64,000 bases of DNA from Vitrella brassicaformis CCMP3155. Taxonomy: Eukaryota > Protista > Chromerida. How positions within the stretch are numbered: the stretch's first letter is position 1; the number at the start of each line of letters is the position of its first letter. Position numbers and translations under genes: made by a program. The stretch spans positions 15,105 through 79,104 of the forward strand of contig CDMY01000424.1 in NCBI GenBank assembly GCA_001179505.1. The letters are read 5' to 3'. This document shows positions 1 to 64,000 of this stretch, one piece after another. The notes below the pieces were generated by a model that saw only the letters and a list, made by a program, of their open reading frames with translations, was not told where the DNA came from and searched no databases.

Positions 1-287
1 GCAGCGAGTTGCGGGAGTCCCTCGCCGATCTCCTCCGATAGATGCACACACGCCGCAATGACGTTGCCCAGCCGGTCAGCAGACACTGACTGTCCATCGC
101 CATTGCTGCTCGCACCAACAGCGTCTTCCCCTGGGGCTGCGGATGTGTCATGATGTTGTGAGAGTGGTGGATGGCGCCACTGCAGCAGACACCCGCCGCA
201 GTCGGCGAGCAGCAACCACCATTCATCAGAAGCAGCACCTCCATCAGGGCCTTTGCTTTCAGCTGGACATGGCTGTGGCTCATCCAT
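1..287 (-). CDS. Possible 5' exon of a hypothetical protein that runs off the left edge of the window
   Basis: ATG at 287 (minus) opens a stop-free frame to position 1 (MDEPQPCPAESKGPDGGAASDEWW...), with telo-box-like motifs just upstream at 351-373. I recognise no domain. Confidence 0.3.
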   Translation of the reverse strand, partial: MDEPQPCPAESKGPDGGAASDEWWLLLADCGGCLLQWRHPPLSQHHDTSAAPGEDAVGASSNGDGQSVSADRLGNVIAACVHLSEEIGEGLPQLA

Positions 288-350
288 CTCTCTGCATCAA
301 TCAATGGAAGGATGGATTGATCTCTTTCGCTCGCTGAGTCTTCCCCTTCG

Positions 351-373
351 AAACCCTAATACCCAAACCCTAG
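351..373. promoter_or_regulatory. Interstitial telo-box-like motifs (AAACCCTA x2)
   Basis: aaaccctaatacccaaaccctag lies upstream of the candidate gene at 287. The regulatory role is inferred. Confidence 0.4.
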
Positions 374-512
374 AGTTCCCTTCCCTCTGGTACGACCCAT
401 TTGTATGTTAGTATGAAATCAACAGACATACGTGTCGCTTGTCCAAACATGAATGCACAAAAAAGCAGTCGCGCTGGCCGGCACAAAACTGTTACGTTCT
501 CACTCATTGCAG

Positions 513-1743
513 CTAGCTACAACTGAAGGACACAGCAGACAGAGACAAGGGACGGTGAAGCCCTGACCGGCAGCACAGCACATGAGCGTACGTCCCCACC
601 TTTGCATGGTGTGGCTTGCTGCCCCTCGCCTTGCGGGCGTCAGAGAGTGAAGGGAAGTCCTCCATATCGATATCCTCCTTCTCTTGGCCGTGGCCGCTGG
701 TGCCCCATGCTGGCTTGGGGGGTGCGTGCGGGTGGTCGGGTGAGGGCCGATAGCGCTGCACCGTGGCCCTTGCCGGCCGCTGATTGTTCCTGGGTCCATG
801 CTGGTGGTGGTGCATCCTGTTGTCGTTGTTGTTGTTGTTGTTCTTGGTGGTGGTGGTGGTGGTGGTTTTGTTCCGGTTGTTCTTGTTGGGGCCGGATGGC
901 GCAGACGGGGCGGCTGAGACCTTGACCTCGCCGACCTGCACACACAGACAACACAGACACATGCACAGGGAGCTCCGGATGAAGCCACTGATGCATCTGC
1001 TGACCGGCGTGGCATTGGGGCGCAGAATGGTGTCGAAGATGGCCTGCTGCCGACGTCCCCTGGTCTGTGTCTTGTGCATCAGCCACTGCCACAGCTGCCC
1101 CACCGTCCACCCATCCAGCGCCCTCACCACATCGGCCAGCTGAGCAACGCGTCGGTCGTCCATGGGGTAGTAGTGCATGAGCACCCCTGCCTGGCTGGAT
1201 GCCATCCACTGGATGAGGGCCTTCAGCTGCGGATCGCCGCCAAACACACCGCAGCCCCAATTCCCTGACACAAATCAACACATGGGAGAAACAGTGTGTA
1301 AACCATGGGGTCTTCTGTTGGTGGTGCCATCGACTCACCTGTTGCGAGTGCCTGGGTGTGTCCATCACCGCCGCCATGACTGAGGGCGGCATAGACCTTG
1401 TTGGTCTCGCGCAGGATGGCGGCCAGGGAGTACTGATCGACGTGTCGGTCGGGCGTCGAGAAGTCGATGGCATCGAAGGCCACGACATCGCACACCAACG
1501 AGCTGTCGTCGGTGCTCGTTGCTGGCCCGGCGCACCGAAATGAGTCCTTATACCCCTAAATGAGCCATCACCAGCACTCATAGGCTAAGTGGAAATGCGT
1601 GAACGCATCGTATACCTGATAGTTGGTGAATTTCCTTGTTCCCCTGATGACGGCCGCGTCGGTGTCGTTGAGTGGCGGGATGAGAAGCCGTGCGACGAGC
1701 AGCTCGGGCGATATGGCGAAGCGAATCTCCTCCTGAACACTCC

Positions 1744-1774
<31 letters not shown>

Positions 1775-2567
1775 GATGGCCATTGCCTCCACGCCCTCCC
1801 TCTCTGTCTGTGTGTGTCTGCTGTGCACCTGATGCGAGTACGCCCCCGCCGAGCACTCTGTTGGCGAAGTCGGCCTGCAGGCCCGGCGAACACTCTATGC
1901 GGTCAGCACATCCCATCACTGCCACGGGCAGCAGAGGGGCTGTCGAGCTGCTCCAGAAGGACGCCCCTGGAGAAGGCGTCAACGACAACCGCTCGAATGT
2001 GATGACGCGGTTCAAGTGATGACTGTTCTCTTCCACGGCGGTGGCCATCGAGCTGAGGTACAGAATGAAGCACTTCATCTTGGCCACTGCACTAGGGGCC
2101 TTGAGAGGGAAGAGGCGGCGGAAGTTGATGGTGCTGCTGTGGTGGCCCGACCAGTGTGTGCCGTTGTCCTCGTGATACAGGCAGAGGAAGCCCATAGCGA
2201 CGAGGAGGAAGCACCGATAGGCCGACAGCTGGGCCCGGTGCCTCTGGCCATCCAGCGTGTGGATGCATTGCAGAAGGGACGGGGAGTGCTCTCGCACATG
2301 CTGACACATCACCCGCACCGTACGCGACAGGAATGCCTCTCGGTGGTTGGGTGGCAGCTGACTGAGAGCGACGCGGAGGCCATCGAGGCGCGGTGCCGTC
2401 TTCGTGCTTGGACTCATAATGAGGCTGAGGTCATTCAGGAGCGACAGCAGGTCCCCAGCATGGGATAAACCATCATTCTCTGTCTTCCTCAGCCGCGCGG
2501 TGATGGTTTGCCATCTCTTCTCATCGCGGAAGGGGAAAGGAATGCAACCGGCCTTGCTGTCCGTCAT
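513..2567 (-). CDS. PARG: Poly(ADP-ribose) glycohydrolase, paralogue 1 (multi-exon, low-complexity T/N/H-rich C-terminal tail)
   Basis: Spliced translation gives [31 protein letters not shown] (GGG-x-QEE catalytic loop), FTNYQGYKDSF, VAFDAIDF, ILRETNK and ATGNWGCGVFGGDPQLK, all canonical PARG motifs. The start is uncertain (2567, 2582 or 2669) and the last exon is approximate. Confidence 0.92.
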
Positions 2568-2620
2568 GTTCACACATCCCATTTCCACACAAGGAGGAGG
2601 GAAAAGGGCTCTGGCGGATA

Positions 2621-2630
2621 TAAGCTCGCA
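2621..2630 (+). promoter_or_regulatory. TAAGCTCGCA element in the PARG-1/ART divergent intergenic region
   Basis: Same motif seen in five other divergent intergenic regions of this window. Confidence 0.55.
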
Positions 2631-2759
2631 GTTGAGGCGATCGGAATAGGAATATCGCGACTGACTCATTTCCTGCCTCTTCCTCCGTCCAGAAACGACT
2701 CCTTCTAGTCTGCTGCGACCAGATCTCTGTGAATTTGTGGTGATATCCGCCGTCTGCAC

Positions 2760-3373
2760 ATGCCTAACCCATCCTCGCGGCAGTCGACTGATGAGGCGTG
2801 TTTTCGATGCAAGGGGGACGCTCCCGCCGGCTGCGGGTCGTGCAGAGGCACGGGCAAGACAGCACATCACATCGTCTATCACGGCACCAACACGGAGGCG
2901 TCCAAAAACATCGACCTGGACGGCTTCTCCCTCAGCCTCTCAGGCATGTTCGGCCAGGCCTTCTACGTCACGGCCGACAGGTGCGCCAGCCCACGAACGC
3001 ACATCTAACACACTTTGAATGCAGGCTGTGTGTTTCAGGTCGAAATCTGTAGCATTTGCACGCCGGAAGGTCAAGCTTGAGGGCGGCCAGGGAGTGGTGT
3101 ACACGCTGCTTGTTGATGTGGGCAACATGAAGCAGCACAATGCTTCAGGCGAGTCGTCAGAACGAAAAGGATGGAAACCACGGACATGCAGTAGCTTTGT
3201 GTGTGTGTGTGAGCAGGCTGTTATGGTCGTCACAGGGCCGAGGGGTGTACCTGTCACGCTTGGCTGAATGACGGCTACGACAGCCAGTATGTGCCGCCCT
3301 GCCCGAATGGCGTGAAGCGAGAGGAAACTGCACTCAGGTCTGTCGCACAAATCAAAAGAACGCTCAAACGGGA
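2760..3373 (+). CDS. Small Gig2-like / PARP-catalytic-fold ADP-ribosyltransferase with N-terminal CxxC...CxxCxGxG zinc knuckle; 3' end runs into an assembly gap
   Basis: Exons 2760-2980, 3039-3148 and 3217-3373 splice in frame to ...CFRCKG..CGSCRGTG..IVYHGT..IDLDGFSLSLSGMFGQAFYVTADRSKS..VVYTLLVDVGNMK..AWLNDGYDSQYVPP..REETALR. This has the H-G-T, G-x-x-x-Y and acidic catalytic motifs of H-Y-E ARTs and a motif order matching the Gig2 family as I recall it. Confidence 0.8.
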
Positions 3374-3673
3374 NNNNNNNNNNNNNNNNNNNNNNNNNNN
3401 NNNNNNNNNNNNNNNNNNNNNNNNNNNNNNNNNNNNNNNNNNNNNNNNNNNNNNNNNNNNNNNNNNNNNNNNNNNNNNNNNNNNNNNNNNNNNNNNNNNN
3501 NNNNNNNNNNNNNNNNNNNNNNNNNNNNNNNNNNNNNNNNNNNNNNNNNNNNNNNNNNNNNNNNNNNNNNNNNNNNNNNNNNNNNNNNNNNNNNNNNNNN
3601 NNNNNNNNNNNNNNNNNNNNNNNNNNNNNNNNNNNNNNNNNNNNNNNNNNNNNNNNNNNNNNNNNNNNNNNNN
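3374..3673. other. Scaffold gap (300 N)
   Basis: Run of N. Confidence 1.
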
Positions 3674-5147
3674 GTGAGGGCAGGGTGGTTGTTTGGTACT
3701 TACATGGAGTAGGATTTTGGTTAGGTGTGGGATGGATTCAAAGCAAGTATGCAGCAGAAGCGGGCATGGAACAATGAATGGGTGCACGGATGTCTCATTG
3801 TGTCGTGTTGACATGGATGGAACACACACGTGTGGGCGACATGGATAATAAAAGTGGGTGGCTCTACACTCTACACAACTCTCTCTCATCGACATGGCAT
3901 AGCAAGACAAGACACCCCTCCCTCCCGTGTGCGTGTGCATTCATGTGTGTGCCGTGTCCGACTCAACTCATGGCCGAACACTCCACCTATGTGGGATGGA
4001 GTATTCCCGCATGCGTCAACTGAACCAGACCACACCACATGTGCACACCCCCCAAACTCTCAGACAGTCAGTCAGACGGTCAGAAGTACATGTACCGCAA
4101 CACTCCACTTCCACACACACACACAGCCACACACGCACACCGGTACGCATCACGCACAGTATGCATGCACCATGCCATTCACACAACGAAGGCACCCGTC
4201 CGCCCCGTCTCGACGGGCAAAACACCCACAGAAAACTCGCGAATTCCACTCCATCTTGCCCAGTCATTCTCTGAGCGATGATGCGTGGCAGCTGATGATC
4301 CTCTGAGGTGACGGCGCCGTCGAGGAAGCGTTGCTGCCGCTCAACGGGGTCGTGACCCTTGAGATCATGAGCTGGCCAGACATCATCGCACGGTTGGTTT
4401 CTCTCACTTGCACTCCCGCTTCATGAAGTGTGAGCTCCCTCAAAAATCCACCACCGAGCTGGCACTGATCGATAAAAGACAATCATGTGTGTGCATGGGT
4501 GGCTGGGTGTGTGCTATACAGGCAGGGTAGGTGGATGTGGTGGGTGGGTGGCGAGGACAGCGAGGGCATACATCAATCAAGGTCCATGAGCAAAACGACA
4601 CACATCCCATCCCACCCCATCCCGAGCCGCCCTCGTGAGGTGCGAGCGAATTGAATGTCCTCACACCCACAAGGCACACACCAGAATGATTCAAAAGCTC
4701 TCACGGAAGAGTGTGTTGTGGATGGATGGATGGATGGATACGCACGCCCACCGGCATGGATGTGTGTGTATCACTGCGTGTGATGTGTGTGAGAGCAGCG
4801 GCTCGCGTAGAGGAGGGGAGCGAGGTAGAAGGCAGCAAGAGACGCCACACGACCCATCGATCCACATGCACACATGAGAACTAGGCGCCACACATGATAA
4901 CATGGATATCGACAAGCTGCTTGACCACACACACACAGCCATCCCAAAAAGCCAAAATTTCCTTTGAGCGTTACCATCCATCCCATCCATCGAGGCAGGC
5001 AATAATCGTGAAGAAATCAGAACAAAAAAGCCCCACACTCACCCCCCACACAGGCATTTCCCCCTCACACACGCACAAGCCCACACGCACACGCACGATG
5101 TCCTCATTCATCATACGTGGATGAATTCGGCTTCACTTCTCTCTCTC

Positions 5148-7310
5148 TCATCCGCCGCTGACGAGTCTGGCCCTGAGTGCGGCCCCGTCACATGCCGCGG
5201 CGGTGGTCTTGTTGGCCTTGGAAGCTTGCGCCATGTTGTCCTGCTTGAGGTGGTCGATGCTCTTGTGGAACTGAGTGCCCTCCAACTTGTCCACATACAG
5301 ACAGGTGCGGGCCGTCACAAACAGCGCCTGCAGGACACACATGACAAGACAACGACACACACGTGGTGTGATGTGCTTTACCTCTGGTATCTCTCTGTCT
5401 CTGCGTGAAGGTGTGTGGTCCACGCACCTCCCAGATGGGCGTGGGGTCGTATCTGTGCAGCGGCCCCAGCACCTTCTTGAGCGCCTCTGTCGCCTCCTTG
5501 GCGTGATAAAAGGGAATCCTACAATGAATGCACAGACAGACAGAAAGACACAGCCTCACTCCACAGACGCTCATGTTGTTGTCCATGTCGCTTTAGGTGT
5601 GTTTACATACTTGGCATCGACGTGGTGCAGGACGTGTGTGCTGCCGATGTAGTGGTGCAGTTCATCCACCACCCAGGGGTAGGGACGGTCGATCGTAGAC
5701 AGAGCGCCCCGCAGCCACGTGAACGCATCGTCGCCATAGTGGGGGCAATCTGCACACACACACCACACGTACAGAAGCAAGGAACCGATAGAGAAACATT
5801 CTTTCCTTGTGGATGTCTGTAGGTTTCTCCCTCCCTCGTACCAGGGTGTGTGTGCTGCAGCCATGTGATGAGCACCAGCCATGCGTTGACGACGAGGTAC
5901 GGACCCACATACCACTGAAGCGGCAACCACCTGCACATACAGACAGACACATCCACCCACACCACAAGTTGCCATCAGTCTCAGTCCATCGACCAGCCAG
6001 CCCTTAGCTCCCTGCCTCCCTCCCTGACCATGACGTCATGGCCCCCCAGATGACATTGGCGGCGATGACGGCCCCGCAGCCCAGCCCCGATGCCGTCACC
6101 TTCCATCTGAAGTGCGGCGGGAACCTCTCGTTGTCGGGACCGTAAAAATGGCTGACCGGCCCATTAGCGGCGTCGAGGGGTTCGCCCCTGTAGTTGACGC
6201 GGCCGCCACCGACGGTCGACGTGAGGTACATGGGGTAGCCCATGAGGAAATACAACACGATCTCGACGATGGCAAACGCATCCTCTCCAATCAAGTCACT
6301 GCCGTACAGAGGGAGGGAAAGAATGGACAACCGTGTAATGAGAGAGAATGTGAGCTTGTCTGTCAGCTCAGCTTACGCCATCTTGGTGAGTTGGAAGGTG
6401 CTGTTTGGCGAGTGGACCTCCTCCTTGAGCTCGGGTGTGTAGGAGTCGCCGCGTGTCATGTGGTTGGTGAACTTGTGGTGCTTGGCGTGTGTGTACTGCC
6501 AGCTCCAGTAGGGCACCAGCAGACAGCTGTGGGCAATGAACCCCACGGTGTCGTTGATGGCCGTCGACTCCGAGAAGGCTCCATGACCACACTCGTGCGC
6601 AATGATCCAAGGACCGAACGCTATCGTGCCCTAATGGCATCAACCAACGTCATCAGCAGGCATCATGGTGCGGTGAGCTGTGTGATGGTCTGTGTGCCCT
6701 GCCCGGCTCACTTGCACGATGGCGTATGTGGTCCAAGCGAGTGTCCTCAGCAGCCAGTTGTGGCCGCACACCAGGGGGACGAGGTGGTACGTCAGCCATG
6801 CCGTCACCGCCAGGAAGAGCACATCGCGACTCAGGTACAACTGCACCCCACCCCTCCACACACACCGTGTCATGACGGCTGCAGTAGCTAGTATTTCCGC
6901 TCACTGACCAGTCCAGTGACGGCAGATCTCTTGCGGCAGTGTGGGGGGATGGCGTCATAGATCTCCTTCACCGTGGGCACCTGGCAACACACACGCAGGT
7001 AGGTATGTGCACTGACTGATGACGCCCCTCCCACTCAGCTCTGCTCGTCTCTGCATCGCACCCACCTTTGGCAGGTCCTCTTTGGCGTCCACCAGGTCGA
7101 GCGGGGAGGCCACAGCGTCCACATAGCTGCTGTCGCTCCTGCACACACCAAAGCACAAAAACAAGATGTCTGCTGCCTTGCTGACTGCCCCAGAGCCACT
7201 GCTGCTCACCTGACAGGCCGAGTGACGACGCGCTCGTGGATCCTGAGGCTGTCAGACAGCTCAGATCTTCCGCTGGCAGGGCCGTCAGACAGCTCAGGGG
7301 GAGGCGACAT
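5148..7310 (-). CDS. FAD2: Delta-12 (omega-6) fatty acid desaturase, FAD2-like, multi-exon
   Basis: Three His boxes: WIIAHECGHGAFS, WQYTHAKHHKFTN and HHYIGSTHVLHH..IPFYHAKEATEA. Also N-terminal PTVKEIYDAIPPHC and HYGDDAFTWLRGALSTIDRPY. Confidence 0.92.
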
Positions 7311-7380
7311 GGCGGCGCGCAGCTGCGTGTGCTGTCAGGCCTGCCTGTGCTCTCTGTCTCCTCTTTGCCTTCGCCCGAAA

Positions 7381-7408
7381 TTAGCTCGCACCGCAATCTT
7401 AGCTCGCA
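7381..7408 (+). promoter_or_regulatory. Two TTAGCTCGCA elements in the FAD2/PARG-2 divergent intergenic region
   Basis: ttagctcgca-ccgcaatc-ttagctcgca direct repeat. Confidence 0.55.
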
Positions 7409-7556
7409 CTTTTTTTTCCGTCGAGTTTTTCCTATTCCTGCGAAAAGAGGAGGATGCTCATCGTCGTGTCAGGATCCAGGCGTAACGATTTTTGACGTCA
7501 TGTTCCCCAGATCCAGCCTCTTTCACTATTCCCCGTTTGCAACACCACAGATATCG

Positions 7557-9476
7557 ATGCCCACCAGTATTCCCGTGCCGGTCGGCCGCGAGTGGCATGA
7601 CATCAAGCAGGTGCTCTCAAAGATCACAGGCGGCGTGAGAGACCCCCTGCAGCTCATGGTCGTGCTCAAGGAGGTCCAGCTGTGCAAGCGAGCGGTGTCG
7701 GGATCCCCTCATTCATTCAGTGGCGTTCCGCTGCTCTTCAAAGGCATTCCACCCGACGTCACAGCGCACTTCCTCAACCACACCCTGCCCATTATGGCCA
7801 GCGAGCTGATCCGCAGCAACCTCTCGGCAGGAGATTTGCCACACTACATCAGCCCCGCGTCGCAGCACAGGGCTGTGGCGCTCACGGCCCATCAGGTCTT
7901 CCTGCTGCTGTCGGCGGCCTTCTTTGGCATGTATGGGCCCACCCCCTTCGACACATGCAGCCGCGACATCAGCGGAGCGTCCATCAACTTCGGGCCGCTG
8001 TTCGACTCGGTGCACAAGTCCACGGCAGCGGCCAAGCTCCACTGCTTCATCCTCTACTTCATCGCCATGGCCGCCGCCGTCGAGAGATCAGATGAGCGAC
8101 AGCTGCGGCGCAACATCATCTTCAAGAGGCTGGACGGCGGGCGGCATGCCACAGCCGATCAGTGGGCACAGTCGACAGCCCGTCTGCTGCCCGTGAGGGT
8201 GATGGGATGTGCCGACCGCATAGAGTGTTCGCCGGGCCTGCAGGCCGACTTCGCCAACAGAGTGCTCGGCGGGGGAGTACTCGCATCAGGTGCACAACAG
8301 ACACACACACAGAGGGAGGGAGGAAGGTCGTGCAGGCAATGGCCATCTCTGTGTGTGTGTGTGTGTGTGTGTGCAGGGAGTGTTCAGGAGGAGATTCGCT
8401 TTGCCATATCGCCCGAGCTGCTCGTCGCACGGCTTATCATCCCGCCACTCAACGACACCGACGCCGCCGTCATCACTGGGACCAAACAATTCGCTTTTTA
8501 TTCCGGGTAAGGATACCACACAGACACTCCTCCCTGTCCACCTGTTGATTTAATTCAGGTACGGTCGGTCATTCTGTTGTGTGGGTGCGTGTGGGAGCGA
8601 GCGGCAGAGTGCTGTGGTGGCACTCGATGCCATCGACTTCAGAGGCCGCTCCCCGTGGACACAATACTCGGTGGCCTCGCTGCTCCGAGAGACCAACAAG
8701 GCCTTCTCGGCTGTGAGCGAGCTCGAATTGAAGAGCCTGCCATTCGCGACAGGTGAGTGGCATGGCCATGCCTCTCCTTTGGGTGATTGGTTTGTTGCTC
8801 GGCTGATTTGTGTCAGGGAATTGGGGCTGCGGTGTCTTTGGCGGCGATCCGCAGCTGAAGGCCCTCATCCAGTGGATGGCATCCAGCCAGGCAGGGGTGC
8901 TCATGCACTACTACCCCTTCGATGACAAGCGCATCAACGGCCTGGCCGTCGTGTGCCGTCTCATAGTGGCGGCGGGGTGGAGTGTGGGCGACCTCTGGCG
9001 GTTCATCAGCCGCGATGAGGACAACCTCCACCGATACGGCGTCTTCAAGTGCATCATGTACCACCTCCAGCACCATATGCAGGTGACTCTCTCTGTCTGC
9101 CTGTCTGGCAAGCACCGACCCAAGCTTTGGCGTGTGAATGTGTCCTTTCAGAGTTTGAGTCATGGTGTCGGTGTGCATGATCGTCGTCGCGTGGGGGCTG
9201 CATCGCACTATGGTGCTCTGCCATCATCCCTGGCACCCAATGACAGCTCCGTCACCAAGTGTAGTACCGCGACGGCCTTCGACAGAGACATGGAGAGGAC
9301 GGTGGACCAGTGCAAACAAGAGGTGAGTCGGCAGGACACCGAGACACGTGGATGTCATCGATTCGATGCCGTGAAATGTGTGAGTCATTCAGATGAGCGG
9401 TGCGGGTGCTGAGACACGTGAGCAGCCAGAGGATCATGACGATGAGGAGGAGGAACTGATCTCTGGCTTCGACTGA
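7557..9476 (+). CDS. PARG: Poly(ADP-ribose) glycohydrolase, paralogue 2 (multi-exon)
   Basis: [59 protein letters not shown] and ATGNWGCGVFGGDPQLK. The start may be 7500 or 7557; the acidic last exon ends at 9476. Confidence 0.92.
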
Positions 9477-9677
9477 GTGAGCTTGCTGCCTTTTTGACAT
9501 ATATAGATCGACCCATTAGACTTTTTTGCATCCATAGTTTATCGTTTGGGCCCAAACAAACTTCGTCTCAAAGCCCAATGCCGTAGACACTCACTATCGT
9601 CGGCACAGCACACAGCACAGCACAGCACAGCATAGCACACATCCGCACAATGGAAACGTCTTCAGAAGCGAATCTAC

Positions 9678-12600
9678 TTAGGCCGACAACTCGGCACCAT
9701 CCTGTTCGGCCGTGCCGAAAGTGAATCCGTTGGCTGCGGTGGATGGCAGCAGTACATCCTTGACGAACATGGCCTCGACCATGGACCTGCTCATGGGTGG
9801 GGAAGGTAGGCTGACGGGCGAGGCAGCCATGGAGCTGTTGTTGTTGGTATCCAAATTGTCGCTCCTGCCCGTCTCGTCCTCTTCGCTCTTGCCGGCCTGC
9901 GACGGGGTTGCCGAGGGAGGCGTGGGCGGGATGAGGCTGTCCCGCACGATGCCAGTGGTGATGCGGTCACCCAGGGAAGGCACGGACAGCAGGTCCTTGG
10001 CCTCACTGATTGACCCCCTCGGATCCCGCATGACCTCTCCCTGGGGCTCTTCTATTTGTCCATCGGCCGCGTCTCGCAGCAGAGGTGGCTCGGGGCTTTC
10101 GTGTCTCGGTGCGGCATCGATTATCACAGTGGGGGTGACCTCCTTGTCTTCGGGGCCACCGTCATCGTCTGCTGAAGGTTCCTCCTCGTGGATTGTCTGC
10201 GGGAGACGGAAGCCTTCAGTGCCTGACACCGGTGACACCGCAGTGGAGTGCCACAGATGTCGGTGTGCTGTCCGTCCATGATTTGCTCACCGCCGTCATC
10301 CTGTGGCGAGCCATCAGCCGAGCCATCGATGTTGTTTTCAAACGTCACTGATCTGCCTCGTCTTGATGCAAACTGCTGCCGCAGTGACTGTATGTATGGA
10401 TGCATACATACATACATACATACACAGATGACACAGGAACATGCACCAGACAATCGCCTCACACCCCCCCGGCCGTCTGTGCCGTGTCTCACTCACCCCT
10501 GCAGGTGCAGTAGTGGCCAGTTGCTGCCGTGTGTCGGCCGCCTTCTCAGCACCGCCACCCTCCATCTCCATCTGAATAAAACCATACATGGGTGGCACAA
10601 GCAGAATAGACATACCTGTACATCCATGGCGACCGAGTTGCCGTCTCACCCACCCACCTCAGCGCCGTGCCGCTGCTCGTCACGGTGTTGTTCCGATGGC
10701 ATCATGGTGATGGGGTGGTCCATGGGCTGCGTCAGCCGCGAGAAGCTGCGTGTCCCTGCGAGGTTCTTCAAGACCCCAGGCCGCCGACCCGCCAGCTGAT
10801 TGAGCATGGATGAATTCCTCCTGTCATATTCGACGATGGAGAACGGGCTGAGGGAGCCCGGCTCATGGCGGGGCAGGTCGCGGCTCCGCGTGCTGCTGCT
10901 GGCCGTGCGAAGCTTGGGGCTGCGGCCAATGGCCTTGGCCTCCTTCAGAAACGAGAAGTTCTCAAACAGTGCGAACTCTTTGATGATCGAGCCGAGGGAC
11001 GTGACGAGCACATTCGGGAAGCGGCTGCTAAGGAACTTGTTGAGCTGCACGATGTCTGCTGTTGGCGTCGTGCAGAGCAGGATGGGCACCCGCACCCCGA
11101 TGGACGTCAGCCACTGGACGATCTGGATGCCGGGGAACTGCTGCGCCCCTCCCATGGCGTCTGCGTCCGCAGACTGCTCGGCCGACTGCATGAAGAAGTG
11201 GGACGTCGACACCTCTGACGGCCGGCCGCCGGTGGATGTGAGTTGGGTGCTCTTGCGGCTGATGATTTGGGATGGCCGCTCCGGAACCTTTAGGACTCGG
11301 CGCTTGTCGTCTGTAGTGTGGCTGCTGGGAGTGCCCGTGTGTGCCGGGGCTGGGGGCGGTGCACCGGCTGTTGCAGCGGGTGGAGCGCCCGTAAGATCAG
11401 TGATGATGCGGAATGTCTGTGAGGCCTTGCTGGAGAAGAGGGCCGGTCTCAAGCGGTAGACATGCTGGATAAACACCTGGCCCTCGGCTATGGAGTCTAT
11501 CGTCACAATCTGCATGGACGGACAAAGGGAGACACGCAGGCAGGCATGGACCAGTGACGGTGTAAGTGTGTCTCAGTGAGTCACAGCCACAAACAAACCT
11601 GTGTGCCGTCGGCCCTGGCCTCGTCATGTATGTCTGCGTAGCGCTTGTTGTGGCAGCACCACCATAGCAGCATTCGCTGCATCACACAAACACTGCCCCG
11701 CCTTTCCAGGCTATGACTGACTGACTCACTCACTTTTGTGTGTGCGGCCTCCTCGGGCGCCTTGTCGATGCTGACTTCAAAGCTCTTGACCAGGCCGTCG
11801 ATCTTGTTATGCAGAGAGAACACCAAGCCCCACAGCTGAATCTCGAACGGGCTCTTGACGTTGGACTCCAGGCTCACACCGCGCGAGAACAGATAGGTCG
11901 TCATGGCTATCATGAAGGCACCCACCAGTAACGCGCCCAAACTTATCAGCAGAAACAGCACAAATCCTGCAGCAAACATACAACCCATTCAACCGGAGAG
12001 AGACACCTCACTGTCGCCGAAAGTGCGTGGGCTGACCTCCGAAAAGGTTCTCGTTGAGCAGGGGCCCAGTGGGGAAAATGGATATGCTGAGTTTGAGCAT
12101 CGCCAGGATGCTGACACCCAGGCCCCTGAACTCCTCCACTCTGCTGCCATACAGCTGCACACACAAGACACAGTACGTACGTGTGTGTGTGTGTGTGTGT
12201 GTAGTGCGAGGAGTGGCAGCCAGCATCCGTGTGGACGAACCGCGTTGATTGCGAATGCCCACGGTATCAGCATGCACATGAGGAGCAGGAAGAACAGCAG
12301 CACCCCAGGCAACATGCGGAAGAATACCTTGACTGCGTATTGGTCGGCAGGTGCATTCATGGAGACAGACGTGGGAAGATGGAAAAGCCTTACGGGGATG
12401 CCTCTCTTACCGAGCGACCTCATGTGTTCGGTGGCCTTAAGGCAAATTAGGTTCAGGCCAAAGATGATCTTGAAGGGCAGCAACAGGCACGCAAACGAAT
12501 AAGCCTGCCGGCATCCATCCAAGAGCAATCAGACCCACAAGCAACCATCGACTGATTGATGTTGACCAGCTTTCCCGTTTCATGTAATGGCTGACACATA

Positions 12601-14304
12601 CATACGTACATTTCTCTCGAGTCTTGCGGCGTCGCTGAGAGCTGAGAGGGAGACGAAGGACTGCGTGTCGTCTAAGTCGGCCTTGAGGAAGACATGAATG
12701 CTGCAATCGACCAGCAGACAACCATGGCACGAAACACGGTATTAATGGCTGAGTTGCATGTGGAAGCCCCCGTTGCGTACGCAATGAATCTGCATGTGAT
12801 GGCATAGACGATGGTTCCGAGGAGGAGCAGCTCGCACAGATGGACATGCAGCCTCGCACGGAGATTCATCTCGAGAAGCAACTGCAATACGACGCGAAAC
12901 GTCAACAGCAGAGGTAACACGAGAGACGCACACACCATCGGTTGCTCGATTGCCTCCTCACCTTGAGGAACATGAGTAGGACCACAACGAAAAAGAAACT
13001 GTCGATGCAGATGAACAGCCAGGCGAACTCCGTCTGCAGAGCATACGACTCGAGGGCGAACAGCGCCACGGCCTCAACATGAAAGGCCGTCTGCACTGAC
13101 TGATCCGCAAACTTCTCTATCGCAAACCTGCAAGATCCATATACAATAGTCGACAAAACACAACAGCGAGCATACGCCGGTCGTTGCCACCTCGTGCACG
13201 TCTTGTCTTGTCTTGCCTGCCGATGACAAGTCTTCTTGTATGTTCGTCGACGAACGACATGTCGATGAGCACCAGCCTGGTGAAATCATCCAGCCACTGC
13301 TCCATTCTCAGCTGCTGCACCTTCTTCATCAGCTCAGAATATGGCTCCGCCAGCTCTATCACATAGGCGTGGTAAGGGTATCTTGTGCCCTTCCGGCCGA
13401 CATAGGAAGTCGACGACAAGTCGCGAATCGATACAATCCGGTACTCCTCACACTTGGGTTCCGCGCAGTAGGGGCTAGGTGGCTCGGGGGGGGTCTCGGT
13501 AACGGTGCTCGGCGTGGACGCCCAGCCCCAACCAACGCCCGTTTTAGCCACCGCTGAAAAATCTCTGTCGTCGAAATTCTTATAATCGATGCACTTGTTT
13601 GGGGGTCGAGGGAAGCTGCCTACACCGCACACATAACACACCCGAGGCCACCGAGTAAGTGACGTCTCTTATGCAGCTGGCTGGTCGGCGGTGTGGCTCG
13701 ACACACACACAACCCTCACCATTGGAGACGCCGCCCCTCTCTCGTCGATGCGTGTCGATGGATTCATCGAAATCAGGGCAGTCGCCCCGTCGAGGTGCGC
13801 GTGACCTCAATTGGGCGAGCCGAATGCCTCCCAGCGGCCGCAGCGATGTGGGGTATTTGCTGAAGTAACGATACAGCAGCGTCTCCTCCACCCAGCGCCA
13901 GAAGGGCGTCGTCGCTTGAGACACGATCTTCACGAAATCGTCGGTTTCCGCCTCAATCATTGCTGGTTGAGGCAGAGGAGGAACAACACAAATCCTGACC
14001 ACATGCTGCCTCGTCTCACGCACCTTCCCGCGTCTGCATTGTGCTGAACGTGTCGGCATCATATAGCTGCAAGCGAAAAGGGAGAAGAATTCTGGACGTG
14101 TGAATGGGTGGGCAGATATGGCTGCGTGCATACGGACCTTGCGGATGGCTACGGTCGTCTGGTAGTCAAGCCCCGAATGCAGGTCTCGTGAGAAACCAAA
14201 CATCCACTGAGGCAAGCAGGGGCGTCTCCTCCGTTCAGGTAGACTGGTGATTCTTTGCTTACGATGAAGAGTGCGACGTATGCGAAAACCAAAATCTTCT
14301 CCAT
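9678..14304 (-). CDS. Polycystin-2 (TRPP/PKD2)-like cation channel with a C-terminal receiver-like domain and acidic low-complexity tail
   Basis: Exons encode a first TM (MEKILVFAYVALFIWMFGF), polycystin/TOP-domain motifs (FWRWVEETLL..LGGIRLAQLR..DC; YPYHAYVIEL..QQLRMEQWLDDFTRLVLIDMS), several further TM segments (AWLFICIDSFFFVVVLLMFL, GVLLFFLLLMCMLIPWAF, FLLISLGALLVGAF) and then cytosolic exons at 10646-11515 and 9678-10238. The joining of all exons into one gene is inferred. Confidence 0.72.
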
Positions 14305-14529
14305 GCGGCCATGCAGCAACCTGAACGCAGAGAAGCGAGAGTCTGTGGGAAACAACGGAGAGGGCCGCTCAATCTCGTACCCATAACGAAACCATACTGA
14401 CAGGCGCCCAACAGAGGACAGGTTGACCCAATCGGCTGCGGACACCGCCATTTGCTTCGTGAACAGGCGTTGTGGCCCTGATGTTGGCTTCTTCGTGGCC
14501 GGAACGCCTTCGACCCTCCGATTTACATC

Positions 14530-14539
14530 TGCGAGCTTA
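14530..14539 (-). promoter_or_regulatory. TAAGCTCGCA element (reverse strand) in the PKD2-like/IFT22 divergent intergenic region
   Basis: tgcgagctta on the plus strand. Confidence 0.55.
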
Positions 14540-14572
14540 GAGGTGAAGGGGCCGGAGAGGGATGAGAGCGTC

Positions 14573-15485
14573 ATGAACACCACTCGTGTGAAGATCACGT
14601 GCGTCGGGCCTCCGCGGAGCGGCAAGTCGTTTATCTCCAATGTGTTGGCAGAGATCTGCGAGGCGCCTTCCTCACGCTACCGACCCACCGTAGGCGTTCG
14701 AATTGTCGAGGTGGAGAGAGAGAAAGTGACCTGTGAGCTCTGGGACGTGTCAGGAGATCAGAGGTCAGCACACATCTGCCTGGGTCATTCATCGCAATTG
14801 TCCTCATTCTCACTCTGCGTTGTGTTGCGGTGCGTTTTACATGTTCAGATACTCATCGTGTTGGCCAGCGATTCAGCAGGGCGTGTCTGGAGCACTTTTT
14901 GTGTACGACGCAGAGGTGCAGACAGCTGACCTCGAGACCTGGTAAAGGAACACACGGCACACCGCACACAGCATGACATGGAGCTGCTGCGTTGTCTGTC
15001 TGTCTGTCTGTCTGTCTGCAGGTACCATTCGTTCGCGACCTCTCTCGGCCTGACGCCCACCCAATGCATGGTGCGAAAGAGCCAGCCAAAGGAAGGGATC
15101 CATGTGACTTTCCTCTTGTCGCTCCGTTCAGCTGGTGTGCAACGTCAAGCGACCCGACATGGAGAGAACACCGCAGCCCCGTAAGTGGCAGAGCCGTGAG
15201 AAGCGATTAGAGTGAGAAGCGTCTGACTCCCCATGGGTGTCCCTCCATGCATCAGCGGGGAGATTTCACGCGCTGAAGGAGTGCGGCAACTTCTGTGTGG
15301 TGTCGGGCAGCACTCTCGCCGCCTTCCGAGAGGCATTCGGTGCCTTTCTCGACAAGGTAAGACCGGCGCTCACTACAAGTGGATTGATCAACACAGGTGA
15401 TGGGTCTCCTTGGTGCCCGTGTTGTCAGGCGGTGGCCAGCCAGGAGGCCAAGGTGCGGTCTGAAGAGGAGGCACTGTTGAAGTGA
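14573..15485 (+). CDS. IFT22: Intraflagellar transport protein 22 (RABL5), atypical small GTPase
   Basis: VKITCVGPPRSGKSFISNVLAE..YRPTVGVRIVEVE..ELWDVSGD..SCWPAIQ..LFVYD..LETWYHSF..C-terminal EEEALL. This is the IFT22 pattern: P-loop and WDxSG present, no NKxD. Confidence 0.85.
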
Positions 15486-16008
15486 ATAGCCAGGGGAGAA
15501 GGCCTGTCTGCTTACTTGATGGCCTGACACTCTCTCTCTTGGTGCGACTGGTAGATAGCCCCAGGATTGATGTGAATAGTCTTCTTAGTTCAATGGATGG
15601 GGCTACTGATGGGTATACTGACTGACTGATGCATTGCCGTGCATGACGCATCATACATTGACATGTACATGGATATCAACATCATGTTAGACGAGGGCAC
15701 GCCGCCTGCGGCCTGTCGTGATCGGTGTGTGTGCACAAACACCCATCACGATAGGCTGCAGGTGCGTGCCTGTCGTCTAACTTGGTCAACTTTATGTTAG
15801 TGTAAGCTGTTACCAAACCACGCAACCACTGACTGTAGAGAGCAGGCAGAGAGAGCGTCAGCTGGCTCTGCTGAATCACTGCACGCCATGTCGACAATCA
15901 ACAGGCCGCCATCCATCCCCCCATCCATCCATCCATCCATCAATGCACCTCATGCGATGCATCCGTCTATCAGTCAGTTACTGAGTGCAGTGCAGTCAGT
16001 CACTGAGC

Positions 16009-16272
16009 TCATCTGATCCTGATGAGCGTCTCGCCTCGCCTGATGAACTTCTTCCTGCCGCTTCTGTGGGTCTTGCGCTTCATGTTGGTGCCCCACGAAC
16101 GACGAATGGCGAACTGGCGCACACAGATAGCCGCCGGATGAGGACCCCACACCGGACCGCTGACACTCATTGTGGACCACCCGATAGATCTTGTCGATGA
16201 AGTTGCACTTGCTTGCATGGTTCTGACGGCTGTTTGTCGGCAGAAAGGTGGCATTGCCCGGCACGCAGCCAT
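16009..16272 (-). CDS. Small, very basic hypothetical protein with a mitochondrial-presequence-like N-terminus
   Basis: 87-aa single ORF, almost no acidic residues, ends MKRKTHRSGRKKFIRRGETLIRIR, and lies head-to-head with the gene at 16440. Confidence 0.35.
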   Translation of the reverse strand: MAACRAMPPFCRQTAVRTMQASATSSTRSIGWSTMSVSGPVWGPHPAAICVRQFAIRRSWGTNMKRKTHRSGRKKFIRRGETLIRIR

Positions 16273-16303
16273 TGCGCTTGCGCCCCGCAGCAGTCCCGAG
16301 GAC

Positions 16304-16326
16304 AGGGTTAGGGTTTTTGAAACCCT
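16304..16326. promoter_or_regulatory. Telo-box-like inverted motif (AGGGTTAGGGTTT-TTG-AAACCCT) between two divergent small genes
   Basis: Seen directly in the sequence; function inferred. Confidence 0.4.
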
Positions 16327-16439
16327 TGCGCCTTTGCGTTCCCGCGCCCTAGCTGCCCCTTCCGTCCAGCCGTCCCTCCTTCCATCAGTCGTTTCCCCCT
16401 CCTCCAGAACGTGTGCCTGGCTCCTGATCTCCCCTGACG

Positions 16440-16904
16440 ATGCCGAAGAAATCTAATTTGCAGATCAGCAGCTGGAACTTCAACCCGCACCGAGTGTTGG
16501 CGAATGCGGACATGCGGCCGGGGACCCACCTCATTTGGCAGCGGTCAGTGGGGGGGTCCGAGGAACAGCTCAATGAGCACATCAATCAAGCCCTGATGCG
16601 AAGCCAACCACCACAACAGCCGGTGAGTGTGACGCACACGAATGCGTGATGCATCGACAGAATGAACGAAGAGCAGCACCGGCTGGCATCTGGCTGTCTG
16701 GCTGTCTGTGTGTGTACCGTCGCTCAGACTCGATGGCAGAGGTACTTCGCGAGGAACAAGGCATTGCTGGCGGCCCTGACGGTGATATTTGGGGGTGCGT
16801 CCGTGGTGATCTACCTGGGTAATACCTGGAAGCCGCCCGGCTTCACCGACAAGAGCAGGAAGCTCCGCAAGGAGATTCTCGAGCAGCACTTCCACGAGGT
16901 CTGA
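16440..16904 (+). CDS. Small single-pass membrane protein of unknown function (2 exons, about 120 aa)
   Basis: Exon 16440-16622 (GTGAGT donor) and exon 16728-16904 splice in frame: MPKKSNLQISSWNFNPHRVL...RNKALLAALTVIFGGASVVIYLG..HFHEV*. Confidence 0.65.
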
Positions 16905-17804
16905 CGGCTGCCTGCCTGCCTGCCTGGCGTGTCTGTCCACCCTCCTTGTTTTGCGGAGGGCTGGGCTGCGAGGGAGGGAAGGAGGGCTGGGGTGGGGTGG
17001 GCGGCTGTCCATGGAAGGCGGGGCGTGTGTATTGACTGTTTGCTGACAGACCTTTCATGTCTGGTGGGCTGTCTTGCAGTTTGAGTGTGTACAATCAGTC
17101 AGTGAGTGTGTTCCGTGTACCCTTGCTTTGCTGTTGCCACTTGTGCCTGCTGTGGGAGGGAGACGAGGCACACAGACACACCACAGCACCACGGGTGCAG
17201 TTGCTGCGAAGAGAGAGAAAGGCGAGATGTATCAGTTTTTGTGGGTGTGGTTGTAGTTGATCGACAGTATGTTGCAAGACCCTGCAACGACCACCCAAGT
17301 TTGTCAACTGTGGATTCACTCTGTAACCACAGCCGAATCAACGGTCCCATCCATAGTCACGCCATCACATGTCGGCTGACCCACACATCACTGACTGTTA
17401 ATTCGCTCCTTTCCGCGTTGTATGTAAAACTCTTTTTGACGCTTGTGACAAGGATACACAGGTACGCCAGGCCACAGTCATCATATATGGGCGAAAAATA
17501 CTCTCGACCAGCACCACAGAGGCACACTGAATGACTGTACACACGCAAATCAGTGTCGCATTAGGTCCATCGGGCCCCCCCGAGCCCCCACTGCTGCACG
17601 CCACACCTCTCTGCACACCAACATGCACTGCACAGACCCCGGTGAAGGCGTACTCACGATACAGCTGCATTGGCCAGAGGGAGAAAACCGCACCGAAAAG
17701 AGCGGGCCTACCACTGGTGGTGATACAGATGCCGACTCGGATCGAGCAGGAGGCACAATCACGCCACGAAGGATTGCGATAAGGCCGGCCGTCTGTCTGT
17801 CTTG

Positions 17805-20025
17805 TCATCGTCTGGCCGGCAGCACAGGCGGTGGGTTGTCGTGCTCCAGACGCTCGATGCCAAGCAGCTTGAGTGCCCACTTTTCATAGTAGGGGTCCGT
17901 GTCGCCCGTGTAGACCTTAAACAGGAAGTACTGCACGGCACGGCGGTGGGACACGCAAAGGAAAAAGATGAGGGCACGGCACCGACATAGATAGACACTA
18001 CATTGTGTCTGTGTGCCTGTGTGTACCTTCTCGAAGGCGATCTTGGCGAGTTGCGCCCACTTGCCCCGGCTGTGCCACGCCACGTTCCTTGGTGGAAGCT
18101 GGGGAAGAGCCAGGAAGACAGCCCCTTCGTCGCCGAAGTCAGTGATACACAACGCATTGAGCGACGGGATCTCCTTGGCCTCCTCGCCGCACATCAGAGA
18201 ACCTATGTTGTGTGCCGTTGCCGTACCCATCGTCTCTATCATGTAACTGACAGGCAGAGGAAGCAACACATGGAATGAATGAATGAATGAACGCGCTTTG
18301 GGTCTTTCCTTTCTCACCCACCCGGTCTTGGGTGCTCCCGTGGCGACCGGCGTGGTCTCGACGGGCGGGATGGCGGTAGCCACACCAACGACGAAGACAT
18401 TCTTGAATGCGGGGTTCTGCTGCATGGCGTTGCACAGCACGCACCCCTTGGCGTTGGTCAGCCCCAACTCGGCAAGCTTGGGGTTTTTGAGGAACCCCAC
18501 GCCCTCAAAGGGAGGAATGAAAACGCCATAATCGAAGGGGAGATCGTGCTTCATGGGCGGGTCGGAGGACGCCTGGCGCTCGGGCAGCTGCGTGAGATGG
18601 ACTGTGTCGGGTGAAACCTCATCGATGTGGGCGTTGGTAATCCACTTGATGTCGCGCTCCCGGAACAGACTCTCAATCAGACCTGATGGATGACACAAAC
18701 AACGAAACAACGATCTCTGTGCCCTCAGCTGGTCCCGGGCGTCTTACATGCGTACGTACCTTTGCTGTCGCCAACACCTCCCAATCCCAGGTGGCCCACA
18801 TATGGTTCAGAGCTCACTGACACGCACGGAAGCGCACCAACGCGAGCATCGGATGGAAGGGATGTGCACATCATGGTGGTGCCTACCGTAAGTAATAGGG
18901 ACGTATTTTCTCAGCTTCTTTTTTCGCAGCTCGTTGTCCATTATCATTGCGTGCTCGTATGCCGGCCCAAAGCACGACGCCCCCGGCGCTGCGCCAACCA
19001 CTATAGCGCCCTTCTTCTCCCGGGCCACTTTGTCACAAAAGGCATCCCACTTCTCAGCGGCCTTTTCAGCGTGCTCGCCGTTGCAGATCGACTCCGTGTA
19101 GAAGGCCGGTCCGAGACCTTTCACCTGGTCAAAGGCCAAGCGAGGGCCTGTTGCAACCACCTGACACCAAGGCAGCGAATGCGAAAGCGTTTGAAGGCTG
19201 CCTGCACTGCCTTTGAGAGCGTGTGTGTGGCAGAGCCACGGCCGTAGCGATGCACCAGGTAGTCGTAGTCAATCTGCTGCAGGTCCTCGGGTGCCCCCTC
19301 GCCCATGTCCCTGACGTAGAGGCGGTTGTCGGACGGCTCGAGCCGCTCAACGCTCGCGTGGCGGAAGTTGATGCCCTTCCTGTTCAACACACTGCCCAAG
19401 TCGAGCCTGATCTCATCTTTGGTCCTCGTACGCACCGCTACCCTGGCACACAGGCATATCGATTGGCGGCAGCGAAACCATGAGTGTGTGGGTCACGTCA
19501 CTTGGTGTGCTTACCATGGGCACGAGGGCGTGAATTCAAAGTACGGGCGGCTTGACAGGAGCGTGAGGGACACAGGGCGGCCATTGAGGGCCGCCTGGCG
19601 TTCCTTGACCACACCCATTATGTCGAATGCAGTGGACACGCCACCAATCCCCCCACCCACGACGACTATTTTGATGGGCTCCATGCCGCCAGCAACGTCG
19701 ACAGGAGCATCAGGCGTCGCCACTGACGTCGACGCGCTGCTCGACAGGCGATGACGGACAGAGGGCCTCGGCACAATAGACGACTGCACACACACAACAG
19801 GGAGAGCGTGAAGGTTGCAAATGCAAGCATGCACGCACGCGTGACCCTCGCAGCACCCACCAGCAGCAAACCCAGCCTCACCTTAGCTGCGGGTGGTTCG
19901 CCCTGCGCACCACCGTCTCTGCCACGGAATCTCCAGGGCTGGTGATGCGATGAGAAGGATGGATGAGCAGTGAAAGCTGCCGTCGAGTGCCACAGTGTCA
20001 TCACTGCCAAGCAGAATAGCACCAT
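17805..20025 (-). CDS. sqr: Sulfide:quinone oxidoreductase, bacterial type I-like, with signal peptide plus transit-peptide-like leader
   Basis: IVVVGGGIGG FAD loop, FEFTPSCPW, ATGPRLAFDQVKG, GAAPGASCFGPAYE, VFVVGVA, GAPKTGYMIE.M..A.NI, NALCITDFGD.G..F.ALPQLPPRN and KWAQLAKIAFEKYFL. Both redox cysteines are present. Confidence 0.92.
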
Positions 20026-20163
20026 GCCGCCAGCAGAGTGGCGGGGCCGGTCAGTCTTGCGCTTTCTCGCCATCAGCAGGCTCTCTGGGAAGCCGAATGG
20101 AGTAAGCTGCTGGTCCAGAGAAGCCTGTTGGACTTGTTGGACCCGGGAAGAGATCTGCTGCTC

Positions 20164-20173
20164 TAAGCTCGCA
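20164..20173 (+). promoter_or_regulatory. TAAGCTCGCA element in the SQR/CoADR-RHD divergent intergenic region
   Basis: ctctaagctcgcaaac. Confidence 0.55.
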
Positions 20174-20278
20174 AACGTTGGGACAACGCCCAGAGAATCG
20201 TTTCCGGGCTGGGCGTCGCTTTTCATCACTTCCGACAGCCCAAGTGAAGAACATCATCGCCTGATTCATCAAAACAAG

Positions 20279-23200
20279 ATGGCGAGAGGAAGCCCTCATG
20301 TCACTCCCAGATCTGGGACGAAGATAGTAGGCATGCATTGCTGTTCGTGTGTTGTTGACAAGCCAGAGCTGGCCAATGGGGCCGACAATTCATCGGGTCG
20401 TGCCACACGTGTGTCGGTGTGTGGTGCAGGTTATTATTGGAGGCGTGGCTGGAGGGGCCACTGCGGCTGCTCGACTCCGACGCCTCGATGAGAACTGTCA
20501 AATCGTTATGTTTGAGCGCGGTGAGGAAAAAAAAGAGGCGGGCCGCATGCAGACGAGGGCCACTGACCGATCGGTGTTCGCGTTGCTTTTAGGGCCGTAC
20601 GTGAGCTTCGCCAACTGTGGACTCCCGTAGGCACCAAGGGGCGGACACACGCACATACACAGAGGGTGTGGTGTGCTGTTTGTCTTACCACAGTTACTAC
20701 GTGGGTGGCATCATCGAGAAGGCCGATGACCTGCTGGTGACCACACCCATGCGGCTGGTCCATCGATACAACGTAGGCATGACACCAGAGAGAGAGAGAG
20801 AGAGAGAACGTGGGTCGTGTTGACATTCAAACCGGTTTGTCTGTCTGTGTGTGTGTGTGTGGTCAGGTCGATGTCCGCATCCAGACGGAGGTGATTGGCA
20901 TCGACGCCACAAACAAGACCGTCAAGGCTAAACACATCTCTTCAGGTACAGTAGGAGGAGCACCATCGGGACCAATCTCTCTCCATATCCATCCATCGTG
21001 CACTCACGTGTGTGTGGTCACCGTCAACCAGGCGAGATGTACGAGGAGACGTACGACTATGTGCTCCTGTCCCCCGGTGCCGAGCCGATCCGTCCGCCGC
21101 TTCCCGGCATCGACCTGGGTGGCGTCTTCTCTGTGCGGTCGATCCCCGACGTGCAGCGCATCGTCAGCTGGTGCAAGGACCCGTCGCGCGCTGAGCGCCT
21201 CAAGAAGGGCACTGCCGTCGTGGTTGGCGGCGGCTTCATCGGACTCGAGGTACACACACCGTGACCACCCTGCCGTGTGCATCAGTTTGTATACGGATGG
21301 GTTTGTTTCTGTGAGTGTGCAGATGGCGGAGAATTTGGACCATCTGGGCATGAAAGTCGTGGTGGTAGAAATGCTCCCACAGGTGGGCGGGTGGGCGGAC
21401 ACAGGAGAGGGCACGTGTGGCTGTCTTCCTGTGATGTGTTTCCCACCGTCTGTGTGGATCAGTTGATGCCCCCACTCGATTATGAGGTGCATGATACACA
21501 CACCGACGGCACAGCCACTGTGGATCGGCGAAAGGAGGCATTTGTGCGTCGTGTGCTTGTGTTGTGTGTGCAGATGGCAGTGACGGTTCAGGAGCATGTC
21601 ATTCGTCGCGGCGTGGAGTTGTGTCTCGGAGATGGTGTGGCTGGTTTTGAGCAGATCGACAACACTGACAGGTCAGACCATCTGCAGCCCACCTAAAGTG
21701 GCGCACTTGCGGATTCAGTGTGGCTATGTGTCCTTGGCAGGCTGACCGTCAAGACCAGCAGTGGGCGCGCAATTCCCTGTGATTTGGCCATCCTGTCTAT
21801 CGGCGTCAAGCCTGAGAGCAAACTCGCGCAGATGGCCGGACTCAAACTGGTACGAACACGACACACCTTCGTGCAGCCAGCCTGTCTCTCCGTCTGTGCG
21901 TGTGTGGCTCCACCAGGGTTTCCGGGGCTCCATCATCACTGACGAGCGGATGCGCACGTCAGACCCTTCAATCTATGCGGTTGGCGATGCCGTGCAGATC
22001 AAGGATTTCGTCCTGAAGGTCGACACCCTGGTGCCGCTGGCTGGTCCCGCCAATCGGCAAGCCCGCGTGGCGGCCGACAACATGATGGGCCGAACGGAGA
22101 GCACCTACCGTGGGTGCCAGGGCACGGCCGTGTGTGGTGTGTTTGGGTGGACGCTGGCCATGACGGGCGCCACGCAAAAGACACTCGACAGGCACAACTA
22201 CGGGTCAGTGAGGGTAGCACAATGGATGGATGGATGCGGCACAGCAACACGGACAGATGGATGGACGCAAGTGCGTGTGGATGGATGGTGCGGGCAGGTC
22301 CTACGGCTGTGTTTATGCCCACCCACTCAATCACGTCGGGTAGGAACAGACACACGATCCATTCATTCACTGACTGCTGGTGAGGGGGGCGCTGCTTGAT
22401 GACTTACTGACACGTCAGCTACTACCCGGGTGCCAAGAGCGTCCACATCAAACTGGTCTTCGACACCAAGACACGCAAAGTGCTCGGCGCACAGGTGAGG
22501 GAGGGGGGGAGGGAGGGAGGGAGGGAGGGAGCGAGGCATGCAGATGGGTAGAGAGGTGCGGGATCTGCATATGGCCGGACGTCTGTGGGATTGCTGGTTG
22601 GCTGCTGCAGGCGTGTGGTGTGAGTGGAGTGGAGAAGCGCATCGACGTGCTGTCGACGTACATCCAGATGGGCGCCACAGTGGACGACCTGGCTGAGGCC
22701 GAACTGTGCTATGCCCCACAATATGGCGCTGCCCGCGACCCCATCAACCACATAGGGATGATTGCACAGAACTTCCTCGAGGGCGACTACGCGCCTCAGT
22801 CAACGCCAGGTGGGGTGGGGCGCCTGATGTGAGTGACCCCAAACCACTCCCTCACACACCATCAGCCATCTGGGCTCTGACGATGTTGTGTCTTCAGAGA
22901 CGCTCAAGGAGGGTATCATCCTCGACGTTAGAAGGTGTGAAGACATCCACAAGGCAGCAAGCAAGAAAGAATGAATCATTGTCGGTGTGCGCGTGCGTGT
23001 ATCGGTTGGTTGGCGGTATGTCCGTGTATGCAGCGACAAGGAGATCGACAAGACGCACGAGAAGATTGAGCACTCCATAAGGGTGCCACTCGACTTCCTC
23101 AGAGCCAAAATCGATGAGCTGCCCAAGGGCACACCCATACACGTACACAACACACCCACACACACACACACACAGGGGGCGAGACAGCCCTCGCTCAACT

Positions 23201-25159
23201 CATTCGTTCCTCTCTGTCGGCTGTGTTTGTCGTCCATCCATGCACGATTCAGACTGTGTGTCGGGCGGGCCAGCGTGCCTACGTGGCTTGCAGGATCCTC
23301 CGACAGCTGGGATACAACGCATCGTAAGCNNNNNNNNNNNNNNNNNNNNNNNNNNNNNNNNNNNNNNNNNNNNNNNNNNNNNNNNNNNNNNNNNNNNNNN
23401 NNNNNNNNNNNNNNNNNNNNNNNNNNNNNNNNNNNNNNNNNNNNNNNNNNNNNNNNNNNNNNNNNNNNNNNNNNNNNNNNNNNNNNNNNNNNNNNNNNNN
23501 NNNNNNNNNNNNNNNNNNNNNNNNNNNNNNNNNNNNNNNNNNNNNNNNNNNNNNNNNNNNNNNNNNNNNNNNNNNNNNNNNNNNNNNNNNNNNNNNNNNN
23601 NNNNNNNNNNNNNNNNNNNNNNNNNNNNNGGATGGATGGTGCGGGCAGGTCCTACGGCTGTGTTTATGCCCACCCACTCAATCACGTCGGGTAGGAACAG
23701 ACACACGATCCATTCATTCACTGACTGCTGGTGAGGGGGGCGCTGCTTGATGACTTACTGACACGTCAGCTACTACCCGGGTGCCAAGAGCGTCCACATC
23801 AAACTGGTCTTCGACACCAAGACACGCAAAGTGCTCGGCGCACAGGTGAGGGAGGGGGGGAGGGAGGGAGGGAGGGAGGGAGCGAGGCATGCAGATGGGT
23901 AGAGAGGTGCGGGATCTGCATATGGCCGGACGTCTGTGGGATTGCTGGTTGGCTGCTGCAGGCGTGTGGTGTGAGTGGAGTGGAGAAGCGCATCGACGTG
24001 CTGTCGACGTACATCCAGATGGGCGCCACAGTGGACGACCTGGCTGAGGCCGAACTGTGCTATGCCCCACAATATGGCGCTGCCCGCGACCCCATCAACC
24101 ACATAGGGATGATTGCACAGAACTTCCTCGAGGGCGACTACGCGCCTCAGTCAACGCCAGGTGGGGTGGGGCGCCTGATGTGAGTGACCCCAAACCACTC
24201 CCTCACACACCATCAGCCATCTGGGCTCTGACGATGTTGTGTCTTCAGAGACGCTCAAGGAGGGTATCATCCTCGACGTTAGAAGGTGTGAAGACATCCA
24301 CAAGGCAGCAAGCAAGAAAGAATGAATCATTGTCGGTGTGCGCGTGCGTGTATCGGTTGGTTGGCGGTATGTCCGTGTATGCAGCGACAAGGAGATCGAC
24401 AAGACGCACGAGAAGATTGAGCACTCCATAAGGGTGCCACTCGACTTCCTCAGAGCCAAAATCGATGAGCTGCCCAAGGGCACACCCATACACGTACACA
24501 ACACACCCACACACACACACACACAGGGGGCGAGACAGCCCTCGCTCAACTCATTCGTTCCTCTCTGTCGGCTGTGTTTGTCGTCCATCCATGCACGATT
24601 CAGACTGTGTGTCGGGCGGGCCAGCGTGCCTACGTGGCTTGCAGGATCCTCCGACAGCTGGGATACAACGCATCGTAAGCAGACAGACAGACCCACCGCA
24701 CTGACTCACCCTAAGTAGTTTCGATCCGTGCAACCTTCCTTCCCTCTCTGGTTGATGTTGGAATGGATGGATGCCTGCAGGTACGTGAATGGCGGGTGGC
24801 ACACGTGGAAGGTAAGTAAGACGCCCAGGCTGGCAGGCAGGCAGGCAGGGACGACAGGAGATGCTAATGCGTTCTCACCCACCGACTTGCTGTGTCCATG
24901 TGTCTTTGCATAGGTACTCAACCTCCCGCTCGACAAGCTGTGCGAACGCCCAGAGGCACCTGACGATGACGAGTCCTTCCCAAAAAGCTGGGGTGCCGAC
25001 ATTGAGCTGAGTGGTAAGACAAACAGCACACCACACCCTCTGTGTATGTGCGTGTGTCCGCCCCTTGGTGCTGCCTACGTGTACGTCTGTCTGTTTGTGT
25101 GCGTCTTGTTGATTGCAGGCAAGGATTGCCATGACATGGTCTACCGACGCATTTGGTGA
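20279..25159 (+). CDS. CoA-disulfide/persulfide reductase fused to a C-terminal rhodanese domain (CoADR-RHD / Npsr-like); 3' exons duplicated across the gap by assembly
   Basis: KIVIIGGVAGGATAAARLRRLDE, YVSFANCGLPYYVGG (redox Cys), VVVGGGFIGLEMAE, IYAVGDA, PLAGPANRQAR, YYPGAK, LCYAPQYGAARDPIN, then IILDVR and the rhodanese loop CRAGQRAY..LRQLGY..VNGGW. Confidence 0.93.
23330..23629. other. Scaffold gap (300 N)
   Basis: Run of N. Confidence 1.
23630..24680. repeat. Apparently exact duplicate of 22279-23329 flanking the gap (probable assembly artefact)
   Basis: Constant offset of 1351 bp, identical ORF translations, and I found no mismatches by eye even in microsatellite-containing introns. 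Confidence 0.85.
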
Positions 25160-26119
25160 TGAATGGGGAGGCAGGCATGATTTTTGGCTGACTGCTCTCC
25201 AGGGACAGTTGGGTGGGTGGGTGGATGAGTGGGCGCCACTCACTGGGTGGCTCAGGACTTTGAGCTGTGGGCGCATGGCTGCCTTGGGTGGGTGCTGTGG
25301 GTGCGTGATGGGATGCTGTGCATGCCCCTGCATGCAGGCAGCAGGCTAAGCGGAGAGTGCGTGGGAGGGGGTGGGTGGGTGGGTGACGGTCTTCTTTCTC
25401 TGCACTATTTTTCGTTAGCTTCATTGGGTGACATACATACGTAAAACATACAACCAACAACAGCGTGATGCTCTTGATGATGTTCGCAGAGTCACTCATT
25501 CAGTAACGTACGTATTCAGTAGGTACGTACGTACCGAAGCCATCAAGACATACATACCCAAGCCGGCAAACACCATCCACTCAGTCAGTTCGACTCAACC
25601 ACGGTGGACGACACATCCATCGATGGCGCACAGTGAAACCTGCTAGAAAGGGTCAGGGAGTGGCGTATGTGAACGAGCCACTGAGCTGCTTCTGAGCTAT
25701 GCACACTCTCGCTCATGATTCATGCATAGGGCGACCACCCATGGACATGTTCTTTTCGGCGGATATGCGATGCCGCTGCTAGGCGTACAGTGCCCACAGC
25801 TACCCCACCCGCCACTCGCCCTCCCTGTTCTCGAGCTTTCTCTTCTTCCCCCGCGTCGTCTCTCTCTCTGCAAGCAGAGCCGCCGGCTGCCGCATCATCT
25901 GCCGAAGATGACAACGCCGCCCTGATTGCCAAGCGGGAAGCCGAGGAGGCCGACTATCGGTATGCCGTGATGTTCCAAGAAAAGGCTGATGATGGATGAG
26001 TTGGCAGCCGAGCTTCACAGTGAGGGTCGAACAGAACCGGGCGTAACGACCGTTGTACCGTACAGCCACATGTAAATCTGGTGTGATTTCTGGCGTATAT
26101 ATTTCCCAGTTCAGTGACG

Positions 26120-27829
26120 ATGCCGCGGCTGTGTGTGGCCCTCTTCCTCCTTGCATCGGCTGCCTTCGCCGCAATCGACTTCCTCCCCACTGCCGATCAG
26201 AACGGTAAGCCACGCGGTGTTCTCTCTTGACAACATCCTTGTTGAGCCTTGTGCTTTCTCAGGTGTCAGTGACCATGAGGTCTGTATTATCGGCGCCGGC
26301 CCCTCAGGCGTGGGCGCGGCTCACCACCTCGTGCAAAAGGGCTACTCCAACATCCTGATGCTGGAAAAGCTCGACAGAATCGGCGGCAAATGCAGGGACA
26401 TCGAGCGAGTGGACAACGCGAACGGAAAGCCCGTCAACCGCACCTACCCCCTCGGTCAAATTGTCATCATACGGGACTACGAAGAGATCCGCGAGCTCGC
26501 CGACATCTACGGTCAGAAATTCGAACTGTTCGCGTTGGGTGTGCCGCAAGACTTCTACGTCGACTTCAACGCCAAACCGCTGTTCACCCCTGCTCCACCC
26601 TCATGGCCCACCATCGCCAGCTTCAGCCCCCTCGAACTCAACAGCATCGAGGACATCGAGGAGATCACGGTGGCCCTCACCGCCGCTACGGCGTATACGG
26701 CCATATGGAAGTCTTACGTCGCCATTGACGAGAAGACCGGCGAGCCGGATCCAAAGCGACCTCTCGGCGATGAGCCGACTCTTTCATCCATCGACTTCGA
26801 CCGCTACCCAGAGCTTGCCGACCCGGCCAACAAGTTCATTGCAGACCGCTTCACAGAGTACGGCCTCGGTCCGAAGCACATCGAGTTCATGCAGAGAGCC
26901 CAATTCCCGCTGGAAGCGTCCGGCTACCTTTCTGCCGATTTCACTCCGATGGCGTATTTCTTCAAGGCCTTCACGCCACCTCTGCTGGTGGAGGGTGTAT
27001 TGGGCACCATTCAAAGAATAGTCGGAGGCTGTACAGCGCTTCTGGAGGCCATGGTGGACACGCTGTCTGCCAAGGGAAAGCTAGAGGTCTTGCTCAGTGC
27101 GGAGATCGTCAACACTGTGCGAGAGCCCGATCAGCCGTCACTGGTCCAGCTGTCGGACGGCACTGAAAGAACCTGCGATCGGATCATCGTAGCGTTTCCT
27201 CAGATCACGGCGGACATGCAGTTTTTGGACTTGGACGAGGAGGAGAGCGATGTGTTCGGGAGAGTTTTCATCGCGCCATACGCCTCCACGCTTCTGGACT
27301 TCTCGTACGAGAAAATGCCCAATACCAAGAGCTCCAGGCTATATGGCAATCTCGATACGTCGGTCGAGCCTCACGCTTATCGATCAGTCGTCGGTAAAGG
27401 CCAGCCGGCGGTGATAGCCGCACCTTACGGTTCGCAGGCAGGAGCCGGCCTTCTGATCTACCAGAGTTATGATCGACAGCAGGGACTTTGGAACGAGACG
27501 CTTAAGCAGGACAGCGTGCAGATCGTGACGGACATGTTCTTCGACGGCGATGCGAGTGAGTACAAGGCCAACTTGACCGAAGTCGACTTTTGGACCTACG
27601 TGAGTATTCATTCAAAGGGAGAGGGACCCCATCATCTGTTCACACTTTGTATCCTTCCTGCATGCAGTTTCCCCACGTGAGTGGCGAAGAGATGCGGGCG
27701 GGCTTCTACCAACGGCTGGAGGCGCTGCAGGGCAACAGGAAGACCTACTTCACAGGCGGGCTGTGCAACTTCGACACCCTCGAGCTTTCCATGCTCTACA
27801 GCCGACACCTGGTTAAGACATACTTCTGA
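26120..27829 (+). CDS. Secreted FAD-dependent oxidoreductase of the polyunsaturated fatty acid isomerase (PAI/PFI)-like family
   Basis: Signal peptide MPRLCVALFLLASAAFA, then IIGAGPSG..LEKLDRIGGKC. The C-terminus FWTYFPHVSGEEMRAGFYQRLEALQGNRKTYFTGG..F..LE....YSRHLVKTYF closely follows the P. acnes PAI C-terminal pattern as I recall it. Exons are about 26120-26204, 26263-27599 and 27667-27829. Confidence 0.7.
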
Positions 27830-30126
27830 GTTTGCATGACAGCGCCCACTCGCTACCAGAGAAAAGGTACGCATGCTCACACACACACACACACACACAC
27901 TCATATAGATCCGTGTCTCACATACTTGTCATCTGTCTCTCTCTCTCTGCGCCTGTGTGTATGGGGTAGATTTGGAGTTTTATGACATCATTCTTGATCC
28001 AGATGAGACAGAGGGCGTTTTGCTCCGGCCAGATGTGTGTGTGTGTGTGTGTGTGTGTGTGAGCAGCCCCCCGATAGGGGACGCTCGATTTAGTTGCGCA
28101 CCGACACAGGATTGGGAGCCTCTTTTGAGGCCCCGCAACTCCTGTGCCGGGGACCAGGGCGGTCATGCCGGCAGTTCCCTGGATTTGTTCGGGAGGGGGG
28201 GGCCCCCCTGGATGGAGGGCGATGGTTTGCATGCATAGCATGCTGCCGGTGCCCAACCACCCTTGTTCTGCTTTGTTTTCTTGGTTGTGTCTCTTTCGTT
28301 CTCATGTCTCTTGTTTGTCTGCCTCGTGTCTCATGTTTGCCTGTCTTTTCGGGGTGTTTTTCCGTGCATGTGTCTGTGATCGTCCTTCCTGCCTTCTGTT
28401 TGTTTTCTTTACCTCAGTCCTTGTTTGTTTGTTTGTTTGTTTGTTTGTTCACAAGACATTCTCACTTCAACCGTTCTCATGCGGCCCCCTCATGGCTTGC
28501 CTGTCCATTATGGTGTGGGTTTGGTTGGTGCTGAAGGCCTACCTGTTTGATAGAGGTGCTGACCGGGCTGGACCGCGGATGTGTGTGTGATACCCCGCCA
28601 CCGTTCGTGTGGCTGCAGACACACAGGGATGGCTCTGGTCGGTCTTTCTTTAAAGCTTTCGTGCACCCCTTTTTTACCTCTCTGCGTACGTACACCTGTG
28701 TGTGGGTGTGTGCGGGTGTGTGTGGGTGTGTGCGTGTATACATGTGGTCAACATGTGTGCACGCACTTCTCTCTCTGTTTCTGGCCCATGTGTCTCTCTC
28801 GGTGCCACTTCGTGTGTGTCAGTATGTATGATGCATGTGCATAGCTCTTGATGTGATGGTGGACGATGCCTAGCAGCAGGTACTGGTCGCTGGCCTTCTC
28901 TGTGGGCCCGGGCTGCTGATGGTCTGCGGTTGGTTGGTTGGTTCAGGTTCATGTGCCTGGCTGCTGAGAGAGGCCCCGTCCGTTGTCTCCCTGCATGTGT
29001 GCATGTTTGCATGTGTGTGTCTCTGTGTGTGTGTGATGCCTCCCTCGGACAAGACAGTTGTCGAAAGGATGCATGCATGCATGAGTGGATGTGTGTCTGA
29101 TAGCTGGGGAGGTGAGTGAGGTCAGGCGGGGCCTCGTATGTATTGATTGTGTCTTTTGTGGGCGGTGTGGTGATGCAATTCATACATAATGATAGCCAAT
29201 CCGTTGCGACTGACTTGAGACGCCTAATATATCTTTTGAGGTGCTCGCCCACACATACATACATACATACACCGCACCCGCTCGCCCGCCCGCCCGCCTC
29301 GTCCACTAAAAAGTGACGACCGGCCGGCTGGCTGGCTGCCGTGATTGATTGATGGGTGGATGCGTACATATATACATACAGACATAAATACCCCCACCCT
29401 TTTGTCCGTGTGTTGCATGTGTGTACGTGTCATGTGTGTGTACTTTCTCTCTCTCCGTGCCGTGCTACTTTTGCAAGCTTGTAGCGATCTTGCCTGTCTC
29501 TCTGCCTGCCAGGAAGGAGGGCCCGACCTACATACATACATACATGTCTGTCCGTCTCTCTGTCTGTCTGTCTGTCTGGCTGGCTGTTTTCAGGCTGAAT
29601 TATACAAGGGGGCAGAGGGCCGGACGGGAAGGAAAGGCAGAGCACAGCCACCCCACCAGAGAGACCCCCGCACACAATACACACACCGCACGAAATAGCG
29701 TACGTACATACTGGCAGACAGGCACTACCCATCCCTCCCCCATACCCACACAAACACGGCTCTCATTAGAGCAGCCGCATAGCAGCACCGAAATCGATTG
29801 GGGTAGTTGTGGGTGGGGATGGGTCGTGAACTTCTCCATCGACCTGTGTGCATGTTTTGTGGGTGTGTTGGTGCGTCGTACGGTGGTGCATGTTGTGTGT
29901 GTGTGTGCCTGCCTTTAAGCCGACTTCGTCGCTCGCTTCTCTTGGCTGGGGGAGTGGAGGAGAGGAGGCCCCAATCGATGGCCATCTCGTTCACTCAACC
30001 GCCCGCAGCCGACTGACCTCACCTCATCTCACCTATCTGTCTGTCATGTCAGCGGCCCTCCTGGCTGTCTCTTTCCCTGCCTTTCCCTACATGTGTTGAT
30101 GGATGTTCGTATGTGTGGGGGGTCTT

Positions 30127-30471
30127 GGTGGACTTTCACTCTGTCTACGATGGAGGGAAGTTGACCGAGTCGGCCTGTTGGTTGGGAGCGCTGTGCTCTT
30201 GTGCTGCTGTGGTGTCTTGTCTGTGGCCTTTTCTGAGAGAGAGAGAGAGAGAGAGGGAGAGAGGAAGGAGTGTCTGTCTGCTTGCCTGTTCACCTGTTTG
30301 TCCGTTGTCATGCCATTGGTTATCTCATGCTCATACGAGGGTCGCAAGTGGCCCAGCCACCGAAAGCACCATCAAAACATGCTGCTGCGATTGACTGGGG
30401 CCCTCTCTCCCTCACCCCATCCATTCACCACCAACACCTTTTGTAAGATAGCTCACGTACTCTCTCACGTG
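30127..30471. repeat. About 345-bp non-coding direct repeat, copy 1
   Basis: Near-identical to 31251-31594, including the (GA)n tract. Confidence 0.9.
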
Positions 30472-31026
30472 CTTTCCCCACACACAGGACACATCACACC
30501 ACACCAGAGAGGCGTATGCATGTGCGTGCCGTGCTAAATTGACTGACCGGCTGGCCGTGCGTGGCGTGGCGTGGCGTGGCGTGGCGTGGATGGATGGATG
30601 GATAGGACGTATATGCGATCGAATGATGGATGGCCCAGCTGTCGGTGCCCTCCACCTGTGGCAGGGTGGCGTCACGCGCTGCCACACACCGTGCTGAGAG
30701 GCGTCGTTTGTCTGTTGGTATTTGGTGTGGCGGCACGGAGCTTTCTTTCTCGGAGACCGTCGCCAGGGAGGGCGGTTTGGCTGCTGAGTGGTGGGTCGGT
30801 GCATGCAGGGATGAACATACATACATACATGCATACATGCATACTTACACACCACACAGGGGTGGGTGAGAGGATGGGTGGGTGGACGCCAGAACATGAC
30901 ACGAGACGCGCAGGCAGGGGCAATGTGGGCGTGTGTGCCGGGGGGTGACACAGCAAACTGAGCGGTTCTGTCTGGATGAACCGCCAACTTTTTGAGCATG
31001 TCGCAACACACGGGTAGATTTGACTG

Positions 31027-31083
31027 CCATGGACTACAGCCGATAGATACCTGGTTGAGACATACTTCTGAGTTCGCATGACA
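31027..31083 (+). pseudogene. Relic of the 3' end (last codons, stop and start of 3' UTR) of the PAI-like gene
   Basis: ccatggactacagccgatagatacctggttgagacatacttctgagttcgcatgaca versus 27789-27841 ccatgctctacagccgacacctggttaagacatacttctgagtttgcatgaca. Confidence 0.75.
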
Positions 31084-31250
31084 TATACATACATATGCAA
31101 ATGTGTTGTACATACAAAGCTGCGTACATCCACGTGTGTGTGAGACTCGATCTACTATGCTCTTCCTGACCGGATGGCTGGCTGGCTGGCTGACTTACAC
31201 ACTCGATTGGAGTGTGTGAGATGAGTCGAGTAACACGTGTTTGTGGGGTG

Positions 31251-31594
31251 GTGGACTTTCACTCTGTCTACGATGGAGGGAAGTTGACCGAGTCGGCCTG
31301 TTGGTTGGGAGCGCTGTGCTCTTGTGCTGCTGTGGTGTCTTGTCTGTGGCCTTTTCTGAGAGAGAGAGAGAGAGAGAGGGAGAGAGGAGGGAGTGTCTGT
31401 CTGGTTGCCTGTTCACCTGTTTGTCCGTTGTCATGCCATTGGTTATCTCATGCTCATACGAGGGTCGCAAGTGGCCCAGCCACCGAAAGCACCATCAAAA
31501 CATGCTGCTGCGATTGACTGGGGCCCTCTCTCCCTCACCCCATCCATTCACCAGCCACACCTTTTGTAAGATAGCTCACGTACTATCTCACGTG
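31251..31594. repeat. About 345-bp non-coding direct repeat, copy 2
   Basis: Near-identical to 30127-30471. Confidence 0.9.
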
Positions 31595-32664
31595 TTTGTA
31601 ATTGGCGTGGCGTGGATGGATGGATAGGAGCTCACTCACCTAGGGATGCCCAGTGGGGAGTGAGTGAAGAGAGGGTCCTGATTGATGGTGGGTGAGTGAG
31701 GGACACAGAATATGCCTGGTGAGGGCCATGGCCATCTCGTTCACTCAACCCCCCATTTCAGTTGCTGATGGTTAAAATTCGTCATCGATGGTGGTGCGCG
31801 TGTTGCGACTACTGACAGATGGGATACATGGTGTTGACGGCAGACTTGTGTCCATATACGTGTGTGTCTGAAGGCCATGATGATTGGTCCTTGCATGGAT
31901 CCATGCACCGTGTGTGATCATGCACACAACACCCATACGGACACACACAGGCCGACGTGCCAGGCTTGGCAACCCTGGCTGGCCACACGAGCCCATGCGA
32001 TCCTCAGCCGAGCCCGCGGCTGGGGCTCGAACACACCCAAATTCTACCACTAGACACCCTGACTGGCTACAGATGCTCGGATGGACACATCGATGTATCT
32101 AGAGACACCCAGATCGGATCAGACAGACACGCACTGTATGTGGTGTGCTGTTGGCTTATCACGGGGTCTCAGGCCATCACAGCCGCACCGCTACAAGTAG
32201 TGTGTGAGAAGAATGTAGTTGATACAGTCTGTCTGTCTGCCTGCCTCGCCTCGGCGCACACCGACATGCACCGAAATGACCGACAAAAACGACTTAGGGT
32301 GTAGGGTTTGGGCAGCCACTCATCCATACACTCGAGTAACCAATATCGATACACTCCACTCCATCCATCCATCCATCCAAACAAACAAATTAACAAACAA
32401 ACAAAAAACAAACAGGACGCACACAGACAGCGAGATAGAGAGAGAGACAGACAGACACGGACGAACAAAGACAAGAGACCCACTCCCCCCCTCCCACACC
32501 CTCATGTAATGGCACGAACGGGTGCACAGGCGAAAGAGGCCGGCAACAGCGAATGGAGCGATCAATAGACTCGTACGCACAGCCGGGCAGACAGACAGGG
32601 AGACAGACAGACAGATTAGATACACTATCACTCTTTGTCTGCCCGGCCTACGTGCAATACATGC

Positions 32665-32964
32665 NNNNNNNNNNNNNNNNNNNNNNNNNNNNNNNNNNNN
32701 NNNNNNNNNNNNNNNNNNNNNNNNNNNNNNNNNNNNNNNNNNNNNNNNNNNNNNNNNNNNNNNNNNNNNNNNNNNNNNNNNNNNNNNNNNNNNNNNNNNN
32801 NNNNNNNNNNNNNNNNNNNNNNNNNNNNNNNNNNNNNNNNNNNNNNNNNNNNNNNNNNNNNNNNNNNNNNNNNNNNNNNNNNNNNNNNNNNNNNNNNNNN
32901 NNNNNNNNNNNNNNNNNNNNNNNNNNNNNNNNNNNNNNNNNNNNNNNNNNNNNNNNNNNNNNNN
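32665..32964. other. Scaffold gap (300 N)
   Basis: Run of N. Confidence 1.
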
Positions 32965-34502
32965 CAGCCCAGCCCAGTATGCACACCACGAACAGGCCAG
33001 GCAGAGAGAGCAATCCATCCATCCATCCATTCTCGTGTCAGTCAAGCACCCCCCCTCCCTCCCTCCCTCCCTCCCTTTGTTCCCATGACTGACTAGTGTC
33101 CATCCAGTACACATAGACAGATAGCGGTCAGTCGGTGGTGCATTCGATCAACAGCAGCAGCAGCAGCCGCCGCCTGTCTTTCGATTATCGACCCAGAGCT
33201 CGGTCGCCGGCAGGCAGCACTCGATCCATACGGCATGCAGGCATGCATGGCCACACCGTGGCACCGTATCGCCAAGCAAAAGACCCACCCTGCAGCACCA
33301 CACAGCACACTCATCGGCTAACTAGACAAACTCCCTCCTCTCTCTCTCCCTCCTTCCCTCCCCCCCGAATTCATCTCAATCAGAACACAAAAGCGGTCAT
33401 CCACACAGACGCACTCACGCATTCACTCGAAGCAAAAACGGCATAGGGGTCCAGTCAAGTCAACAGCCTGCCAGCCCGCCAGCGTGAGCGATTCCCCACC
33501 TCTCCGTCCCTCACGCACAGACATCCATACATCCATCCATCCATGGGGGTGCCTCATGAGTGCAGGCAGGCAGCAGCAGCAGCAGCAGCAGCCCACGAGA
33601 CAGGTCGGTCCATCCATCCATCCATGTAGCACCACACCACACCACAGCACCACGGTAAATGAACCATCGTCCGTCGGTCGGCCGGTCAGGCGCAATGGAT
33701 GCACAACGAGCTGAGCTAGTCATCCATCCATCCATCCCAGCTATGCGTCATGTGTGTCCATTCGATCATTCAGACATGCGAAATCACCCATGTGGTTTGT
33801 GTACGCGTGAGTGGGTAGGGGGGGGAGAGTGCAGCAGTTGGGGGCCATCGGAGAAAGCGAGACAGCCGCCAACCATTGACGGTAGACGTGTGCAATCAAG
33901 CCATTTCATTCAAAGTGGGAAAATACAAAAAAATCATAGTGCGTGCATCCATTCGCCATCCATCCATCCATCCGTCGACCGACCGACCAGCCATCCATCC
34001 ATCCATCCACAACAAGAGGCCAAAACTCACGACAAGATAGCTTGATTGGTCCCAACCTTATGTGGGTGAGGAGCTATCCAAAGAGACAAAAAGAGGCTCC
34101 ATGCAATCAACGCTTTGCTGCCGTGCTGTCTGTCTGTTGTGGTGTGTACATATGTGTGGGCAATAAGGGCATTCTTTCATGCATATCATGTCATGTCAGG
34201 TATCAAAGGAGGGGAGGGGTAAAGGCACAGCACACTATCACCTGTAAGTATACTTACGGGTACCCGCCGGTACATGTAAGTAGTGCATGCATGGGGAGCA
34301 AGTGGGCAAGTCAGTGAGTCAGTCGAGTGCACAACCAACGAAGGAGTGCTATTCCTCTAACACGTACGTGCGTACGCTTAATTACACCATCAGCAGCGAC
34401 ACACACACAACCAACCAACCAATCAACCCAGCGCGACAACACGACACGACACGGCACACCATGGGCAGCAGAGAGAGAGGGAGCGACGAGCGAAAAAGTT
34501 AG

Positions 34503-34740
34503 GTGGGCGGTGGGTGTGGGTGTACGTACCCAATGCACCATCCCATCTGCTGTGAGTAACGAATGGCCAACAAACCGGTGGGCGGTGGGTGTGGGTGAAA
34601 AAGTTGCGTACCCAATGCACCATGCCATCTGCTGTGAGTAACGAATGGCCAACAAACCGGTGGGCGGTGGGTGTGGGTGAAAAAGTTACGTACCCAATGC
34701 ACCATCCCATCTGCTGTGAGTAACGAATGGCCAACAAACC
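34503..34740. repeat. Minisatellite, three units of about 75-82 bp
   Basis: Unit gtgggcggtgggtgtgggtg(aaaaagtt)..gtacccaatgcaccat(c/g)ccatctgctgtgagtaacgaatggccaacaaacc starts at 34503, 34578 and 34660. Confidence 0.9.
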
Positions 34741-35569
34741 AACAAAGTTACGACGAATGCACGGATCCATGGAACAAACCAACAACCATCAACCGGAGAG
34801 AGAGCGAGAGAGAGCGATGCACTTACAAGTCACCCAGCTGTCTGGCCGCCTGTGTAAGGCGGAAAAAGAGTGTGCGGTGAGGCGAGACACAACAAACATG
34901 TCTCGCTCGCTCGCTCGCTCGTCACGGCTCTTGTGCGGTGGATATGTGTACACATTATACATAGCCACGAATAGCAATGATACAGATGTGTGTGTGTGTG
35001 TGTGTGTGTGTATGATGGTGTGATATATATGCGATCATATGTGGCCTCATGACCCAAAAAATATACACCCCACACACACATTCCACTCACTCACCTGCTG
35101 ACTTCCTCCCCGCCCCGCCCCCCCGCTGCACGAGAAATCAATGAATGAATCAAATGAAAAGTATGCATGCATGCATACAACTGCGGACCCACGCACGCGC
35201 ACACTCATGCAAATGTCATGTAGTATAGTGTAGCACTAGGGGCATGTACGTATGTACGTACACATACATGTACTCATGCATGTAAACCATCCACGTCACT
35301 CACTCACTCACTCACACACCACTACCCACCACCCACACACCCACGAAAGTCAGCCAGTCAGTCAGTCAGTCGCCAAGTGCCTGTTACAAAACGATGACAC
35401 CACAGCACAGCAGGCAGACAGGCAGCCAGATATACAGGTTCGCAGGTCCGCAGGTCGACAGGTATACTGACATACAACATATGGCTATCCATCCACGCTA
35501 TCACATCCACTTGCGATCGATCCATCGGCCCCGCATGCATGCGATCGATCATATCATCACCATCACTCA

Positions 35570-38500
35570 TCACTCCTCGTCGCCCTCGTCCACCCGTGTC
35601 AGGATCGACAGCTGCCTGCTCGCAGCAATAGCCCGCTTCAGTGCTCGGGGGGACACCCTTGCTCGCCCCCGCTCGCCGGCCAGCGCCACACATGAGGTGA
35701 AGACGTCGTGTGCACTGGGCCACTCCGCGCGCCTCAGATCCTCCTGCAGATGGGCCGTGGAGATCATCAGGTGCTCGCGGGGCTCGTGTGTGGGGCACCA
35801 GTGAGAGGTAAAGCGCTGCAGACAGACAGAAAGAGGGATGTGTGTGGAGAGCATTTCGTGGTATGTGTGTGTGCTCGGGTCGGTGGCGTGCGTACTGTAC
35901 GTACCTGTACAAGTGGCATGAGTGGGTAGAGAGGTGATGCCGCGCCCCTCTTCTTGATGGTGGCGAGGAATTGGTCCATCGACACCGGCTTCATCGGCAC
36001 ACCCAAGTCGCCGAGCCAACGCTCGCGCTCAGAACTGATCGGTCGTCAAAACACAAACAGGTACGTACACACAAACAATTAGTGCACTCACTCTGCCGTC
36101 CGTGTTGTGTTGCCTGCCTCTATCTAGTGTGTGCTGTAAATAATGTGTCCGTACTTGGTGATGAGCTGTGGGTTGGCGAGATGGTAGACCCAATGGCGAC
36201 GGTTCTCGGTCAAACACAGCCGGGCCTGCACAGACAAGACATGGAAGAAGAACAACGAATGCATCCATCCACTCACTCACTCGTGTAGGCACACTCTCTC
36301 CTCTCACCATCATGGCAGCGACGACATCGACGGGCGTCCCACCCAGAGGCGCTGTCACGACGGGCGGCATCTCCCCCTCCTGGAGCATGGCCATCATCAT
36401 TGCCCCGCCCACGTCCCTCTCGTCCACGTAGCCCGTCATCAGGCTCGTCATGCCGCTCGGCACGCGGTAGATGGTGCAGGGCAGGCCCCTCGCCCGCGCC
36501 TTCTTGAGCACCTGCTCCGTCGACCAGTTGGTCCACGGGAGGCCGAATTGCTCGGGCGGGCTGACCTCGCGCAGGCGCTTGGTGTCGAGGGTGCTGGCCT
36601 CGCGGAGCTCCTTGCCGTGGCCAAGGACGAACTCGGGGAAGAGGGTGAGGGACGACACAAAGTGGAGGGGCTTGAGCTTGCTTGTGGTGCAGAGCCGCAC
36701 GATCTCCTTCATCGCGAACGTGTTCTCGCGCAGGCGGTCGTAGCTCTGCATGAACGACTGGCCGTTGGTGAAGCCCGTGTGGAAGACCAGGTCGATCCGC
36801 TCGCACAGCTCGGCAAAGAAGTGCTCGGCCAGGTGGTTGGGCTTGAGGCCGAGATGCCGCCGCGTCACGTGGCCGGGCACGATCATCAGGCGGCTCTGGT
36901 ACTCGTCGTTCCAGATGCCCGCTTCCTGGCACGCCTCACGCACCTGCCGCAGACCCTCCTCGTCGCTGTTGGTCTGCACCAGGCAATGCACCGTCAGCTG
37001 CTCCTTGGCCTGCAGCAGCGCCACGGTGAGGAACCGGCCCACTGCTGACGTCGCATCCGTCACGAGCACGTNNNNNNNNNNNNNNNNNNNNNNNNNNNNN
37101 NNNNNNNNNNNNNNNNNNNNNNNNNNNNNNNNNNNNNNNNNNNNNNNNNNNNNNNNNNNNNNNNNNNNNNNNNNNNNNNNNNNNNNNNNNNNNNNNNNNN
37201 NNNNNNNNNNNNNNNNNNNNNNNNNNNNNNNNNNNNNNNNNNNNNNNNNNNNNNNNNNNNNNNNNNNNNNNNNNNNNNNNNNNNNNNNNNNNNNNNNNNN
37301 NNNNNNNNNNNNNNNNNNNNNNNNNNNNNNNNNNNNNNNNNNNNNNNNNNNNNNNNNNNNNNNNNNNNNNNATTGCCATCATCAGCGCCCCGCCCACGTG
37401 CCTCTCGTCCACGTAGCCCGTCATCAGGCTCGTCATGCCGCTCGGCACTCGGTAGATGGTGCACGGCAGGCCCCTCGCCCGCGCCTTCTTGAGCACCTGC
37501 TCCGTCGACCAGTTGGTCCACGGGAGGCCGAATTGCTCGGGTGGGCAGACCTCGCGCAGGCGCTTGGTGTCGAGGGTGGTGGCCTCGCGGAGCTCCTTGC
37601 CCTGGCCAAGGACGTACTCGGGGAAGAGGGTGAGGGACGACACAAAGTGGAGGGGCTTGAGCTTGCTGGTGGTGCACAGCCGCACGATCTCCTTCATCGC
37701 GAAGGTGTTCTCGCGCAGGCGGTCGTAGCTCTGCATGAACGACTGGCCGTTGGCGAAGCCCGTGTGGAAGACCAGGTCGATCCGCTCGCACAGCTCGGCA
37801 AAGAAGTGCTCGGCCAGGTGGTTGGGCTTGAGGCCGAGATGCCGCCGCGTCACGTGGCCGGGCACGATCATCAGCCGGCTCTGGTACTCGTCCTTCCAGA
37901 TGCCCGCTTCCTGGCACGCCTCACGCACCTGCCGCAGACCCTCCTCGTCGCTGTTGGTCTGCACCAGGCAATGCACCGTCAGCTGCTCCTTGGCCTGCAG
38001 CAGCGCCACGGTGAGGAACCGGCCCACTGCTGACGTCGCATCCGTCACGAGCACGTGTCTGCTCTTGCGTGGTGGGTGGGGGGGGAGGGCGGGGAGGGAG
38101 GCGACGTCGAACTTGAAGCTCTTGGCGACCTTGTTGACGTCCGTCTCGGGGTCCCTCTTCCTGGTGCCGTCGTCCGTCGCGCTCACCCCGCTGCTGTCGG
38201 GGTTGGTGGCTGCTGTTGAGAAGGGGGCGATGGGGTCCATCACGCCCTCCTGCTCACGTTTGCCCACCAGCTGCCCAGCCAAAGCGTCCAGCGAGGGGTT
38301 GTCGAACATACACGAGGGCGGCAGGTCGATGCCCGTCATCCGCCGCACGTGCTCGCGGAACTCGGTCATGCCGATCGAGTCGAGGCCCAGATCGAGCAGT
38401 CTGCCGACGGGTGACGGCCGCTCCTCCCCACCCACCACCGAGTGGGCGACGGACGCCAGGGCGTCGGCCAGGGCGGTCCTGCCCGTGTCGTTGGTGGATG

Positions 38501-41500
38501 AGGGTCGGAATGAGTCGGTGGGCGATGTGGGCTGCACGGAGGAGGGACTTTTTGTGTCGGTGGAGGAGAGGAAGCTGGAGGGGGTGGCGGTGGAGAGGGA
38601 TCGTGTCGAGGCGTCGGTGGACGGGGACGGCGCGTTGCGGGGCGTGTACTTGATCTTGACGGTGTCTGCTGGTGCTGCTGCCGTGCAGAGGTCTTCGCAC
38701 CACATGACGCCGCCCTTGCCATTGGCCCGACTTCTTTGGAGCATCTGCTTGGCCTTGCTCCGCTGCATCTTGCCCGAGGTGGTCTTGGGCAGCACGCGCG
38801 GCTTGAGCAGCCAGATCTGCTGCACGGGCAGACCCACCTTCATGCTCGCCGCACGGACCACCTCCTGTGCGATCGTCCGCAGCACCGCGTCCTTGTCGCC
38901 GCACCGATCCGTCGTGCACGCCAGCATCGACACGAACCGATCAAAGCCGCCCTGCCGCCTGGCGCCCCTCTTGCTGAGCAGCGTGTCGTCGTCCATGTCG
39001 CTCTTGCCCGCCGCCATGGTCAGCGCCTTGACCTTCTCCGGCCGCAGCTCACATGCGATGCCCATGCCCTCTCCCTGCTCGCTGTCGACAGGGAAAGCCG
39101 CGCAGCAGCCGGGTCGCACGACGTCACACTTGGCCTCGATGGCCTCCTCAATGTCCTGCGGGATGTACCTGTGTGAATGAAAAGGAAAGCACACACATCA
39201 GATCAGCAGGAGGAAGGATTATGCCCCCATATCTCTGTCTGTCTGTCTGATCCGCTCACTCACTTGCGCCCCCTGACGATGATCATGTCCTTGGCGCGGC
39301 CGGCGATGAAGAGCTCGCCCTTGTAGAGGAACCCCGTGTCGCCGGTGCGCAGGAAGGGCCCTTCGTGCTTGGGTGCGTTGGTGGTGCCCGAAAGGGTGGC
39401 CTGGAACGTCTGGCGTGTCTGCTCCGCTAGACCGAGGTAGCCCTGGGCCATGGAAGGGGATGACAGCCACACCTCTCCCACGTGGCCCTCGGGCAGCGGC
39501 TGGTGGGTGGACGAATCCACAATCGCAACTGATGGATGGATGGATAAGGGAAAAAGGAGAGCACATGAATGAGGGCAGCTCGGTGGTTCTGAGTAGCTAT
39601 CGTGTGTGTGTGTGTGTGTGTGTTGTGTGTATGCCGACTTATGTGAGTCGGCATACCTGTTGTGTCGTTGACAGGGAGTCTGTTGCCGATGATGATCTTG
39701 CGCTCCGACCCCTCCGTCCAGCTGGGGCCGAATCCATACCACTCCTCCTCGATCCGAACATTGCCCTGACGTATACGATCGATACAAGCACACACACGGC
39801 AAGGCAAACGATCAGACACGTGTCCATCCCATCGATGCCTGGCCTGGGTGCATCGCATCGCATCGCATCCTACGTTGATCTCTATCTCTAGAGCGTTGAT
39901 CGACAGCACCAGCGGCTCTGTGTCGAGGGTTGGCCGTCTGCCGGTGGCCACCAGGGTGTTCTCAGCCAACCCAAACGCAGGCAAGAATGTGCTGGGGCGC
40001 ACACCAACCTCTCGGAACGTCTGCGCACACACATACACATCACACATGAGAGAGTGGCGTGGTGAGAGGGAAGTCAGCTGAGGGTTCCCTCACATCGATG
40101 AAGTTCTTGATGGACGAGTATCTGAGCGGCTCTGCCCCGCACAGGAAGCCGGCCACCTTGCTGAGGTCGAGTGACTTCCTAATGTCCTCAGGCGTCTTGC
40201 GGCTGACCAGGTCGTAGGCGAAGTTCTGATGATGATTGACACAAGTTTGCAGATACCGATCATCCTGTCAGAGCTCTAACGATGTCGCAAGGGCTTACGG
40301 GAGCTGCCGTGGCGTGGCACTGCCACTTGGTCATGCCCTGCAGCCACAACCAGGGCCGACGCACGAAGTCCAGCGGGGACATCATGATCAGCTCGCTGCC
40401 GAAGAAGAGAGTGCCACCCACCAGACCAATCAGACCTGATAAGAAGAGAAGAAAAGACAAAGTAAGTGGGTCTCAGTGCGGTGCGTGCATCTCATTCCTC
40501 ATCTATGCGATGCGATGACCGTACCCATGTCATGATAGACGGGCAGCCAGCTGAACGAGCGTATGTTCTGCCCCAGCACACTCCGACACTGAATCTGCCT
40601 CTTGTACCACCATCTCACGAAGTCGCGCATTGGCCGATCATACAGCGGGACGAAGGGCTCCTCGCTGCCGTCGGCCTCCCCTCCGCTGTCCTTCCTGAGG
40701 TCGTGCTTGGTGCGGTAATCGTCTCGTGGGTCGAACGCGTAATTAGCCACACAGAGATGGGTGTTGCTGAAGTCCACAAGCACATAGACAGTGCACAGTG
40801 AATAACGCATCCGTCACGGCACGCATCGTGTCGTGTGCACAGCTGGCCCAGCCTCTTACTGCAGGAGATTGCCGTGTGAGACCATGACGCCCTTGGGGTG
40901 GTTGGTGGACCCCGAGGTGAACTGCAGGAAGGCCACCTGGGTGTGGGGGATGTGGGAGGGGAGAGGGGGGAGGGACGGGCCGTGGCCGTTCTTGGAGGCC
41001 CTGTCGATGAGCTCCTGCGAGCTGAACCACCGCAAGTTGCGCCACTCCTTGCGCACCTCGTCGGTCAGCTCGTTCTCCTTGGCGGCCGGCGGCGGTGTGT
41101 GGCCGCTGTGGGCGGATGCGGGGGGCGTGTGGAGGTGGGCGGCCATGGACGAGGGGCAGTGGCTGTGGAGGGTGAGCTTGCAGTTGAGGCCGTGAAGAAT
41201 GCGCTGATAGAAATTGTTGGTCAGGCACGCCTGGGCCTTGACCGTCGAAGCGATCCGCGTGAAACGGGGAAGGTCCGTGCTCAACTGAATGAACGAATGA
41301 CAGACAGACAGACAGACATGAATACACACATGTGCGAGCAACCGATGCAATGCTGGTCTTCCGTGGAGATTTATTCACTTTCCTACCTTGGATGGATCAG
41401 GTGGGTAGACGGGGACGGCGACAACCCCACTGTACAGGCACGCGAAGAACGCCACGATAAAGTCGATGCCCGGCGGATAGCACAGCAGCACCGTCGCAGG

Positions 41501-41992
41501 CTTGCCATCCTGACCCCGATCCACCAGCAGCAGCAGCTGCCGCCCCAGCGCCTCGGCCCGCCGATGCAGCTCCTGATAGCTGATAGCCGACTCGACCGAT
41601 CCGTCCACCTTGAGGAAGCGGACGGCATTGACGGATGGCTGCACACGGGCCCAGTAGGAGATCAGCCGCCGGATTGCGGGACCGTCCTCGGGCACCTCCG
41701 TCGGCGCGCCGTCGCCACATGGCCACCAGCACCCCTCGGCGTAGAAGTCATACAGCCCGGCCGGCTCGCTGGGCTCCGCTGGCCGCTGGTGTGCTGGGGG
41801 GTGGGGGGATGATTCTCGGCGGATGGAGGACGACGAGTCGCTGCTGGGTTGGGCGAGGGGGGGCAGGAGGGAGCTGGATGGGGAGGGGCAGGGCGGGCTG
41901 CCGGCCGCGGTAGTCGTGGTCTTGGATGTGGCCTTGGGCATGTCAGGCAGGGCGCTCTCGGCCTTGGCGGCCACAGCAACGCCGAGAGGCAT
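35570..41992 (-). CDS. Multidomain fatty acyl-AMP ligase - acyl carrier protein - terminal thioester-reductase-like (A-T-R) enzyme
   Basis: FAAL motifs CYPPGIDFIVAFFACLYSGVVAVPVYPP, FLQFTSGSTNHPKGVMVSHGNL, WLPVYHDMG, FGLAENTL, FLRTGDTGF, GRAKDMIIVRG and LPKTTSGK. ACP motif LLDLGLDSIGM. SDR-like R domain HVLVTDATSAVG..IVPGHVTRRHLGL..HFVSS..GLPCTIYR. The R exon appears twice across the gap. Confidence 0.88.
37072..37371. other. Scaffold gap (300 N)
   Basis: Run of N. Confidence 1.
37372..38056. repeat. Diverged duplicate (roughly 97-98% identical) of 36387-37071, the R-domain exon segment
   Basis: Offset 985 bp, with about 17 substitutions counted by eye, several non-synonymous (WND/WKD, GFT/GFA, EFV/EYV, GHG/GQG, VSP/VCP, RDV/RHV). 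Confidence 0.85.
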
Positions 41993-42424
41993 ATGCCTCG
42001 ACGACCTCACAGAGATCGCCAAAAACGACACAGAGAGTGAGTCAAAACGCAAAAACGTACACGCAGTCTCACTCGAGCAGTCAGCGCAGTCAGTTACCAG
42101 GCAAGCACTGAGTCAGAGGAGAAAAAGGATCACTCTCTCTGTCGTGAATCAATCAAGTGGCCAGGCAGTCAGTCAGACAGTCAGTGAGTAAGTGCGTCAG
42201 TCAGTCACAGCTGATGATGCGACACGCTGAAGCCGACAGACGGCGTGTAGACAGATAGAGAGAGATAGAGAGAGATAGATAGCGAAAAAAGAGTCGTCGG
42301 GTGTGGAGGGACTCTCCACTCCCAGGTCAGCCAGTGCGTCACCGGACTCGTCTGTCGCTAGACAACGGGACGTGAAATCAGCGCGACCTGAGGGAGCAGC
42401 CGTCTGAGGGAGATCGCGAGACCG

Positions 42425-42442
42425 AAAGCTCGCAAGCTCGCA
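42425..42442 (+). promoter_or_regulatory. Tandem AAGCTCGCA elements in the FAAL/aldolase divergent intergenic region
   Basis: aaagctcgcaagctcgca, followed by an ATTGG (reverse CCAAT) at about 42453. Confidence 0.55.
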
Positions 42443-42707
42443 TCTATTCTATTGGCTCGCGTGAAAGAAGTCCGCGCATCACCCGCAAACTGATGTGTTA
42501 AGAGAGAAGTGAGCAGCAGCAGCAGCGCCTGGATCAGCCGGTTTTTCTTTTCCCTCTCCGGTGTCCTCTCTTTTCTCTCGGCAGACAGCGCGCCTCTCCT
42601 CTCGCCTCACAACCCCCAGCTGTCTCGGACCGGCTGCCACATCAAATATATCTCCTTCATGATGGCACGCGCAGTGTGTGGCATCCATTGCTCTTCGAAA
42701 GCTTGAG

Positions 42708-42902
42708 ATGGAGATCCTGCCTGTTAAGTTGTGTGCGCAAGGGAGCATCTCTCTCGCTGGGCCGCCAGCCTCAACAGGCGAGGCGACGCTGACTGACCTC
42801 GCCGTAGATCTGGCTTGCATGGTAAGCCACAAAGCACGACAACGAGTTGGTGTCCATGAGTTCCATGCGTTCTCTCTTCTGTTACGGTCCCGTGCGTTCT
42901 CT

Positions 42903-42941
<39 letters not shown>

Positions 42942-44184
42942 ATCGCCTGTGTGACGAATGGGGCTACAATGAAGGCGATAGCAGCAACTTCACGATTGCT
43001 GTCAAAACAGATGATGGGTCCATGCTCTTCTTCCTGATCAAGTGAGCACACGGGTGCACAGCGTCTGTCAACACGTCTTTCTCTGCATGTGTGCATTTGG
43101 TTGCCTTCCCTTCATTCAGGCATGGTGTGCAGTGGCAAGATGTGACAGTGAGGGATATAATCCTGGTCAATGCAGCGGGCGATGTAGTGCACGGTAGGCA
43201 GGGCAACACAATCTCACCGATGGTTTGTGTTGGTCATGGCGGTCATTCGGCAGGCAGACTGGGGATGCGGGAGCAATGAGGCGTGCCCTTCCTCGGCCCA
43301 CTTTGACGTCATTGGCTTCCACATCCGCCGGGCCATCCACGAGCGCCTGGGTGCGAATGGTGCTTCCCGAACACATAGAAAGCACACACATGATGCACCC
43401 ATACAATCATGTGTGTGAATGGGGCACATGCACGCACCTGAATGGCAGGCAGCGTGGTGCTTCACACGCACATGCCCACTGCCACCACTATGAGCGTCAT
43501 GCGCACGGAGAACGGTTCGCGAATTACCTGCTCGCCTGCGTCCACTGTCTCACGTGTGGGTCGGTGTGAGTATGTGTGTTTGCAGGAGGCTTGGTATTCC
43601 CCATCCATCAGGCCTCCTGCCGCTTCCACGACAATGTCGTGTATGATGAGAAGTTCAGCGGGTTGGCTTGTGGGCCGGAGGAGGGCTATGCAGAGGGCAA
43701 CAGAGTGGCCGACGTCCTCACTGGCGGCGGGGCCACAAGCAGAGTGCGTGCTGTGTTCTTACGAAATCACGGCCCAATGATTGTGGGACGCAACGGTCGG
43801 TCAGCAGACGCAAAGACACACACAATGGAGCCCGCCCGGATGTCGTGCCTGGTGTGTTTCGATTTGTCAGTGTGGGAGGCGTTGGATGATCTGTACTATC
43901 TCCATCGAGCATGCCTCTTCCAAGCAGAGGCTCTCAAGACAGCTGGGGGAGACATGTCAAGGCTGGCGCCACTCAAAGACGACATTGCACTCGCCACATC
44001 CAGACAGGTGACACACATGCTCACATTCAGTCTCTGTCTTGGCCGTGGGCCATGTGTGATGTGTCTTGCTGTGTTCTGACTGATGCAGTCTGACCATGTT
44101 CGCTCCTTGAAGGGCTGGAAACACATCTCCTCACACAGGACGCGGCTGCTCAAGGCCATCCCATCCATTGCAGATGTGTGTTGA
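42708..44184 (+). CDS. Class II aldolase/adducin-family metalloprotein
   Basis: DLACMYRLCDEWGYNEG..NFTI, FHIRRAIHERLG, VVLHTHMPTAT and VFLRNHGPMIVG (Zn-binding HxH and NHG), then EALDDLYYLHRAC..Q. The start is uncertain; upstream exons from about 42480 are possible. Confidence 0.85.
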
Positions 44185-44468
44185 CAGACAGATAGCTGTG
44201 CTGAGGACTGACAGGCTTGCGTGTTGACGCATTAGATAGACGTAGCCATAGACGTCATGGGCCGCAGGCTTGCGAAGACGAAGGCGAGAGACCGATGAGT
44301 CATTCTTGTATGTCCAACCACATGCACGTCCGCAATACACCACGATACATGCTGACGAGCCAGCAATAATACCACCACACGCCTCGCCGTCCAGGACGAA
44401 TCCTGGCCATTTAACGGCTGTGGGACACCCCTTTTCTCTCCTCCACGCAGCGTTCGTTCGTTCTCCAG

Positions 44469-47100
<2,632 letters not shown>

Positions 47101-47978
47101 CTGAGAGGCCACGTCGGCGTATAGGAGCGGACGGTGCAGATATATCGATGAGAGGGGCGGCATCGTCTGCCTGTCTGAAAGCTGTTTCTTGTGCTATGCG
47201 CTGCCAAGTTTGCATGCACAATTTAGTCTGTCTCACTCACTCACTCACTCTCTCTCTCTCTCATCTGTCAGTGCATTCACGTGTGGGCGATGCATGCCAT
47301 TGTATGTATGGGGTGGGTTGTGCTAGTGCATGCAATTTTGAAAGCCAGCCGCAGATGAATGCTAGTTGTGCGAGCTTCGAAGCAATCAGAGGGAGCCGTC
47401 CCACTGATAGAGCCGTGCTACCCTACCTATCTGACGACATCCTACAGTATGTCTATCAATCATCCCCCCACCCATCTGTCCGTATGGATTTTGCCAGCTG
47501 TTTATCATGGGCCATGATAGTCCCAATGGGATGTGACGGAGACAATGGGAGACAGAGAGACGCCACTTGCATTTGCGTCCCCTGCCTGCCCAGAGATCAT
47601 CGCACATATTGTGCTGTCACAGTGCTATGTTACGTCTACGCGAGAGAGACATACAGAGATGCAAACTTCAGTGGCGGAAAGATCAGTCACGTGCCTTCAT
47701 CAGGGGCTTCGGTGCATGGCCATGGTGAATGAATGAGTTGACGGACACAGGTGAATGGCAATGTTGAATGATCATCATGAACGGGCTGCACACAGTGAAT
47801 GATCATGAATGGCCAAGTCACACGCGTACACCGAAACTCCTTATACGCTCCTTATACGCTCTACGCGATACAGAACACATAAGCGGGCCTCTGTCTGTCT
47901 GTCTGTCTGTCTAACTGGCTGTTTTGTGGAGCACGTCCGTTCACCCCAACGGCAGCTGTACGTAAATACAGCGCACCC

Positions 47979-50286
47979 GTGATGATTCGCCTCAGCTGCC
48001 TGTGGGGCGGCCTCATTGTGGTCCTCTGTGTCACCCGATGTGCCACAGAGCCCGTCTTCATCCCTGTCGAAGACTCCGCTGAACGGTGCGAAGGGGGTGA
48101 TAAGGCCGACTTGCCTGATGGCTTTGGGTGCGTGCGGTTTGATCCTGGCGAGAGCACAGCAACTGTCGGACGAGATGAGGGCGAAGCCGTTGAGTTCTTC
48201 CTCGGTGAGTCAGAAAAAGTCGCTTGCACTTGTCAAGGAAGGATCCATGACATTTGTTTGTCTCTCCATGTGCTGTCGGGTGTCGGCAGGCATCCAATAT
48301 GCCACTGCTGAACGCTTCGAGCCAGCCACAGAGGTACGTTGGGACAAGAAAACGGGAGGAGACGGGGGAATGCTCAGTTTTGGTGTGTATTGTCGGTGTG
48401 CAGAGGGTGTATGGAGAGGATGACGCGGGGACGACAATCAATGGCGAAGAGAATCAAGGCGACGCGTGCGTATCTGGCTGCAAGTTGACGATCGATACAC
48501 CTGGTAACACAACCACACACATACACACGCAACTGCTCGCCCCTCCTCTCCCTCATGCCCCAGACATATGCGAAGCCCCCAATGGCGTGGAAAGCGAGGA
48601 GTGTCTCTTCCTCTCCATTTGGCGCCCTCAAGACGAGTCCCTCAGAACGACACAGATCATCGTAGGTTCAGACCTGTAGGCGGAGAGGCCCCAAGCACAC
48701 ACAGGACTCATCTAGCTCTCCTTTCTCGCTGTCTGCGTGTCTAGATCATTCTGCATGGGGGCGGCTTTCTCGCAGGTGAGTGAAGAAAGGCAGGGGGAGA
48801 TGGGTCATCAATACGTGCTCTTTTCCATGGATGACAGGCACTGGGATGGCGGACTTCGTGTATGCCGAAGAGGTCGCACGACGAACGGGTCAGCAATACC
48901 ATGCACACTTGTAGCACTCACCAGTCACGAATGCCACGTGTGTGTTGCAGGAGCGTTGGTTGCAAGTGTCAATTACCGACTTGGCGTACTTGGCTGGCTG
49001 TCTTCCTTCACAACCGAGCCCAACGAGCGGCCAGAACTTCCTGGGAATTACGGCCTTACGGATGCGTGGGCAGTCTTACGATGGCTCGAGAGATACGCCA
49101 CCGTACGCGAGCCGTGTACACATATCAACTGTGTCGCTATTCGTATGTGGCTGTGGATGTGGCTATCACGCAGTTTTTTGTCGGTGAAGTGTGCGACAAA
49201 GGGTCGAGACTTTGTGATTTCTCGGAGCTGAGCCTCAACCTATGGGGATTCTCTGCAGGAGCGAAGCTGGCAGCGGTAGCACATGTACTATCACAGCTGA
49301 CGCGCTGCCGTCTTTTTTCTTCCTATTGCAGTGCGTCTTGACGAGTCCAGTGACACCGCTGGCTACAAACCTGCCGCTAGGGCAGATCGAGCAAGTCATC
49401 TTGTCCTCCGGGTCATGGGGACTCCCCGATCGAGCCGGCCCTCTTCTGACAGTACAGACAGAGGCAATTCTTAAGACACTCGAGTGAGCAGGCTGATGAC
49501 GCACAGACGCATAAGGCGCGGGCAGGCAGAGGAAGGAAACACTGTTTTTTGTCACACGCGAGCAGGTGCATTGGTTTGTTTGAGAGTCTGAAAGTGGATG
49601 CCAATGGTGCGTTTGTGGTGCGAGAAGAGACCATCGAGTGCCTCAAGGTCAGCACTCGATAGAAAAGATCAGCAGTACGACGGTGGAGTGTGGCGGCTTT
49701 TATCCCCCGCAGAACGCTGATGTTGAAAAGATACGGCTTGGCAATGCGGCGGGTCTGGCGGTATGTGTGTATGACACGTCTGTGTGCATGCGTCAGCTTG
49801 TCTCCCTCTGTGTCTGTCGTGACTACACAGGCTATTGTGGTTGGCGATTTCAGCTACCTTGCCGAGCCGTACAGTCCTGTCGGAGTAGCCCCATTCCTCC
49901 CGGATACGGATTGCGTTCAGGACTTGAAGGCAGGCAGCGACTCCACACAAAGATCCGTTATAGGGATGATCTTGTTACGTTTTCTCACGCGTCGCAGGAG
50001 GGCAAGTTCTATGGCCAAGAGGCAGGTTCCTTTCCCGCCGACGATCGGCCAAGATTCCTGATCACAGGGGGAAAGAATGAGGGGACCCTCTTCATCCGTG
50101 CAGTGAGTGGGTGGGTATGATCCATGTCTCGCACCATACGTGTTGTCTCACGCAGGCGCTAGATCTATTGCCGAATCTTCCTGGCTCGTCATTGATCTCT
50201 GCACTGCTCAGCGCAAAATCATACGTGTATGTCTGGACGCGCACTCATTGACAACGCTCTGTAGATCATGTCACTTACTGCCTGCG

Positions 50287-50317
<31 letters not shown>

Positions 50318-51540
50318 GTCTGTCTGTGTCTGTTTGTCTGATCAGGATCGCGCTCCTCCTTCTTTTCGGTCCCGAGGATGCTAAGTGCCTCCTACGCGAG
50401 TATCCTGCGAAGTCCGTCATACACAGAAAATGCACGCAGGCATGCCTGCATGTATGCCTTCTTGGCTCCTGTGTGTATCACCGCATGTCTGTCTCCCTTG
50501 TCCACGCATCCATGCAGTGGGAAGGAAGGGAGTGAGCCAGCAAACGGCCCTGGCAGTGCCCCCGATACCGTTAGCAGTGTCTCAAGCGCGGTGAGTCAAG
50601 ATAGAGAAGAACTGACAACATTCATACAACAAATGACGTGTACGTGTGAGTGCTGCTCGTGTAGTACGGCGACTACTATTTCTCGTGCTCTGCCCGAGCA
50701 TTATGCAAGGCACTTGCAGGTAGTGCTGATGGCGGCGTCGTGTGCTATGGCAGCTTCTACGAGAGTGGCTGGGATTTCTCCACTCCTGAATTCATGACCA
50801 ACGCGAAGTCGCCACAAGGGGGCCAATTCGACATCTACAGAAGCTTCTGTTTCGAGCCTGGCATCACATGCCACTTGGAAGAGCAAGTAGGTGCATGTCG
50901 AATAGACACTGATGCTACACGCACGTGTATATGTCATGCAGATGTGGGTCCTCGGCAACGGGGAGAGGATATTTCCTAACTTTGACTTCTCAGAAGACCT
51001 GGAAGAGGATGTCGCGCTGACGCTCGATGAGCCTGGCGACCCAGTGCGGAATCAGGGATTCCTCCCGATAGTTAAGAACTTCATCGACACCGGCTTTCCC
51101 TTTGACCCAACTGACAACTCTGACGGTGTATGGCCTCCATTCACTGAAGACGCAGCCAACTACGTGGCGCTCTCCGACTTGATAGACGGGGCGGACAATT
51201 CGCCTGTCTCCTTCTTCAAGACGGTCGCACAGGTTGAGCAGGATGGCGGGTTCAAGATCGAAGAATGCGCCTGCTGGGATGAAATCAATCCAGAGTGAGC
51301 ACACATATCAATAGAAGATATTCGTGTCTCTCGTGCTGCGTTGTTTTTGGCGCTTCCAGTTACGACGCCACGTGGCTCCAGATTAAGAAGAGACGGTATG
51401 ACATCTTCTCAACAACCGATGCTGAAGCCGAGACACGATTGCTTGAGCTGTTCGCTCTTCACGGGCCTCCCGCCAAGTCAGATTGCGTCGGGTCCGATTG
51501 CATCATGGGATGGGACGGCAAGACCTCGCCAGTGAATTAG
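47979..51540 (+). CDS. Secreted type-B carboxylesterase/cholinesterase-like alpha/beta hydrolase
   Basis: Signal peptide, GIQYA, SEECLFLSIWRP, LHGGGF, SVNYRLGVLGWL, GNYGLTD and nucleophile elbow WGFSAG. Catalytic Glu in GGKNEGTLF and His in CHLEEQ. Confidence 0.88.
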
Positions 51541-52869
51541 ATTGGGGAGGGAGAAAGGCAGCTGTGGGCGAGTGAGAGTGAGCGCGTGCGAATAAGTGCA
51601 ATAATGTGTCTTTTTCTAGTCGTGAGACTTTTTCCTGTCTGTCGGTCATTGGCTTTTGAGAGTGTGTCTGCAACCGCGCAGACAGTACACGTAGGTCGTG
51701 CTGTGTGTCTTCTGTCACACAAAAACTCCTACGTGTGTGAGGGGATTTGTGTGATATGTTGAGGTTGCTGTTGAGTTACTTACATAGTGAACAACATGGG
51801 ATACAATTTGAAATGTGGTACGAACCGGACAAAGGCTATGTATGGTACAGACACGCACACACACACACACACACATGGGGAACAAACCCCTTTCCCAACA
51901 ACTCTGTCTGCCTGTCTGCCTGTCCGCCTGTCTGTCTGTCCGCCTGTCTGTCTGTCTGTCCGCCTGCCTGTCTGTCTCTCTTTGTGTGCCCACATCAGCC
52001 AGGCAGAGAGGCATGCAACAGGGGCGGAGAGGCAGAGAAATGGATGGCTGGGTGTGTGGGTGGTGGGGCTGCTTGCTTGACGTCTCTTCGCTGTCGGCGT
52101 GTGGGGTATGAGATGAGCGTTGTGTCTGTGTGTGTGAGGCTGACTGCTGTTGACGGCTGCGTTGCCTTCGTAAAACCATCTTCACAACACGTGTGTGTTC
52201 GAGACACCCACCACGCTACGCAGAAGCAGCGATGAACGACCCGACAAAATCTGCTGGATTGATGCGTGGCTGGGTTGGTCACTGTAGAGGTCTCTGCTCA
52301 CATGCATTCAGACGCACCAGGCACCGAAGCCAGGCAACCCCCAAGAAGTCAGATGGATGAATGGATGGCTTTGTATGTAATAGAGGTATGTCTGTATGTA
52401 CACCCCGCACACATCAGCACCAGACATATGCCTCCTTCGACCTAGGCAGCGAGGCAGCTGTTGGATATATATATACACATAAGGCAAGGAGCGAGACGCA
52501 TGCAATGGAATGCAATACAGTATGGTGAGTGAGGTGTGGTTAAAAGGGCATAGAAGCTCTTCTCAATCAACACACACACATCACAGAACACAACTCTGCC
52601 ATGATAGCGTCGGTCGGTGGCACACACAGTCAGACAGCGAGGCAGGCTGGTAGTCGATATAAAGGAGGAAGCTATGCTATGGAGTGAAGGGTCGAAAGGC
52701 CATAAAGGCTGCCTCTGGGTGACACGGACACACAGCAGCAAAACTCTTAAATCAACTAGTGGCCCCTTACCCCTGCTGTCTGTCTGCCATGATATCATAC
52801 CGGCCGTCGACACACGCATTCGACCGCACCACAGCCCCACCACAGCACCCACAGTGGGTCGATCCAGTG

Positions 52870-55800
52870 TCACGAGAATATGGCGGGGCTCCAGCCGGTG
52901 AAGGCCTGCCGACACAGGGGGCAGTGGCGAGGTTGCATGGTCTGTGCACAGTGCTGGCAGATGCAGAAGTGGTTGCACGGCCGCAGTACCACCGATCGCT
53001 CCCTCTCCTGGCACACCTGACGGTCGGTGACCTCCTCTCGTGTCCTCTGGTTGCTCTGCTGCATCTCCTGCCGCATCTGCTGACGCAGCTCGGTCTCCCG
53101 CCTCTGCTGGGCGGCCTGCTGAGCCCGCCGCTCGAGTGACTGCAGCTGGGATTGCTCGTTGCCGAGTGCCGTCTGTCGGTCCGCTAGCTGCATGGCAAAG
53201 CCGCTGAACTCGTCCGCAGTGGTCAGTCCATTGAAGGTCTCACTCAACCTGAATGATATCACATATCGCATTACATCAAAGGGCATGCACTGGTGTTGCC
53301 CGCCTTTGTCTGAGTGGGTACGGACCTGTCGATTTGGTTGCTGCGTAGCTGATCTATGTCGGCCTGAAGCGCACGGTTGGCCTCAGTGAGGCTGATTGAG
53401 CGACAAACACAAAGGGAGAGAGATGCGTGACGAGGTACGTTGGCCTGTCGGTTAAGTACCTGGCGATCTCCTGTGCCTGCGATGTATTCTGGTGAGTGAG
53501 CGACGCCTCCCTCTCAGCAGCAGCCCTGATAGGGCGAACGACACACACGCACACACACAGTTCCGTCCCATTCATTGCGGTGTTGGTGAGTGAGTGCTAT
53601 GTGGCTGACTGACCTCTTGTGTCTGTCGAAGTGATGTTGGAGTTGCCCCATCTGAGCCGCCTGCTGCTCACGGAGAGACCTCTCGCGATCGATGTCACTG
53701 AAAACACGTACATAGAGAGTGAGGTGCAGGTGGCCTTGTTTGCCTCCTGTGTGTGTGTAGATACTTGGTGAGCCGTTGGTGTTGTTGGCTGAGCTGCTGT
53801 CGATCCGCATTGGCTTGACGCATATCGGCCTGGAGCCGCTCGTTGGCCGCCAGAGTGTCAGCGACGGTCTGCTCGCCCGCCATCTGAGCCTCACGCAACC
53901 TGCACATAAACACAAGAGCACAAGGATGGACAGCTGCCAACCGTACTCGATGCGGTGATATGGTGATGCATGCTGTACCGTTCGCTCTCCTGACGGGCGG
54001 CGAGGATCTCTTGACGGTTCGCATGAGTCTCCTGCTGGGCAGCATGAAGCTGCTGCTGAAGGCCGGCCTCCCTCTCCATCGACTCACGCCTATAGTCAGA
54101 CATCGCCGTCACAGCGGTAAATCCCTCCCGCCTTCGTTCTTTTTCTTCTCACCGCGTCGCCCCGCTTTGCCGGTCTCTGCGCATCAGCTCAGCCTCGAGC
54201 TCAGCAATCCTGACAAGAACAGACACACCATCTCTGTGTGACCAGAGCCACGCCCATCAATCGCCTCACCTGGCCCGCATCGCCTCGGCCTCCTCTCCAC
54301 CACTCACACACCCATCGTCAACGACCCTTGCGGCTCCTCCATCGGTCTGTCCAGCCCTCTGGCCAGCCAGGCCATCACCACCGCCACCATCCTCACTCGC
54401 ACAATCAGCCGACAGCAGGTCGTCAGAGTCACACCCGCCATCGGGCAGCGGGGGCATGGAAGGAGCCATCGGAGGAACCAGAGACCCACTAGCAGCACTC
54501 ACGCCGGCAGCACAAGCACCAGCAGCGATAGCCGGGGCACAGAGGGGACTACTCGACGGCTCGCTGTCCACGAGCTCGAGGCCACCATCCGCCTCTCCCT
54601 CACGCACATATGGGCTGCCGTCTGCCGCAATGGATGGCGACGCTGCAGCTGGGGCGGCCGGGGGTCTCTTGGTCTTGGGTCGTTTTTTCTTCTTGGCCTT
54701 CTTGCCGCCCTCGCCCCCCTTCGCCCTGCCGCTGCTGGTCCTCACTCTCGTCGGACACCTGCTCGCCGATGGACCGCAGAAGGTCCTTTTCGTTCTTGCG
54801 CGCCGCCGCCTCCTCAGCGGCCATCTTAGCACTGTCGGGCTCCTTGTCGGATTGGCGCTTCATGCGCCGCTCTTTCTTGGCCTTGACCTTCTTTCTGCTC
54901 TCAAGCTTCTCACGCAGCTCCTCGCGCACGACGTCACAGCGGCTCTTGGGCTGGTCCTCGACCGCAGGCCCCCCGCCGGTAACCATCCTCTGAAGTTCGT
55001 CTGATCCAAAGACGGAGCTGAGTATATGGGAAATTTGTGTGCGTCTGGTGCTGCTATTCGTACCGATCTCTCTGACCACTTCTGCCCTTGCCGCGGTGTT
55101 CTTGTTGATTTGCTCGGCGAGGCTGGCGATCCTGTTGTCAAGGCTGTTCGTGTCGTTGCCCTTCTTGCCGGCCTTGGACAGAGCGGCCTTGTCCCTCTGC
55201 CCCTTGAGGTCGTTGAGCTTGGTCTGCAGCGTCGCCAGCAGGTTGTCGATGACGGCAACCCGCTTCTGCTTCTCAAACCAAGTCTGAATGATAATCGCAT
55301 TGTAGTCGGCAACAGACGATCCGCAGCGTATGATCTCGTGTACCGCTAGATGCACAGTCTCCTGCTCCTGGCCTGTAGAGTCTTGCTGGTTCACCAGGCT
55401 AACGGCCTCTAACCACAACACAACGAAGGAGATGACACGTGTGTGTGATCTTGCCATTTCCCCCTTCTCAGCTAACTTACCAGTGAGGGCGGTGTGGGCT
55501 GCGTCGACATCCTCTTGAGTGATGCTGCTGATAGCAGGGGCGTCCTTGAGAGCCTCGAGCTCCCTCACGCAGTCGCGGTACATGGGCAGGTCAGCAGCTG
55601 TCACAGAGAAGTGGTTCTGGAAGCCAAATGTCGAATCGGGGCGGCGATTGTTGTGTGAAAGGCTTTCGAAATACAGCAGCAGCAATGAAGGCCCCTTGCT
55701 GGTGACTGTCTGCGCCCATACGAGAGGGCTGATTGGGTCATAGGACCGCACAAGGGCACGACACAGGCTCCGGCGGAGAGGTGTCAGTGGCCAACCGACG

Positions 55801-58800
55801 GAATCCAGAGCTGACAGACAGCAGCAGACAGAGGGGAACACACACACAGAGGAGATGAGGGGAAAGGAGCATGCATCCCTAGTGCTTCGGTTCCTTACAT
55901 GTGTCGATCACTGAACGCCGGAATTTGTACTCCTTGTTCATATCCTCGATCACCTGAAGATCCTTTTTAGGAATCAACACGCGAGATGTGCTGGTATCGG
56001 CAAGAGGGACGTCTGAACGGGAGTCACAGGCAGAACAACACAACATACCTACACGGATATCCCTCTGGCTCTTGCATATACTTACTTCTGAGGTCCAGCA
56101 GGAATGGTGGGCTGCTCCTGATCTCCTTCTCCTCGGCCAGCAGCCCCTCGTCCCTCTTCTCCCGTGCCGCCATCCGTCGGTCCTCCTCAGCTGCGTCAGC
56201 CGCCGGCAGCAGGCGGGCGTCATCCGCCGCCCACTGACGCTCCTTGACAGCACGCGCGGCTCGGAGCTCACTCTCACGCTCATCGTGGGCTCTGGTGACG
56301 GCCCCCTGCACCAATGACGCAAAGTCACCACTCGACAGGAACTGCTGGCTGATGAGCTTGCCCAAGGGGACCCGTGCTGAAAAACAAACACATGGAGCAG
56401 ATTTGTGTACGCGACGGTTGCTTGGTGGCTTCACGTACATGAGAGAGAAAGGCATGAGAGTGTGAGGTCCTTCAATGCCAATTGGAGGAAGGGCTCAATG
56501 GTCTTTGCGGTGGCAGGCAGACCCATGTACCTGAAGAGACACAGGTCAGCTGCATATACACTCGCTCAACTACATAGACACTCGCACACAAAGCGGTTCA
56601 CGTGGCCTACTTGAGAGTACGTCGATTGGGGTTGGTCTTGAGGCCAGCGGTCGCGGAGGACATGACTATGAACTCAACGGCGGGCAACGACAGCCCGGCA
56701 ACCGAGCAGAAAGACAGACAGAGCCACGTGCACGCGATCGTGGCGAAGAGGCGCTCCAGCACTCTCTGCGGACAAGAGGGATGCCAACAGAGAAGGGATA
56801 TCAGCAAGGCTGTCTAAGCACATGGCTAGCGCCTTGCAGACCTGCAGTTCGTCGTATCGATCACTTTCGCCCTCAGACTTGGCCAAGACCATCTCGAGCA
56901 GACTCAGAGACTCGAAAGACCTACCACAGAGGCCCTGCAGGCGATACGACACACACAGGCCCTAATCAATAAGATGGAATCTCCTTGTTTTTTCGACGCA
57001 CCTCGAGCAAGTTTAGAGAAGAATTGAACGACATTCGACATAGAGAGATTATCATCCAGCTGTACACACCCAACGGCCTGAGTGAATGCTCCGTTGTCTC
57101 ATTCCCTGTCCTGCGCCCATACCTGAGTGTCGTGAAGGGCCTTTCTTTTTTGTCGTCCCGCCCCGCCTCGATCGTCCTTTGACAATCCTCTGCTAGGCCA
57201 GCCGGCAGGGCAGCCGACGATGTGCTGTGGGTGCACGTGACGTCACGCGATGATGGCGGCGGCGGGGAGGCACTCTCGCTGCTGCTGTCGCCCTTGCCGT
57301 CTCTTTCTGGCTGGGCCTTGAGCAGAGCACTCAACCGGTCGATGAAGGCACGGCTCAGGTCTCCGTCTTCCAGGTGGAGAGTGGCAAGTGAGGGCAGGCG
57401 GCCGATGGCCTCGGCAAGTTGTGCGCACTCGTCATCAGGCAGCTGATTCAAATTCGCATCTGCGCGAGACACATGCCTTGACAGTCAGCGGCAACGTGCG
57501 CGTTCTCTTCCGACGGCCTTACACATCAGTCTGAGCGTCATCAGTCTCTCGGCCCCCTCGAGAAAGCCGATGAGGTCGCTGATGTCATCGGCGGTCGGTG
57601 AGCACTCCCAGCTGATCGACAACTCCAACATCATGTCGGGTGACTACCTGACAGCGAGAATGAAACCGTGAACATGAGTGAACTGCTGTCTATCACCTCT
57701 TTACATCAGCCTACCCGGCCAGTGCTGCTACCAGCCGATTCTGCTTGCTCACTGAGATCGATGCATGTAGCGCCAGCAGCTCGCGATTGGCATACGATGA
57801 GATGCGGTCCGTCGAACGGACGGGACACAACCTAAACCCAGGCAGCACGAAGTGGCCATGGAGTGCAGGTGCGTCTGTCTGTGTGTGAATGACTGTTTAC
57901 GCGTCTAGCAGACTCTGACATGAGGCGGCCAGCATAGCGACTTGTGCGACAGTGAAATGCAACGGCCCAACAAGCTGGTAGATGGTGCGGAGGACTCCCT
58001 TGTCCGACAGACAACACACCAGCCGATTCTGATGGACACACAGCACATGTGAGGGGTCGGTCACATATGTAAACTCTCTCTCTGTACCTACATGCTCGTT
58101 CTGCCGTCGTGCAGCCTCTCTGTGGGGGTCGTGCTGCGATGAGACCCACCGATCGATCGGCAGCTACTTCAACAAACACACACACAGTGGCGAGCAGTGA
58201 TCGATCGGTCTACATGGGGGTCAGACCTTGCGGCGGCGAAACTTGGCGAAAAAGTCCAAAATCTGCAGCCATAGGTGCACAGGTGCACAGATGCCTGCGT
58301 GTTGTTGGCACTTCATTTACCTCCTGTATGAGGCTGTCTTGTGAGGCCGCCGTGGGGGGCCCAGACAGGGCAGAGATGTCCACCTGCAAATGAAGGGCGT
58401 CACACGCAGTAAGAGACGCACACAGGTGACCGCCGATTCGGTCATCATTTGCCCTCACTGACCTGTAGAACACATTCGACGATCGGGTTGTCTTTGGCCT
58501 TGCCACTCATCAGCTGCCGATTACAGTAGCTGCACACATGAAGGCAATTCACTCGGTGCACTCAAGAGATGAAGGGAAGATGCACCTGGCGAGGCTGTCC
58601 AGGATGCCCATCACGATGCTGATGAAGCTGACGCCGCGAGCGGAGGATGCGAGAAGTGAAATGTCTAAGGTCACAAACCACGACAGCATAGAGCACATAA
58701 CCTCGGACAGGCCCTCGCACGAAGCATACTGAAGTTAAGTGAAACCAGAAGTGCCGAGTGCTCATACATGCGCGTCGCATCCACTCTGACTGACCGAGTT

Positions 58801-60735
58801 ACGAGCAAGTATGAGATTGAGCAGATGAACCGAAGCCGTCACGACAGCTCGTCCATGGAGGCCATCCTTGATCAGTCTGCGGCTCTGCAGGATGCTCATA
58901 GACGCCGAGAGGAAGCCCGCCTGCGCAACACGCTCGCAGTAGCCACATTCTGAGGAAACACAGACGCACACAAGACATCACTATGTGGCATGGATCATGC
59001 ACCTTTTCTCACCAGCCATTGCCACTGGCACATTCAGAAATCTGGAGACCGCGCCAGCCGGCTGCTCAGCGGTGGGGTGGTCCTTCAGCACTGCGGCCAT
59101 CTTGCCCAGAGCAGCGGGGCTCGCTGACAAACTACAGTACATGGACACCAGCACACCTGCATCCACACACACCCAAACACGCTCACACAGCGGCGTGACG
59201 GACCAACGAGCCCTCTTGACATCCAGGTGACCCGCACCTGGATGAGATGGGAAGCCGCGGCGGGCGTCTCTGAAGATGATGCCTATCAGCTCGAATGCCC
59301 TCCACACAATCACCTGATCACAGCTCGTGACCAGCGTATCGACGAGAACATCGATGTGGCAGAACATGTGCTGCTGAAACGCCCCCATATCCTTAGCCGT
59401 CACTGAGCGATGCACCAAAGGCACACAGATATGTGGAGATATGACAGCCACCTTTGCCGATTCACCACATGATCACCTGGAATGCTCTCGCTGAGCAACA
59501 CGGAGGCAGCTGTCATGAATTCTCGGTCCGGTACTGTCAGCCTTCCCGCCGTTGCCTCCACCAAGACACCAAACAGCGGTAGCCACTCCACACCAAACGG
59601 ATACCCAGCCTGACAAAGCCGATTGAGGAAGCGCGTCGCCGCAGACTGATGTGATGGCTTGCTGCTGTCCGTGAAAATGGAAACAATGCAGCCGGCGAGG
59701 CCTCCCCGACCCTGCTGTCGACGCGCCTTGTCCTTCTCGGCCAATGACCGTACGAGTCCCTTGACCGCTGGGTCATTATCCGGCAGCGAGGTCGTGAGTT
59801 TCTCGACGTGGCTCACGAAGGGGCCGATGTCACTAGCCAGCAGAGCATCAGCAGCCAGGGACACTATGGCAACAGCATCAGAGCCCGACGTCTGACCCTT
59901 CCGCGTGTTGGCCGTGTGTTGCTGGTCGGGTGTGATGGGGGAGGGGGTGGAGGGAGGGAATGGGCGAGAGGGACCCGCCGGTTGCCGATCTGCTGATGCA
60001 GTTGCTGCGGCGATTGGCGACGGGTCGATGGAGCGAGTGAGATTAGCGGCCTGCTGCTGCTGGGTGCATGCGAAGAGGTCGAAAGCAGGGGAGGGCTGCC
60101 GGCTGCCGTACTGACAGTCACAACCCACACATCACACACATATGCACACATGTGGGCATGCACCTCCCTCGTGTCTGTCTGTCTGTCTGTCTGTCTGTCC
60201 GTACCGATGTGGCGTCCACAGTGATGTCATCCTCTCCGGACCCACCGCTGTGCCCCGCCCCTCCCATCAGCCCCGAGCCGCTGCCCACAGCCGATACGTC
60301 GGCTGCTGGTGAGGGGATGGGAATGAGCTGCATGGACTGATCCCGCTGGACGGATGGCTGCGGTTGCTGCTGACTCTGGTATGTGTCGATGGCCTCACTA
60401 GGGATCTGCGGACACTGGATGCCGATGGGGGGGTTGGACGACAGCAACTCAGACATGTCGTCGCTGTCAGTCGCAGGGGTGCGCTCTCTGTGAGAGGATG
60501 CTGGTAGCGGGGCAGACGACGCACTCTCTGTGCGGTCACCAGGGCCGCTCCCGTACGACTCATCGCCAGGCCTCCCACTCCCACCAGATCCCTCCTCTGC
60601 CGGGTGGGCACTCATACACACGTGCCGCTGCTGTGGTTGCTCCTGCTGGCTGGCATCTCCCCTGTTGTCGGCGCCGTTGCTGTCTGCCGTCGGGCTGTCG
60701 GCGGAGAGCTCCTCGGCGTTGGTTTCCGTGGACAT
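52870..60735 (-). CDS. Large multi-exon protein: low-complexity N-terminus, helical (ARM/LRR-like) middle, long coiled coils and C-terminal C3HC4 RING finger (putative E3 ligase)
   Basis: The last exon VCQERERSVVLRPCNHFCICQHCA..CPLCRQ is a clear C3HC4 RING. Upstream minus-strand exons with plausible splice sites continue to an ATG at 60735. Whether this is one gene or two is not certain. Confidence 0.55.
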
Positions 60736-60929
60736 GAGCGCTCAGGCGGCTATCTATCTGCATCAGTCAAAGCCAAAACAGACACCACACGGACAAAAAA
60801 GGTGCACGATGAGCCGTCGCTTCCCAGACGCTGTCACTCACTGTGATTCAGAATCAATTGTCGTGAAGCAAAGCAGAAGATCTGTCCACGGCATCGACGG
60901 TAGCAGATGATGGGCCCCGGCTCGCGAAA

Positions 60930-60939
60930 TGCGAGCTTT
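60930..60939 (-). promoter_or_regulatory. AAAGCTCGCA element (reverse strand) in the RING/epimerase divergent intergenic region
   Basis: tgcgagcttt on the plus strand. Confidence 0.55.
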
Positions 60940-60962
60940 AGGCAGCCAAGCTTCGTGATTCG

Positions 60963-62637
60963 ATGGCGTCGGTGCTGCCCCTCTTCGTCGGAAGAGCCCT
61001 CCTAGGTGGTGATGTGACTCAAACAGCCACGATCCGCCTGTTTGATCGATTCGTTCTGTTTTGTTTGCGTGCAGAGTGTTTGGTGCAGAGGGATGACGCG
61101 CATGACATTGTGATGGTCAACAGAGGCAATAAGTACTTCGGCACTGACGGTGCGGGCGGCATGGATGAATCAGATGAAAGGAATGAGGAATTGACGCTTG
61201 ACGTCTGATCTGTGTGTTGTGTGCAGATCCCTTTGGAGGCTGTGTGCCGCGGGTAAAGGCCTCATCGACATCACTGCAAAGAAGCGACAGGCAAACGGAG
61301 CAAAATGGAAGTGGACTGCCGGTGGGTTCATCGACAATTAACACATCCACCGACCCGTAGACATGTTGCTGCTGCTGTTGCTGGCTGGTGTTATTCAGTA
61401 GTAGGCTTCTCCGCCTTCAGTCCGCTTGAAGTCGAGTGCTCCGTGCGGGCGCTGGAGGGATCCTTCCAGCTGTATGTGTTCACTTCCACCGACTCCGTGT
61501 ACGAGGTCTGTGATACGCAGCGGTCAGTCAAGATCCACCTCCCACCTCCCACCCCATGCGTTTGCGTCGGTTGTAATGCGCCAAGGCATGGATGTGGTTG
61601 TGCAGGTGGTCTGGTCGGTCTCATGTGGGTGAGGATGATGCTGTCCGGTGACGGGGAGGGGGCCCGACTAAACAGGAAGGACAGATATGGACATGTGAGG
61701 CAATCAATATACAAACTCAGCGATCCACGCGTCCACGCAGAGATGTTCCGTGTGTTCATCAGAGGAAACTGGCGTGCGAGGAGTGGCTGTCGAGATGGGT
61801 GTGCGATGGGCATGGCGGGCGAGCAGACGGGAAGCCACATTCGCCGCCACGAATAGTCGCACTGAGACTCGCTGACGTCATCGGTATGCAAGTCTCAAGA
61901 CAACGTATACATATACGCGCGCACAATGCACGTGTGTATGTTGCCGTCTGCTGTGTGCAGGTCCATATAACGACACATATCGCTTCTGGGCCTATTGATT
62001 CTGTGTGCAGTGCAGCCACACTGAGCCGATACACCTGGTGTGGTGATGCTGTCTGCGCACGAGAGGCAAGGAGGGATAGAGGACGTCTGACCGACCGGTC
62101 CCCTGTGTCCCCTCATTGATGTGTGGCATCTATGTATCAGCCCGAGCACTACAAGCAGCGAAGGCTGTCCATTACATACAGGTGCGTGCCACACAATGCT
62201 CAGACGTACTCATTGTGCTCATGCCGCTCTCTGTCGTCAGCCATGATGTGGTCCGCATGAACGTGGCGCTCATCGATGATACAATCCGGTCCTCGCATGA
62301 GCCCTCCCAGCCTCCCAGTATAATGAGGTCAGTCGTATCGATGCACTAACATATGGCCGGCTGTATGCCTTTCTGTATGCGTTCGTGTCCCATTCATTAG
62401 GCCTGCGAAGAGGCAATGGACGTCATAGAATTCCTCACGCGAGTGGTAAGCAGCGAAATGCCGGCCGCCCACACATATGATGCATCAAGCTGTGTGTCTT
62501 CTTTGTTCGGTTCCAGGCCGACTGCACGGACAAGGACGCATCGGCCCGATTCCGAGTCATCGACGATAAGAATGACACCGGCTATACCTGTCTGCCGCCG
62601 TCTGTCAAGCGGTGACGGCAGCGATGAAGGCGCTTGA
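60963..62637 (+). CDS. NAD(P)-binding Rossmann-fold, atypical SDR / NAD-dependent epimerase-like protein
   Basis: Spliced FVGRALLECLVQRD..DIVMVNRGNKYF, VVGFSAF, YVFTSTDSVYEV, and a probable YG..K-type segment (RYGHVRQ/YKL region). Exon boundaries are approximate. Confidence 0.55.
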
Positions 62638-63885
62638 CGGCATCACACGCTGGGCGGTTCCGGCGCGTCTTCTGGCGGGGAGTTGATAAACAAACCAGCT
62701 GCAAGACAGACGGCTCTGCCCATGCTGTGCGGACTGTTTGTGTACGCTAGGTTAAGAGTGAGGGACGAATAATAGACTCACAGTCTGTCTCTATACGTCT
62801 GTGTCTGAATGACACTGGCCAAAGCACACAGCTGCTTGCATCAAACACATTTATCATGAAACACTCTGATTTACCTCGACACAGCTGTGGGTGAGAGATT
62901 CTGAAGCGCGAGGAGACGCACGACAGTGAAGATATGAATATCACGGTCAATGTTGAAGAAAAAGAGTTGTGTTACCTTCACTCATGCTGGCCCATACATT
63001 TCGGATTTCTCCCATGGTCGCGGCAAGAAGAGCTTAAGTCAAGAGAGAGACTTTTACAGAAAGGTCAATCAATCGAGAAGTGACGCAGGCAGTGCACATA
63101 TGACGTGTAAACCATTTTTCCGCTATTGTTGATGGGTCAATCGAGGAGGATTTGCAAGGAGCAAGCAAACAGCATCAATCCATCATCCATCCATCCATCC
63201 ATCCGTCCATCCTCTCACTCGACAGTAACTCGCAACGCCTCTCGGCACAGATGGTGTAGTGCCTGATGCCGACACATCATGGAACAAGAGAAAAGGCAAC
63301 ATGTATGGACAAACACTGCATGACTTCCATGTCTCGAACCTGCATCGTCGTGTGCGCACCTCACTTGCATTTTCACATATTAAGCAGCAACTCCAGGGAC
63401 TCCTGCTAGAGAGGGGCGGTCTATCTGGTGTTGTCATACTCTCTCACTGACGCCCTACTGGGATGCCTCGGTGGTGCGAGAGAGATGCGTGCCGACTCGT
63501 CAATGAACTTGGCCATCTCACCCCGTCCAAGCCTCCTCACCGGATCGCACATTTTTAAAACGTCCCAGATGTGGTGAAAAATATTTAAAAACCGGCAAAA
63601 CCGCAGAAAAAGAACAATACAAATAAATAAAATTGAGGAGAAATTAGGAGAAATTTTAAAAGAACAAACAAGGAACGAATTTTAAAGCCGCCAAGAAAAA
63701 GAGGGAGAAAGCCAAAAAACTTTAAATCACTACTTCCTTCCCATGTTCTTTACTCGTAAACCAATATCTTCCACACATTGAACTAGAGATGAGACCTGAC
63801 ACCGTCATAAAACATAATCGTACAAATGTCAAGCTATTAATTTTTCTTTATTTCGATTTCTCCCTCGTCAAACAAACACGGACAA

Positions 63886-64000
63886 GGGTTTAGGGTTTAG
63901 GGTTTAGGGTTTCTTTAGGGTTTAGGGTTTAGGGTTTAGGGTTTAGGGTTTAGGGTTTAGGGTTTAGGGTTTAGGGTTTAGGGTTTAGGGTTTAGGGTTT
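63886..64000 (+). repeat. Telomeric repeat array (TTTAGGG)n, chromosome end
   Basis: Tandem gggttta units to the end of the window, G-rich strand pointing outward, with one variant unit (tttctttaggg) near the start. Confidence 0.97.

Follow-up and report, generated by a model that had tools for sequence, protein, structure and literature searches.

Organization of the Locus

The DNA analysed here, called the window below, is a stretch of 64,000 nt from Vitrella brassicaformis CCMP3155 (GCA_001179505.1, contig CDMY01000424.1, positions 15,105-79,104 of the forward strand). It contains two genes in head-to-head orientation, one for a small ADP-ribosyltransferase (ART) and one for a PARG (PARG-1). 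Their start codons are separated by 177 bp (PARG-1 ATG at 2582) or 192 bp (ATG at 2567), which agrees with the divergent arrangement and the distance of about 190 bp given by an earlier sequence-only reading. A second PARG, which that reading had placed 4 kb away, begins 4.1 kb past the ART and was recognized as such by Pfam. The features are listed in Table 1.

Head-to-head gene pairs are common in the compact Vitrella genome, and at least two further ones lie within the 64-kb window, a point that speaks against a special coupling of this pair. A viral or mobile origin of the region was also considered and was rejected because of the uniform G+C content and the spliced introns.

Table 1. Features of the ART/PARG-1 locus and of the duplicated mini-ART/PARG units (positions in the window unless another locus is named).
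Feature	Position	Strand	Remarks
PARG-1 coding region	517..2582	-	566 aa, six exons; stop 519-517; alternative ATG 2567
PARG-1 exons	2582-1829, 1743-1616, 1555-1339, 1264-1005, 935-600, 522-517	-	Spliced contigs of runs X6 and X7
PARG-1 introns (five, GT-AG)	1744-1828, 1556-1615, 1265-1338, 936-1004, 523-599	-	Contigs of X6 and X7
PARG-1 predicted catalytic signature GGG-X8-QEE	1727..1850	-	Interrupted by intron 1744-1828; QEE codons 1735-1727
PARG-1 predicted diphosphate-binding loop NWGCGVFGGD	1233..1262	-	Aligned to ATGNWGCGAFGGD of 8adj
Region between the start codons (divergent promoter, 5' UTRs)	2583..2759	.	RNA contigs and sequence
Motif ATATCCGCC, copy 1	2613..2621	-	Points to PARG-1; a short way upstream of where the PARG-1 RNA contig ends
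TATA-like GGATATAAGC	~2614-2623		Putative role; within the 56-bp uncovered stretch
Motif ATATCCGCC, copy 2	2743..2751	+	Points to ART; in the ART 5' UTR, 9 bp ahead of the ATG
ART exon 1	2760..2980	+	ATG 2760; CxxCxGxG-type knuckles CFRCKGDA and CGSCRGTG; H41 codon 2880-2882; GMFGQAFY, Y69 codon 2964-2966
ART intron 1 (GT-AG)	2981-3038	+	Removed in the RNA-derived contig of X6 (joint 2980/3039)
ART exon 2	3039..3148	+	Central beta-strands (VVYTLLVDVGNMKQHNAS)
ART intron 2 (GC-AG)	3149-3216	+	Removed in the RNA-derived contig of X6 (joint 3148/3217)
ART exon 3	3217..3373	+	C-x3-H-x4-C-x-C insert, W126, GYDSQY, REE; predicted catalytic E147, codon 3324-3326; enters gap
Assembly gap, 300 N	3374..3673	.	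Hides last few ART codons, stop codon and 3' UTR
Probable fatty-acid desaturase	~5571-7209	-	Divergent neighbour of PARG-2; weak Pfam match (E 3e-4) and histidine boxes
PARG-2	7503..9412 (about)	+	Inverted sister paralogue of PARG-1; Pfam; not adjacent to ART
Mini-ART/PARG duplicated unit, ~4.3 kb	C718 53/56k, 171/174k, 229/231k, 237/241k; C238 96/100k		

Gene Structure and the Intergenic Region

At least 162 aa of the ART can be read before the run of N begins at 3374. The paralogues end 8-10 residues past the last readable residue, and therefore the gap costs few residues. Of the three RNA-like runs, a single one (X6) had contigs of the ART, which does not favor coupling. The sequence-only reading had named an untranscribed ART model as a point that would speak against it; the X6 contig shows the gene to be both spliced and expressed. 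The translation of PARG-1 is identical to an annotated 566-aa Vitrella protein (P0173).

According to the spliced RNA contigs, transcription of the two genes runs in opposite directions out of a common region that is very short. The contigs end at 2599 for PARG-1 and at 2656 for the ART, with 56 bp between them uncovered, so the two 5' ends are at most 56 bp apart. The 9-bp sequence ATATCCGCC had been described as a shared promoter motif. It does occur once towards each gene, and the window has three copies against 0.15 expected by a post hoc test; however, the two copies between the genes occupy non-equivalent positions. The spacers of the mini-ART/PARG cassettes described below do not contain this 9-mer.

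The ART as a Member of the Gig2 Family

By profile and by structural model, the ART is predicted to be a Gig2-family enzyme of the PARP fold, with a compact catalytic domain and the triad H41-Y69-E147. The HMM of alignment A4, built without the window ART, gave the spliced protein 104.8 bits (E 1.7e-34) over residues 28-157. Search with the Gig2-like profile returned 2253 relatives, the best named matches being GCRV-induced gene 2 proteins of fish, shark, lamprey and frog; the best matches had E values from 3e-80 to 1e-63. Related sequences were also found from marine protists, and outside Vitrella every non-vertebrate relative derives from a short contig of transcript-like or metagenome type.

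Pfam, PDB, structure prediction and large databases were queried with paralogues, or with the closest full-length relative P0002, in place of the spliced ART. The AF2 model of P0002, which served as a proxy for the window ART, had a pLDDT of 91.9, and Foldseek matched it to the catalytic domains of PARP4, PARP2, tankyrase (TNKS2) and PARP12 (E 1e-6, probability 1.00). Among the PARP, Gig2 and DarT folds proposed for comparison by the sequence-only reading, these proxies matched PARP and Gig2, and DarT appeared neither in Pfam nor among the best 50 structural matches; the assignment to a Gig2-like family with PARP fold is upheld by both the family profile and the model. In Pfam, none of the three ART exons scored with PF00644 when submitted singly and unspliced. 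The paralogue at C409, with 34.9 bits, exceeded the cut-off of 26.7, and so did P0016, P0012 and P0010.

Alignment places the conserved Glu of the Gig2-like family (the second E of REE) on the catalytic Glu of PARP4. H41, Y69 and E147 of the window ART align with H45, Y73 and E151 of P0002 and are invariant or nearly so across 68 sequences; YHGT (with H41), GMFGQAFY (Y69), GYDSQY and REE (E147) are all present as first described. The glycine pair of the GxGxY motif is incomplete in the window ART, which reads G65-Q-A67-F-Y69. Its Ala67 corresponds to G71 of P0002, a position invariant in A4, and stands where all 68 relatives, among them every other Vitrella paralogue, have Gly.

The N-terminal knuckle pair of the ART resembles the DnaJ zinc finger at the level of motif only. 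The window ART exon had no match to PF00684 (DnaJ CXXCXGXG), and the scores of two relatives, 19.3 bits for P0002 and 25.7 bits for P0025, lay under the 32.7-bit cut-off. A TLDc fusion suspected in the C646 paralogue was not borne out, TLDc being found only in P0160. A feature search of the Atlas yielded nothing beyond weak leads to the ART superfamily, the highest scoring 0.87.

It is useful to compare this protein with its known relatives. The whole unit of about 120 aa is homologous to vertebrate Gig2 (YHGT, GxGxY, W, GYD..VPP, EE-x-V). However, the Vitrella ART consists of a single unit; it bears CxxCxGxG knuckles at its N-terminus and also has a C-x3-H-x4-C-x-C insert, both absent from vertebrate Gig2. 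The vertebrate genes are interferon-stimulated, whereas the host here is an alveolate alga without an interferon system. With PARP4, PARP12, PARP10, PARP2 and tankyrase the ART has in common the predicted fold and the H-Y-E triad. In contrast to these PARPs, the Gig2-like domain is shorter (about 125 aa vs about 200), has 15-20% sequence identity to them, and is accompanied by no helical regulatory domain, WGR, macro, WWE or ankyrin modules.

The Gig2 family has been called specific to non-amniote vertebrates, and a few algal and marine sequences were ascribed to horizontal transfer (PMC3617106). Judging from the structural model, the 'novel C-terminal domain' of that study would belong to the PARP fold itself, as its second half. 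The sequence-only reading was not aware of any description of such a switch in a unicellular alga. The ART-PARG pair is indeed undescribed, and none of the papers searched names both Vitrella and PARG; algal and marine Gig2 homologues, however, had already been noticed in 2013 (PMC3617106).

PARG-1 and Its Sister Paralogue

PARG-1 is predicted to be a canonical, catalytically intact PARG. Both Pfam domains were found above their cut-offs, PARG_cat_C with 199.3 bits (model positions 3-206/207) and PARG_cat_N with 47.4 bits. Its signature can be aligned at every residue with GGGVLGHGCVQEEIRF in the solved PARG 8adj, and the signature, the Tyr clasp and the diphosphate loop (ATGNWGCGVFGGD) are intact in comparison with solved PARGs (E 1.8e-47), in line with what the sequence-only reading had predicted for this enzyme. 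The same two domains, GGG-X8-QEE, Tyr clasp and GNWGCGxFGGD loop are present in canonical eukaryotic PARGs (8adj; human 4a0d/4b1g; Tetrahymena 4l2h). Unlike these, PARG-1 belongs to a genome with at least 12 PARG loci, has a Thr/Asn-rich, low-complexity tail at its C-terminal end and is linked to an ART gene.

PARG-2 is about 59% identical to PARG-1 in protein sequence overall. Two DNA patches are 93-97% identical between the genes (1155-1277 vs 8804-8926 and 1628-1946 vs 8172-8492). There is no long repeat common to the ART/PARG-1 spacer and the region upstream of PARG-2.

ART-PARG Linkage in the Vitrella Genome and Outside It

The Vitrella genome has at least 12 PARG loci and about 20 small ART loci. 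Linkage of a Gig2-like ART with a PARG was found at none of four other loci in this genome and not at the one external locus. On the contigs of the four or five other Gig2-like genes (C409, C561, C646, C314) neither a PARG nor a Macro gene occurs, and the external environmental locus L023, on a 31-kb contig, has no PARG within 7-10 kb. The sequence-only reading had suggested a search for linked ART-PARG pairs in related genomes; L023, the single external Gig2-like locus with flanks, showed no such pair. Search for related loci with alignment A5 yielded three metagenome loci; a PARG was present at none of them, and at two the ART match was not a real one.

Nevertheless, ART-PARG adjacency is not a one-off in the Vitrella genome. 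A second, unrelated mini-ART family (H-Y-E, GDEYIVF, about 110 aa) adjoins clade-B PARGs at about five loci. Both partners of these cassettes bear the same N-terminal Cys/His repeats, for which no matching Pfam family was found. Like the window pair, the cassettes combine a divergently placed H-Y-E ART with an intact PARG in the same genome. They differ from it in the ART family and in the PARG clade (B, vs A in the window pair). They also have private Cys/His repeats in both partners and were duplicated as a unit, and the window pair has neither property.

Possible Function of the Gene Pair

What could the close position of these two genes mean? We favor the reading that a Gig2-family ART and a canonical PARG, placed on one divergent promoter region, form a writer-eraser pair, and we give it slightly less than an even chance. 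The ART would use NAD+ to attach ADP-ribose to a target, and PARG-1 would cut ribose-ribose bonds, trimming or turning over chains. The two enzymes, if active, may then act on a common substrate and may be co-regulated, possibly with a role in stress or antiviral response. The genome, with its greatly expanded ADP-ribosylation toolkit, would then contain two or more kinds of writer-eraser gene pair, of which this is one. Canonical PARGs are unable to take off the last, protein-linked ADP-ribose, so PARG-1 would leave the mark of the ART in place if that enzyme is a mono-transferase. A somewhat similar arrangement is found in human PARP9-DTX3L, where two partners of an ADP-ribosylation pathway lie head-to-head on one short bidirectional promoter; there, however, the partner is an E3 ligase and not an eraser, and the context is that of vertebrate interferon.

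The two genes may instead be incidental neighbours, that is, two functional genes from expanded families which were joined by local duplication and rearrangement in a gene-dense genome and have a promoter region in common, though no substrate or pathway. We consider this somewhat less likely, and several observations agree with it. One of five or six Gig2-like loci adjoins a PARG. PARG-1 and PARG-2 represent a local duplication in inverted orientation, with patches of gene conversion, and the divergent partner of PARG-2 is another gene, the probable desaturase; the environmental homologue L023 has no PARG nearby. The pair was chosen post hoc among about 1590 windows, and, unlike the mini-ART cassettes, its ART and PARG-1 have no targeting domain in common. 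Against coincidence stand the probability of chance adjacency within 3 kb for 5 Gig2-like loci and 12 PARG loci, nominally p ~0.005, and the presence in the same genome of a second, independent and clearly non-random type of ART-PARG cassette; the latter makes it more likely a priori that such neighbours are functional. As for the word 'dedicated', which the sequence-only reading applied to the pair, it is doubtful because the other Gig2-like genes are unlinked to PARG, PARG-2 is paired differently and L023 is without a PARG.

It is quite unlikely, in our opinion, that the window ART is weakened or non-catalytic, serving as a binder or regulator, with no writer-eraser chemistry at this locus. 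Ala67 at the otherwise invariant glycine of the GxGxY strand of the NAD+ site would agree with such a loss, and no Gig2 protein with demonstrated enzymatic activity appears in PMC3617106 or in 10.1101/2025.07.01.662619. However, H41, Y69 and E147 are all present, S77 and F80 would by motif reading be the counterparts of S904 and Y907 of PARP1, the change from Gly to Ala is conservative, and the gene is spliced and expressed. The toxin/immunity module of DarT-DarG type which the sequence-only reading had also proposed, with PARG-1 as antidote to a toxic ART, is very improbable: the analogy is a general one, of adjacent genes for an ART and a macro-fold hydrolase, whereas the ART has a predicted PARP fold with no DarT in Pfam at E up to 10 (paralogue domain) or among the best 50 structural matches, the eraser is a canonical eukaryotic PARG and not a DarG-type macrodomain, the two intron-bearing genes are separate, divergent eukaryotic transcription units and not an operon, and paralogous ARTs occur without an adjacent hydrolase.

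Returning to the writer-eraser reading, a functional link with PARG would make the locus a rare example among eukaryotes of writer and eraser genes coupled in the genome. Taken with the zinc-finger mini-ART/PARG cassettes, such a link would suggest that chromerids have an expanded ADP-ribosylation system for conflict or stress. A bolder version, which we consider unlikely, is that Vitrella built divergent ART-PARG cassettes at least twice independently, once from a Gig2-like ART with a clade-A PARG and once from a zinc-finger mini-ART with a clade-B PARG. The cassette of the window would then be an inducible stress or antiviral switch, and Gig2 would be an ancient eukaryotic immune-type ART which predates its interferon-stimulated use in fish, and PARG would serve as the off-switch dedicated to it.

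In fish, Gig2 genes commonly serve as markers of the antiviral response. The range of this family is widened by a clearly homologous ART that retains the whole H-Y-E triad and occurs in a free-living relative of apicomplexan parasites, and the Vitrella ART, being a small single-domain protein, is suited to testing the activity of Gig2 proteins.

The divergent gene pair

The window (C424:15105-79104) is host DNA rather than a viral insert, since its G+C content is even (0.55-0.60) and its genes carry spliceosomal introns. Transcription was followed by aligning contigs of public sequencing runs to positions 1-3373. Runs X6, X7 and X1 were taken as RNA-derived because introns are absent from their contigs; the contigs of run X4 retain introns and are DNA. 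On a presence-only basis, the Gig2-like ADP-ribosyltransferase gene (window ART) was represented in X6 alone, and PARG-1, its divergent neighbor, in X6, X7 and X1.

A single X6 contig (2656-3372) lacks 2981-3038 (GT-AG) and 3149-3216 (GC-AG), the introns of the window ART, in agreement with the model drawn earlier from reading frames. The GC-AG splice pair of the second intron (AG/GCGAGT) is thus borne out by a spliced contig. The product comprises 162 aa before a 300-N gap, in which few residues are probably lost, since its paralogues stop 8-10 residues past the equivalent point.

RNA contigs end at 2599 for PARG-1 and at 2656 for the window ART, and therefore the two transcription starts should lie within about 56 bp. 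We infer that these starts flank a TATA-like GGATATAAGC. The proposed shared promoter motif, ATATCCGCC, does exist as sequence at both sites, and its three copies in the window compare with 0.15 expected in a post hoc test. However, the second copy lies in the transcribed leader of the window ART, and the motif was not found in the spacers of other ART-PARG pairs in the Vitrella genome. We give it little weight as a shared promoter element.

Coordinates of features in the window and of mini-ART/PARG units on other Vitrella contigs (C718, C238)
Feature	Position	Strand	Details
PARG-1 coding region	ATG 2582 (or 2567) to stop codon 519-517	minus	566 aa
PARG-1 introns	1744-1828, 1556-1615, 1265-1338, 936-1004, 523-599	minus	five, GT-AG; from contig joints
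ATATCCGCC motif	2613-2621	minus	
ATATCCGCC motif	2743-2751	plus	within window ART 5' UTR
ATATCCGCC motif	25758-25766	minus	
C-x3-H-x4-C-x-C insert	3219-3260		window ART residues 112-123; also in P0002, P0003, P0010, P0012, P0016
Probable fatty-acid desaturase	5571-7209	minus	histidine boxes HHKFTNH, HVLHH; weak PF00487 match
Mini-ART/PARG units, divergent	C718 53/56k, 171/174k, 237/241k; C238 96/100k		
Mini-ART/PARG unit, rearranged tandem copy	C718 229/231k		
Mini-ART/PARG locus extents	C718:53-56k, 171-175k, 229-232k, 237-242k; C238:96-101k		L027, L031, L033, L034, L037

Family and fold of the window ART

Four paralogous loci of the window ART were found, on contigs C409, C561, C646 and C314. 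None of its exons is long enough by itself for Pfam, and the Pfam and structural evidence comes from close relatives: the intronless C409 domain matches Pfam PARP with 34.9 bits (cut-off 26.7), and P0002, the nearest relative of full length, has an AlphaFold model (pLDDT 91.9) that matches the catalytic domains of PARP4, PARP2, tankyrase-2 and PARP12 with probability 1.00. Among 1.84 billion representatives, a profile search identified 2253 relatives, of which 437 had E values of 1e-10 or lower. Among the named ones, "GCRV-induced gene 2" proteins of fish, shark, lamprey and frogs match best, and these are often built of 2-4 tandem units. The nearest relatives with a single unit are unnamed and come from marine metagenomes, MMETSP and Logan.

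The spliced window ART scored 104.8 bits against a profile of 68 relatives from which it had been excluded. Invariant or nearly so among these relatives are a His, the Tyr of GxGxY, a Trp and the second Glu of "REE", to which H41, Y69, W126 and E147 of the window ART correspond; the catalytic Glu of PARP4 aligns with that of the family. Together with the P0002 fold, these results uphold the view of the gene as a Gig2-like H-Y-E transferase.

The algal subgroup carries an N-terminal pair of CxxCxGxG knuckles, DnaJ-like in motif and under the Pfam cut-off, and ahead of the conserved Trp a C-x3-H-x4-C-x-C insert, possibly an extra zinc site. Vertebrate Gig2 proteins, in contrast, have no such insert.

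PARG-1 and its inverted paralogue

The annotated Vitrella protein P0173 is identical to the product of our spliced PARG-1 model. It matches PARG_cat_N (47 bits) and, over the full length, PARG_cat_C (199 bits), and solved PARGs at E 1.8e-47. Alignment with the latter shows an intact GGG-X8-QEE signature, Tyr clasp (TNYQGY) and GNWGCGxFGGD loop, as expected of the catalytically intact enzyme recognized earlier; PARG-1 is an ordinary PARG.

Its sister PARG-2 shows 59% protein identity, and the N-terminal halves of these inverted paralogues are about 42% identical. DNA patches of 93-97% identity (1155-1277 / 8804-8926 and 1628-1946 / 8172-8492) span a (CA)n-bearing intron and so suggest gene conversion between the copies.

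One X7 contig of 2443 nt joins PARG-1, across the stop codon (517), to the minus-strand gene that follows downstream (window 1-522, continuing upstream on C424; locus L022, 6994-7392). This gene has its ATG at about window 287 and no match in Pfam. Such a contig may result from UTRs that overlap, from read-through or from a merge during assembly.

A writer-eraser pair or neighbors by chance

The likeliest reading, at somewhat less than an even chance, is that the window ART and PARG-1 form a true writer-eraser pair. A short bidirectional promoter would drive both genes, the window ART acting as a small NAD+-dependent Gig2-type transferase and PARG-1 trimming chains produced by it or by other PARPs. 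Canonical PARGs cleave ribose-ribose bonds, not the protein-proximal linkage. Because that linkage is PARG-resistant, complete reversal by PARG-1 would need the window ART to make oligo- or poly-ADP-ribose, which its H-Y-E triad permits without guaranteeing.

Somewhat doubtful, yet a serious alternative, is the incidental adjacency of two expanded families. The Vitrella assembly (72.7 Mb, 1064 contigs) holds 5-6 Gig2-like loci and at least 12 PARG loci, of which C718 carries six, C424 two, and C298, C406, C238 and C385 one each. Among eukaryotes a PARG expansion of this size is unusual. In favor of a meaningful pairing, random placement brought a Gig2-like locus to 3 kb or less from a PARG in only 0.5% of trials. 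A dedicated ART-PARG module is doubtful, however: of the Gig2-like loci only the window locus has a PARG on its contig, and no Macro-domain genes occur on the contigs of its paralogues. PARG-2 stands head-to-head with the probable desaturase and not with an ART, the likely start codons (7503 for PARG-2, plus strand) being about 300 bp apart, and no PARG was found at the sole external Gig2-like locus with usable flanks. The window genes have no targeting domain in common and are not duplicated as a unit.

More telling than the placement trials, linkage recurs in a second family of about 15 mini-ART loci, only distant kin of the Gig2-like family and concentrated on PARG-rich contigs. These proteins of about 110 aa are of H-Y-E type (YHQT, GGGIY, GDEYIVF). 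One subclade adjoins clade-B PARGs in units of about 4.3 kb, whose copies share 70-90% nucleotide identity. At the N-terminus, both proteins of each unit carry identical types of Cys/His repeats (C-x-V-[KR]-G-C ... H-x-C-x2-C-G ... H-x4-C), for which Pfam has no matching family. In contrast to these cassettes, the window pair has neither common repeats nor unit duplication. As such units exist in addition to the window pair, whose PARG is of clade A, ART-PARG linkage arose or was kept in Vitrella for two ART families and two PARG clades. This raises the prior for a functional window pair, short of proof.

It is unlikely that the window ART is an enzyme weakened by a Gly-to-Ala change, although it alone has Ala (Ala67) where Gly is found in 68/68 relatives. 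A DarTG-like toxin/antidote pair, one of the options raised by the sequence-only reading, is very improbable: no support for it was found, and no DarT is among the top structural matches to the P0002 model.

Comparison with known systems

Systems in which a transferase gene adjoins a hydrolase gene are already known, and the window pair has that arrangement. Vitrella brassicaformis is a chromerid alga and kin of apicomplexans.

In a 2013 family paper, Gig2 was considered specific to non-amniote vertebrates, and three algal ESTs and five marine sequences were ascribed to horizontal transfer (PMC3617106). Protists go unmentioned in a 2025 preprint on salmon gig genes, and the literature searched contains no mention of a divergent Gig2-like/PARG gene pair. 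With the window ART, the Gig2 family gains a new member from outside the vertebrates. The main value of the pair lies in the broader view of an expanded Vitrella ADP-ribosylation system with recurrent cassettes.

Gig2-like domains also occur in larger proteins. Vitrella P0160 (CEM27896.1, 994 aa; C314:78.9-79.5k) joins one to TLDc domains (PF07534) in an ART-TLDc architecture, and in the relative P0015 (735 aa) two Gig2-like PARP units occur together with four domains of the ubiquitin family.

Follow-up and report, generated by a model that had tools for sequence, protein, structure and literature searches.

A type I sulfide:quinone oxidoreductase with a putative plastid-targeting leader in the chromerid alga Vitrella brassicaformis

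A nuclear, intron-bearing and expressed gene of the chromerid alga Vitrella brassicaformis encodes a predicted type I sulfide:quinone oxidoreductase (SQR), the N-terminal extension of which resembles the leaders of chromerid plastid proteins. We consider targeting of this enzyme to the stromal side of the plastid to be the best reading of the leader and a probable one. An alga related to malaria parasites may, in other words, burn sulfide inside its chloroplast. The gene is located in a 64,000-nucleotide stretch of contig CDMY01000424.1 (hereafter, the window), and all coordinates given below are positions within it.

The SQR gene consists of eight exons on the minus strand (20073/20025..17805) separated by seven introns, all of them GT-AG (Table 1). 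The GC content of the coding sequence is 59.8% here and 59.6% in published Vitrella data. Four public runs yield spliced transcript contigs that back every intron, including the one that interrupts the leader: the joint that removes intron 1 is present in transcript-like contigs of all four, and each of the remaining six was found in contigs from two to four of them. Translation of two JGI transcript contigs (L001 and L002) yields an identical SQR protein. Exon 1, counted from the second AUG (20025..19882), encodes MVLFCLAVMTLWHSTAAFTAHPSFSSHHQPWRFRGRDGGAQGEPPAAK, and exon 2 encodes SSIVPRPSVRHRLSSSASTSVATPDAPVDVAGG and then MEPIKIVVVGGGIGG; the leader peptide quoted in the original prediction is an exact reading of the minus strand, and its joint is carried by the transcript contigs. 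Bacterial contamination was considered as a source of the gene and is ruled out by the seven spliceosomal introns, the eukaryotic flanking genes and the spliced transcripts.

Table 1. Features of the SQR gene, its leader and its mature part (window coordinates)
Feature	Position	Strand	Details
5' UTR, to transcript contig limit	20074..20150	minus	no ATG; X1, X7, L001 and L002 contigs end at 20147-20150
First in-frame AUG and basic n-region MARKRKTDRPRHSAGG	20026..20073	minus	AUG 20073, context CTGCTGATGG, C at -3; in transcripts
Second AUG and hydrophobic h-region MVLFCLAVMTLW	19990..20025	minus	AUG 20025, context GGCGGCATGG; 12 residues, 9-mer KD mean 2.99
c-region HSTAA	19975..19989	minus	T at -3 and A at -1 of the putative signal-peptidase site; rule-based
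Phe, +1 of the putative cleavage site	19972..19974	minus	sequence position; Phe motif of chromerid plastid proteins in PMC6668581
Transit-peptide-like stretch, part one (remainder of exon 1), TAHPSFSSHHQPWRFRGRDGGAQGEPPAAK	19882..19971	minus	sequence
Intron 1	19784..19881	minus	98 nt, GT..AG, phase 0, within the leader; joint 19783/19882 in all four runs
Transit-peptide-like stretch, part two (start of exon 2), SSIVPRPSVRHRLSSSASTSVATPDAPVDVAGG	19685..19783	minus	sequence
Mature type I SQR, residues 98-561	17805..19684	minus	exons 2-8; identical to P0001
Exons 2-8	19783-19515, 19442-19256, 19160-18887, 18816-18760, 18682-18322, 18246-18027, 17930-17805	minus	stop included
FAD-binding GGGIGG loop, residues 107-112	19640..19657	minus	sequence motif
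Cys242	19083..19085	minus	aligns with A. ferrooxidans Cys128; SIC..H motif
Cys279	18972..18974	minus	aligns with A. ferrooxidans Cys160; GASCFGPAYE
Cys480	18147..18149	minus	aligns with A. ferrooxidans Cys356; NALCITDFGD
C-terminal amphipathic helices GKWAQLAKIAFEKYFLFKV...KWALKLLGIERL	17847..18065	minus	interrupted by intron 7; aligned with 3sz0 C-terminal helices

Judged by its alignments, the mature part is a complete type I SQR with the catalytic residues intact. From residue 98 on, it matches the enzyme of Acidithiobacillus ferrooxidans (PDB 3sz0/3kpk, E 2e-105) and that of Aquifex aeolicus (3hyv, E 3e-96) end to end, while the next structural match, Acidianus 3h8i, reaches only 3e-21, and the score with the NCBIfam type III SQR model, 61 bits, falls below its cut-off of 525. 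The Pfam Pyr_redox_2 domain spans residues 102-429. All three cysteines are conserved, as are His246, His316 and the C-terminal helices, with residues 508-548 aligning with those of 3sz0. Such amphipathic helices fix type I SQRs to one membrane leaflet (monotopic). The identification of the gene as an SQR in the original prediction is upheld by these matches, and the spliced transcripts show that this type I SQR is expressed.

Ahead of the mature part lies an extension of 97 residues (81 if counted from the second AUG) that is absent from about 210 bacterial homologues. The GxGxxG loop begins at residue 8 in 203 of the 211 homologues longer than 400 amino acids and at residue 107 in the Vitrella protein. 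The leader lies outside the fold: structural matches in the ESM Atlas begin at residues 96-100, the Pfam domain begins at residue 102, and residues 1-101 gave no match to a Pfam or NCBIfam domain in family scans. A search of the sequence index for anything resembling exon 1, such as a leader paralogue, returned no match, a blank that carries little weight. The original prediction started the protein at AUG 20025 and allowed that the true start might be elsewhere. A further in-frame AUG does exist, and the worry is largely removed by what it adds. The 5' limit of the contigs includes AUG 20073 and does not include AUG 20226, no other ATG is present between 20150 and 20073, and starting at 20073 supplies a basic n-region (six of the first twelve residues are basic) and keeps the signal peptide. 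The protein can be written in two forms, one of 561 amino acids (AUG 20073) and one of 545 (AUG 20025); the ESM Atlas entry corresponds to the latter, and its model has a pTM of 0.82.

With only 12 residues, the h-region resembles that of a signal peptide and is too short to form a transmembrane helix. A cut after Ala33 (HSTAA/F) would place Phe at +1, and the alternative site, HSTA/AF, would place it at +2. The 64-residue spacer that follows HSTAA/F contains 14 S+T, 7 R+K, 4 D+E, 8 P and 8 A, with one Asp and one Glu within its first 27 residues, a difference from the published leaders of Vitrella ferredoxin and cpSRP54, and no second hydrophobic stretch was found in it. Targeting to the thylakoid lumen is rejected, as neither a second hydrophobic nor a twin-arginine signal occurs beyond the transit-peptide-like stretch. 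Bipartite leaders of the ASAFind type serve red-derived complex plastids with four membranes. Chromerid plastid proteins carry bipartite leaders of signal and transit peptide with Phe at +1, a residue that is more strongly conserved in Chromera than in Vitrella (PMC6668581). The anatomy claimed in the original prediction, a signal peptide followed by Phe and a transit-peptide-like stretch, resembles that of these published leaders, and it is found in a region that is transcribed, spliced in frame and located downstream of the first AUGs.

How often such a pattern arises within the window was estimated with a crude rule that requires a hydrophobic 9-mer with a mean KD of 2.5 or more, F after a site with small residues at -3 and -1, and a net charge of at least +2 over the next 25 residues. 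The window contains 412 open stretches that start with ATG and run for 80 codons or more, and three of them pass the rule: two are the two SQR starts and the third lies in repetitive non-coding DNA, which means that the pattern is well above chance. What counts against the targeting reading is that a composition rich in S, R, P and A is also the default product of translating DNA of 60% GC.

The last point bears on the strongest of the rival explanations, in which the signal peptide is real and the 64-residue spacer is a mere linker, so that SQR would reside in the ER or endomembranes, the vacuole, at the cell surface or in an outer plastid compartment, and not in the stroma. The leader is most convincing in its signal-peptide-like start, the spacer composition is near the default of GC-rich DNA, and the codon bias is weak, with a GC3 of 0.63 in the leader versus 0.75 in the mature part. 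We nevertheless regard this explanation as unlikely. A secretory flavoprotein encoded 6 kb away in the same window, a flavin amine oxidase (ATG 26121) with the signal peptide MPRLCVALFLLASAAFA, has its Rossmann fold almost directly after the signal and no spacer at all. The SQR spacer follows the plastid pattern of Phe at +1 and a basic, acid-poor beginning (3 R and a single D among its first 22 residues), and an SQR without a quinone pool would presumably have no electron acceptor. The enzyme requires a membrane that contains a quinone and, behind a signal peptide, the plastid is the obvious candidate in a cell of this kind.

Alternatively, the leader, with its basic N-terminus and a short hydrophobic sorting segment behind it, resembles a bipartite inner-membrane/intermembrane-space presequence and may direct SQR to the mitochondrion, alone or in addition to the plastid, where it would feed ubiquinone, as, to our knowledge, all characterised eukaryotic SQRs do. 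The six basic residues among the first twelve of the long form are compatible with this, published chromerid work puts SQR in the respiratory chain, and the nearest bacterial relatives come from ubiquinone-using proteobacteria. A language-model search ranks mitochondrial SQR clusters at the top, at 0.97 versus 0.96, a difference that does not discriminate. However, ER signals, and not matrix presequences, typically have a hydrophobic core of this strength together with a small -3/-1 site, the second AUG, which has the better context, yields a form without the basic n-region, and the leader is similar to those published for Vitrella plastid proteins. The gene also falls outside the mitochondrial type II SQRs (SQOR/SQRDL), since its best relatives are bacterial type I enzymes and its leader has a strongly hydrophobic core and no amphipathic presequence. 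The Vitrella mitochondrial reference set already has a eukaryote-type (type II) SQR/SQOR, Vbra_5597 (K22470), scored as signal-less by ASAFind, and the gene studied here is absent from that table. We find a mitochondrial destination distinctly improbable. Finally, translation from Met98 (MEPIKIVVVGGG), with everything upstream being 5' UTR and the product a leaderless, cytosolic and membrane-peripheral enzyme like the bacterial one, was the choice of the gene-calling pipeline on transcript contigs (P0001, 464 amino acids) and has an AUG context (GGCGGCATGG) identical to that of the second AUG, but it is very hard to believe given that ribosomes must pass two in-frame AUGs, one of them in a strong context, plus further AUGs, that the 97 upstream codons are open, including across a spliced intron, and that the public 545-residue model begins upstream.

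The nearest relatives of this SQR are proteobacterial (Alpha- and Gammaproteobacteria) with 46-53% identity, and the genomic surroundings of the best match, P0121, are bacterial (ArsR/RND). No cyanobacterial sequence is present among the best 120 matches. No eukaryotic orthologue was found by word-index searching of 5.8 billion proteins or by scanning GTDB genomes and JGI metagenomes, which returned bacterial relatives of at most 53% identity and the gene's own transcript product; the word-index search covered proteins of 309-982 amino acids, and shorter fragments, such as Chromera Cvel_17813, listed as K17218 (PMC6668581), could escape it. As the best explanation, the gene seems rather likely to have entered the chromerid lineage by lateral transfer from a proteobacterial-type source. 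The original prediction drew a link to cyanobacterial SQR; because the nearest relatives are proteobacterial and not cyanobacterial, cyanobacterial anoxygenic photosynthesis provides an analogy and not an ancestry. The head-to-head neighbour of SQR, the transcript contig of which begins at 20184 on the opposite strand, encodes a CoA-disulfide-reductase/rhodanese-like enzyme. It would be a natural partner for SQR and has no leader, which counts against the plastid reading. All open pieces of the window between 20279 and 25300 were compared by tblastn with eight bacterial SQR loci with no match, so there is no sign that SQR and its neighbour arrived together.

Under the plastid reading, the leader would have been gained after the transfer, with a new first exon and the start of exon 2 together encoding it. 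The ER signal peptide, made of the basic n-region and the 12-residue h-region, would be cleaved past HSTAA, exposing Phe as the +1 residue of the transit peptide. This peptide, 64 residues long and hydroxylated, basic and acid-poor, would carry SQR through the inner plastid membranes into the stroma. A third hydrophobic signal, for the lumen, is lacking; the enzyme would therefore face the stroma from the thylakoid or the inner envelope membrane, where the C-terminal amphipathic helices would hold it. With FAD bound, it would oxidise H2S, leaving sulfane sulfur on the Cys279/Cys480 pair, and the electrons would go to the quinone of the membrane, plastoquinone in the case of a plastid. Assays of bacterial type I SQRs from this clade usually employ ubiquinone analogues, which counts against assuming plastoquinone. 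The enzyme may serve in sulfide detoxification, in the recapture of sulfide from plastid sulfite reduction, or in electron input to PSI. Signal-peptide cleavage, plastid import, plastoquinone as the acceptor and the physiological role are all points that we infer from the sequence, and the photosynthetic role (protecting PSII or driving PSI) and the quinone used are a matter of speculation.

Sulfide-driven electron input into photosynthetic chains is known from cyanobacteria and anoxygenic bacteria, and we found no report of a eukaryotic plastid with such an input in the literature searched. We put forward only tentatively that a laterally acquired proteobacterial SQR works inside the plastid and that H2S directly reduces plastoquinone there, giving a eukaryote an anoxygenic-type sulfide-to-PSI path or a chlororespiratory detoxifying one. 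If true, this would place in a eukaryote an electron path so far known only from cyanobacteria. Sulfide poisons both PSII and cytochrome oxidase, and it accumulates at night in reef sediments, microbial mats and microbialites. Vitrella and its relatives inhabit such places (PMC12888705), and a plastid SQR would be a concrete mechanism for the sulfide tolerance of these algae. It would also illustrate clearly how a bacterial gene can gain a complex-plastid address through an added exon. Even if SQR sits elsewhere, the published chromerid metabolic maps lack this second, bacterial-type SQR.

Several known systems invite comparison. With the SQRs of A. ferrooxidans (PDB 3kpk, 3sz0, 3t2y and others) and Aquifex, the Vitrella enzyme shares the GxGxxG FAD loop and an alignment over residues 6-455 of the mature part, and it keeps the A. 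ferrooxidans residues Cys 128/160/356, His132, His198, Glu166 and Phe394 along with the two C-terminal amphipathic helices; Phe357 is replaced by Ile at a position that is variable among bacterial homologues too. Unlike them, it is the product of a eukaryotic nuclear gene with seven spliceosomal introns, and bacterial type I SQRs have neither its 97-residue N-terminal leader nor its 13-residue C-terminal tail. Vbra_5597 is a flavoprotein of the same superfamily with the same reaction but of a different SQR type, and it has no signal peptide according to ASAFind. No kind of SQR other than type II has so far been assigned to chromerid metabolism. Cyanobacterial SQRs deliver electrons to plastoquinone and sustain sulfide-driven photosynthesis with PSI, the examples being those of Oscillatoria limnetica (Arieli et al. 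1994, as cited in PMC11089139) and Synechococcus PCC 7002 (PMC12466478). These are of the same enzyme class, and the role proposed here, from sulfide through the PQ pool and b6f to PSI in a thylakoid-bearing compartment, would be the same, the resemblance being one of functional analogy only. The closest parallels to the leader are in Vitrella itself, in ferredoxin Vbra_13812 (...LVGA/FVPQTFSPSLSPIQRLRSRS...) and in cpSRP54 Vbra_22360, where a long basic n-region is followed by ...QTLA/FVLRPASRF... (supplement of PMC6668581; the SQR protein is not present in the supplements of that paper). In these published plastid leaders, small residues end the signal peptide, then comes Phe, and then a stretch of 30-70 residues, rich in S, P and R and poor in acidic residues, precedes the mature domain. 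What distinguishes the SQR leader from those of ferredoxin and cpSRP54 is that it would be borne by a laterally acquired enzyme without plastid ancestry.

The sulfide:quinone oxidoreductase (SQR) gene, as modelled from the raw sequence, has eight exons on the minus strand (see the table), separated by seven introns of 70-98 nt that are all of the GT-AG type, with the leader region at its 5' end. Exon 1 encodes MVLFCLAVMTLWHSTAAFTAHPSFSSHHQPWRFRGRDGGAQGEPPAAK and, after intron 1 (98 nt, phase 0), exon 2 reads SSIVPRPSVRHRLSSSASTSVATPDAPVDVAGG, with the Rossmann fold starting at MEPIKIVVVGGGIGG; the leader peptide quoted in the original prediction matches this minus-strand reading of exons 1 and 2 exactly. 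A run search located the SQR stretch in eight sequencing runs, in four of which the share of its sampled words that was found (about 0.46-0.59) is that of the exons. Contigs of these four runs, placed on positions 17300-21300 of the window, match without a mismatch and lack the introns exactly where the model has them; the leader-intron joint (19783/19882) is seen in all four runs, and each of the remaining six introns is spliced out in two to four. SQR contigs from three independent assemblies end 5' at 20147-20150 (transcript ends are not provable from contigs). The JGI transcript contigs L001 and L002 start at the identical base, and positions 75-1760 of L001 form a single ORF of 561 aa whose translation ends in the genomic model. 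The GC content of the coding sequence is 59.8%, versus 59.6% published for Vitrella transcripts. The gene model is already public as a 545-aa form in the ESM Atlas.

Coordinates of the SQR exons and of other features of the window
Feature	Position	Strand	Basis or assignment
SQR exon 1	20025-19882	-	raw-sequence model
SQR exon 2	19783-19515	-	raw-sequence model
SQR exon 3	19442-19256	-	raw-sequence model
SQR exon 4	19160-18887	-	raw-sequence model
SQR exon 5	18816-18760	-	raw-sequence model
SQR exon 6	18682-18322	-	raw-sequence model
SQR exon 7	18246-18027	-	raw-sequence model
SQR exon 8	17930-17805	-	raw-sequence model
Divergent neighbour gene, multi-exon	20184-25159	+	pyridine-nucleotide-disulfide oxidoreductase, CoA-disulfide-reductase/NADH-oxidase type (rhodanese-like)
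Flavin amine-oxidase-like gene	26121-27680	+	Pfam Amino_oxidase, NAD_binding_8
Poly(ADP-ribose) glycohydrolase-like ORF (pair with 7236-8510)	1578-2882	-	Pfam PARG_cat_N, PARG_cat_C
Poly(ADP-ribose) glycohydrolase-like ORF (pair with 1578-2882)	7236-8510	+	Pfam PARG_cat_N, PARG_cat_C
ORF, part of FAAL-ACP-R gene	36936-39194	-	phosphopantetheine-binding, then NAD_binding_4 (thioester reductase)

The mature part of SQR is identical to a 464-aa protein in the public protein collection, called there from Met98, and aligns end to end with the type I SQRs of solved structure from Acidithiobacillus ferrooxidans (E 2e-105) and Aquifex aeolicus (E 3e-96); an Acidianus enzyme comes next, reaching only 3e-21. 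Cys242, Cys279 and Cys480 (561-aa numbering) align with A. ferrooxidans cysteines 128, 160 and 356; the equivalents of its His132, His198 and Glu166 are kept, and so are the GxGxxG loop and the two amphipathic helices at the C-terminus. The roles of these residues are presumably those recognized in structure studies of the A. ferrooxidans enzyme. Pfam reports Pyr_redox_2 only (residues 102-429). Judged by its sequence, SQR is a complete type I enzyme and probably an active one.

Among 5.8 billion proteins the sole match to SQR above 53% identity is its own product, and all named relatives within the best 120 matches belong to the Alpha-, Beta- or Gammaproteobacteria, among them Caenispirillum, Rhodospirillum, Methylomonas, Methylotuvimicrobium, Arenimonas, Methylocystis and Sulfuricella. 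The loci obtained from GTDB genomes and JGI metagenomes, at 40-51% identity, were all bacterial, and no cyanobacterial or eukaryotic relative was among the matches listed from these three collections. A gene with such relatives that has seven spliceosomal introns and lies among eukaryotic genes was acquired laterally from a proteobacterium. Inheritance from the cyanobacterial ancestor of the plastid was ruled out on these relatives, and the cyanobacterial comparison of the original prediction therefore holds as a functional analogy, not as ancestry. The closest bacterial SQR lies, on three contigs, directly 3' of an ArsR/HTH_5 regulator and 5' of a YgaP-like membrane protein, with an RND efflux pair adjoining, a neighbourhood typical of a sulfide-responsive bacterial locus. 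No part of this ArsR/YgaP/RND context was carried into the alga.

In the divergent neighbour of SQR, 20279 is the position of the first ATG and 20327-20429 that of the first intron; the N-terminus (MARGSPHVTPRSGTKIVIIGGVAGG; MARGSPHVTPRSGTKI/VIIGGVAGG) bears no targeting leader. Its transcript contig, starting at 20184, is separated from the ends of the SQR contigs by only about 34 nt, which suggests that the two genes share a very compact divergent promoter. A homologue of this neighbour adjoins SQR in none of eight bacterial loci, and a partnership of the two products, if any, would cross compartments. Four runs of exactly 300 N mark assembly gaps in the window (3374-3673, 23330-23629, 32665-32964 and 37072-37371), one within the neighbour gene and one within the FAAL-ACP-reductase-like gene region.

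Of 211 homologues that exceed 400 aa, 203 have their GxGxxG loop beginning at residue 8; in SQR it begins at residue 107. Structural matches in the ESM Atlas start at residues 96-100, which places the leader outside the fold. A rule-based reading of the leader gives an n-region of 16 residues, six of them basic, in the long form only; a 12-residue h-region, MVLFCLAVMTLW (best 9-mer Kyte-Doolittle mean 2.99), which is too short for a transmembrane helix; and a c-region, HSTAA, that puts Thr at -3 and Ala at -1 of the putative cleavage site, which is followed by Phe at +1. The 64-residue spacer beyond (S+T 14, R 6, K 1, H 4, D 3, E 1, P 8, A 8) contains no second hydrophobic segment; its composition is close to a default translation of GC-rich DNA, and its GC3 of 0.63 falls below the 0.75 of the mature part. 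The start proposed originally, AUG 20025, is not the first one, being preceded in frame by AUG 20073, which adds MARKRKTDRPRHSAGG; the hydrophobic core, present in both forms, is kept from either start. Between 20150 and 20073 there is no ATG other than 20073, and a Met farther upstream, at 20226, is outside the SQR transcript contigs. Because the context of AUG 20025 (GGCGGCATGG) is stronger than that of AUG 20073 (CTGCTGATGG, C at -3), both forms may be made.

As a chance control, a crude rule (signal peptide, small-x-small before Phe, basic 25-mer) was applied to every one of the 412 open stretches that begin with ATG and span 80 codons or more, over the six frames of the 64-kb window. Three passed, namely the two SQR starts and one stretch at about 30.6 kb, where the DNA is repetitive and non-coding. 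The region 30100-31630 is low-complexity DNA with GAGA/GTGT runs and near-duplicate stretches at about 30103-30540 and 31212-31630; its chance ORF (ATG 30613, plus strand) looks like a signal peptide with Phe and a basic stretch and illustrates the rate of false positives in rule-based detection of leaders.

We consider it reasonably probable that SQR is targeted to the plastid. The SQR reaction requires a quinone pool in the membrane, and this requirement, taken with a predicted route via the ER, makes the plastid the candidate site; secretion or retention in an outer compartment is an unlikely fate. Mitochondrial or dual targeting is somewhat more doubtful still. A working signal peptide would exclude direct delivery to mitochondria or cytosol. 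A leaderless protein starting at Met98 is highly improbable, as both upstream AUGs (20073 and 20025) would need to be skipped. Targeted to the plastid and carrying no lumen signal, SQR would be bound to the stromal side of the thylakoid membrane or of the inner envelope and would reduce plastoquinone there; a plastid homogentisate solanesyltransferase is among the entries of the PMC6668581 supplement. It might detoxify external sulfide that would inhibit PSII, recapture sulfide from plastid sulfite reduction, or pass electrons to PSI via the PQ pool, with cyanobacterial SQR as the analogue. The cyanobacterial enzyme supplies PSI by this path (PMC12466478; Arieli 1994, cited in PMC11089139). 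Vitrella lineages are found in reef sediments, microbial mats and microbialites (PMC12888705).

The chromerid respiratory-chain table holds for Vitrella the eukaryote-type SQR only (Vbra_5597, K22470; mitochondrial set, no ASAFind signal), and its bacterial-type row, K17218, is blank (PMC6668581), so the gene described here is an uncatalogued second SQR. A type I SQR with a predicted complex-plastid leader in a eukaryote appears to be a new combination; the open-access literature yielded no paper on a plastid-addressed SQR in any eukaryote, nor on this gene. Chromerid plastid proteins are imported by means of a signal peptide and a transit peptide, and Phe after the cleavage site is strong in Chromera and weaker in Vitrella (PMC6668581). 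Unlike SQR, the flavin amine oxidase encoded 6 kb away (short intron 26207-26262) has a plain signal peptide without a transit-peptide-like spacer: its N-terminus is MPRLCVALFLLASAAFA, the Rossmann fold follows about 25 residues later, and the product is probably a flavoprotein that is secreted or stays in the ER, e.g., an amino-acid or amine oxidase. The SQR leader resembles those of Vitrella ferredoxin (Vbra_13812), MLPSIIASALLGFLLPLVGA/FVPQTFSPSLSPIQRLRSRSAVPRRPHSV..., and of cpSRP54 (Vbra_22360), in which a long basic n-region is followed by ...LLLAVLPLIQTLA/FVLRPASRFVLRRPAAF... (PMC6668581 supplement).
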